DNA from: Chrysomallon squamiferum
Taxonomy: Eukaryota > Animalia > Mollusca
Direction of reading: 5' to 3'
DNA length: 64,000 nucleotides
Assembly (NCBI GenBank): GCA_012295275.1
Contig: CM022670.1
Coordinates: forward strand, 34,968,001-35,032,000
A program made the position numbers and the translations under genes. Within the stretch, counting starts at the first letter, position 1; each line of letters begins with the position of its first letter. Below, in pieces: positions 1 to 64,000 of the stretch. The notes below the pieces were generated by a model. It worked only from the letters and a program-made list of their open reading frames with translations, was not told where the DNA came from and searched no databases.

Positions 1-62
1 TGATAATATTATGTATTTAATAATAAACTGAGCTTTTTTTGTAAAATGGATATATGTAACGG

Positions 63-120
<58 letters not shown>

Positions 121-563
121 GAACTGTTATTTAACCGAACTAGTACATTTACTTATATTTTATATTTCATAATAATGCCAACGCGTGAAATATAATATTA
201 AATATCATTCTCTTTTGTCACTGTTTAACTGTAATACATAATAGTGTATTTTTTGTCTAGCCGATGCAGACAGCCTGAATGAAACAACAAGGGTATTTCT
301 AATCCTACGTCTTGGGTGTTTTTGTGTCAGGTAAATTAACATGAATGACAGATAAAGGGTATGGTCAAAACGTGTTGACTGACAGATGTACACGATAACG
401 GGTCATTGTCGAATACTCGAGATATTGCATCAGTAGTAGAGACTGGATTGTTTGCCGGTGGTTGCGATAAAGGTAGGGTTGACTCGTGAAGAAAAAAAAA
501 CCTTATAATAATAATAATAATTAATTAATTTGTTTGCATATTTATGGTATATATTTCAGTGAA

Positions 564-1075
564 TTTAAGTTTAAGTTATAAAATTTAAGTTTAAATCAGG
601 TTTGAATTTGAGTTTAAGAGTTTAAGAGTGAGTGTAAGTATGTGTAAGTACGTTTAGGTATAGTTTTACGTTTAAATTGAAATTTAAGTTTAAGTTAGGT
701 TTAGGTTTAAGCTTAAATTTAAAATTTACGTTTAGATTTAGGTTCAGTTTTGTATATTTTTCTTCTTCTTCTTCTTTTTAGGTTTAGCTTTAAGCTCAAA
801 TTGAAATTTAAGTTTAAGTTAGGTTTAGGTTTAAGCTTAAATTGAAATTTAAGTTTAAGTTAGGTTTAGGTTTAAGCTTAAATTTAAATTTACGTTTATA
901 TTTAGGTTTAGTTTTGTATATTTTTCTTCTTTTTTTAGGTTTAAGTTCAAATTGAAACGTTAGTTTAGGTTAGGTTTAGTTAAATTTATATTTTCTTCTT
1001 CTTCTTTTTTTTAGGTTTAAATTTAAATTTACGTTTAGACTTAGGTTCAGTTTTGTATATTTTCTTTCTTCTTCT
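564..1075. repeat. Degenerate (TTTAGG/TTTAAG)n hexamer satellite with higher-order repeated blocks
   Basis: Runs of ttaggtttaggtttaagc and tttaagtttaag; the block 'aaattgaaatttaagtttaagttaggtttaggtttaagctta' recurs, as does 'gttttgtatatttttcttctt'. Confidence 0.8.
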
Positions 1076-1334
1076 TGTTTGTTGTTGTTGTTATTTTCTT
1101 GTTCTTCATAATTCTATTCTTCATCACTATTATCATTATTACTCATGTTTGGTATTGCTATTATGTAATGCCGTTCTATCGTCTCTCATTTATTGCTGTT
1201 GTCGTTGTAAGCGACGAATTGTATTTGCTTTTTGATTAATTGATTCTCCTCAACTCGTTTTGAGTTAACCATTTTCACTCAGACTTTGCCAAAATGTCTA
1301 AGGCAGCAACATTTTTTTTTTTAATTAAATAATT

Positions 1335-1335
1335 A

Positions 1336-1410
<75 letters not shown>

Positions 1411-1504
1411 TAATCAAAATAATAATAACAATAATAATAAAATAATAATAATAACAACAAAAATGATAATAATATAATCAAAATAATAATAACAATAATA
1501 ATAA

Positions 1505-1548
<44 letters not shown>
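1335..1548. repeat. (AAT)n microsatellite
   Basis: Long imperfect AAT array; explains the poly-I/L ORF 1275..1481. Confidence 0.95.
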
Positions 1549-1549
<1 letters not shown>

Positions 1550-1914
1550 CTTTAACAGATACAATAAAAAAAGAAACTAAATTTGATACAATTTTTTTTT
1601 TAAATTATAAACATAAAATATATATATATATACTGCAGGTACTAACACATCTTGCTGTTTATCAGAAGATACAGATTATTTGTTGTGAACATGTTTTAAC
1701 TTCTTCTGAGAAGTACTTAACCTCTGTTACAGATCTAAAGGTCAAAAAGACGTATGTACTTCACTCATGAACGATAAGATACTGACCCATATGTACAGCA
1801 ACTGTGTTTGGTGAACTCTGAATCAAAACAGATATATATATATATATATATATCCATTCGATATATCAGGTTTTCCATAAATCAGTACAATAGAGGATCT
1901 CCTCTGTGGGATTT

Positions 1915-2684
1915 TGTTTCAGGTTATTGTCGTGTTGAGGGGGTTTGTACTATTAACCAGTTTTGTTGTTAGAGGTTATTGCTGTGTTGTGGATCTGTAC
2001 CGTTAGTTAATTGTACTGTTCGCGTTTTTTGTTGTTGTTGTTTTTTTGGGGGGGTGTCTGTACGATTAGTTAACTTTATTGTTGAAGAAAACGTATTTTC
2101 TGTGGTTGTTTAGTATTAGATAATTATACTGTTCGCGGTTATTGTTGTGTTGTAGAATGTAACGTTAGTTAATTTTACTGTTAGGGATTCTGTTGTAGAA
2201 TATAACGTTCGTTAATTTTACTGTTAGGGTACTGTTGTGTTTGGGAATGTAACGTTAGTTAATTTTACTGTCAGGGGTACTTTTGTGTTTGGGAATGTAA
2301 CGTTAGTATAATTTACGGTTATGGGTACTTTTGTGTTGGGGAATGTAACGTTAGTTAATTTTACTGTTAGGGTACTGTTGTGTTGGGGAATGTAACATTA
2401 GTTGATTTTACTGTTAGGGATACTGTTGTGTTGAGGAATGTAACGTTAGTTGATTTTACTGTTATGGGTACTTTTATGTTTGGGAATGTAACGTTAGTTA
2501 ATTTTACTGTTAGGGTACTGTTGTGTTGGGGAATGTAACATTAGTTGATTTTACTGTTAGGGTACTGTTGTGTTGGGGAATGTAACATTAGTTGATTTTA
2601 CTGTTAGGGATACTGTTGTGTTGAGGAATGTAACGTTAGTTAATTTTACTGTTAGGGTACTGTTGTGTTGGGGCTATGAAACGT

Positions 2685-2686
<2 letters not shown>
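1915..2686. repeat. ~47-bp tandem minisatellite, roughly 15 units, degenerate at the 5' side
   Basis: Unit approx gggaatgtaacgttagttaattttactgttagggtactgttgtgttg repeated head-to-tail; runs directly into an (AG)n tract at 2686-2772. Confidence 0.9.
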
Positions 2687-2775
<89 letters not shown>

Positions 2776-2839
2776 ACATTGTCAGCATATCTGGATTACG
2801 TTTCCCAACTCCACATGGCGTCTATATATATCTATATCT

Positions 2840-2870
<31 letters not shown>

Positions 2871-3176
2871 TATATATAGGTGCAACATCAAATTTCCCAT
2901 CAGATAACGTTCAGCGATTAACAGATGGTTCCCTCCATCACAACACCTGTAGGTCACATAATTTATTGTTATGATAAAACTAAATTAATTATGAATGAAT
3001 TGCATTCTTATGAATGTTTTGAAAGATGGCCAATACATGGCATATTTTGATAGTGAACTGTCACAGTTTATAGTGCTTTGTCCAATTCTAAATACAGAAT
3101 ATTGTTTCTAATCTGTCAGTTATATTCTGTATGTGTATATCTATATAAATGTGCTCTCTTTCTCCTTCCATCCATT

Positions 3177-3254
<78 letters not shown>

Positions 3255-3258
<4 letters not shown>

Positions 3259-3393
3259 AAAACAAATGTCAAACGATTAAAACAAGCAAGGCTGGACGGT
3301 TGGAAAACGAAAGAGTTCTCGATTTTACGACGAAATTAACAAACACGGTTATCTAACTTTAGATTTAACCGAGATTTAAGACAACGCACACCA
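3255..3393 (+). promoter_or_regulatory. Probable non-coding first exon of the SLC7 gene, downstream of a (CT)n tract
   Basis: CpG-enriched stretch after (CT)n 3179-3255, ending in the strong donor CCA|gtaagt at 3393/3394. A plausible acceptor ttgattacag| precedes 5311. The TSS is not determinable. Confidence 0.5.
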
Positions 3394-5119
3394 GTAAGTA
3401 ATATTCTGTAAGTCATACATTTATAAACAAAACACTTATAACCGACAACCGTTGCATGTAATAACTGGATATGGCATTAGAGATACAACCGACCTCTTTA
3501 TAAATGGTAATTAAAACCTTTATACAAACATAGCTTTTATCTCGCGGTCTGTATTAAGTATCATGAATTAGCATTTTAGTTTATGATGACTGAATAGGCC
3601 TGTAAACCACACACGTGTATGGAATGAATAAATGAATGTTTACAGATCTTTTGATTAGAAAATGTCTGGTATTCGTTTAGAACAAAAGTAGTGTTTTGTC
3701 AAACGTCGATTTCCCGTGAAAAAAAAATATGAGATGATGAAACCCGGTATATACGAGTTCATATATGTTTTATTGCCATAGTTATTATTATCTTAAATTC
3801 ATTCATTTCATTTTTAATATTAATGGTTAGTTAAGCGTTACATGTACAGTTGTAATAAGAAATTAAAAACCTATTGTTGTCGCTCCGATATAGATTCAAA
3901 GCAAGAGATCTTTTATAATAACAACCTCCTCATAGAGTGAAGAAGAAAAAAATAGTCGCTGGAAGAAGTAATACTTCAGCGTTTCCGTTACTATGTTCGA
4001 TACCGAAACTAACCGCATTTCAATTCTAACTTCTAACCATTGAACTAAAGTCTAATTTTATTTGATTTGATTTGATTTTTTATTTAAAAAAAATAATAAT
4101 AATAAAATAAAATAAAAAATGAATTATTGAACTGAGAATAATAATAAATCATGGAAGCAAAACCTCTTGTCCTCATAATTTATGTGGTTCGTAACTGAGT
4201 GGATTTTATTTCGTTTAATATTTATTCTAATCGGCTTTCCCGGCATAATTCGAATGACTCACCAATGTCAAGTGTTGGTTCCTTAGAGATCGGGTCGCAC
4301 GCATTGTTGTAAAATAAGCTTAATTATGTTTATCACAACATCTAGCAAGTCCCAGCAGCACTAGCAGTATAAACTCAGTAAGTAGTTCGTAGAACATTAA
4401 AAACTATTTTATTTATCTGTGAAAGATGTATAAAACGCCTAAGAAAGTAGCCTACAATATCTGTATAATTATGTAATTATTGATATAATTCTATGTGTTA
4501 TTCTATCTCATCGTATATAAGTTTGAGTTGGGGTTTTTTCGGAGCATGTTTAGAACATAGAGAGTGAACTTTCTAGGAAATGTATGATTGGGATAACTGA
4601 AAAATATTCTTCCTCAGGAAAAAAAAAAAAAAAAGAAGGAAAGAAACAAGAAAAGACAAATTCTTTTTCTCTGAGTACCATCAACCCTGCAGTTTACACC
4701 GTTTCGTACAGTGATATATAACTTGTAATGGACGATGAACATCGCAAACTGCAACGATAAACATTTGCACACAACAGACATTCGCTAAATCTGAAGCAGT
4801 TTTTAAAATCTACTGATGATATGGATTATACATCGTGTCTGCTTTTCTGTGTTTCACTTACTTTTCTATTCTTTTTTAAACTGTCTTAGTTATCATCTAA
4901 TTGTCCAGCTAACATATGAATTGCCACACATAAAACAGAATGGACATGTATTTTTATATCCAATACTATAATTGTTTCAAGATTTGAAAAATTAGTTTTC
5001 AAAACATACTTTGGTAATAACAGTAACTCGAATATGCTGAAATTGTGTTACCCAAGTGAACTATGATGTAATTGCATTAGTCTGATCCTTGAAATAATAC
5101 TGTACTTTAAGACAATATA

Positions 5120-5163
<44 letters not shown>

Positions 5164-5728
5164 ATAATCTTTGTAGGGATGTATGTTAACATATTTCCTA
5201 GATATTTCTTGATATTATGGTTACATTTTATTAACAGAAAAAAACCTATGTAGTCTTTGTTTTAACAGAATATCGTAAACATGTGTTCTGCTTTTTATAT
5301 TTGATTACAGATACCGATTCATTCGGAACTCGAAGCTCTTGGAAATTATTAACGAAACCTTTCCAGCAAGGATTTCCACAAGGGACATAACTCTTTTGTT
5401 GGGAGTATTGGCGGTAGGTTTCGTCATCACTTCTGTCTTGTTGTGCAATAGAAAAACATACTCTAAGGAATTTCGGCGAAGATAAGTTTGTTTTCTGGTG
5501 TGTACAGATAATTCAGCGCCGGTTAGTTAAAAAAAACGGTTTTCATATCTGAGCTGCATTGTTTTCCTTGCCTGACCAGACATTCGCGAAACCGAGGAAA
5601 CACGTGGCTACTTGAGTACCTCGAGCCTTTGTGTTAACACTAACAGAACAGCGAGATCTTAGAATTCCTGAACTGAATTCATTTGTACAGATCGGCGTTG
5701 CCAACACACCAGTGTCAAACATATCAAA

Positions 5729-6754
5729 ATGCCGGAACCAGTGATCGCAGGAAAAGTGGAACTCAAGAAACAAATTACTTTGTTTCAAGGAGTAGCCATA
5801 ATAGTTGGTATTATTATTGGTTCAGGAATTTTTGTTTCGCCTGTGGGAATTTTAATGCACACAAAATCAGTAGGATCTTCGCTGATAATGTGGGCTGTGT
5901 GTGGAGTTTACAACACGCTGTGTGCCCTCTGTTACGCAGAATTAGGGGCGTCGATGCCCGAATCAGGAGGCGAATATATTTACATCAAGCGAGCGTTCGG
6001 AGATTACCCAGCATTTGTTTGTTTATGGATTAACTTTCTGCTCATTTGTCCCGTGGGTGTAGCTGCACTAAGTCTTATTGCGTCTCTGTACCTGATTCAA
6101 CCTCTCTTTCCAGACTGTGATGTGCCACCGTTGGCTCAAAGACTGATTGCAGTTTGCATAATATGTAAGTATTATAACGAAAACATTCACTGTCGTAGAC
6201 ATGCTTCATAACAGCTTGCTCTGATTAGAACATTATTTTTTTTTTTTTTTTTTTTGTCTGTCTGTCTGTCTGTCTCAGGATGTTAATAATGAATTATTTA
6301 TGTTTGACATAAAATAAACATGGCATGGGATGGTACAAGATAGTAATGCCATGATGTTATTACCACATATATATCATACTCATTTCTATTTATTACACAT
6401 CAAAAGATTAGTATTAAATTTTAAAAATGTAAAAAAAAAAAAAAAAATTTAAAATTACTATTCAGACTTGATCCAATGAACCACCAAGAAGAAGGAATTG
6501 TCAACCAAATAAACTTGTTATATACTGTATGTTCATATACACTGTGATATATAACTATGTAAATATTTATAGTTTAGGTACTTTCCAAGAACTGAAGACC
6601 ATTAACAGTAATAGTAGTAGTAATAATAATAATAATAATAATAATAATTATGTGACCTCCAACATAAGTGAAATCCTGACAGGTTCCTAACTGATATAAA
6701 TTTGATTCCTGATACATTTTTCAATAATAATAATAATGTTTAATAATTAAGAAA

Positions 6755-6800
<46 letters not shown>

Positions 6801-7305
6801 GTAGTATTAATAATGTGAAAAACAGACATGGTGTGCAGTTAAAATACCTTCTGCATAGCTAAATTAAAAAATGTTGCACTAAAAAGCAGATTGAAATTAT
6901 GTTTATATATACAGAATGATGTGATTGTCTTTAACAAACATATTATATAATGTTCGAGTTAGAATTAAGTAAAACAGGATTTCCCCTTTTCTATAAATAG
7001 TTTGGTGTTTGTTTTATTATAGGGGGTTTTCCTTAAGCAATGTGTTAAGAGTTGAGATATCAGTTTGAATAAACTGTAAACAAACATGTTCGCTGATTAT
7101 CAATAGGCTTAATTTTTTTCTTCTTTATTTTATTTTTAAAGTTGTGTTTTTTTTATTATTAATAAAGTTATTATTATTATTAGTAGTAGTAGTAGTATTT
7201 ATTTATTTAATTTGTGTGTGTGTGTGATACATAATACAATATGTACAACATTGAAACTGTGTAAATGCCTACTTGTTTCCATTCAAGAATAATAATGGGA
7301 TGATG

Positions 7306-7381
<76 letters not shown>

Positions 7382-10300
7382 CACAGTTTTTTCCCATTGC
7401 CAGTGTTTAACTGTTAAGAATGTTTTTATTTCTGAAAAAAACTATTTCCTGTTTTCATCAGATTTTGAATAAAGATGGATACTATATGTTTTTGGAATAA
7501 AAACCTAGCTAAGGTGTCCATCTGTAACTAATTAAATATCTTTGAATGTTTTATATATAGCTTTTATCAAGTTGGTGATGTGTCACTTATTACATTACAG
7601 AAAAATTACCACATTAGTTTGTCCAGAGCCCATGTTGTTATTGTTGTTTTTATTACTATTATTATTATTATTATTATTACTACTACTACTATTACTACTA
7701 CTATTAATATTATCAATTATTATTATTATTATAACTACTACTTTAATTATACTATTATTATTATTATTATACAGATATATTTTAAATGTTGACTTATGAA
7801 GTAAAAAAAAAAGTATCATGCATTTTACTTTTTTAAACTCTTTCACTATCTCACTTTTACTAGTTTTATGCAATAGTCTTAGTCAGGATATATATATAAT
7901 AAATTTTTTTTTAAAAATAATATTCTGTAACATTGCAAGATTTAATTTCTAATTTTTACTGTGTCTTCCATAAGGTTTTCTCATTGCTGTAAACATGAGA
8001 AATGTCAAGTGGGCTACAAGACTGCAGGTTTTTATAACAAGCTGCAAACTGGTAGCATTGGCCATCATCATCATCATAGGATTTATCTATTTTGGAAAAG
8101 GTAATCTTAATACAGATACGATAACATTAACAATTATCAGAAACAGAGAAACATTCTCAAAACTGAACAGTGCTGGTATCGAGTAAGAAGTTTTGATTTG
8201 AGGAATGTTTGGTTTACAGAGGTTTCACATTTAAGTACTTGATAAATCATGGATACTTCCAGAAATTGTTCAGTTTTGGAGAATCACAGTTTAATCTATG
8301 TTACTCTGAAAGATTTGGTTTCATGAAAATAAATAAATGAAATACAGAATATGGATTATTACAAACAAACAAAACTTAAAATAAAAATAAATTTTTGTTA
8401 AATATTGATTTAGAAAAACAGAAAATCCCATTTGTTACTGTTAACATTACTGTTACATGAGAAGTTTCTAATTAGCATAATTTATTTATCTGAATATTAC
8501 ACAAGAGAAAATTAATCATTGTCATGTTTTAATTAAGTCCATATCAAATTACTTTTTCTGTTGTGGAATTCATAGTTCCTGACAGATTATTATTTTTTAA
8601 TCTCTTTTTTTATTTATATATATATATTTTTTTTTTTTTATTAACATTGGAATATAGTAAGAATTTGAAAGACTGTATTATTATATTATTATTATCATTG
8701 TTATCACTATTATTGTTATTGTGTTTATTTTTTTATTAATATATATATATTTTTTGCATATTTTTTTACTTATTTATTGATTTATTTGAAAATATAAAGA
8801 CTTATTTGCTAACTCTGGACTTAGTGCTTACTTGCTTACTTACTTACTTGTTTATTTATTTTTAGGAAGTACTGACAACTTTCAGAACTCATTTGAGGGT
8901 ACAGATTACTCTGCTGGGGCTCTGGCTTTGTCATTCTACTCAGGCTTTTGGGCTTACAGTGGATGGTAAAGTTCATCACATTTTATCCCGTTCTACACAT
9001 AACACCAGCACAATACAATTATTTCAGATCAAGTGATAAGAAAAAACAAAAAACAACTGTGTTCATTTATATAATTTTCAGAAAAACTGTTAGATTCTTA
9101 AAACTAATGAAAAATTTAAATTATATCAAAAAAAATAATAATAATAATAATAATATAGTGTACATATTATTTTAATTATTTTGGTTTAATGAGGATATCT
9201 TAAATCTGAAATATTTGGAACCAGAAATGTTTCATATTCAGAATTTGTTCAGACTTTGGAATATAAGGAGATAGTCTGAGCATAAGAAATCCAAATTTAA
9301 AGAAATCCATACTGATTTTAAAAACAGATATATATTAGATATATTACAGTTTATAAATACATACTAAACCAATCAAAAACTAAGATATGACAATTTCATT
9401 TGCTGTGAAAGATTTTTGTTGTTTGTTGGATTTCAAAGTCTTACACAAGATCCTCAACCTGTACTGAAACATAAGTCACTAAATAAGACAAAATGTCTTG
9501 ATTCATTCAAATAGCATTCTTGGCTACATTTTCCTAATACATTACTAAATATAATTATAAAGCAGTTTTCACATTAAGAATAAGACAGATCGTGGTAACA
9601 AAACAAGCTGTAAAATAATTACATAAATTTTATCTGTCTGTCTCAAAAATTAATATATCAGAAGACTGTCAAAAAGAGACATAAAACTGTTAACTGGTAA
9701 AATTTATTACAGTTGATAACAGTTTTTTAATGCCTCTAGGAATGTTTTATATGCACGACTGCGTTGTTTACATGTTTTCAGTGTTTCTGTATTTGTTTTT
9801 TTATACAGGAGTTACTTGAGTTTTCTGACAGGAGAGTTAGTGAATCCAAACAGGTGTGTCTTATTTAAAAAAAAAAATATATATATATTACAACCATCTT
9901 ATTTTTGTTTTAATTTTTGTTTATATTTTTGTTGTTTTTGTTTTTGTTTTTGTTTTTTAAATTTAATTTAAATTTTTAAAAAAAAATTTTTTTTTTAAAT
10001 ACCAACTTATGTATTCCACAGTGCCCAGAATGATTAAATTATTAAAGTTAATTATTCTTTATTTATAACTATCAAGGATAATTGTTAGTATTATTCATTC
10101 CATCTTCATGTCACCCCAGCCTATGTGTTTTCATTTATTTCTTTTTATTTAAAAAAAAAAAAAAAAAAAAATTAATTATTAATACATTCAAATGAGTTGA
10201 TGTTTACATCTGTGTTTTGTTCTAGCCTTTGATGTGATAATAGTGATGACTTTTTTTTTTTTTTTTTACTTTTGTGAACAATTTATTAATGTCACCCCAC

Positions 10301-13300
10301 GTAAAAGTGCTATGTTTTCAGTCACCACCTAAATCCATTCAAGATCTTTGATCCTGAAAACAAAAAAAATCCACTTCTTATAGCATGTGTCACAGGTCAT
10401 CTAACTCAATCGCGTGTTACCTGTAATTAACATGTCGACACGCAAGAAAATCATAACCCTGCAACAGGCATAACACTCTTCCCCAAAATAGCACTAATCA
10501 CATATACACACACACCTGCTTGTATCGGGTAGATAGCTACCCGATTTGGCTGAGTTCTGTGGGTGTTCAGGGAAACAAGGTCACATGCATGTATTTATAT
10601 TCAGCCAACATTAAATCACTAGATTAGTTTTAAAGAATGTATGTATGTATTATATGATCACATAAAAGTTATTTATCGAGTAAGCTTACAGTTTTATGTG
10701 TGAACATATGGGTGATATTAAATAGGTTTATCCTTACAGGAAAAGTAGTACACCTCAGTATGTATTTGAATGTGAAAGTATATCAAAACAAGGTGCTGCT
10801 TAGCAGGATACTGACGTAACAGTCAGTTAACAATAACACTACTGTGGTCTCATTGCTTTCAACACTGATGGTTGGTGTTGAGCTCAGATTCCCACTGTTC
10901 TCACTTACTGTTTTTAGAGATAACAGCCTGCAGTTTACTTTAATCAGTCTGATGTCAGATTACCAGCTATTCTCCAAAATAATGGTTATACAACTTCAAT
11001 TGTTTAAATACAGCTGTAAAAACTGATAGTAACTAAGTCCAGCAGACAGTTATCCTCACTCTCTCCTGTACAGTGTAAAATTGATTTCCCCCCCCCACTC
11101 AAAATATGACCTGCTTTTATTGCCTAGGAAAGAACACAAAGGGGGTCTTTTAATGATTCTAGAAAAGAAAAAAAAACATCACAATTTTTCATTAAGATTA
11201 AGAAATATATTAGAAATGAAAGACAGATTAAATGCATTTTGTCAGAGTTTGGTGTTAATGTTCTTTGATTTTAATGTTAGTCGTTTAGGCAGATGTTCCA
11301 CCCAGTACCATGAAGAAATTCTGTCAATTACAACTAGATTTTCTGATGCATTTCCACCACAACTTTGTTTTGTGAGTTGCTTGTTTGGTGTACGTGAACC
11401 TCTCTTAACAGATTTTGTTACCACCCTTATTGCTATAAATAACTTCCATATTAAACATACTTCTAGAACAAGCTGGAGAATATATAGTGAAACACATATT
11501 AACCTGGAACATTTTATATATCATTTACAATAGGAAACCCTTAGTTTAACCCTCCTAATCAGTAAGCTAGACCTAATCCTGCCTAACTGATACTAATTAA
11601 TAAATGTAACAAGTCACCACCCCTGCACAATATGAAGCCTCTTTCTTTAATCTAGCTTAACAATTACCCCATGCAGACTATGATGCCACATTCAATACTC
11701 TACAAACCCATAAATTTTATGACTTTTTTCCTGAGATTTTTTTCCTATACCAAATTGTGACTTTCTTTCCAGCCACCCTTTAAACATTTGTGTCTTAGGC
11801 TGGTGCTGAAATAGGTTTGGTAATCATGCAGACACTAGTGGGTCTCACAAAACAATGTTTCACCATGGCTTATATAATTCTTAAGCAAATCAAACATCTA
11901 TTATATATTAAGAGAAGTCTATCGTCCCTGTCACACTTGGCTTATATAATTCTTAAGGGTTACATATTTAAGAAGAGACTTTCATCTCTGTCACAGCATG
12001 ATACAAAGAAGTGCCAAAATTTACATACCACTTTATATATAATTTTTCACATCAGTTGATAAGAACAGGCTAAATCTGAATATGAGTTTTCCAGAAATGT
12101 ATATTTATTTTTGTTTTAATACTACAGTATACAATATTTTGACAAATCTTTTATTTTCAGAAATCTTCCACTTGCTATCATGATTTCCATGATAATTGTG
12201 ATATGTGTGTATCTTGTTGCTAATGTGGCCTACCTAGCGGTACTTTCACCTGTGATGATGTTGCAGTCGACTGCTGTTGCTGTGGTAAGCACACTGTCAC
12301 TGTAGTTTGTGTGTGTGTGTTACGTTTTTGTTATGACTTGTTAAGAAAGAATATCTTTCACGTTTATCAATACCTAAATGAATTCTTTGCACTGAAAACA
12401 CCATACTTCATTTGCAGAATTTGAAATAAATAGATATATTACAGTACTGGTTTATTTACAGTTTATTGCCTGAACCTGTAATTAGCTGTGGAATAAATGT
12501 TTATGTTAATTGTAAATCGTTATTATTGTTAATACTGTACTATGTGACAGGCTGTATTAATTACATTAATTACATTAATTAACACAGCATGTCAGTTGTT
12601 AATTATGTTAAATTATGCTCATTTAAACTCAGTTAAGTTTACCAGCTGTTCTACAAATTGTTTTTTTTTATAATACAATAAGTAGGTTATATGATATATT
12701 TAATTAAGTTATATTCTGTTAGTCAAAAATAATTTAATAAATACTTCTTGTCTAATTAAATTTTTATCTGTCACTGTTAGTTTTTTGCAATTTTTTTATT
12801 TTTTTTTTTAAATATATTTTCAAGTTTAATTAATAGGTCATATCTAATTATGATAGTTAATCCAGGGTACCATCTTTTAGTCAGAGAAATTTAATTACTT
12901 TATTTTAAACTTGTTTATTATAAGCTTCCACTGGACAACAGTGTATATAACTCTTACCCCAGTTTACAGTAAACTGTTGGCATAGTATGCCTAGATTTAT
13001 TTCCCCTTAAACCACTAATGATAAATTTCTGGTGGCAGTGCTGCCAAAAAAAAAAAAAATACACTGTGCTGTTGTTTCTTAAGTTTCATTTTAACTTCAG
13101 CTTTGAATTTGGGGTCAAACTAATTTTGAAACCATTTTGTAGAAATGGCATTAGCTTTTTAATGTTAAATGTAATAAAATTCACAGAAACTGTTTAGATC
13201 CTGAGAAATCTTATATCTGCCTCGTTTTGATGAAATAAAATTCATAAATCACATTTTGGTCCAACTTATGTTTTTTTTGTGTGTTTTTTAAGGTAAATAA

Positions 13301-13973
13301 AATGTTATTTGTTAATATTTTCAGAACAGGGGCACATTTCAAATCTGCTTATTCGTGTTATAATCATTTCTTCTTTATTATATTTTTTTTAAATTATAAA
13401 TTCAGACCTTTGCCAGGTACACAATGGGAGTGATGGAATGGCTCATGCCAATTCTCATAGCTATATCAGTCTGTGGAACAATGAATGGAACCGCACTTTC
13501 TATGTCCAGGTAACAGATGTGTGTTTCATAAATTACACATTTTTATTTAGATAAAACTGTTTTTATTGATATTCTTTATTTACTGTTTGTATGCTCAAAC
13601 ATGCACATGTAGGTGAAAAGAGTCAGAAACTACAAATTGTATCATTTTGGGCACGCTAATTTATTACTCATTTGATCTTTATTTTGTTTGTTTGTTCTTT
13701 TTAAAAATAAAATTAGTAGCAGTTTTCTTTTAAAAATAAATTTAAATAATTTTATCATGTCTTTGGGACACACCAGTATTCTGACACACACATATTTGGA
13801 CTTGCATACAGAGTTTCTCTTAATGACACCTGGCCACATTTTATACCATACCTGTGTTTAAGATAATTATATATTATTGATTAGTTAATACTTAAAAAAA
13901 GGGGAAAAAAAGGAAAAAAACAAATAAAAAAAATAAAAAAAAAATAAATAAAAAGTAAAATAAATAAAATATA

Positions 13974-14006
<33 letters not shown>

Positions 14007-14365
14007 AAAATCTTTTCTGTTAAACAGCTATATCTAATGAAAAATAAATACAGTTGTTTATTTAGACATGATCATTACTGCTGTTACACTGATCTTACTC
14101 AGTATTACTCACTAATCTCTTTTCTTAATGTTCTTTTCAGATTGTTCTTTATTGGAGCTCAAAATAATCACATGCCTCTGTTCATGTCGATGATTCATTC
14201 CACATTCTTAACCCCAGCTGCATCTCTTCTCGTCATTGTAAGTATTGTTCAGCTTCCTGCCTTTTAGTTTTGAGACAAGTTTTTGTAACAGTTAACTTGT
14301 ACTTAGTGAAAATCATTTTCAAAATACAGGTATTGCCTGTAAGCAACATCTGTAATTTGATGACT

Positions 14366-14439
<74 letters not shown>

Positions 14440-15853
14440 ATTTATATTTTTTTCAGTTTATTTCATTTCATTTTATTTTGTTTGTTTTATTTTATTTTCA
14501 AACAGAAAAGTTTATCTTATGCCTATATAGGGGGACTGTTATTGAATTTTTTTTTTTTTTTTTTTTTTTTTCAATTTATTTTACTTTAATTTAATTAAAT
14601 GATCATAATTTTTACCTACTGTAAAAAAACAAACTTGTTTGTATTATATTTAATTTTAATTTTCATATTTGAATTGTATTTTTTTCTTATTTTTTTTTTT
14701 ATATTTATTTATTTGTTTTATTTATTTTTATTTTTTTATTTATTTTTCAGCTCTTCTTGGTAATATGTTTTCAATCATCAAATGATATATGGTTTCTTAT
14801 TGAAATGGAAGGGTTTGGTTTTGCAACTATTTTAACAATAGTTTTTGCCGGTCAAGCCTACTTAAGGTGGAAGGAACCAAATCTCCATAGACCTATTAAG
14901 GTTTGTTTTCTCAATTATTAAAAAAATGAAAGTTGCCTTAGTTTTTTTCTAATAACAAAGTACAAGATTTATTCTTGTCAAGAAGAAGAAGAAGAAAAAG
15001 AAGAATAACAACAAGAAACACAAATAATAATAACAGAAAACATGTGAGCTAATAACTTTGTGATGAATTTATGTTTTGAAAGGTATGTTATGTTTTACTA
15101 TCTACCACAATAAACAGAAAACACAGTATAAAAATAATTACATACATAGTATTTTAACAAAAACAATGTGCTTAATTTTGTGCCCATATCAATCATATTA
15201 ATTTTAGTAGACAGAGATGATTTAAAAAGACAGTGTTTAAGTCAAAAGTAAGAGATAATTTATAAAATACATCAATATGCAGTGTTGAGAAACACTGAAG
15301 ATAAAGATTTAAAGCAATGCATAAATAAATGGCTTTTTGAAAGCCAGTTGAAAAAATTCTTTAGAATTATAATAGCTATAAGTAAGATGCCATCTGAAAA
15401 CAATGCATTTTATTTTGTTTGTTTTTTATCTCTGAATTTTTCATTTGATTTAGTAAATTGTTTTTGTGTGTAAGATCACATTTTCGTTGATATTTGAATC
15501 AGATTTAACAAATAAATATTTACATTTCAGTGATACTATAGTGTTAAACAAAATAATATTAAAAGAAAAGAAAAACATTCCAGGTTGATTATAATTTTTT
15601 TTAAATATTCTATTAATTTTTTAATATGTAATAAAAATTAAAACACTTTTTTTGCAGGTTCCCATTGTACTTCCTATAATTCTAAGTGTTATCACCTTTG
15701 CTATAGTACTTCTTACCTTCTACCAAAAACCAACAGAAAGTTTTCTAGCTCTAATACTTGTGGGTGTTGGAACAGTTCTGTACATAATTGGAAACAGATG
15801 GACAAAGAAACCAAAAGAAATCCAGAGCAAGATTGGTGAGCTGGTTTCTACAA

Positions 15854-15923
<70 letters not shown>

Positions 15924-16456
15924 TATTATTATTGTTATTATTATTATTCTCTCATTTTGTTCTTTGAGTACGATTAAAAAAAAAAAATCTTGATTCCTGA
16001 TTGGTAAATATGTTGTAAAATAAAGTCCTACAGAGAACATGTAGTGGCAAAAAAAGTGTGTGTCAGTAATCATAATATGATGTTAATCCAGGAGATGACA
16101 TTTAGTTTGTGAACAGCATAGGTTTCCAAAATCCTTCTAGTCTGATATAATTCAGAATTTACAAAAGTTTATATTCAAGCCTGTTTCAGCTGGATTAATA
16201 AATCTTTCAAAATTGGTAATAAAAATGTGTCAAGATTGAGAAATAAAAAAAAAAACAAAAAAAAAAAAAAATGTTAGTCTTTGTATTTGTATGTGAAAAA
16301 GTTTGATTCCATGTTTTAACAAAGAAACAGAAATTTATTCTTCATTTTATCTTTTTTTTTTTTTTCTTTTTTTTTGCAGATGGTTTTAACAAATTCATAC
16401 AGAAATTATTGCTTGTTCTACCTCAGGACAACCCAGATGAGGTGAAGTGGGATTAA
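5729..16456 (+). CDS. SLC7 family L-type/heteromeric amino acid transporter light chain (LAT/y+LAT/b0,+AT/xCT group), 478 aa
   Basis: Coding exons 5729-6164, 7975-8100, 8866-8965, 9809-9853, 12161-12284, 13406-13509, 14141-14237, 14751-14900, 15658-15835, 16380-16456. All introns GT-AG with consistent phases; total 1437 nt. Motifs: [29 protein letters not shown] (heavy-chain disulfide Cys), AYSGW, NP.RNLPLAI, HRPIKVP. The exact orthologue cannot be assigned by eye. Confidence 0.95.
9190..9463. mobile_element. Decayed Tigger/pogo-type MITE remnant in an SLC7 intron
   Basis: Right end ...gatcctcaacctgTA (reverse complement TAcaggttgaggatc). Left part gaggatatcttaaatctgaaatatttggaaccagaaatgtttc resembles Tigger-type MITE ends. 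Degenerate. Confidence 0.4.
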
Positions 16457-16569
16457 CATGTTAAAAAGCACAACACAGAAATTTTCTAAATTAGCCAGCT
16501 ACTCTGTCGGTCTGTACGTCTGTACATAAGCATTCAATAGTCTTTAATCATACATTTTTATTTATTAGT

Positions 16570-16840
16570 CCTTTATACTTTTCCCTTCCCACAAAAATTA
16601 ATAAACTCTTCAACATATCTGTATCTTAATATGCACAACTGACAAAAAAACTTATATTGTATTCTTTATCCTTCCCAAAAAATTGACAACTTACAAAGTT
16701 TTTTTCATCATATCAGAAATCTATATCTTAATCACAAATGACAAAAAACATTTACTGTGTTCTTTGTCCTTTCCACAACTTACAATGTTTTTATTTGTCA
16801 TATCAGAAATCTCTATCTTAATATGCACAACAGACAAAAA
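16570..16840. repeat. ~95-bp imperfect tandem repeat (x3) in the SLC7 3' UTR
   Basis: Recurring 'tatcttaatatgcacaa..gacaaaaa' and 'tctttatccttccc/tctttgtcctttcc...acaacttacaa...catatcagaaatct'. Confidence 0.7.
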
Positions 16841-16857
16841 GAAAACATAAAAAGCCT

Positions 16858-16916
<59 letters not shown>

Positions 16917-18918
16917 TATACTTACAAATGATTGTTTTGTTTGTTATTATCTTATTTATTTATTACTTTTGTTATATTATCTACTATATAAAATATGACA
17001 ATAAAGTAACACATTGTTGAGAATGCATGGAGGCTGATATTTCCTGTTTTACCACAATGTTATTTCATAAAGAGATACTGTAATACTGACACACCTTCAA
17101 TGTGTTAGAAATTTGTTTATATTGCTGTCTTTGAGATGATGTTACAAAAAGAAAATGTTGTTATACTTTATTATTAGCAAAGGTATGTTGTAAGGTACGG
17201 AAAACAAATTCTGTTTATAGAATGTATTTAATTTCTTTCTTTGTACACTTAAGGTACATCTTAATACTGTATTTTGTCAGAAATCAGTACGCTTTGTTTT
17301 TCAATTGTGTTCATGTTTTAAAACTTTTACTTTTATTTCAGTTAACTGGCATTTTAAAACCACAGTTGAATAGTATGTGTTCATTTTTTAGTGTTTTTTA
17401 TTTTTTAATTTTTTTTACATTTTCTTTACACACACACACACACACACATATGTATTTGTATATTTCAGCAGAACAAAAGACAGTAGATTAAAAAATCCCC
17501 CAAAGAGGCATTAACTTTATTTATTTTTATTTTTAAATATTTTGTATATTTCTTGCAGTTTTTGTATCTAGCATTTTGATTTTATTTTTATTTGTTGTTC
17601 TTAAAAGAAGATTCTGGAGTCATCCTTTCAGTTATAACACTGAATAACATTTTAAGAGGGAGGTAATTACTGTTAACATTATAAAACAGATCTCTGAATG
17701 CAATGTACGTCAATGTATCACAGAACACAAAATACAAGTCTGTCTCAGCTTTTTATTGTCAAACAAGTTTTTCAAACGTACAAGGAAGAAAAGTGAATTC
17801 CTTTTCATTTATGGAAAAAAGCGGCATTTTCTATGTTTTATTTTGTATATAAAATTATACAGTAAAGTTGACATCATTTTGTCATGTTGGATAAACCTGC
17901 ATCATAATATCAGTAAGCCATAATTATTAGAAGACCTAGAAAATAACCAGCATATCATACTGCCATGGTTTATGTATTTAATATTTTCAGTGGGGAAAAT
18001 AATTATTTGTTTCTTTGTAATGCAGTCATAAACATTCACCTAATAATTAATATCAGTGGTCACTGTAGTAATATAAACTGTTCTAGCTGTATCTTAGTTA
18101 TCATATTTATTCCTGCATTAGTTAAGTATTATCTTTGGAATTGTTACAAAATTTATTTTATTTTGCAGGTTCTTAATCCCCATAAAGTAAATTGCATCCA
18201 AATTTCTATATTTAATTCAAATACAATAATGTGTGACTTGTACAAAAGGGAATATGGGATATACTGTTTAACCTTCGGATTGAATAACAGAAAACTAATT
18301 TGGCTTAAAAATAAATTTACCTTGAATGTGTATCAATTTATATTGAGTTATAATGAAATCTATTTGCTTTTTTTTACCAGAAATACTCTGATCTCTAAAA
18401 TATTTTTTTTTTTTTTTTTTTTTTAAATTATTATTATTATTATTTTTTTTAATCAGTTTCATATTTCATCGAAGATTTTTAATTTATTTTTTTTTTTTTT
18501 TTATATATATATTTTTTATATTTTTTTTTTTTTTTATTTTATATACACAAGACACATGTATGTGATAAATAACTTTCTTTTGATACTTTTCTTGTAGAAA
18601 TCACACAATATTGTAAAATATATCATGAAATTTTATTTTTAAAAAAAAATACATTTTATTTTTCAGTTGCTGTATTGTATGCACTATTTCCATTTGTATT
18701 TTTAAAAAAAAATATTATTACTTTTTATTTATTTATTTTTTGTTATACTTTGTTGTACGGTTTCTGTATACTTCAGTAATGTAAGATTCTTATTTGTTTT
18801 TTCGCTATCAGACACATATCCAAAACATTTGTTTGAATTTCCAGGCATATATTTCTAAATTTCTGTTACAATATTAAACATATCATACTTGGTTAATATA
18901 CCATTTAGAAGTTGTTTG

Positions 18919-18975
<57 letters not shown>

Positions 18976-20794
18976 TGTAAATGTAATATAATGTAATGTA
19001 TGTATGTATCTGTAACAAGTTGCAGTGAATTTCAGTTATACAGAATATTAATGTCTGTAATCTTTTAAATTATGCCACATTATGGAAAAGTTGCATTTGA
19101 TGGTTTGAAGTTATATTTAGAATTACCAAACAATTTGTAAAATAAATTTTAAAATAAATCTCTTTTCAATATTATTTTTATTATATTATTATTATTATTA
19201 TAATTATTAATATTAATTAATTAATTAAAACAACAAAACTTATTGAAAACGAGATTTATTTTAAACTTTCTTTTCTTTGTTTCACTTATTACAGAAAATG
19301 AAGTATAACAAATCATTCCAATAAAATCAAATAAAACAAAATAAATATATATGTGTGTGTATATATATATATATATATGTATGTATACAAATTTTATTAT
19401 CTATTCATCAAATAGTCCTAAGAAGATTTGCTACAAAGGATAGCTGACCTGTAGCATTACAAACTCTTTTTAAATATTTTAATTACTTCTGTTACTTCTG
19501 AAGCCTTAACATGTGGCCTTGTTGTATGTGAAAAAAAATTATTTTGTATTCTGTTCTGTTACAATTATCATCATACAAACAGTGAAACTTTCATTTGTGC
19601 ATGTTGATCATTTAAAAGTATCATTATTTAAACATTTTGGATGTCATCATCGTCTGTATAATCATTAAAAATAACCACAGAATATTACACTTTATATCAT
19701 TTGTGTGAAGTTTTGTTTCTTTCTGAAACTTCCAAAATGAAATTACTATGATATATTTAACATTTATGTAAATATTATAATGCTTGAAATTATTCTTTAC
19801 TTATTTTATTTTATTTTTGAAGAAGAAAATATATCTTGTTACCTGTAATATAAGTAATATGTTGCAGAAATATCAGTTTTGAAAACAAATAGAAATCATT
19901 TACATTGTTCTTTGGGTGAGATATACAAATATATGTTTACTTGAAAAACTTGTACATATATAACTGATATGTTTTGAATATTAATCAAGTGAAATTAATT
20001 ATTAATGATGTTGTATTTTATCAGTTGACACAGATAACTGCTTCTAATTAACATCATGTGACAACAGTTTATTCTGAAAATGAGACGACATTATAAATTA
20101 ATGTAAATATATTGTGTGTTTTACTAATGGTGTTGGTTTATTCTCAGTGTTTTTGCTGGTCAATATATTATTATTTTTATTCATACAAGCATGACAGTTC
20201 AAATTTCTTTTATTTTTTTTTTTTTTTTTTTTTTATATAAAAAGTTTGTTCAAGCAGTGACAGTGATTTTTTTTGTTTTTGTTTCACTAAAAAAAAATTT
20301 TATTATTAATTTATTTCCAACATAATGGTGCTGAAATATCATTTTAGTATCATAAGACGCATACTTACATTTTAAACAAAATATAAATATTTAATTATGA
20401 CAGTACTAACGTGGTATGTTTTAAAATATAGAAATATTTTGCTTTCAGTATTAACATTATTATTTCCTTTTTAAGAAATAGTATTGTGCAGACTTTCATT
20501 TCTTTTCCTTTCATTAAATTATTTAATTGCATTAGAACAGTCTTTATAATTACCAGTTCCAGTGTCTACATAATAAACAAACTCACCATTTCATTGAGAA
20601 TCTAATTTTTAGTCTTATTTTTGCCATATGCTTTTTAGATATTTTCAGAACATGGTTGAAAGGACAAATTCTTTTTTTTACAGCGAAGATAATATCATGT
20701 AATTGCAGTCTAATTTCTATTTATTTCTCTCAGTTTCTCAGTACAAGTTAAACATGTTTTATTTTAGAAGTGATGTAGCTAGACAATTTTAATT

Positions 20795-21380
20795 TTTGAT
20801 TTTAGTTAGCTACAAAATTGTTTATTCTGTGAAGCTGTAATTATTGAAATTTTAATACAGCATGTAGCAAAACAAGAAATATTATTAGTCCTTATAATAA
20901 TTTATGTTGAACAGATAAATAGAATTTTTATTTATATTTAGTTTCAAATCATTTATTCTGTAACAATACTAATTATTAAAATTTTAATACAACATGTAGC
21001 AAAACAAGAAGTATTATTAGTAATTATAATAATTTATGTTGAACAGATAAATAGAATTTTTATTTATATTTAGCTACAAAAAGCATTTATTCTATTGAAG
21101 CTGCAACAATACTAATTCTTGAAATAAGTATTATTAGTCATTGTGATGATTCATGTTGAGCAGATAAATAGAATTTGTATTTTTAGTTTAGCCACAAAAA
21201 CAAACAAAATGATTGTGTGAAACTGGAATAACAGTCATTTGCTTGAAGTTTTGATGCTGTGTACCAGTGGTGGCAAAACTTTGATGCTTGGCGTGTCATA
21301 GTTTTGCCACCACTGCTGTATACCAAGCAGTAATGCAAGAAGTGTTATCAGTCATTGCAATAGTTTTTGTTGCATAGATG
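20795..21380. repeat. ~130-bp imperfect tandem repeat (about 4 units)
   Basis: Recurring 'catgtagcaaaacaagaa.tattattagt...tttatgttgaacagataaatagaattttt'. Confidence 0.8.
21265..21315. mobile_element. 51-bp palindromic hAT-type MITE with 8-bp TSD
   Basis: Perfect 16-bp TIRs CAGTGGTGGCAAAACT / AGTTTTGCCACCACTG, flanked by ctgtgtac (21257-21264) and ctgtatac (21316-21323). Confidence 0.8.
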
Positions 21381-22781
21381 GTGCTTTACATGGTTTTGTT
21401 CTCCATTTTCAAACCATTTCTTGACATACCAGATAGGTGCATTTCGTTAGTTTCAAAACTGGCATTCAATTTTATGACCAAATATATATTTTTAAATAAC
21501 ATTTTTTGCATTCTAAGCAGCTACAAAATTTATATTATTTAGTTTAATATCTTTAAGTTGTTGTTTTGTTTACGGTTTTTTTTTTTTTTTTTTTTTTTGG
21601 TTTGTTTTTAATTTCTGCTTATTTTAAATTATTTTAGAAATTTGGCAGGTTTTTATTTAATTATTAAATGCTGTTAACATTTGTTTTCTTAGTGGAAAAT
21701 TTTGGATTTCTTTTAGAAACACATTTTTGAGTTAACGCTGTAATAAACATCAGACTGATATTGAAGTGTGTTCTGTTTTCATTGAAATTGCTGAAATTGT
21801 TTTTTATCACAAGAAATAAAATCAGATTTTGACGTAAGCTAAACAATCTTCAACACAGGACCTCGGATCCTGAGTAAGTATCTAATTTCATGTTACACGT
21901 AATTATTCTTCCCAACCCAAACAGGGCCTCGACAGTTTCTCGTTTGTTACAGCTTAATGACGCCCGAATTCGACCATTTTATATCACAATCAGTTAAAAT
22001 GTGTATATAAATTGTATACGTGTATACGTACCATCCAGGATATTAGAAGAGGCTGCCATTGGGGTTGTAACTAAATTAATTCATTATTAATAAAAAAATA
22101 AAAAAAATACATAACGAACAAATGACGTTAGGACATTGACTTTTTGTTGTTATGGTTGTTTCTTGTTAATACTATTATTTTAAATTTTAACATCTTAACG
22201 AAAATGTCATCAGCACTTATAATAATAAACAAAATAAGATTAATCACCCCTTACAAACTTTAGATAGCCAGCGTTTTCAATTACAAAACAAACTTGCTTC
22301 TACATGTTTACTGAAGATAAATTGGCAAGATAAGAACGTCATAGGGTTAATTTCAAGAGGGCTTTGAAAAAACGACTTTATTAACAGCTACGGGAACCGA
22401 CAAACCTATTCTGTGCATTGAAAAGTCAGTTCATATCGACAGACACAAACAAAAGATTTTACATTACGTTGGTCTGGTAGACTTAATGAAACAGTGAGCT
22501 ACTGAATTAGAAATATTTCTATGTATTTTATGTCATTAAGTGCAAACAGTATCTTCATACTGACAGATAAATAGTAATACCATTGCAACAAAAACACTCA
22601 GTTGTATTGCATATAAAAACTTCAATTAAATTTTGTTTAAAAGTACGTACATGTATATAAATAGATTAATGTAAATGAAAACTACCCACCTGACAGCTGC
22701 TTATCGTCTGCTTCTGTATTTGTTTTTCGACTGTACAAGAACAGGAGCCATAATACGAATAGGAAATTGATTACGACTGGA

Positions 22782-23457
22782 ATGAAGACGTTTGTTACAT
22801 ACGTAAGATTTACACATTTTATTCAGATTTATTTTCTATTTTAATTAATATTATATAGCATGTGAATTATGTATTGTGTTATTATTATCATTGTATAGTA
22901 AGATTAGTAGTCGCAACAATGTTGCGGCAGTAGTAGTAATAGTTATAGCAGTAATGATAGCAGTGGCTGCAGTAGCAATAGCAGTAGTAGTCATACTAAT
23001 AATCGTAGTATATATGTGTTGTATTTTTAAACTGCTAATGTTAATGATGATAATTCTGATGGGCGTTAGATTTAGAAATATGATTAACTTCAGAACTTTT
23101 GAAATCATCATTACTCAAATCCAGCAAATTCTGATATGTAAATAATTATGCTGAATCTGAATCAAGGTTATTTGATTAAAAACAACAGGTTTTATATTTA
23201 TTTATATTATCTATGAATATAGTTTATCTTAGCAAAAATATGTACTTATAATATTATATTGATTTCGATCAGTTTGTTTCAGTATCGGAAACTGCTGCAT
23301 GTTATGAGACAAACCTAAAAAAAAAAAATGGGAAAAAGAAATAAAAATTAATATATTTGTTTTTCATTTACATCATCATCCAAGGCACTAATTGCCACTT
23401 TTCCCCAAAACCATCATAACCAACAACAGTAACAACAACAGTAATAATAATAATAAT

Positions 23458-23493
<36 letters not shown>

Positions 23494-23540
23494 AATAATA
23501 ATAACAACAGCAACAACAACAACAATAATAATGATGATGA

Positions 23541-23578
<38 letters not shown>

Positions 23579-24262
23579 ATAATAATAATAATAATAATGT
23601 TAAGGTTTTAATACATGTTTTACTGGACATTACAGATTTCCTTGGATGATGTATATGGCAAACTTACTGTACAGGTTAAAGATATGTTCAGTGGAGTCGG
23701 TGCATCGCAGTTACCTGTTCACGTTCTTCAGAACACAACCTCAGGTGACTGGCAACTTATTGAGAAAGGGTATTATATTATATTATATTATATTTTATTA
23801 TATTATATTATATTATATTGTATTATTAAATTTCTTCCGGATACTTCCGTCTACAAAGAAGTAACAAAATCATCATCATCATCATCATTTACATTTACTC
23901 AAATCCAGCAAACTTTGGTATATAAACTATTATGCTGAATCTGAATCGCCTGTCATTTTATATATCTTAAAATCTACACTCCTTGAAATGATATATTTCT
24001 TTTGACAGATCTCTAAAATTCATTATTAAAAATGTGAACCTTCAAACATGTAATAGACAAAAGAATAAAATAAAATGACTTTTTTTTCATTAAATATGTT
24101 TCAGACACACTGATCAAGATGGTGTTTTTTCAGTAACAAAAGTAAAATCTTCGAAATCCGACGAATCGTTGTATAAAGTGAGAGTCCAGACTTCTTCGTA
24201 TTTTGATGAAATGGAAATGGAATCGTCTTTTCCCTTCATTGATGTAGGTAACTTACTGAGAT

Positions 24263-24351
<89 letters not shown>

Positions 24352-24692
24352 ATGTATCTCTATCTTGTACAGTGCCTAGTTGTTATTTTTATTGTCAGTG
24401 TTATTTTTGCATTCTGTAGCAGATGAGAAGAAAAGGGAAAGCAAGAGAGAGAGAGAGAGAGAGAGATAGAGAGAGAGTTATAATTTTAAGCCGGTATTTA
24501 TGTAGAAATATTTATATTAATAATAAAAAAGGACTTAAATAACATACTGTACAAAAGTAACATACAATTATTTCAACTGTATTTCAGACAGTATTTCACA
24601 TGAGGAGTGACTGGTCACATATCGTTGTTTCAGTGAATATCAGTCCGTTTGGATATAATGTTTTTCTTCAGCCGAAAAGATTGGAAGAATGA
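22782..24692 (+). CDS. Transthyretin / 5-hydroxyisourate hydrolase family protein, catalytic residues lost (~132-142 aa)
   Basis: Core exons 23636-23769, 24105-24243, 24588-24692 splice in frame to ISLDDVYGKLTVQVKDMFSGVGASQLPVHVLQNTTSGDWQLIEKGHTDQDGVFSVTKVKSSKSDESLYKVRVQTSSYFDEMEMESSFPFIDTVFHMRSDWSHIVVSVNISPFGYNVFLQPKRLEE*. This aligns with the TTR/HIUase motifs L..V.D...G, W....G.T..DG, YK...T.SY, FP...VF and SP..Y. The first coding exon is uncertain: 22782-22802 (MKTFVTY) or 23014-23064. Confidence 0.85.
23415..23598. repeat. Compound (AAC)/(AAT)/(ACT)n microsatellite in the TTR-like intron
   Basis: Direct reading; explains the poly-N/T and poly-L/V ORFs at 23388-23649. Confidence 0.95.
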
Positions 24693-24882
24693 AAACTGTC
24701 AGAAATTATGAAATTCAGCGATAAACCACTAATAACATACTTATTCTGAGAAGAAATAACAACATATTAAATGCCGTGAATTCTAATCAAAGGTGCATAG
24801 CATCAGATAACAACAACAACAACAACAATAGTATTGGTGGTGTTGGTAGTAGTAGCAGCAGTAGTAAAAATAATATTAGTAT

Positions 24883-24917
<35 letters not shown>

Positions 24918-25405
24918 GTACTACTACTACTAATAACCAGTAGACCAGTTCTTTTTTGTGTTTTTTTGTTTTGTTTTGTTTTTTCTCTTTAAACTGAAGA
25001 TATTCACAGATTATGATAAATTAGTCTGAAATGAATATACGAAAACAAAAATAATAAGTTTGACCACTTTATTACAAAACGACTCTTTACATATGTATCG
25101 TTATTATTTACTTGATGTAAGTTGTTACATTTATGTGCTATACCAACATGTGTTTGATAAAGAAAAGTATAAAAATATACAACATCACTACGAAACATGC
25201 CTGGAACCAAATTTATTGAGTAATAGACAGCAGCAACAACAGCAACAGTAAAGCATGATTTATGTACGCTTAAAAACAGGAAGAAAAATAAAATGTGTTT
25301 TCGAAATGTTTAATTGTTTTATTTTTGAATTTAAATTAATCAATCAAAAAATATGAGAGAGACTTTAAAAATTCTTCAAAAATTATGAGAGAGAGGCCTA
25401 TCGGA

Positions 25406-25990
25406 ATGTCGCCGCCATTCGTTTGCTTATCCAGCGGTGTAAATAATAAAAGTCATCCTTGTGTTAAAATGGAATTAGGTGTGCGCAACATATTTATTTT
25501 TGGAAAAAAAGTACCAGTCATTTTGGTTTATTTCTCTGATTTCTGTTGAGACTCCTGATTCCAGTTTTATTATTGTTATAATTTTTATCCCAGATTTAAA
25601 TTTCTGTATAGTGTAATCATTATTTTTTGAATCGAAGAACTAATTACATAAACACCGAGCAGTTACTAGATGACGTAATTGTTCTTGTCAAGCGAAACCA
25701 ATTGGTGACGTCTGATAAAGTTGCATAGAGCAATTTTACTTTTGTTATTTTTTATTTCCAGTAAATACTTTTGGTATATTTTATTTCCAGTTTATTATGG
25801 GAGGTACAAAAAAAGGTGAGTTTATTACAGCAAAAATCACGTGAAAAAACAACAACAACAAATTAAAACAACAGAAACAAAACCAACAATTGAAATTATC
25901 CAATTCCGCACAAAGAAACCACATACATACATACCCATACGCAATCATAACACACAAATTACAAGATACGTATATACACTCGCTCTCTTT

Positions 25991-26065
<75 letters not shown>

Positions 26066-26588
26066 TTTGATCTTAATTTAAAGAACATGATTTCTACAGA
26101 CGCAGTAATACAGACAGGTAAAGATTATTATCTAACATGTTTATAGCATTCTCAGGTTTTTAATCTTAATGGATTTAATATTTCACACACAGAGATCATA
26201 ACTGAATTGGATTAAGCTTTAAATATTAATGATCACATTAATGATCACGTGTTTGTATATGTATGTGCATATGTAAGTGTTTATGTATGTGTGTTATTAC
26301 TGTTTTGTAAAATTACTTATTTATTAATACTTTTCAAAATTGTTATGTTGTTTTCTGCAACCAGAACTCATCCATTTTTATTTGGTAAGTAAATAAACAA
26401 ATAATTTCCATCTATTTGATATTTTGTTTTATTAGGGCTTAAAATAGGTTTCTTTCATTTATTTATTTATTTAGTTAGTAAGTTAGGTAATTAGTTAAAT
26501 TTTTAATTTTCAGGTCGACAAAGTCTCAACCGTAACTATGCTAGAACCATTAAAGGTATTCAACATTTAATATATATATCAAATATTA

Positions 26589-26655
<67 letters not shown>

Positions 26656-28266
26656 TTTCCATCTAATTTATATTTTGACTTGTTAAAACAGGTCTTGTTA
26701 GTTAATTTGTTATTTACTTACTTATTTATTAAACTAAACAATATGTGTTTGTGTGTGTATATGTATATATATATATATATATTACAATACTTTATTAAGA
26801 TTAAATTATGAACCATACGTTGAAGATAACGACGATAATGACGACTATGTCGAATAATTATATCAAAGTATTAAATACAAACTGTGATGAATTGTAAAAT
26901 GTGTTTACGTCAAGAATTATAATTTAACATTTCAGACCAGGTACAGGAGAGCAGAAGTCGGGTCTATAAGGCGGGTAATAAAGAGCCGTCTGTTCATGAC
27001 GAAAACATGAGAAATAAGGTGACTGTCTTCATTTGACGTGTTTTTCTTTTTGTTTTTTCTCTATCACTTGTAATAAAGACAATGATTTAAATCTACCTAC
27101 TTAGTCTGTATTAAAAAAAAAAAAAAAAAAAAATTAAAAAATAACGTACAAAGTTTTAAAAGACATATTATGAACTGTTTGATCAAGCTGTTATAACAAT
27201 TAACATTATTGTTGTTGTTGTTGTTATTGTTGTTGGTTGTGTTGTTGTTACCGATATTGTTTTTTTTGTTTTGTTATTATTGTTGTTGTTGTTGACGTTA
27301 TTATTATTACATATATTTCAACAGATATGACGTAGCTACGTACGTATATGGCTTTCATTTATTGGACAGTTTACACATAAAGTTAGGTTTAACTTTTAAT
27401 GGTTAATTTACAGATAAAACAGACGACGATGATTGTTTTATTTTCAATCTACGTGAATTATTTTTGTTGCAATTTAAATTTTCAGTCAAGCTGGCAAATG
27501 TATCTGGACGAGATTAAAAGAAGCACGTGCAACATGTTTTTAGCCTTTACTGACATCATAAAGTAAGAAAGTATTATTATTTTTATCATCGTCATTATCA
27601 TCATCATCATTATTATTGTTATTATTGTTGTTGTTGTTGTGTGTATGTGCGTGTGTTAGGAAAAAAAGGTAACCTTACTCTGCTATACATTTAACTCTTG
27701 TTATTATTTGTGTATAAAGGTATAGAACACCTGCGGGTCCTGATGCAGATCATTTGGAAATTTCGAAGGTAAACTTGATTAGTTACTAACATATAAAACT
27801 TTTATAACAGAAATTTTTAACCCTTCATATAGGAGGTAAGCAACTTATCTTAACAAACACAATTTTATTACTACAAAAAAAAAAAAAAAATCTTTTGGAG
27901 AAAGATTTTACTATTAATTACGTTATTGTTATACTTGTTACCCTATTCTTCTTCTTCTTCTTCTTTGTGGATTCTGTAACTTTCAACACTTCTCGAACTG
28001 CATTTAAAGACTGTAATAAATGTCCTTATTAGTATAATTATCGTTTTATTCATTTCCCTGTATAATACATTTTAAATATGTTCAGAAAGAATTTCAAAAT
28101 AATCTTTTCTGTCCTTGTTTCTTACAGGTTTGTTTCTCATCATCAAAGTACTGCGTTGATAGCCAGGAATGTTTAATGCAGGAGCAGGGAACTGAAGGGA
28201 CACGAAAATGTCGTGTCAACATAAATCATGTTCCAAAAGGTTTTGTACATTGAACTTATGTATTGA

Positions 28267-28320
<54 letters not shown>

Positions 28321-29137
28321 ACAAATTAATTAATTAAATTATTTATTCATTTAATTTCTTAATTAATTTATTTTAATTAATTTTAAATTATTTTATTTAT
28401 TTATTTATTTATATATATATTTATTTATTTATTTATTTTACGACTGTTTTTGCTTGTCAAATATTTATCTGTTTATTAAGATGTAAGAACTAAACTTTAT
28501 AATAATATTATAGTTTTTAACTGTGTCTTCCATGGTGTGCATGTGTGTGAGTATGCGTGCGTGCGTGCTTGTTAGAAACGTATCGATTTTTAATACGAGA
28601 CACTCAACAAGTTCAAAACAAGCATCTTGGAAGATAAATGTGAATGATAATTGAAGTTATATATAGGGATATACATTTTTCAATAACGCAACTGGTAAAA
28701 AAGACCTACAAAACCTTTTAAAAAAATATATATATATTTTTTAAATAAATCAATTGTTAAATAAGACCTACAGAACTTTTATATATATATATATATATTG
28801 TTAATTAATTATATATCTAATTTTTAAAAATTTTAGTATTTTTTTGTATTTTTTGTTTTTAAAGACGTAATAAATAAGATGAAGTACATAATTTCAAATG
28901 AGTCTTTCATATTTTCGTAATTATATTTTTACAGTTAAGCCGGTCACAAGTCGACGAAAAAAAACCGTCAGCCCAAGAAAGGTCAGTGAAATTCTGAGAA
29001 ATGGCCGGCAAGTCAAAATCAGCTCTTTACCAAGTTCGAAAACACGGAAGCATAAAAAAACAAACTTTTTTGTCCAACGACCAGGGCCTGATTTCCCATA
29101 CAAGCTTTCCAGGCTACTGCCTAGGGCGGCAGGATGA
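25406..29137 (+). CDS. Orphan multi-exon gene with micro-exons, unknown function
   Basis: AG/GT-bounded exons 25406-25478, 25791-25815, 26365-26384, 26514-26555, 26936-27018, 27486-27562, 27720-27768 and 28128-28253 (stop). Alternatively 28128-28239 splices to 28935-29137. They join without stops (…YYGRYKKRTHPFLFGRQSLNRNYARTIKDQVQESRSRVYKAG…SSWQMYLDEIKRSTCNMFLAF…VCFSSSKYCVDSQEC…). N-terminal frame and last exon are ambiguous; no family recognised. Confidence 0.55.
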
Positions 29138-29362
29138 CAGGAGCGTCAGTTTATGTTACATCAATTCGTAATTTTACATCTGATTTATCATTAAATCATT
29201 ATGTAAATGTAAAACCATGTTTTTGCTTTCAACCAGATCATAAGTTACAACCATTCATATTATATAAACTAAGTGGGAAGGGTGAGGTGGACTTGAGCCT
29301 TGAGGAGGGGGCAGTAAAATGTCTTTAGCCTAGGGGCGACAAGCACGTTAAATCCAACCCCG
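29082..29362. mobile_element. MITE with CAGGGCC.GATTT-type termini, inserted in the left arm only
   Basis: Starts cagggcctgattt, ends aaatccaaccccg, with an internal 'gcctaggg' motif near both ends. Absent from the mirror position (~31350-31380) of the right arm. No convincing TSD. Confidence 0.65.
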
Positions 29363-30364
29363 TCGACAAGTATAACATTTAAGTTTATTTTTGAATGTAA
29401 TTCGTACACTGTTATGCTGACATTAAAGTATTTTCTTACTTTTAATTTATTTCTTCCTTTGTTTCTTTGTTTCTTTTTTGTTTCTTTTTTTTTTTTTTAT
29501 AAAAAAAAGAAAGAAATTTGTTTTTAATATTTAATTAATGTCAGTATTCACAGTTATGAAATATAGTTGAAAATATTTTATTATTAAACAGTAAAAATTA
29601 ACATATGTGTAACAAGACAATATTTTAATTCTTAGCTAAATGTGTAATATTTCCAAACATTTCTTCTAATAATTAACTAAATTAAAATAACTCCTTTCAG
29701 TGGAAAAAAAATAAAAATTCTATATATATTTCTAATTTGGGACTTTATCAAAGATAAAATGTTATACTTTGGTAATGGACATATCTACGTACATATGTAT
29801 GTATGTAAATACTATTAGAAATGAGTTCCTTTTATCAAGAATAGTGTTTTACAATCTTTACTGTAAATTAAAAATCTTTAATTTCTGTAACTTTATAAAA
29901 TCTGCTAATATATATCTCAAATATTTTCATACTTATTAATACTGAATGCGAGTGTTGTTTTTTTGCTGTTTTTTGCTGTTTTTTATTTATTAATTTATTA
30001 TTATTATTATTATTATTATAATGTATAATGGATCAGGTTGTAAATTAAAAAAAATAATAATAAGAAGAAAAACAAAAAAATGAAAAAACCTCAGAATTCA
30101 GAACAATAAATAAAAAAAAACGAATTAAAAATAAAAATGAATAAACAATTTATTGGAGTAAACATTAAAAACTATGAAATATAACTATCAGAATAAATTT
30201 GAGAACATTGTAAAGCACCAGGATATACAACATTCTTGGTTTTTCCTTTTAGTATGTGGATGAATAAATTCTTTCCATTTCCAACAGAAAAATGAGATAA
30301 GCATTTTGGAAGATATAAATATAATATTTTATTCCGTTTCCAGTTGATTGTTAGTCAAAGGATA

Positions 30365-30409
<45 letters not shown>

Positions 30410-30468
30410 GTACTGTTTTTCTTGTTACGCTTTTTTGTCCAACGATGAAATAGATAAGATGCACACTA

Positions 30469-30514
<46 letters not shown>

Positions 30515-30830
30515 GTATTATATTGTATTATTATTATTGTTATTTTATTATTAAGTTTTTTATTATTAAAGTTTTACATTATTAGATGTTTTGTTAAATA
30601 TTCAACAAATGTTTTTTGTTTTCCAGCTATCATGAATATAAAAATTGAAAAAGGTTATTTTATAATTTAAAAAAAAGAAAAAGAAAAATATATTGCCCAA
30701 ATCAGTAAATTTGTTTTGTCATAATTAAAGACAATTATTGATAACAAAGAGAGCGTAAGCCTTATCTAAATTATTTTAACTGCACCTGATTTTTATGTAA
30801 CGAATGTATCTCAGTGCAGCTTAATATAGG

Positions 30831-30861
<31 letters not shown>

Positions 30862-31379
30862 TTTCAAAATATCCAGCTTTTGTTTATTTGTAATCTTTTA
30901 ACATGCAAGTGATCAACATATCACCGCTATAATTAAGTGTAGCATTTTATCTTTGATAAAGACACAAATTACAAATATGGAACAGTTTTATATAGAGATC
31001 AGACCACAAGAAGTTTCAGAGTCAGACCACAAGAAGTTCAGAGTCTTTAAATTATTATTTTTTTTATTTTTTTTCCACTGAAAGGAGTTATTTTAATTTA
31101 ATTAATTATTAGAAGAAATATTTGGAAAATATTATACATTTAGCAAAGAATTAAAATATTGTCATGTTATACATATGTTCATTTTTACGGTTTAGTGATA
31201 AAATATTTTCAAGTATATTTCATAACTCTGAATACCGACATTAATTAAATATTATAAATAATAACAATAATAAAAAGAAATTACGTCAATGTCACCATAA
31301 CTGCGCACAAATCATATTCAAAATAAACTCAAATGTTATGGTAGTAGAACGAAAATGCAAAATTGTCATCGGTTATTAT

Positions 31380-31589
31380 AGAACTTGATAAAGATCTGAT
31401 TTTGAGTTGCCGGCCATTTCTCAGAATTTCACTGACCTTTTTGGGGCTAACAGTTTTCTTCCGTCGAGTTTGTCGTGCTCAGCTATAAAAATATAATTAG
31501 AAAATACGAAAGAATCATTTGAAATTATCTACGTTACCTTATTTCATTTACTACGTCTTTGCTTTAAAAAATAAAATAAAATAAAAATT

Positions 31590-31622
<33 letters not shown>

Positions 31623-33513
31623 TTTTTATATTTACTATTACTTTTTTTTTCTTATAGGTGCTGAAAGCTTTATTTAGAAATGTATATCTCTATATAGAAC
31701 TTCAATTATCATTTACATTTTTCTTCCGAGAGGCTTGTTTTAAACTTGTTCAGTGTCTCGTATCAAAAATCCATACTTTTCTAACAACCAAGAACGCACG
31801 CATACTCACACGCATGCACACCATGGAAGACACAGTTAAAAACTATAATATCATTATAAAGTTTAGTTCTTACATCTTAATAAACAGATACACATTTACA
31901 CCAAATTAATTCTGATAAACAAAACCAGTTGTAAAATAAATAAATAAACAAATAAACAAATAAATAAATAAAATAAAATAAATTTAAAAAATAAATTCAT
32001 TAAATGGAATGAGCAACTGGTCTTGACTGTGTCTGTCTCACTTCTAACTGCTGTAAACATAACTCTGGTGGGCAGCATGTGTTCACGATTACTCCAGTTA
32101 TATGGAGATGTTGCTTTTAAACAGAAGAAGAACTTGGAAGGAGACATGTTTCGATATAGCAATGAAATATATAAAAAATAAAATTAAAAAATTAAAACAT
32201 TAACAGAATTCCAATTGTGAAGTACAATTCTCAGATTTTAGTTAGTTTAGTCAATTAGTAGCTTTTGAGACATTTGGATATATATATATATAAAACTGTG
32301 GAATGTCAAATCATGGCATACTTGCACCATGGCTGGACTTCGGAAAGTGGAGTATTTATTGTTACAGAGGGGTACGCCCTAAATCTTCTTGAGATAGTCA
32401 CTTCTACAACAAGAATGCTGTTCAAGAGACTTTTTCACTCATTGGAAATGTGTCATCAAGACGTGCAATGGAAGATGCATTACCGTTGGTGATCACGTCA
32501 GGATCACCACTGACCACACCCACCCATCACATTCAGAGCTTCTGAAGTTCCTCAGCAATATGCGAAAGCGGGCAGTGATGAAACAACACCGTTGAATGCT
32601 GTTTACAATGAAGAGATGGTCAGACAAGACCCAGATCAAGTCTGAGTATTGTCATCATTCCCCAGCATGAGCAGCGCACTGTACACACATTGACTGATCC
32701 CTGCACTTCCCCTGACAAGACCCGACGTGCACCTTACTGGAGGATGGACAGAGACTGGACAGAGACTGCTGATGGCCATCCTTTCCTCTTGACTGCTGGC
32801 GATTATGCAGATTAGATACTGTTATCTGAATGAAGTAAAATGTATAAATAATTATAAGCCTTTCTTTCATTTATTTATTGCCGGTAGCCATACAATATAC
32901 AGCAATGTGGGATCATACCATTTTTATCCGGGTAACGGGCAGAAGACTGAGTGTGCACCAAACCTTGACCTGTGTGTGTTGTTAAAAACTGTATGACAAA
33001 TAGGTGTATGACTAATGGGAGGTAATCGTTCCTATCCTACTGAATCACACACACACACACACACACACACTTATTTGTCATATTGTTTTGTTTAATAACA
33101 GTAATAAATAAGTAAATAAGTAAGACAAATTAACTAACACACTAATTAACTAACTAACTAAATAAATATAAAAGACCTGTTTTAAACCGTAGTAAGTTAA
33201 AATATAAATTAGATGTATGTATATACATTAAATATTAAATACCTTTAATGCTTTTAGAACTGTTACGGTTGACATTTTGTGGACCTGAAAATAAACTAAC
33301 TAACTAACTGACTGACTAACTAACTAACTAACTAAATAAATAAATAAATAAAAGAGAGCTATTTTAAACTATATAAGATAAAATATAAATTAGATGGAAA
33401 TATATATATGTATATATTTATATATATAAAAATGGATGCATTCTAATTGTGGAAACCAATCTAACAATAATGAGTTATATTAATAAATAAATAATTAACA
33501 AAACAGTAACTGG

Positions 33514-33581
<68 letters not shown>

Positions 33582-34225
33582 AATAATTATACCTATACAG
33601 TATACAATCATAATAACGTTTAGAGTCAAAGCATGATGCATATTAATTGTGAAAACAAAAACGATAACAACACAAACAACGCAAAAACAATATTGCATAT
33701 GTAGATGTGTGTATGTGTGTATGTGTGTGTGCGTATTGCAGTTGTTAACAGAAAAATCATTATAATATAAATTGCACCTTCATTTTACTTAATAATTTAA
33801 TAATAGTAATAAATAACTATGTAAGTATGCAAGTAAGTAAGTAAAATAAATAAATAAAAGAAACATATTTTAAACCATAATAAAACAAAATACCAAATAG
33901 ATAGAAATTATTAATTAATTAATTGATTTATTTTAAATATTATTGACCTTTTATGCTTTTAGAATTGTTACGGTTGACACTTTGTCGACCTGAAAATAAA
34001 GAATATTATATATAGCAAATAAAAATGGATGAATTCTGATTGTGGAAAGCAACATGGTTTATATTAATAAATAAATACTTTACAAATCAGTAAGTAACAC
34101 ACAAACAAAAAATACACACACACATACACCAACATATACATTACTATGATTATTAATATTTAAAGCTTAATTCAATACAGTCATGATCTCTGTGTGTAGA
34201 AATCATGTTCTTTAAATTAACAACA

Positions 34226-34321
<96 letters not shown>

Positions 34322-34960
34322 GTGTTTGTGAAAGAGAGAACAGGTGTTTATAGTTTGCAGTTTGTGTGTTTTAAATACGTATGGAAAGAAAGAAAGAGAG
34401 AGCGAGCGAATGTGTATATGTGCATATATGTATATCTTGGTGTTTATATGTGTGCATATACGTATGTGTATAAATGTGCGGAACTGAATAATTTCAGTTG
34501 TTAGTGTTGTTTATATTTTTAAAATTAATTTTCTGATGTGATTTTTTATCTGTGATAAACTCAAACTTTTTACCTCCCATATTAAACTGGAAATAAAATA
34601 TACCAAAAGTATTTCTTGGAGAAAAAAAAAAAAAATAATATAATAATAACTAAAGTAAAATTTCTCTATGCAACTCTATGAAACGTCATCAATTAATTCC
34701 TCTTGGCGACAAAAATTACGTAACTGCTCGGGGTTTCTATAATTAGTTCCTCGATTTTAATTAGTTTTGTTAGTTTTTTTTTTTTTTTTTTTTTTTTTTT
34801 GTTGTTGTCTTGTTGTCTTGTTGGTCTTAAGTATTTGTATTTGGCCAAAAAAAAAAAAAAAAAAAACTGTTCTTTAACACCTCATACTAATATCTCAGAA
34901 ACTACACATGATTGACAGGTATCATTGGAGAGTATCCAGCGACAAGATCGGGCGACATGT
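31380..34960 (-). pseudogene. Decayed paralog of the orphan gene (right arm of the inverted duplication)
   Basis: The exon-2 homolog (~34567-34587) has lost its GT donor, as have the micro-exon homologs (~34016-34035, ~33427-33442). The 42-nt exon is present twice (33948-33989, 33243-33284). The last-exon homolog (31482 downward) has a 1-nt deletion. No homologs of the middle exons were found. Confidence 0.65.
32345..32785 (+). mobile_element. Degenerate FLYWCH-domain Mutator-like (MULE) transposase N-terminal fragment
   Basis: Frameshift-corrected translation: …DSHFYNKNAVQET/THWKCVIKTCNGRCITVGDHVRITTDHTHP…LKFLSNMRKRA/DETTPLNAVYNEE…SFPSMSSALYTH*LIPALPLTRPDVHLTGGWTETGQRLLMA. This is a FLYWCH (FY..W.C..C..H.H) followed by a typical pre-MULE linker; stops and frameshifts are present. 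Confidence 0.75.
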
Positions 34961-35078
34961 TAACGTTGGAAAAAGTGGCTGATTTCACAACTTTGACATG
35001 CGAAAGTTCATTCTTTATAACTGATATCTTTATATCTCTATACAAGAATTAAAATAAATAAATAAATAAATAAAAATA

Positions 35079-35132
<54 letters not shown>

Positions 35133-35859
35133 AAAATAGTTCCAAATTACTGAGTAAAATCTCTGCTAACAGTGCAGACGTCTCTTGGAAAAGGTTAGGA
35201 AAATTAAAGGAAAATGGAAGATTAACCAGACCAACCTCAATAAAACTCTTATTGTTAAAGGAACTCATTTCTAATCCTATTTAAATACATACATACGTGT
35301 GTAGATATATACTTGTATAAATTATAACTGAATTTGTTGTGGGTGTAATTATCGTAATGCAATATACTAATATCACTGCCATCACAAGATATAAAACCTA
35401 ATAAATAAAATAAAATAAAATAAAATAATATAAAATAAAATTTTAACTAAGCATATTAACTAACTACAGTTTTCACGTTTTCTGAAGAATGACCCGTGTA
35501 TTGATATATATATATATATATTTTTTTTTTTACTCTAGGGGTTTTCAGCCTTGATACTGGGTTATTCTATTATTTTATACTTGATAGGTGTGATACCACT
35601 GGCATTGCAATGCACTCTGAAACGTTTTAAAGTGTAGTATTAATAGTACTTTTATATTGCACGCTAGAAACATGACCAGTCCTAAGTGGTTTGTTAACGA
35701 AGCGTAACATTTATTCCAATCAGTTAACATTTCTATAAGGAGAACCCGGATGTAAACATGTTTGGCTCTGTTTTCAAACAATATCATTAACTCCTAATTG
35801 TTGTTTGCTGTCAAATTTCATTTAGCTGTCGCTGTTTTAATAAAACAGCAACAGCAGCG

Positions 35860-37007
35860 ATGGCTGGCCGAGATATTTCAAAAACATTTGAAGAATTTGA
35901 ATGTGATGATATCAGTTTGGAAACGTCTGTTCCCACTGATTTGACGTTGTCTCCTGACCAGAGTGACGGGGAAGGTAGAGGAAATCGAAAAAAGCGCATA
36001 ACAAAACAACTTATAGAACGCAAGCAACTTGTCCATGATATACAGGTGTTGAAAATTGAATTATCACAGAAAAATCTACAGATTGAAAACCTGAAGGCTG
36101 AATATTTACAAAAGACAGAAGAACTTGAAGAAAAACTAAACGACGCTCTTCATCAAAAGCAGATTCTGACAGCTCGACTCGAATCACAACTACAGGTACA
36201 TCATATCTGTCTCTCTCGCTATCGCCCTCTCTCTCACTCTCACACCATTTATACAGTTAAATTTCAAGCCATATGATATACACTTGAAATGTTATTAAAA
36301 CTTTAAAATGTATAGGTTTTACAGAATCATTTGTCTATAATTATATTTATATTATAATAAAAGCAGAACTAATAATAATAATAAAAAGAAGAAGAATGTA
36401 ATATTTAATATATTTAATGTGTTTAATAAACTTTAATGTATTTTTTGTAGTTACAATGTTTGATTAATGTTCAAGGTAGCCACCTAAGATTTTTATTAAA
36501 GTACATTAAAAAAAACCCTACATTTGCAGAATATAATTATTCCATTATAATGTCACATCATGACTACTTTTTAAATTATGTACTATAAATATACTGCTAT
36601 AAAATGGTTAATATATCATTACATTAGACTTATATGTGCATATGTCACTGTGTGTATGTGTGTTTGAACTAATATATTGTGTGCTTTAAGTAGTATTATT
36701 ACACCTCTATTTATTTATTTTTATATACCTTTAAAAAAATTAGATTCAAGAAACAGAATCAAAGAGACGTCAAGATTTAATACGGAAAGAATTAGAAGAA
36801 GTTCGCAGGAGACAACAGCAGTTAGAAGGTGTTAATGAAAGGTTACAGGAGAAAGCTGGAGATGTGAGAAGAAGTCTGAAAGATCTGAGTTTATCTGAAG
36901 AAAAGTACTATGACCTGAAGACTTTGTCAGAAGATGATTTATCTCTCAGAGATTATGTTGCGGTATTAGTTTACTCATTACAATTCAAACAACTTTTATC
37001 ATATCCT

Positions 37008-37068
<61 letters not shown>

Positions 37069-40000
37069 CAATGATCAAAAACATAAATAAAAAAGATTTC
37101 TAAATGTTAAAATTATTTAATTTTTTGTCTAAAGTATAAAAGAATTGTAACTTTTATCTTTTAGAAATGATAGCATGGTAATCTGGAATTTGAATTCATC
37201 TTGTTGATTATAGTCAATAGTTTTACTGTCCAAAATTATACTGATATTTCTTTAGGTGATAGTTATCATGGAATGTTTCTTTTATCTAGCAAAATGAATG
37301 AAAAAATATTTTCTTGCTGTTAATATTTTTCTGTAAAATTATCTTGCTTAGTGAGGACAGTGTCATTATATTTGAAATTTTTCTTTTTTTCTTTATCATA
37401 CTGTGTTTGACATAAATTAATAATAGACAGTATATTACAAAAGAAATATATTTATTCATTAATTCATTTTATTGATTCATAATTAAAACATTGATTTTTA
37501 GCTCCGGTTGTTTGAAGTAGTAAAACCACTGAAGACAGAAATTGATCAGCTTCGACTCAGAAATAAAACTTTAGAGGAGGAAACAAAACTAAATAGCAGA
37601 GAGGTTTTGGAGTTGCAGGAGGTACATTTTAACATCATTATAAAGGCTTTAGAGAAGATTTAATATTTACTGAAAGATATTTATCATTATTTGTTTACAA
37701 AGAGAACTATATAAATGATTACAAAATTTAATATTAAATGTCTAATACCTTTCATTGTACTGTTAAAAGAACAAAATAAAACACATCACTGTACCCAGTC
37801 CTCAAGGAAAAATATTCTTAATTTGTTACTATATCCTTGTTTGTGTTACTATTAATATCATTTCAGTATGTTTTCTAGTTATATCTTCCAACTTACAATT
37901 ATATTCATGTTAGTTTTTAACTTTGTCTTCCATGGTGTTCATGCATGTGAGTATATGCATGCATGCCTGCTTGTTAGAACAGTATGGACTTTTAATACAT
38001 AACAAGTTCAAAACAAGCTGCTCAGAAGAAAAATGCAAATGATAATTGAAATTATATATTTCAGCAACTAGCTGAAGAAAGACAGGCCCATGGAGAATTG
38101 CGGGTTGGATATCAGAAGTTATGCGAGAGCTTGTTAGAAACCAAGGACAAACTGCAGCATGATAATTTCAGAGTTGAGAACTACGACAAAGTGAAAGGGT
38201 AAAAATAAATGTTTACAGTCAACCTGCCTTATATGTGGTTTTGGCATCCTGGCTGTTTATAAAGATATATATTCTGAAGATTTAAAAATTTTGAGACATA
38301 AAATGTGTAATATGCATGCTTTCTGGTGGTTTTCAATAAAACAGAGGAATGTGTTAACTGTATAACTGATGTTTAATTAATGTAGTAATACATAGGACTG
38401 TTGATGGCTGAAAGTGGAGAAATATTTTTAAGTATTCCACAATTATCAGTAACAGTATTTTATTAAAATTTGTTTACAGTATTTAAGTTATATTGAGTAA
38501 AGATTGTATTAAATTGTGTTGAATATTATTTCATTCAAATTTAATAATAGTAACAAATGGCTTAATTCTTAACATTTTAATTTCTGCATGCCAGTATTCA
38601 TCTGACCAGAAGTGCATGGCAGAATAATTCCTGAACAGTATTATTAAGTTTCTGTTACATTTTTTTTTAATGACATTGTAAAATTAATAACATGTTACAT
38701 ATTTGAATCAATAATAAAATAATAAAAATTTCTGGAGTAATAATTGAGAAATACTTGAGAAATACTTTTTTTTTATTAATTTCTTTCTTTCTTTCTTTTA
38801 AAAAAAAAAAAAAAACAAAAAGGAGAAATTATTTATTTTGTTAATTATTAAATAGAGAGAGAGACAATCTAGAGAGTGATCATCTAGATGTTCATCGACA
38901 GTTGTCTGTGTTGGAAGCTGCTCATGGAATCCTACAGAAAGAGAGAGATGACCTTTGTAGAGAGGTTCGTCACTATTACCATTCTGTTACACACAGAAAT
39001 TAGACTGTCTAAGATAAAGATCTTTATTGCAAAATATAGATATCTTCCAGGATTTGTGGATCCATAGTTATTAATTATTCTCTGGCATATCTTTTTTTAA
39101 ATTAAACAATTAATATTGTTCTGTTTTCTGATATACTTGTAATGTATAGGCGTATGACATAAATCATTTCAGTTACTGCAAAATACAGATACACCCAGGA
39201 TACATTTTTAAATTAACCAGTTGAATAGTGTATGCTCTATCTTACATATGTTTAGTACATTTACAGTTTTGCACAATGATTCATTTAAATACGTAGGGAA
39301 TGTCTGTATTTAGCAAAAGATGATAAAGCAGTATCTTGTGCTCTTCTTGTTTTTATCTAACATTTTACATGATTATGTAATCCCAAAAGAGAAGAAATTA
39401 CAAAACAAAGCAATGAATTATGCTTTATTTTTATCCAGAGAGTCAGTTTTAAATGCCTGCTGTATTTTTGTATTTGTTTTTTTATGTTCTGTTCTAGTAC
39501 TATGCTGTGTTTTTTCTTATTTAATTATTTTATTTTTTTCAAATTATGTAATAAAGAGGAAGTCTAGATTATAACATATATATATATTTTTTTTCTCACT
39601 TTTGTAGTAAGCAAGATAATGAGTTATAATTTTGTTTCTCAAAACAGCTGGCTACAGCTAAGCAGTCACTAGCTCTGCTAAAACAAGACAAGGATTATCT
39701 AGTAAAACAGGTTGCTGATTATTCAAACAGAGCTTCATTTGCAGAGGAAAAACTTCAACAACTCAATCGACAGCTTGATGACTGTAAGGCTGCAAGAGAA
39801 GAGATGTATGAAAAGTATATAAGTTCAAGGTAAGCTTTGGTTTTGTTCTGTTTCTTTTTTCTTTAATTTTTAATTTAATCTTTAATTTCTTTTCTATTTC
39901 TTTTTTTTCTTGTGTTTTCTGTATTTTTTTCTATATTTTTTTAACCTTCTGTTTTCTGTTTTGTGTTTTCTTTCTTCTACTTTTTTTTTCTATTTTACTT

Positions 40001-43000
40001 TTAGATAAAAGTGTAAATCATAAAACTGGTTTTACCCTTTTACAGTTCAAAATACTTGTTTGATTATTAATTACATTACTTGTTTACTTCAGTGAATAAA
40101 ACTGGATAATTCCATTATAAGATTATTAAAAAAATGTTTTTTAGTAATTTTGTTATAAAGTTAATATTTTTAAATTTTTATTTATTTTTTTATTTTATAA
40201 TAAATTATTATTTATTTTATTATTATATAATAATTATTGTTTGATTTTTGATATATTGTTTTGGTATTCTAATTTTATTCTAATTATTATTTCATTGTTT
40301 GTTTTGTTTTAATATAAAATGCAGTTTAATATAAAAATGATATTTTTGATTGTTTTTATAATTTTCTTGGTTTATTTATTGTTTTTATTATTATTTTTTT
40401 TTTGTTTATAGTATACATTTTAATATATTTTTTTTAATATGTGTTTTTCAATTGGTTTATTTATTTATTTTTATTTTTTTAATTTTTTGATGTCCTTCAC
40501 AGAGACCAGTATAAAAATGAATATGAAAGCAAGTTACGAGAAGAACTGGAACAGATAAGAATTAGAACCAACACAGAAATTGACAGACTTAGAACATCAA
40601 CAAAGGAAATGTATGAAAGAGAAAACAGGTTAGATACATCCACAAATTCAAAAAAGAAAAAAATGTATTATTATTAATGAAAATGTACTCATACGTCTGA
40701 TGTTTTTAAGTTTGTTTCCATCTGTCCATGGTCCATTGTATTGTTTTCGTGTTGTCAGAGAAAGAATATAAAAAGGATATGATATTCCTTAAAAAAATCC
40801 CTCAAATAACAATACATCATTAATTAGTTCTTTTATTCAGTACATTTTATCTTTGGTCAAAGCATGGTTCAGAATACAATATAAATTTAAAAGGTAAATC
40901 AAGTCCATATTACGGGTACATCAAGTTTATGTTATTTAATATAGATAAAATATCATTAACTATCCATTTGTCTTAATAAATGTTTATTTAGTAGAACTTT
41001 TCTATAACTTCAGGTTAAAAAATAATAAAGAATTAAAAGAAAAGCAGAGAATAATGTTTTATTTATTTATTTATTAATAAATTATTTAGTTTTTGTTTTT
41101 AAATGATCTAGTTATATTTTAACCACAGGAATAAAAACTCTGTACATACAAAAAATGGTCAGAAATACACTCACAAATAAAAAAAATGTTTTCATATCAA
41201 GAGCATGACACATCTTATTGGTATAATTATTAATAAAAGAGAATATATTGTGTGTATTGCAGACTTCCGTGATAAAAATGTTTTCGTACCAAGACATGAC
41301 ACATCTTATTGGTATAATTATTAATAAAAGAGAATCATGTGTATTGCAGACTTCCGTGATAAAAATGTTTTCGTACCAAGAGCATGGTACATCTTACTGG
41401 TGTAATTGTTAATAAAACAGTATTTTGTTTGTGTGAATTGCAGAAACTTGCGGGAGGCCCGTGACCAGGCAATATCAGAAAAAGAGAAGAGTCAGTGTTT
41501 AGAGAGAGAAATGAAAACTCAGTATGACCAGCTACTCAACGAGTAAGTACAGGTGTTCAAACACCACATCATTAACTATAAAATGTATACGTATAATATA
41601 TCCAGTAATGGAATACATTTTGTGAGGAAGAATTAAAAACCAACGGTGACCTTTTTCTAAGTGCTTAAATACCATAAATGCTCCACAGGTGACAGCTTTA
41701 GTAAATAGTTCAATTAAATGTTATTAAATGTGTGGAGTAAATCTTATATTTTAACTATTTTTTATAGTCGGTAACAAGATGGTAGGCTTATGAAATCTTG
41801 CAAAACAAGGAGTCTCATAAAAGGATAATTATCATGTTCCATTCAGAATGAGTTTTCTTTTATTTCACTTCAAGGTGTAAGACTAACATAGAGTTGATGG
41901 ACCTTACAATTGTCTGCAGAAATCAGTTATAATGCAGATATTGCAGCTGAAACAGCAGTCGTTTTGACTAAAATATATTCAACATTTTAAAAAGAAATAT
42001 GTTTTTAACATTCCAGAGTTGGAAATTGTAAAATTGTTGAGGACATGGCCTTTTTTCCATTTATCACTAGTTTTTTAAATTTAAAAAAGAAACCAAACAT
42101 TGTATATACTTTTTTTTTTATTTAATTATTTATTAATTATTATTATTATGTTTAAAATGTTTGTGTTTTTGGTATAGTTATCTTAATAGCAAAGGTTATA
42201 TATTCAAGGACAAATAATCAAAATGATGAATAATTTAATAATTCAAATTTATTTTATTCTTTATTATTATTATTATTTTTATTATTATTTCTATTGTTAT
42301 TGTTATTGTTATTGTTATTGTTATTGTTATTATTAATAAACAAATAAGTTATTTAACATTTTTATTTATTTATTTATTTTGTTTTTTGTTCCTCCAGATT
42401 CAGAAAGCTGCAAACCAGTGGAGATAACAGATACTCAGAATTGATGAATGACTTCAAAATTAAATCTTTTGAACTGGAACGAAATCAAATGGTGCATGAA
42501 GAAACTGTGAGAAACTTGAAAGAATCACAGATTGAGGTTGAAAAGCTGCAGAAGAAAGTTGAGGTAATTATCTAAGTTTAGCCAAAGCACTGCATTCCCT
42601 CCTGGAATGTTCATTTGAGGAGATGTAAGAATACATCTACTGTACTTCCAAGTTAGTGTTTTATTAAAATCAGGCAATTAACTTTGAACAACTAAACAGA
42701 TATCCTTGATACATTTAGTATACTTCAAAATGATAATTTTTATTGGCTAATAACAGAAATTAAAACAGTGTCAATGCTTTTTCTTCTGGGTTCCTTTTTG
42801 TATCATATTGTACATAAAATTTATATATGTAGTTATATATATTTAAATCTCTTGGACTATAATAATTTAGTAAATGATTTCTTCAGTTTCTGGGTTTTTC
42901 CTGTTTATATTTACAAAATAAAAAGGTGAAAAAAGAAATAATCTTATTCCTTTCATAATCAGATATTTCTTACTATTTGTATTATATTTTATCATGAGCA

Positions 43001-44872
43001 TGGAAATTTATTAAAAAGGTCTCGGTCTATCTACATGCGTAAGAAAGTGCCATCAATAAAGACACTGTATAAAACATATAATTATTAAAAACTGTTCACT
43101 GTGTATTCTATGCTGTAGGTGTTAATGAAAGAGTACCACACACTTGAGATGACTATGGAGAAGAGAGTTGTGGAACTTGAAGGAACTCTTTCTGAACAGA
43201 AAATGAAACTGCAGACATACGAGAAACTTGAACAGGAGCTCGATGACGTTGTGATGCAGGCTGCTGAAGGTAATGCTACTTCAATAACCCACAAGAATTA
43301 AAAGTTGTAACTGCAGTATTTATATGTTTGAATTTAATTAGAATGTTGGTGGTAATGATTTTTAAAAATGTAAAGTTATGACTGCTGTGTTTATCCGTCT
43401 CATGTTAATAAGACTGTTCGATGTTAGAAAAAGTAAAAAAAGAAAAAAGTTGTATTTACTAGTCTGACAAGAAGACCAAGAGTATCACTAAATGTGATTG
43501 TTAGTGATTAAATCCCCCCAAAAGTCAATAAAACTCCAAGCCAGTAAAATATTTCTATGCATTTTTATGATTGATGATAATAATGATGTTATTTGCAGTT
43601 TTTGTGATAACAGTTTCACACTGCCTGAGGTTTTTTTTTGTTTTTTATCAACTGTTTCGTCAAGTTTTGTTCATAAAACAGTGTGAATACATAACCTAAA
43701 AAGTTAACCTCAGTTTCTTAAATTTGTAATAAACAAACTTTATATTTAATTACACAATTTTAAATTGTTTTGATCCTGTCCTGATTAATCATTAAGATGT
43801 ATGGATCGACTGAATTGCATTTATGTATTTATTCTTAATTTCATTCTTTCTAACTCCTTTTATTCAGTTTTCAGTTTTCTGTTTTCTCTCTTTCCTCTGC
43901 TTTTTTTTGGTTTTTACTCTTAGATAAAAGATAAATATTATTATAACTAGGTATTTTATTGAATGTGTTGTTATTTTTCAGTGGAAGATGAGCAAGATGC
44001 TGAAAGAGTATTGTTCTCCTATGGCTATGGTGCCAATGTCCCAAGTACTGCTAAGAGAAGATTACAACAGAGGTAGTTCTGTTTGCTTTAAATTGCTACA
44101 GTTGTTGATATGGCAGTATTAGTTCCTTAGAAATAAATGAGCAGATCTATGTAATAACAGGTGAAAGTATAATTGGATTTATATTTTAAAAAATGCATTA
44201 AAATTTTATTCTTAAACCTTTCAGACAAATTGTCTGGGAGTTTAATTCAGTAAAAACATTATTTTGAATGTTATATATTTTCCAAATAAAAATAAATATT
44301 AAAAAAAATAAATGTGTTATTTATTTGATTTTGTGGGGTTTATTTCCTGTTAAACAATTTATGAATCTGTCTGTATATGTACAGACAATATCAGAACAGA
44401 CACAGACACATGCTAAATAATTTATGATATAATAATTTAATACTATTCATGAATCAGACCCTTTTAAACAAGATCTGTGTATAAATACAAACCAGTATGT
44501 ACAGTGCAAACTTGCACATTGAGCAGATGTTAAAACAATTACTGAAATATTGTATTGTAATTTAAATGTAATTTCATAGTGTCCAGCTTGCAAGACGTGT
44601 TCTAAATGTTGAGAAAACCAACACATCATTGAGACATGAAATAGAGAGAGAGAAACAGAAAACACAACAGCTTGCTGAGGAGGTAATTCTTCTTCTTCAT
44701 CTTCTTCCTATTATTATATTTTGCATTATACAGACATTCATTGTTCCAGTTTTGATGTAATAATGTGGAAAGATGAATAAAATGAAACCAAATCTTATTC
44801 ATTTTAAATAAAAATATTCTGTTATTAGAACTTACAAGATTAATTAATTAATTAATTAATTAATTAACTTAC

Positions 44873-44907
<35 letters not shown>

Positions 44908-46931
44908 TTTTTGAGTTCAAAAAAAAAGAGAACAAAAGAAACAAAAATTGTCCAATTCAGTATTAGTTATGAACAGAATGTTATGAAGTATACAATAAAT
45001 CTGTTTGTAAATTACTAAATAATTCTAACTGTAGCTTCGGAAGAGCAATTCTCTGTTGGACCAAGCTGAGCAGCCTTATAACTATCTTATAGAAAGCATC
45101 CGACTGAGGGACTCAGAGCTGCAGAAACAGAAAGAATTTATTGCTACAATGGAGGAGGATCTGAGGTATTTTTATTTGAAAAAAGATTTTATCTGCATTC
45201 TGGGTGTCAGATGTTTGAACAGTGATGCAATTTCTGCTTCAGGTCCAATACTGCTTTGTCAGAAGCTGTTGTTTTACATTTTCTGTTTATGGGAAGGCAC
45301 TTGTAAAAAGGTCCCTAGCTGCTAAATGAAAAAGAGTAACCCATTACATATGAGCAAAGGTTTCCTCTCATAATCTGAATTATCTTTAACTGTAACTAGG
45401 AATTATGACCCTCTCTAACCAAAAACATGTTATGTGTGTCATTAAATAAAAGAGTTCTTTCTGAATAAAAAAGTAAGGAGACTGAAACATGGCATTTTAC
45501 TGTTGTGCACCTGTAGTTATTTAATTTTATGTTCAGTTAATTTTAATAAATGTGCATTGAGATATTATTTCTTATTTATTGCTAAAGAATAATGTGGCAA
45601 TTTTTATTTTGATGTCGCTTTTTTGTTTTTGCTTTTTTTTTTTTTATCTCAAACAATGTATATTGGGTATATTCATTCCAGTCATTCATTGTAAAATATA
45701 AATTAATTATACTTACAGGAAACTTGAAAAGGAGAGAGGTGATTTAATCAGGATAAAGAATCAGATGTCACTGGATTTGGAGAGATTGTTAAATCAAAAA
45801 GAAGTAATATATATTTAATACCCACTTGTTTATTTAAACAGCCTGTTTTTGTGATTGTTTCAATGGCCTTCATTTAAATAGAAAAAATAAAAAACGTATC
45901 TATTTAAAATAATGAGTGGATGTATGTGTATATGTATATGCTGATGTAATGTGTAAATAACTGAATGAGTTTGAGTGTGTGAGCATTACAAGTGAATGAC
46001 AGAACAAGAAAATGTGTACAAGCCGTATGGGTATCTTGATGAATATCAATGGATAGAAAAAAATATTGTGAAATTTCTCCTTTCATTTACAGCGCTTACA
46101 GAATGAAATGTTGAAGAAACTGAACTTATTTATCATCTTTACTTCACCCTTAGTAATTCTTATCATCTTTGGAAACTGTGCATGAGATAGAGTTTGCCTT
46201 GATTTTCATTTTGTTTTCTTCAGGAGATGGCTGTTCTGAAACAAGTTGTTCTCAGTCTGTCAACACGTCAACATGGTGACGGCAAAGTTCACTCCAGAGA
46301 TCCAGCAAAACCAAAGAGTGCCTCATACAGACAGCAGCCTACTTTTCAAGTCTGGGATGAACCCAATGTGGAAATGCCAGGATCAATTTCATTGGTAAAT
46401 TTTTCTTTTTTTAAGTAGTTCTTCAGTGTCAGTTTTTTTTTTTTTTTTTTTTTTTTTTCCCCTTTAATCCAAGTTGCTGAGTTAGAGCATTATTATATTA
46501 AAAATAATTCAGTTTATATGACCATTAAGTTGATTGACTTTTTGAAAATTTTAAAAATTGATTGAAGTTGTTTTTCGGTTTCATAAAGCTTTGCATGTGT
46601 GTGATTATTATAATTTTATATATTTTAACATACAGTGTTATCCTTAGACATTTTTGTAGATTACAAAAGCACATATATTTAATGATAAACTTTTGCCTGA
46701 ATCTCCATTTCGTTTTTTACGTCAGTATTTTTTTATGACAACAAAACATTAACAGATTTTCTGTGTTTTTGTCGTGTTTGTTTGTTTTTCTTAATTTTGA
46801 ATTCTGTTTTTTTTCAACTCGTTGTCTTTCAGACAAAACATCCTGCTTCTCAAAAATGGGCAAAAAGTCTACAGAACAAGCATACAGCTGAAACAAAGTA
46901 CTCCAAAGAATATGGAATAGCAAGTACTTGA
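35860..46931 (+). CDS. PIBF1: Progesterone-induced blocking factor 1 (PIBF1/CEP90), centriolar coiled-coil protein, 773 aa
   Basis: 16 exons: 35860-36195, 36744-36962, 37502-37621, 38065-38198, 38856-38964, 39648-39829, 40503-40628, 41444-41542, 42398-42563, 43119-43269, 43982-44072, 44580-44682, 45035-45165, 45719-45803, 46224-46394, 46833-46931. Total 2322 nt, phases consistent. Signatures: [86 protein letters not shown]. Confidence 0.96.
41181..41455 (+). repeat. ~90-bp tandem triplication spanning the PIBF1 exon 8 acceptor
   Basis: Three units of 'aaaaatgttttc.ta.caaga.catg…taataaaa…gtgtattgcag(a)ctt'; the third unit provides the real acceptor at 41443. Confidence 0.85.
45290..45455 (+). 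mobile_element. Possible decayed SINE-like repeat fragment in a PIBF1 intron
   Basis: 'aaggtccctagctgctaaatgaaaaagagtaaccca…ggtttcctctc…tgtgtgtcattaaataaaa' resembles, from recall, the 3' half of abundant gastropod SINEs. Not verified. Confidence 0.3.
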
Positions 46932-47423
46932 ATGATGAAATCTGTGAATATAAAAATTAAATAAAACTCAAATTACTGTGATACTAAAATATCGAATATA
47001 GCTTTGTGTGCTTAGATGAAGAATAAATAGAAGACAGTTATGTAAAATCATTGTCAGATTTGTATGCAGTCTAATAATGCCCCCAAAATTTAGCCTCTTA
47101 AAAATTATATTTCACCTTTACCCTTTTTTGAAAGAATGTTTTTATCAGTTTTAAAGTTACTTACCTTTTGTAACCTGGTTGAAACACAGAATTAAAAATG
47201 TGTTAAAAATTTCTTACATATTGAAATTACAGCTACATTGCATTAAAATATTTAAATCAAATGTTCTGTTATTCTTCAAACATTTATTTCAAAACTTTTT
47301 TCAAAACAATATGCAACCATATTTTCAAACTTATATTAAATAAATTCTAGACACATGGCAAAGTATATGAAGATATTTACTTGTTTATATTATTTCCATT
47401 ATATATTGTTTTACATTTTTATT

Positions 47424-47458
<35 letters not shown>

Positions 47459-50400
47459 ATTTTAAGCTGTATTTTCAAATTCTTTTCATTATATACATAT
47501 ATATTAATCAAAATCTTAAATACCTAAATAGATGGAGCAAAAAAAGAAAAAAGAAAATATATCAGCTATAATAGCTTAATTGTTTCACTTAGAAATGATG
47601 GCAGGTGGAAAAACTGTGATATTATATTGTGATACAAAACAGAATCTTTATAAAGTCTTTGTACTCTTACAGACTTGCATAATTTTAACACCAAACATGA
47701 TAAAGCTAATCTATCAAGAATACTGGAACTTGTTAGAAGTGTCATTTGAGTATTAGTACAGTATTAAGAGTTAGAGTGATTTGTGGTGTTACTGAAAATC
47801 AAAACCTATTCAGAAACCTTTAGAATTGTGTCTCAGTTTTTATATGTGATGATGTTTTGGGTTGTGTAGAAAATTAAGAGTTCCAGGAAAAAAATGTTTG
47901 TAAAATTAATAAATTCTTCCTAACTGCTTGCTAACACTACTATCAGTGTAGATTGATTTTATTATGTGTAGAAAAGAATTCACAAACATTTAAAACTGCT
48001 CATGGATTTTATGGTGACCATGTGTTATAATCTATGTTAATTTAATAAGTCTCATTAATGTACGTTGATTTGTCAATGGTAATTTAGCTTGATGAATACA
48101 ATTCTCAGCATATTTGTTTTTTTTATATCATTACTAAATCCTTGGTATATTATTTTTCACCTGTCAAATATAAATTCAAATAGTGTATAATTTATGAATG
48201 ATAAGGAATTTATTTGGTTACTTTGCATTAATTTAATGTAAATGTTACTTAAGTGATTAATAAACACTTTAGGGGTTGATGGGAGGTCAGTACAGATTTT
48301 AGGTGTTGAAATCAACTTAAATCATAAATTATGCATAAAATATACTGAAAAATTTATGAACTCTTATGTCAGTATATTATTGTAATGCATAAGATTGTGT
48401 GTGACATATTACTGCAGAAAGGTCTGTTTAGACATGCAAGTGAGTGTGCATACAAAAATATATTCAAGGAATTTTTGTTCCTACCTAAAGTAAGAACATT
48501 TAGCAGAGGCTATAGGAAGACCCACATCTTCTTTTCATTGTTTTCTTTAGCAGAAATCTTGTGTCTATTTTTATTAAACTAACAGTGTTCCTGCTCAGAC
48601 ATGTTTGTTTCTTCTGTTAAATACAAAATTTATTAGAGGGTCATTAAATAGCAAATATTTCTATAATGGTGGTCCATTAGTAAAATATATGTTTTGTTTA
48701 CTTTGGTTTAAATTGCTGGATATCTAGTTAGGTTGTTTTTTTAGGTTTTTTTAAAAAAATACTTAATACTGTGAGAAAGTCAGGATTCATGTTTATATTA
48801 TTTTAAAACAGGTAAATTTGAATTCTGTGATATATCAGAAAATATGAATTTGGTACTGGCTTCCATAATCATGTTGCATATCAGCCAGAGGTTGTATGTT
48901 TTATACATTAAGAATGTATTTGCAAACTTTAAAAAAATTATAAACTGTAACAGCAATTTCTTATTTGCATTTTATGTTGTAAATGTTGTTTTAATAGTTG
49001 TAACTTATTTAATATAAATATTCAAATATATTTTGTTGTTCTTTTTTCACATATGCTGAACCTGTTAATAGTTTTATGCAAGTGAAGGAGAAAATGTAAT
49101 TTTCAGAAGTAAGCTATCATGCAAATCTGAAACAAATGTTTAACATTTAATACATATAATTAATTTACGTAAATTTTAAAAATTTAGTATCAGAATTCAT
49201 AAATCTTCAAAATTGTTATAATTATCTGATTTTTATTAAAATGAAAAATTTGTTGTTAGATAAATAAAACAAAGGCCAGAAAGTTTACTAAATTTATTTA
49301 GGTAATTTTATTAGTATTTCATTTGTATGGTACAACAGTTGGTCTGTTCTCAAGATTTTTTTATTCCCTTTGGAGATTACTAAAATCTGAAAGATAATTT
49401 TGTACATTATTATTATTACCATTTTTCTCAGTGAATTAAACGTTCTAACCATTTATAAAATATGTTCCTGTTACACAAACTTCATCTGACACTTTTCCTG
49501 CAACTGGAAAGAGAAAATGACATTGCAAATGCTGAATAAAATAACGGTTGTTTAAAAAATTAATCCCCTCAATTTTGATCACACTTGTTCTTTTTACTAG
49601 CAAATGTGTCTCTAAAACAAACCAAGGCATGATCTTGTTAAAGGCCAAAAAGGAATGTTAACAGATACGAAATGCTTCAAAATTTAATTTCAGTCAATAA
49701 GGGTATTACCTTTTACAAAATGTTCTTTGTTAAACTATGTAAATCTCATGAGACGTTTGATCAGAAGGATATTTAATGTATGAAAGGATAGGGCTCAAGG
49801 GTGATGCTTCTGTTATGATGGTTATCTAACAGATGGGGATCTAGTTTGTACAAGGATGCAGTTTTAGCACTGAAAATTCCATGTCTCCAAATGGGTATTC
49901 ATAAAAAAAAAAAAAAAAATAAAAAAATCATATCTTGTACATCAGTTACAATTTTATTAAGATTTAAGTCTGTAAATCAATAAATTTATTAAGACAGCAA
50001 TTTTAGTTAGTAATGCCACAATCTTTATTCCTGATCATCAAATACAGTTTAATATTGGGTAGTGATAATTTAGTCATCTGCATGCTGGTGTATTGTCAAA
50101 GGAGTAAGATTACAAAATTTAAAACATTAAACATGCCATATAACGTCAACAGACCCCTAATAGCAAAATAGAAGAGATGTCTCAATACATTATGTAATAA
50201 AAGATAACTTTATCCTAAGAAACAGCCACTGCATGTAACAGCAGTAGGTTTTACTTCACTTTATTTGCATGATCTTCAACCATGTAACCACTGTGGTTGC
50301 CAAACTTTTTTGGATCATGCTCTGTCGCAAGTCATCTGACGAAATTACTTCTCTATTTTTGAATATTTTAAATAAAAAAAGGAACTTGCGTAAAGATTGT

Positions 50401-50787
50401 TTTTAAATCGGATTTACTTTAATAATGAATATAAATACACCTGTATGACCTTTTAGATTAACAATTTCATTTCATTAAACAAAACAACTTTTATGTAATA
50501 TTAAAAAGTACAATTTCCTGGCCATCGATAATGGGTTCAGAAACATTTGATCTTAACAGATCAGGTTCAGATTGCTCCACATTTGTTCATTATAAATCAT
50601 GTTTCACCTTCATGATAGGTTTATCACTTAATAAGTAGCAAAAATAATTTAGTTTGTACGTAAAAGCAAGAAATAGATATTAAACATTCAAAATAATACA
50701 ACTGATTTTCAAAATTCCCTTATTTTAAAACATATTAAACTCTACACAGCTAGCAATTACAAAACAGTCCTTTTCATACACTAAATT

Positions 50788-51097
50788 TCATTCCAACATA
50801 ATATAGTCCACTTTTTCTGACACTCTTTTGCAACCAGTCACTGAAAATGCTTCAGTGTCTTTAGGATAAAATGTCAATTCTTTCAAAATGCTATTAACTA
50901 GATCTTGTTTAATGTGAGCCTTTTCACTGAAGTATTTCTTCCTGACTAGTTCATCTCTGATACATTCTTTTACATGAGTCTTGGTGAGTGGTAGGAACGG
51001 GATAAAAGCTGTTATGAGATGTTTTGTGATGAGCTCACTGTGCCACAAGCCACCTGTAGTAGAAAGATATGAAGATATTATTTCAACAGATTATATT

Positions 51098-51140
<43 letters not shown>

Positions 51141-54100
51141 CATTATAAACAAAACTCTAATAAAATAAAATGATTAATCATTTTTTTCTTAATTACTTAG
51201 CATTTAACTTTTAAAATAAACAGAACACTGCATAAAATTTTAAAATTATAAATTGATTGTATAACTTGACCATCAAAATAAATATACATCTGTAGAAAGA
51301 AGCCTGAAAGTATTAAACCTGACAGCTAAAAAAAAAAAAAAAAAAAAAGAATCAGGTAGTCCTTTGGGGACAAAAAGACAGAATCGAAATACACTCTATA
51401 CACTTCCCATTATGTTTTGTTTTGTTTTTGCCCTCCAGTCTTATTAACAAAATGTAACAACAAAAGAGTACAGTTTAAAAATACTCGGGTGTAGCCATTT
51501 TTCTGTGATGTCATCAGAACCAGGTCAGATAGATTTGCTCCAAAACATGTTTCAAACCTTCCTTTTTTCAGTATTATCAGTGTTTGCCCACAATGTGTGC
51601 AATGACATCATCCACTCTACTGGAGATAGCAGAATTTTCTAATGGTATTATTTTTATTACTGTACTTTATAATAAATGATGACTGGTTATCTAAAATAAA
51701 ACAATAATTTTGTTAAAATGACACAAGGTAAACTCTAATGAAAACAAAACTGGACTGACTTCTAGAGTTCACAGCTGATGTCAGGATGACTTTTTCCATG
51801 TCTGACAATTTGATGTCTTCTCGATTGTGTCCCTCGTCCCAGTATTGTTGTGTTAATTCTATTATCGGCTGACCTGCTGTATTACTGCAAAACAAGAACC
51901 CAAATATGAAACAACAAATGCATACAAGTGATAACTCAAAATTCAGGACAACAAATACCTCCAAGTTATGTCTCAACATTTCTTTGACAAATTAATCCCC
52001 CAAGTCAAAACAACTACACACATATAAAACATTCAATAATGCTGCATCAGGTACAACTGAATTGCTTGAACAGTCAACATGTAATAACATATGCAGTTTC
52101 TAAATGACTAATATAACCAAATAATAACTACATATGGTACACACATTATATACACATTATATATTCTAAATTTGAACACAAAAACACATACCAGAAAAAA
52201 CTTATTAGGTATAATTTGAAAATATTAAATCATTACACACAAAAACAATAATTTAATTAGTTTTCAGAGTTCTACATCATAATACATTATTTGTAAGTAA
52301 ATACTAAACCAGGTATACTTGGCAAAGAATATTTTTAATATTAAACAAAAGTAATTCCTAAAATCTTATTTGAATAACAAATATATCTTATCAAAACCCT
52401 AACCCATTAACTTTCAAATAATACAAGCAAGTAGTAATTCAATTACACACATGGCCATAACTACATTGAGGCAAATGAGGAGGCACTTTTGAGCGAGAGC
52501 TTATGGATGCCTTTGGTGGCCCCTTGAATCCCTCACCCAAAAAATCTAGTTATAAGCATGACTCAGACTGTACACATGATATGTTTTGTTTCAGTTATCA
52601 AATTAGTATTAGTATATGTATTAGTAATGCTGATATGATACAAAAGTAATTAGCTATATTTTTCTTATATGGCTTATAATAATAAAAAAATAAAAATAAA
52701 AATAAAAACCCAAAAACCCAACCAAAAACTATTATCTTATGAATGACATAGTAATATTATAAATATATCTTTTACAAAGAAATATCAAATTAAATCTTTG
52801 ATTAATTACCTTAAAAACAGGAAGACTGCCTTTTTATAGTCAACACCCCCAAGCTGGTCATAATAATCTAAATAAGGCTTGATGGTGTCTATCAAGCCAC
52901 TTGGCATTTTGTCCATTTCATCAAAAATGAACATACTATAAGGACACTCAGTGACATTGCCCTCTATCCAGCTTCGAAGTTGATCCTGAAATAATGGAAT
53001 ATATTTTTTTTCAGCAGTGATGATAAAATGAATTCAAAACATAATTCACAGATAGATCTAATTATGTATGTTCAGGAGCAAAACACAATTTATATTGTCA
53101 TCAAGTTTATAATCCTTTGGTTTTTATCAAGCTCATTTTTATGTAAAAACCCCACTGAAAGTCTTAGAATGTGCAATATTACATAATAGGTGATCAGCAA
53201 TAATCAGTAATTCATATAAAAAATTCTTTTTTTGTTTATAAATCAATATTATATACAAATAATTTAATAAAACAGCAATTCTCTGCAGCTACCAATAATC
53301 ACCCATTTCTTTGTTGTATACAAATTTTATGCTTGGTTTATTAACTAGGTTGTCCCTTATTTAATGATGTGGTAAACACATTTTGTTTAAGGTTTAGTTA
53401 GTTAAGGACAACATTCCCTTTAATTTTTCCCACTGAGCCTATCTTTTGATGCTTTGAACAAAACTGGAAACACACTGATGATATAGCGGACAAAACAGAC
53501 ATATTTTGTAAATAACAAAATTTTAAGAATGCAGGAAAATAGCCACGAGTTCTTTCTATACAGTACTTTCTAAACTACATTTGGGTTTCTGATTATTTGG
53601 GTATCAAGATTAAAATACTGCAATAATGTCTCTTAACACATCATATTTCCAAAAGTAATCCATCTGTGGGACGTATTTCCTTATTCATTGAACATTCTGA
53701 AGATGCTACAGTAACAAAGAACTACTTACCTTTCTAGCCTACCAGCATTAATGATTTCTGTGATTCACATCTAACTTGACAGATCACAAAATCCGCATAT
53801 AAGATAACAAAAAATTACTTTATGGAATAGGACCATCAGACAGTGACAGACAGTCACTTTCTTCTTTTCTTTTTTTTTAAAGAAAAGAAGATTTCATATG
53901 TGTTTTATGGAAAGCAGCAGACAACATACAGAATATAAAAATAATTACTTTATAGAATGGAACCATTCCTTCATGAGGAAATTCCTTAGTTGATGATATA
54001 AGATGGACAAATTTGCTTTTCATTCCTTTTTTGAAGAGATGCTCTGCTATCATTTTGCTCACGTAATTCTTGCCTGTTCCTGTACCACCATGGAAAGACA

Positions 54101-54731
54101 AAGCAAGAGCCTTTGCGGGGTTTTCAGATCTCACATGTCCTTTTATGTGGTTAATAACTGCTTTCATAACAAGGTGCTGACCATATAGTTCATTTTTCAT
54201 TGCTGGATGCAAACCTGTATATAATTACAGTAATATAAAATGTAGAATTAGATTAATCATACAATAGTAAATATTAATAATAATAATTATAATAATAAAT
54301 AAATAAATAAACAAATATGGGTAGCTAAAAAATCCACAGAAATCCAAAAGTATATTTTATTTATCCATTTATTTTTTTTTTTTTTTTCAGTTTTCATTCC
54401 TGTTACTTCGATCTATAATTCATTAAGACTCTTTACTTTTGTTTTTGGTGTTGCTGTTATACTGCATACATTTTAAATTTAATGTTAAAATTGTTTAAAC
54501 CTATCATTGATAAACAATAATAATACCGGAAGTATTTCTGAGAATCCATCGGTTATCACAATTCTCAGTAAAATAACTGGTCAGATCTTTGAAGTTGCTT
54601 ATCAATGCAGACACAACAAATGCAAAACCGGCAGTAATCCCAGAAATTGGTTCTAAGGCACATATGGGTCTAACTGCTACCAAAAACAGACAATATAATA
54701 AGCATAATAAATTTAGCCATTTGATGTTCAT
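50788..54731 (-). CDS. TOR1A: Torsin family AAA+ ATPase (torsin-1-like), copy 1, complete, 345 aa
   Basis: Exons 54731-54527, 54214-53949, 52985-52810, 51884-51760, 51053-50788 (1038 nt). Signal peptide plus hydrophobic N-terminal segment, LYGQHL, Walker A GGTGTGKN, Walker [12 protein letters not shown] sensor-1, FIPFLPL and redox sensor-II GCK. The symbol denotes the family; one-to-one orthology is not established. Confidence 0.95.
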
Positions 54732-54779
54732 GTTGATATCGAAAGTACTCTAGCTTGAGACCGAGAAGTATTACGCTTC

Positions 54780-55150
54780 ACAAAAAAATCATCTTTGGGC
54801 GAACATTATAAATAAAAGATAAAAATTACTGTGCATCAATCTATTAGTTTTACGCCGAGCATGTAACTAATCGCACAATAAGTTGAATAACTAATAAATA
54901 TTATTTTGATTCTGGTTAATTTTCCATAAGTTTATTGGTAGTTCTACACCGTCAGGTGCTACTAATTATATTACTCGTACAAAAATGTCCAGAAATTTCA
55001 TCTGCGCAAGCGAAATAGAATAACACTTGCTACGCCGTTCAAGTCTCAGTATCTCTTTTTTTTCTACCATTTGGGGAAACGTCACATGACAAGCAAATAG
55101 AAAACTATGTTGGGATTTTGGTTCTTTTCAGTTTGTTGAGATTCACCTAG
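54780..55150. promoter_or_regulatory. Probable bidirectional promoter between torsin (-) and TMEM144 (+), with a non-coding TMEM144 exon ending at 55150
   Basis: Head-to-head arrangement, local CpG enrichment, gtcacatgac E-box/CLEAR-like motif at 55081-55090, and donor TAG|gtaaag at 55150/55151. Confidence 0.5.
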
Positions 55151-55580
55151 GTAAAGATTCAAACTAATAATAATATTATTTAAATAATTTCATATAGCAA
55201 TACCGAGTACGACAATGAACTAAAAACGTACAAAATAGGGAGAAATACCCCATTATAAATAATAATGATAATTACATTATATTAGGATAATATTTATATT
55301 CATATCATAATTATATTGTCACAAAATAATTATTTTCTGTGCAACTCACAACTGTGTTAATGCATTGTTAAATATCTATGTATGTATTATAATTATTGTA
55401 TCCTATTTAAAAGTATTTTCGATGTACCGCAAAATAAATAGATCAAACAATAGTAATCATGAAAATTGCAACAGTAGTAAAATTAATAATTTTTAGAATA
55501 ATACCGTGTTCATTTATATAAATTTTTTAAAACTATTTTAAATATCCATTAATCTTTGTACTCTGTTACTGTGTTAGATT

Positions 55581-55641
<61 letters not shown>

Positions 55642-55941
55642 TTGATGTTCTGGTTTCATGAACAATTGACAAAACGGGTTTTCAGATCAGATACAAATTG
55701 ACGAAATGTTTCAAATGTCATCTACTGTTACATATAAAATATGCATTTATATCAGATTGAAAATATTCACTGTTGGAATACATGCAGTTTGAATTTGAAA
55801 AAAAACCAAAACAACAACAGTGAAATAATTAGCAAATGACGTTTTTAGTGAAAAAAAGATAAAAGAAAAGATGATTTTTTCTGATTTAATGTTTATTTAA
55901 ACGTCTGTTTTGTCTATTTGATTAGGATAATCTCTGTCAGC

Positions 55942-56446
55942 ATGGATGGAGAGATATTTTCTTCCTCAGTGGCTTCCTGTAATTCTACAGACAATGAGAC
56001 ATATCCTGTGTCTGTTGGCTACATAGGAGCTGCAGTGTCTGTCTTGTTTTATGCTAGCAACTTTGTACCTGTGATGAAATTTGAAATCGGAGATGGTAAC
56101 CATTAAAACTTATTTTTTAATACTTAGTAATAATACTGTATGTGGAATTTATCATTACTTAATTAATACTCATTATGCAATCTTCAGTTGTTACAAATGA
56201 AATTTTTAGCATTTAATAGTGATGTCTGATTTTTATTATATATGATAGCAAAATTTTTATATATAGATGAACAAATTATTAGGTTTAAAGACAAACTTCA
56301 TATTAGAATAATATTCAAATAGAATTAAAAAAATAATTGCCAACTCTTTGCTATTACATCACTGCTATAGTGTAAGTGTTAAGAAGAGGATCACTTGAAG
56401 ATTAAAGATTAGAATAGTTTTAATATTAAATTATTATTTTTCAAGA

Positions 56447-56533
<87 letters not shown>

Positions 56534-56668
56534 TATTTTTTTATTAGGCAATTTTTTTCCAGTGGATTCTCTGTAGTGCTATTCTTCTGGTTGGCATGAT
56601 TATTCAAGCTGTATGCAGATCAACGTTCTACCCGTTTGTCATGATTGGAGGAGCTGTGTATGCCGTTG
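55942..56668 (+). pseudogene. TMEM144: TMEM144 5' fragment (two coding exons, frameshifted, 3'-truncated)
   Basis: Exon 55942-56095 encodes …GYIGAAVSVLFYASNFVPVMKFEIGDG. Exon 56548-56668 encodes (I)FFQWILCSAILLVG…FYPFVMIGGAVYAVG, but is 121 nt with one extra base giving GNFFPVDSL*. About 110 bp later the sequence switches to duplicated torsin 3' flank. Confidence 0.8.
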
Positions 56669-57486
56669 GTCAGTATTATTACTTGTTTTGTAGAAAATAC
56701 TATTTCGTAAATTTATGGATATGGTATCTGATAGGTCAGAAAACTTCAGTGATGTAAACAGAAAATTAAATCTAAATACTATTACACCTGTATGGTCTTT
56801 TAGATTAACAATTTTATTTCATTAAACAAAACAACTTTTATTTAATAATTCACTTATATTGCAAGGCAGGATTTCTTGGTCACTGATAGTGGGTTTAGAG
56901 AAATATATTCTTAACAGATTATATTCAGATTCTTCCATTGTGTGTACACACATGCTGGAGAACATTGATGTAACAACAGATTTAGAAACATGAGTAAGGT
57001 GCATTGCATGAACTTTCAGTATGTTAGTAATATATTTGATTCTTATGACTGAACATAGAGCATTGCTGTATATATAATATGATTTCAGTATATTTGTAAT
57101 ATGATATTTAATTCTTACGATCAAACACAGAACACTTTAATGTGGTAGTAATATCAATAACGATATTTAATTCTTACAACTGAATTGATACAACACACTC
57201 TGTCTGATGGGTTTGTCTACCACTCCAAAGATATTAAATGTTTTAAATTGGATAAATTATAGTTTCATTTTATCAGCCAAATTTGTTCATTATAAATCAT
57301 TTTTCATCTTCATGATAAGTTTTATGACTTTTATAAGTAGCATAAATATTTTAGTTTGCAAGTAAATGCAGGAAACAGATATTAAACATTCAAAATAATA
57401 TAACTGAGTTTCAAAATTCCCAGTTTTATGGTAAAACATATTAAAGTATATGCAGCTAGCAATGACAAAAGAGTCCTTTTCATAAA

Positions 57487-59891
57487 CTAAATTTTATCCA
57501 TCATAATATAGTCCACTTTTTCTGGTACTCTTTTGCAACCACCCACTGAAAATGCTAGAGTGTCTTTAGGATAAAATGTTAATTCTTTCAAAATGCTATT
57601 AACTAGTTCTTGTCCAATGTGACTCTTTTCAATGAAGTATTTCCTCCTGACTAGTTCATCACTGATACATTCTTTTACATGTGTCTTGGTGAGTGGTAGG
57701 AACGGGATAAAAGCTGTTATGAGATGTTTTGTGATGAGCTCACTGTGCCACAAGCCACCTGTAGTAGAAAGATATGCAGATATTATTTCAAAAGATTATG
57801 TATCACATACACACACACACATATACATACACATACATACATATTACCTAGACATATTTATACTTACATCTATACACATGCACATATATGCCTCTGTGTG
57901 TTAGCACACATACACACACACACACATAATTATTACGAAGAAAACTCTTAGTTTAAGTAACAATATTTCCAAAATATCTAAAATAATTACCAAAAATACT
58001 ACTAATAAATCAATATTAATAATCATTTTTTTCTTAATTACGTAGCATTTTAAAATAAATAGAACAGTGTATAAAATTTGGTAATCTTAAATTCATTGTA
58101 TAACTCAACAATCAAAATAAATATACATCTGTAGAAAGAGGTATGAATGTATATTGTATTAGAACTGACTATTTCATTTTGTTTTGTTCTTGCCCTCCAA
58201 ACTTATTAATGAAGTGTAACAACAAAAGAGTACAGTTTAAAAATACTTGGGTGTAGTAATTTTTCTATGATGTTATCAGAACCATGGCAGACAGATTTGC
58301 TCTAAAAACATGTTTTTACCTCTATTTTTGTTCAATGTTATCAGAAACAATACTTGTGTCTGACCCCAATGTCTGCAAGTGACATCATTGATTACCAGAT
58401 ATACCAGAGTTCAAATCGTTTGTGATGGTATCATTTTATTATTGTACTTTATTATAAATGATGACCGCATATCTAAAATGAAACAATAATTGAAAGTGTA
58501 AAGAATTTTGTGAAAATGACACAAGGTAAACTCTAATGAAAACAAAACTGGACTGACTTCTAGAGTTCACAGCTGATGTCAGGATGACATTTTCCATGTC
58601 TGACAATTTGATGTCTTCTCGATTGCGTCCCTCGTCCCAGTATTTTTGTGTTAATTCTATTATCTGTTGACCTGCTGTATTACTGCAAAACAAGAACCCA
58701 AATATGAAACAACAAATGCATACAAGTGATAACTCAAAATTCAGGAAAACAAATACCTCCAAGTTATGACTCAACATTTCTTTGACAAATTAATCCCCTA
58801 CATCATAAGAACAACACACTTATAAAACATTTAATAGTACTGCATAAGGTACACTTGAATAGCTTTAACAATCAACATGTAATAATATATGCAGTTTCTA
58901 ATGACTAATGTAACCAAATAATAACTACATTTGGTATACACATTATATAATTCTAAATTTAAATATAAAAATGCAGACAAGTGAGAACTTAATTAGGAAA
59001 TAGTTTGGAAATATTAAATAAATTGTCATAATATCAGTATATACAAAAATAGTAATTTATTTTGTTTTTGGAGTTCTACATCATAATGTATTGTTTGTAA
59101 GTAATAACTAAACCAGGTATTCTTAGCAAAGAATATTATTAATATTAAACAAAATTAATTCCTAAAGTCCTATTTGAATAACAAATATACACACATCAAA
59201 ACCTGAACCCATTAACTTTCTAATAAGATTAATAATAGAAACAAGTAGTAATTCAATTACATTCATGGCCATAACTACATTGAGGCAAATGTCTCATATA
59301 AAAACTGACAAATTGTTTTTAACTATACAAAGATTTTATTTAAAAATATAAAATAAAAATCTCTATTCCGACAGACACAAAATCCACTTTCAAGTCAAAA
59401 CCTGTGGGTCCTTAGGCAGCCCAAATTGTTTTGCTCAGTTCCATTCTGTGATGAAGTGTTTTTTGCCTCATTTCAAAAAGAATCTAGTTACTGCCATGAC
59501 ATAGACTGTAGACATGAACAGATATGTTGTTGCATTTATCAGATTAAGTACAAATACACTTTATGCATTAATTATGCTGATTTGATACAAAAATAATTAG
59601 CAACATTTTTTTATATATTTAAAAAGTCTGTATCTTAAGAATGAAATAGTAGGATTATAAATATATCTTTTACACTGAAATATCAAATTCTCAGATTAAA
59701 TCTTTGATTAATTACCTTAAAAACAGGAAGATTGCCTTTTTATAGTCAACACCCCCAAGCTGGTCATAATAATCTAAATAAGGCTTGATGGTGTCTATCA
59801 AGCCACGTGGCATTTTGTCCATTTCATCAAAAATGAACATACTATAAGGACACTCAGTGACATTGCCCTCTATCCAGCTTCGAAGTTGATC
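57487..59891 (-). CDS. TOR1A: Torsin family AAA+ ATPase, copy 2 (partial: exons 3-5; exons 1-2 predicted beyond the window end)
   Basis: Exons 59891-59716, 58682-58558, 57758-57487 have the same boundaries as copy 1, intact frames and splice sites, FIFDEMDK and GCK retained. Intron 2 homology continues to 64000. Confidence 0.9.
59264..59498. mobile_element. MITE in torsin intron 3 (shorter counterpart at 52450-52560 in copy 1)
   Basis: TIRs CATGGCCATAACTA / TAGTTACTGCCATG plus the inner inverted motif TGAGGCAAA / TTTGCCTCA. Confidence 0.6.
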
Positions 59892-60222
59892 CTGAAATAA
59901 TGGAATATTTTTCTTTTTCAGCAGTGATGATAAAATGAATTCAAAACATAATTCACAGATAAATCTAATTATGTATGTTTATACTGATTGCAAAGGACCA
60001 AAACACAATTTATATTGTTGCCAAGGTTATATTGCTTTGGTTTTTATTAAGGCAATTTCCATGGGAAACATTGTAACAAACACTAAAAGTTTTACATAAT
60101 CTGTGTCCATTGATAATGAGTAATTCACATCAAAAATTCTTTTTTGTTTATTTATATTATATGACAAAAATTGAAAAAGAATTTTTGAGTTAAACATTTT
60201 TTGTTACAAAGTTATCATAAGT

Positions 60223-63192
60223 TATCATTCCGTGTCAAATCACCCAATGGGTTAAACCCGACCGTCTCGGATCATTAAATAAGGGAGAACCTTGTATACA
60301 ACAAATGGCCGATTACTGGTAGCTGCAACAAATTGCTATTTTCAGCAATAAAACTCCATATAAAAGTTACAGGTATACTTTTTATCTGATATACATTAAT
60401 TAAGATTAATTAATAGTCATTCTATGTCATCCCCCCAAAACAAAAAATATTTTAAACCCGACTGTACTCAGATTTTTATGAAACTTTGAAATACTTGTTG
60501 ATTGGGATTCCACAGCACCAAATCCAAAATTTTAGGCCAATCAGACCAGTGGTTTTGGAAATATGTACCCCCGCCCCTGAATTTTGCGATTTTCGGCCAA
60601 AATGGACATGACTACCAACCTTTGAACCCTCATATCTCAGGAACTACTAGGCCAATCTTCATAAAATTGGTATTGTTGAAATGACCGTGAGATGATCTTT
60701 TTTTCAAATTTAATTTCCCACATGTTAACCATAACATATACAATTTTTAGAGGTGTATTTGAATTTATATATATTTTTTTAATTAGCCACAATATAGATT
60801 TTAAAAATGCACGGATGATTGAAACAATGCATTACAATGTACATTTTCTACATGTATACACTTCTCTGAGACCCAAAACTCATCTTTGGAGTCAAAATCC
60901 ACTTCACATGTCTGAAGGAATGCCTAAAGGATGTGAAAAGTGGTCAAATGGCACGACATGTTCTACACAATCAGGCCCAAAGGGTGAACAGGAAGTGTGG
61001 CTTCAGGCATGTCGAAAACTCCTTGAAATCCCTATTGAGCACATGGCAATTAGAAGATTCTCCTACTAATTCTTCTACTACTAGGCCTATTCCCACTACC
61101 TTTTGTTCCTAACTATTTCTACTAATACTACATCTTCTACTGACACTATTATCAGTGATGCTACGTTTGGTACTAGTAGTTACTTCCAGTACTGCTATTA
61201 TCCCTCTAGGCTCCTGTTATTATCTGCACCTCTACCACCACTACTACTACTACTACTATCACCACCAGTACTTCTACCATTACTATTGTTACTGATGGTG
61301 CTATTAGTACTTTTATTATTAGAACTACTACTTTCACCATCATCACCACCACTGCTGCTTTTATTATCACAAATACTGTTACTATCTCTACTACTACTAG
61401 CATCACCATTATATCAACTACTACAATAGTTATTTTTTATTTTTCTACTTCTACTGACACTACATCTTCTACTAACAGCACTATAATCCTATCACTTTTT
61501 CTAGTATTACTAATTATACTAACACTCCCTCTACATTACTATTATATCTCCTTCTATCTATTGCCATTGAGATTACTTCCACGATTTCTACTACTACCTG
61601 TAGCATTATTATTATTATTATCATCATCATCATCATCATCATCATCAGTTATTACTGGCAGTAGTAGTAATAATAATAGTACTACTACTAGAATACAAAT
61701 ACTTCTACGGGTTTTACAAGACTGATACTTCTAGAACTACAACTTTTACTGTTATTACTTCAAATACTATTATATCTAATATAAGAATAGTGGAACATTT
61801 ACCAGTACTATGACCGCAATATTTTAAAGTAATACAGTGATTATGCCTGAGATAAAACTAGTCTGAAGATCAATTCAGTTCACTGTGCTATTTTGTGACA
61901 CTGATGGCTGTGCTGGACCGTACAAAAATAAGAACAATTTTGAAGAAGACTTTGGTTTGGAAGGTAAATGTAACTTTTTTGCGACGAGCCATGGCAAAGG
62001 TGCCTGTGATGGAATTTGATTGGGGGATGGTGAAGAGGTTGCTGACAAAGGCCAGTTTTGCAGCATCCCTACACAGACCCAGTCCTGACCAGTGAGGCTA
62101 TCATGGACTTCTGCATCAAGAGTATTCCAGGTATTCACTTTTTCAACATCACACCAGAACACAACAAAGCAGGAGTTGGAACTACAAGGGAGGTTTCAAG
62201 TGGCCAAAACGGTCAAGGAATAACAGCAATTTCACCGGTTAGTTCCAGTGTCTAAGTCAAAGACGCTTGTCTACAAGCTGACCCTTCAGTGACCACCAGA
62301 ACTAGTATTTTCAGCATTCTGAGGATGGTATGACAGAGTTACCAGATGAGTCAAGAATCAAAACTATATTTGTTGTCTGTATGACAATGAGGCATGGGTT
62401 GGGCTAGTTGAGGACATTTCAGAAGAGCATGGTGATTTCTTCATTCGTTTCAAGCACCCTCACAGACCTTCTAAGTTATTTCACTGACCAAACGAAGAAA
62501 ACACTTGTTGGATTACTGAAGGGGATATCTTCTGTGTCATTGATACACCTTCTATTGCATCTTCTCGACGGATGTACTCTCTGCATAAAAAGGATGGTGC
62601 AATTCTGTGACTGCTGAACTGGTGAGAAGGCAACGAGGGAAGTAGTTTGATATCATATGAACATAACATGTAGGCCTACAATGTATTACTCGGTAATCAT
62701 GAGAGATGGTGATTCCTAGAATCAGGAATTGGTCATTCAGGTTTTAGCTAATCAGATGTTAATGGCAGAAAAGGTGTTATTTTCATGGACATGCAGTTAT
62801 TGAATGTGTATTGCTGCTAAACAAATAACACTACAGCTCTGAATCTTTTATATGTTTTAGATAACATGTGAGAGATTAAATATCAAGAATGTTCATCTCA
62901 TAGTAATGTGATCCACAAGGCTTATGTACCCCCAACATTCTCCAAACTGAAACCTTGGTCCAGTAGTTCCTGAGATATGAGGGTTCAAAGATTGGTGGTC
63001 ACACCCATTTTGACCGAAAATCTCAAGAAACGGTGGACCATATCTTCCAAACCACTGGTCTGATTGGCTTAAATTTTCGGATTTGGTGCTGTGGGATCCC
63101 AATCAACAAGTATTCCAACCAAGTTTCATAAAAATCTGAGTACAGTCGGGTTTAAAATATTTTTTGTTTTGGGGGGATGACATAGAATGACT
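60223..63192 (+). mobile_element. Decayed Sola2-like DNA transposon with long TIRs in torsin copy 2 intron 2
   Basis: Inverted repeats ~60415-60655 / ~62953-63192. Transposase relics at ~61898-62600 read TDGCAGPYKNKNNF…NFFATSHGKGACDGI/GMVKR…IPGIHFF and YDNEAWVGLVEDISEEHGDFFIRFKHP…CWI, with stops and frameshifts. Absent from the copy 1 intron. The family was assigned from recalled motifs. Confidence 0.8.
61065..61770. repeat. Degenerate (TAC/CAT)n low-complexity tract inside the transposon
   Basis: Direct reading; explains ORFs 61103..61429 and 61206..61409. Confidence 0.85.
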
Positions 63193-64000
63193 ATTAATTA
63201 ATCTTAATTAATGTATATCAGATAAAAAGTATACCTGTAACTTTTATATGGAGTTTTACTGCTGAAAATAGCAATTTGTTGCAGCTACCAGTAATCGGCC
63301 ATTTGTTGTATACAAGGTTCTCCCTTATTTAATGATGTGGTAAACACATTTTGTTTATGGTTATATTAGTGACAGATATGTAGTTAAGGACAACATTTCC
63401 TTTAATTTTTTCTTTCTTAACATAACGTTTGATGCTTTAAGCAAAAATGGAAATGCATAGTGAAAAAAACTTGTATTTTGTAAATGAAAATGAGAGACAA
63501 TATTTTGATATGTGCGTCACCAATGTAGTGATTTCCTATCAGAGGTAACACTCGTTAATGATCATTCAGATAATGAGAGAAAAAAACTCACTGCTGCCAT
63601 TTCTTCAGCTACTGTTTCTTGATAATAGTACTACATACCAGAGTATTTGTTAAAGCACTAAGATGTAAAATGGCAAGAAAAATTGATCTGATGATCGAGT
63701 GCACTTTGAGGAGAATGAAATAGTCCTGCTTCCTCCTCTCTAGGAATGAACTTTCTTTCAGTGTGTAAGATGTATGCAGACACACTAACAATGCAGGAGT
63801 ATAGCCACTAGACCCTCAGTTATCCTTACATAAATCAAGTTATTTTTATACTGTACTTTATAAACTACATCTGGGTTTTCTGATTGTTTCGGTATCACGA
63901 TTAAAATACTGCAATAATGTCTCTTAACACATCATATTTCCAAAAGTAATCCATCTTTGGGACTTATTTCTTCATTCATTGAACATTCTGAAGATGCTAC

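Follow-up and report, generated by a model that had tools for sequence, protein, structure and literature searches.

The conversion of hydroxyisourate hydrolase (HIUase) into transthyretin (TTR) is the textbook case of an enzyme that became a carrier. Two reviews describe it, in the portions available, as a single event at the base of the vertebrates that proceeded by duplication. Studies have reported that single substitutions at active-site positions abolish rapid hydrolysis in the S. dublin TLP (PMC4324301, in excerpt). Single active-site changes cost zebrafish HIUase about 99% of its activity, and two changes, I16A and Y116T, suffice to turn it into a T4 binder (PMC13751858, sections available). 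The uricolytic enzymes are described as being gained and lost together (PMC10120013, in part). Individual members have nonetheless been retained after the pathway was broken: the uricase of sauropsids (CRUOX) was co-opted (PMC10517255, in excerpt), and human URAD is kept as a near-inactive OHCU decarboxylase (PMC13751858, from sections 16 and 18).

The locus compared here with these systems lies in a stretch of 64,000 nucleotides from Chrysomallon squamiferum, known as the scaly-foot snail, referred to as the window. This is AT-rich animal DNA, rich in microsatellites, and judged by its sequence it holds an intact, spliced HIUase-family gene without the catalytic set (Table 1). Four coding exons give a 132-amino acid ORF with intron phases 0, 2 and 0, and introns 2 and 3 have GT..AG borders. 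Exons 2–4 together comprise 125 codons and the stop; intron 2 falls in phase 2 inside the Gly of EKG and intron 3 in phase 0. An earlier note on this DNA had proposed a three-exon gene of 125 codons. Its exons proved real after small coordinate fixes and its intron placement was recovered, while the first coding exon had been overlooked. The phases match the positions in TTR, which we take to be those of animal HIUase and TTR genes in general. This match had been read as a link to TTR, but it does not discriminate, as HIUase and TTR genes have a common intron–exon organisation (PMC13751858, in part).

Table 1. Features of the HIUase-like gene and its neighbours in the window, with the equivalent residues of HIUase and TTR.
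Feature	Position	Strand	Details
Neighbour: SLC7/LAT-type amino-acid transporter	5672..16458	+	PF13520 E 5.8e-21; last exon read from sequence
Exon 1, coding part	22782..22802	+	ATG, 7 codons, peptide MKTFVTY, phase-0 GTAAG donor
Exon 2	23636..23769	+	134 nt; phase-0 acceptor at 5' end, no start codon
Exon 2 residue Q20	23672-23674		HIUase His12 / TTR Lys15
Exon 2 residue K22	23678-23680		HIUase Leu14 / TTR Leu17
Exon 2 residue M24	23684-23686		HIUase Ile16 / TTR Ala19
Exon 3	24105..24243	+	139 nt; PF00576 match; RNA contig X3; 61% identical to G. aegis orthologue
Cryptic AG acceptor within exon 3	24132..24133	+	inferred from piece coordinates, contig X2 record 8
Exon 3 residue D57			HIUase Asp50, kept
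Exon 3 residue V59	24124-24126		HIUase Arg52 / TTR Glu54
Exon 4 to TGA	24588..24692	+	105 nt including stop
Exon 4 residue V111			HIUase His103
Exon 4 residue S113			HIUase Pro105
Exon 4 residue N115			HIUase Leu107 / TTR Leu110
Exon 4 residue N122			HIUase Ser114 / TTR Ser117
Exon 4 C-terminus			F124-L125-Q126-P127 in place of YRGS, then 5-residue tail
Likely 3' UTR	24693..25450	+	RNA pieces to 24798, 24993-25155, 25057-25244
Poly(A)-like hexamers	24766 (ATTAAA), 25287 and 25445 (AATAAA)	+	in likely 3' UTR
Neighbour: long coiled-coil gene	35860..47000 (approximate)	+	ORFs; Pfam generic coiled-coil matches only
Neighbours: two torsin-like genes	50788..59978	-	PF06309, PF21376 twice
TMEM144-like exons between the two torsin-like genes	55885-56757	+	PF07857

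RNA contigs support all three junctions of the four-exon gene. They come from four runs of one study and are of low depth. The junction 22802>23636 is present in one of the four runs (21 letters on its short side) and 24243>24588 in two. The middle junction does not appear in the junction table, which skips repeats. Intron 2 is crossed by two contigs; one fits the in-frame acceptor at 24105, the other a cryptic acceptor at 24134, the use of which drops 29 nt and leads to a stop after 65 codons. Four further RNA runs (X5–X8, from three studies) covered microsatellites only and none of the exons. It has also been noted that A>G accounts for three of the five differences between RNA and DNA, at positions 23679, 24138 and 24725. 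The first of these, in a single contig of depth 3.4, turns Lys22 into Arg, the residue found in Gigantopelta aegis. These differences may be alleles, A-to-I editing or errors.

Membership of the family is clearest in the orthologue from the peltospirid vent snail G. aegis, XP_041358433.1 (P0001), which at full length matches PF00576 with 63 bits, over the cut-off of 25.3. Exon 3 of the window gene taken alone reaches 21 bits (E 5.5e-4) and so stays below that cut-off, and exons 2 and 4, each scanned alone against Pfam, gave no match (one exon of the three matched in all). The family assignment made earlier holds through the orthologue, with exon 3 of the window gene, taken alone, sub-threshold. 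Against the HIUase equivalog TIGR02962, P0001 scores 62.1 bits, under the cut-off of 87.45.

The earlier note had claimed the loss of the HIUase catalytic residues, and this stands. Ten active-site positions were taken from the list in PMC13751858 section 7, and nine are changed in both snail proteins, with Asp50 retained. His12, Arg52 and His103 are Gln, Val and Val in the window and Gln, Val and Phe in G. aegis; the three are invariant in 129 of 129 canonical sequences compared, a set partly chosen by these motifs. In the window protein Pro105 has also given way to Ser and Leu107 to Asn. The C-terminal YRGS is replaced by FLQP and a tail in the window and by TVEI in G. aegis, a protein in which there is no histidine at all. 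The losses are not due to chance, because an orthologue with the same losses exists.

The PTS2 leader usual in animal HIUase is absent from exon 1, and of two PTS2-like motifs in the plus-strand frames of 16460-23635 neither has an upstream Met or a phase-0 donor. No secretory signal peptide was seen in a simple scan, the best 8-residue hydropathy in the first 30 amino acids being 1.5, compared with 2.6–3.4 for three signal-bearing bacterial proteins. Predicted pI values are 5.3 for the window protein and 4.9 for that of G. aegis. A cytosolic location is considered very probable.

XP_041358433.1 is the sole match to exon 3 at E<=0.001 in a full HMMER scan over 1.84 billion representatives. As the query has 46 amino acids, relatives under about 50% identity would escape it, and the scan covers a range near the peltospirids. 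The two proteins are 51.6% identical over 128 amino acids and share the start peptide, the catalytic losses and the neighbouring gene families. They differ in that G. aegis has Thr rather than Phe at the Tyr116 position, Arg rather than Lys at that of Leu14, and no C-terminal tail. A word-based homolog search with exon 2 yielded nothing from two candidates, a search with the snail alignment passed one of 73 candidates, P0001 itself, and when metagenomes were scanned with P0001, none of 102 pattern matches was confirmed. Feature matches in the ESM Atlas are all PF00576 clusters; unnamed clusters score 0.78, below a meaningful level. Among the structure neighbours there are a cluster of 73 chordate members, annotated as a fusion of cadherin with PF00576, and a 538-amino acid arthropod PF00576 cluster (81 members), which may be unusual family members or annotation artefacts.

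The chromosomal setting is shared. In the window the long coiled-coil gene is presumably PIBF1-like. Consecutive rows of the G. aegis annotation list torsin, LAT, PIBF1, HIUase (ctg709-3.2-1), torsin and TMEM144 (PMC7895826 supplement file 6), and the LAT, both torsin and the TMEM144 families agree with the window by Pfam. From this synteny it was inferred that ctg709-3.2-1 is XP_041358433.1. The name of the latter, "transthyretin-like", is automatic. In the table of the authors, the gene at the syntenic place is named "hydroxyisourate hydrolase" (K07127), a label that would be a mis-annotation if the two are one gene. The two torsin-1A-like copies in the window have near-identical exons, and the G. 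aegis block also contains two torsins. Between the HIUase-like and the PIBF1-like gene sits a nested inverted duplication of about 9 kb (25733-34644, centre near 30400), with arms that are 81–97% complementary, e.g., 28459-28689 with 31667-31897 and 25733-25810 with 34567-34644; it may represent a foldback element, or else an inverted duplication of some age.

Six derived states are common to both snails: His12>Gln, Leu14>Lys/Arg, Ile16>Met, Arg52>Val, Leu107>Asn and Ser114>Asn. It follows from these shared residues that the catalytic loss predates the split of the two species, which has been dated to about 116 Ma (71–184) in the part of PMC7895826 available.

The origin of the gene can be traced through its first exon. 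The peptide MKTFVTY is identical in G. aegis (7/7) and agrees at six of the seven residues with the canonical HIUase of the bivalve Potamilus (P0081), as against at most three of seven in 128 other proteins compared. A second bivalve HIUase (P0125) has a PTS2-type start and diverges at the point equal to snail intron 1. This suggests that the molluscan HIUase has two alternative first exons, and that the snails retained the non-peroxisomal one. The short seven-codon exon encoding MKTFV.Y is conserved between bivalves and gastropods. Descent from a molluscan HIUase therefore appears highly probable. With respect to HIUase proper (zebrafish 2H1X/2H6U, bivalve KAK3590422.1), the snail proteins share the fold, the exon layout, the bivalve first-exon peptide and 17 of 43 family-conserved columns. 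They differ in the replacement of His12, Arg52, His103, Pro105, Leu107 and YRGS, in the missing PTS2, in a pI of 5.3 against 8.55 for the bivalve enzyme, and in an orthologue that falls under the TIGR02962 cut-off.

The fate of the uric-acid pathway was followed in the G. aegis annotation table of 21,440 rows (PMC7895826 supplement file 6), by names and by KEGG/KOG identifiers. It holds one HIUase/TTR row, the syntenic ctg709-3.2-1. There were no rows for uricase (urate oxidase), OHCU decarboxylase, allantoinase, allantoicase, malate-synthase-like ureidoglycolate lyase or guanine deaminase in the 21,440, an absence that refers to one species' annotation table with no positive-control table from a pathway-bearing mollusc beside it. 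The table does list XDH (three rows), PNP, HPRT, PEX7 and seven deiodinase-like genes. As a positive control, five supplement files of the glass scallop gave no matches and include no full annotation table; the same applies to a name search of the readable scaly-foot snail supplements. G. aegis has possibly lost purine breakdown below xanthine oxidase, which would be unreported so far.

One family row together with no uricolytic rows points to an orphaned HIUase, and the gene is probably a single orphaned copy rather than a duplicate. The opposite reading is that these genomes still contain a canonical HIUase at another locus, as is the case alongside vertebrate TTR, which would be compatible with any of the functional alternatives considered below. 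Annotation tables overlook genes, and the homolog search listed the best 120 of 8000, so that absence is not demonstrable from it. Set against this are the lone family row in a table devoid of other uricolytic enzymes and the 64 kb of the window, in which no second HIUase-family copy occurs. A duplicate is thus unlikely, if far from negligible.

An orphaned HIUase would resemble CRUOX and human URAD in being a uricolytic orthologue retained after the pathway broke, and CRUOX in having lost the peroxisomal signal too. These are, however, other enzymes of the pathway, and the active site of CRUOX is intact. In apes it is HIUase that became a pseudogene, whereas in the snails HIUase is the surviving gene.

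Structure models were made for P0001, standing in for the window protein. The AF2 model (pLDDT 84.7, pTM 0.74) has eight strands and a helix at 87-93 in a prealbumin-type beta-sandwich, and superposes on TTR with Z 19.4 and an rmsd of 1.2 A over 111 aligned residues. Four copies gave an ipSAE of 0.91 versus 0.00 for the best control; the runs share no fewer than 70% of contacts, with partner pLDDT at 79 or above. In calibration, 21 of 30 microbial pairs attained this mark but none of 23 single chains did; among eukaryotes it was attained by 17 of 29 pairs (7 of 16 in animals; one of seven where no older solved relative exists) and by none of 30 single chains. A TTR-like tetramer, proposed as a check in the earlier note, is therefore predicted for the orthologue, but the prediction may reflect memory of the solved TTR and HIUase tetramers. 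The equivalents of K22, M24, N115, N122 and F124 in P0001 fall within the predicted interface.

The proposed explanation is that this is the lineage's own HIUase gene, likely retained after a likely loss of uric-acid breakdown. Its product would be a cytosolic, non-catalytic homotetramer with a re-lined polar channel that binds a small polar anion, not thyroxine. At each of the two tetramer sites, Q20, K22 (Arg in the orthologue), N115 and N122 would stand in pairs in place of His, Leu, Leu and Ser, creating a site of amide hydrogen-bond donors and one basic pair, with no acid–base catalyst. Urate is the single best guess for the ligand, since in a snail without uricase purine breakdown would end with it; the protein would serve to buffer or carry it inside cells of the gill. 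As a specific claim urate is doubtful, and the loss of just those residues that hold the purine in HIUase, His12, Arg52, His103 and Tyr116, does not speak in its favour. The next candidates would be inorganic anions (iodide, HS-, thiosulfate).

The explanation taken as a whole stands evenly poised between right and wrong, and the proposition that ligand binding in the channel is the selected job could go either way. Conservation of the channel counts against a binding role, with five of nine positions identical between the snails compared with 63 of 126 overall, which is not above average; an inner set, picked post hoc, has four of five identical and a K/R exchange. The history, that of a dead HIUase kept by selection independently of TTR, is firmer than the function.

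The gill enters through expression data. A synteny table pairs ctg709-3.2-1 with a C. squamiferum gene (score 64; neighbours 139–1150), which is listed as 7.38-fold in "Gill vs Others" in the accessible part of the PMC7142155 supplement. The Gill and Scale columns duplicate each other in that part of the sheet, and this makes the label ambiguous; gill is likelier than scale because the gene identifier appears nowhere else in the 13 files. The value may also not carry over to the window gene. The identifier ctg709-3.2-1 occurs in only two of ten G. aegis supplement files, and is absent from a differential-expression list taken as the oesophageal-gland set.

The binding role in the channel has to be weighed against a purely structural one, in which the tetramer is kept for a protein partner or a chaperone-like, anti-aggregation function while the channel drifts towards polarity. 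The snails are indeed identical at 27 of 43 family-conserved columns but at only 36 of the 83 others (one-sided Fisher p 0.03), and the channel shows no such excess (5/9). Both E. coli HIUase YedX and human TTR inhibit CsgA amyloid formation in vitro (PMC12925577, in part). YedX, however, works through positive surface charge, and the snail proteins are acidic. In addition, the unusual channel residues Q20, N115, N122 and a basic residue at 22 persist in both species, and one RNA contig changes Lys22 to the Arg of G. aegis, at a depth (3.4) where error or editing is possible. A scaffold with no channel function is accordingly rather unlikely, though a serious competitor.

A further alternative, the lead of the earlier note, is a convergent TTR analogue with iodothyronines or iodotyrosines as its ligands. 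Its fold, that of TTR, and the tetramer predicted are in keeping with this, as are the deiodinase-like genes of G. aegis and its Thr at the Tyr116/Thr119 position; Y>T alone gave T4 binding to the amphioxus TLP (PMC4324301, excerpted). The hormone site itself argues otherwise. With a register set by PDB sequence match and structure alignment, TTR residues K15, L17, A19, E54, T106, A108, L110, S117 and T119 correspond to Q, K, M, V, V, S, N, N and F in the window (0/9), and G. aegis agrees at one of nine, T119. Polar or basic residues replace Leu17 and Leu110. The substitutions of Lys15 by Gln and Thr119 by Phe had already been read correctly as Q20 and F124, and neither matches TTR. At the T4-enabling positions Ile16 and Tyr116 the window protein has Met24 and Phe124, so neither channel-opening change is present in it and thyroxine-type binding is doubtful; G. 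aegis, with Met and Thr, has one of the two. The protein is also not a secreted distributor, because it has no signal peptide. This reading is held to be decidedly improbable.

That the re-lined site has become a new enzyme with a different reaction is very unlikely. The basic-plus-amide set does occupy the old active site in both snails, and co-option with altered chemistry is known for the sauropsid uricase (PMC10517255, part available). Yet no channel-facing His, Cys, Asp or Glu is conserved except Asp57, and the orthologue is histidine-free.

The gene could also be a decaying remnant left after the loss of uricase, like the ape pseudogene URAHP; HIUase was pseudogenised along with uricase in apes (PMC10517255, in part). 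The window branch, at 3.35 against 0.95, is a long one, contig depth is low and one splice form is frameshifted. The long branch and the frameshifting cryptic acceptor, used in one of two contigs, fit relaxed constraint. However, the frames are open in both species at 51% identity. In a neutral simulation, AT-biased, tuned to 51% protein identity and ignoring indels, 11 of 5000 pairs kept both ORFs stop-free, and three of 5000 also kept the splice sites and starts. The gene has been kept under selection, it is argued, because an ORF at such divergence rarely stays open neutrally. Conservation biased to the core and the conserved exon-1 peptide likewise speak against decay. It is thus highly probable that selection acted after catalysis was lost, and a decaying remnant is hard to credit.

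Least of all does the gene look like vertebrate TTR's true deep orthologue or like one transferred from Bacteroidota, a barely credible origin despite top fold matches to TTR chains, which dominate the PDB, and a best blast score to Bacteroidota-type HIUases among the proteins compared (78 versus 68 bits for the bivalve, in a search seeded with a Bacteroidota fragment and covering the best 120 of 8000), since the exon-1 peptide is of mollusc type. The introns presumably stand at animal HIUase/TTR positions. Among PDB sequences, P0001 matches the reconstructed HIUase-TTR ancestor best, at 60.6 bits; the TTR ancestor reaches 51.6 bits and human TTR about 39–42 bits. In a tree of 24 of 131 proteins, which included no TTR or chordate HIUase and drew 14 members at random from the Bacteroidota-type majority, the two snails pair on a long stem outside a starred clade of 15 Bacteroidota-type rows; a grouping of snails and bivalve was not recovered but not rejected (p-AU 0.36), and long branches meet there. 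The deep TTR relative suggested earlier is not supported, given the six of seven residues shared with the bivalve HIUase start, the missing signal peptide and the 0/9 hormone-site count. The other half of that suggestion, an intact and transcribed TTR-fold gene lacking the catalytic set and most likely derived independently of vertebrate TTR, is upheld.

The snail protein and vertebrate TTR are thus alike in being derived from HIUase with the fold preserved and the same catalytic set gone, with a tetramer predicted in the snail and Thr119 matched in G. aegis alone. They differ in the signal peptide, in the hormone site, where Leu17 and Leu110 have become polar or basic in the snail and Ala19 is Met, and in origin: the snail protein likely arose without duplication, from an orphaned gene, in a protostome.

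Searches of the literature on transthyretin or HIUase in molluscs and on Gigantopelta transthyretin found no description, though a family-wide survey could already include such sequences. In the parts searched of the two snail genome papers the gene is not named, and the main text of PMC7895826, so far as available, does not contain the word "transthyretin". A dead HIUase variant of vent-type snails is apparently undescribed, and it is likely an independent rerun of the origin of vertebrate transthyretin. Put tentatively in its fullest form, a second natural conversion of HIUase into a ligand-binding protein may have occurred: vent snails would have lost uricolysis and kept HIUase by way of a non-peroxisomal first exon, an Asn/Gln/Lys cage would carry a gill anion (urate, HS-, thiosulfate or iodide), and one species would have converged on Thr119.

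For the biology of these animals, the gene hints that vent snails may have lost uricolysis, a loss so far unreported, and the K07127 annotation "hydroxyisourate hydrolase" would have to be corrected. If true, the removal of the same catalytic set in a protostome, while selection maintained the fold, would amount to nature's own replicate of the origin of TTR. Such a replicate would test whether the outcome, in ligand, channel shape and the change of Tyr116 to Thr, is repeatable or contingent, and two small, easily expressed proteins suffice for the comparison.
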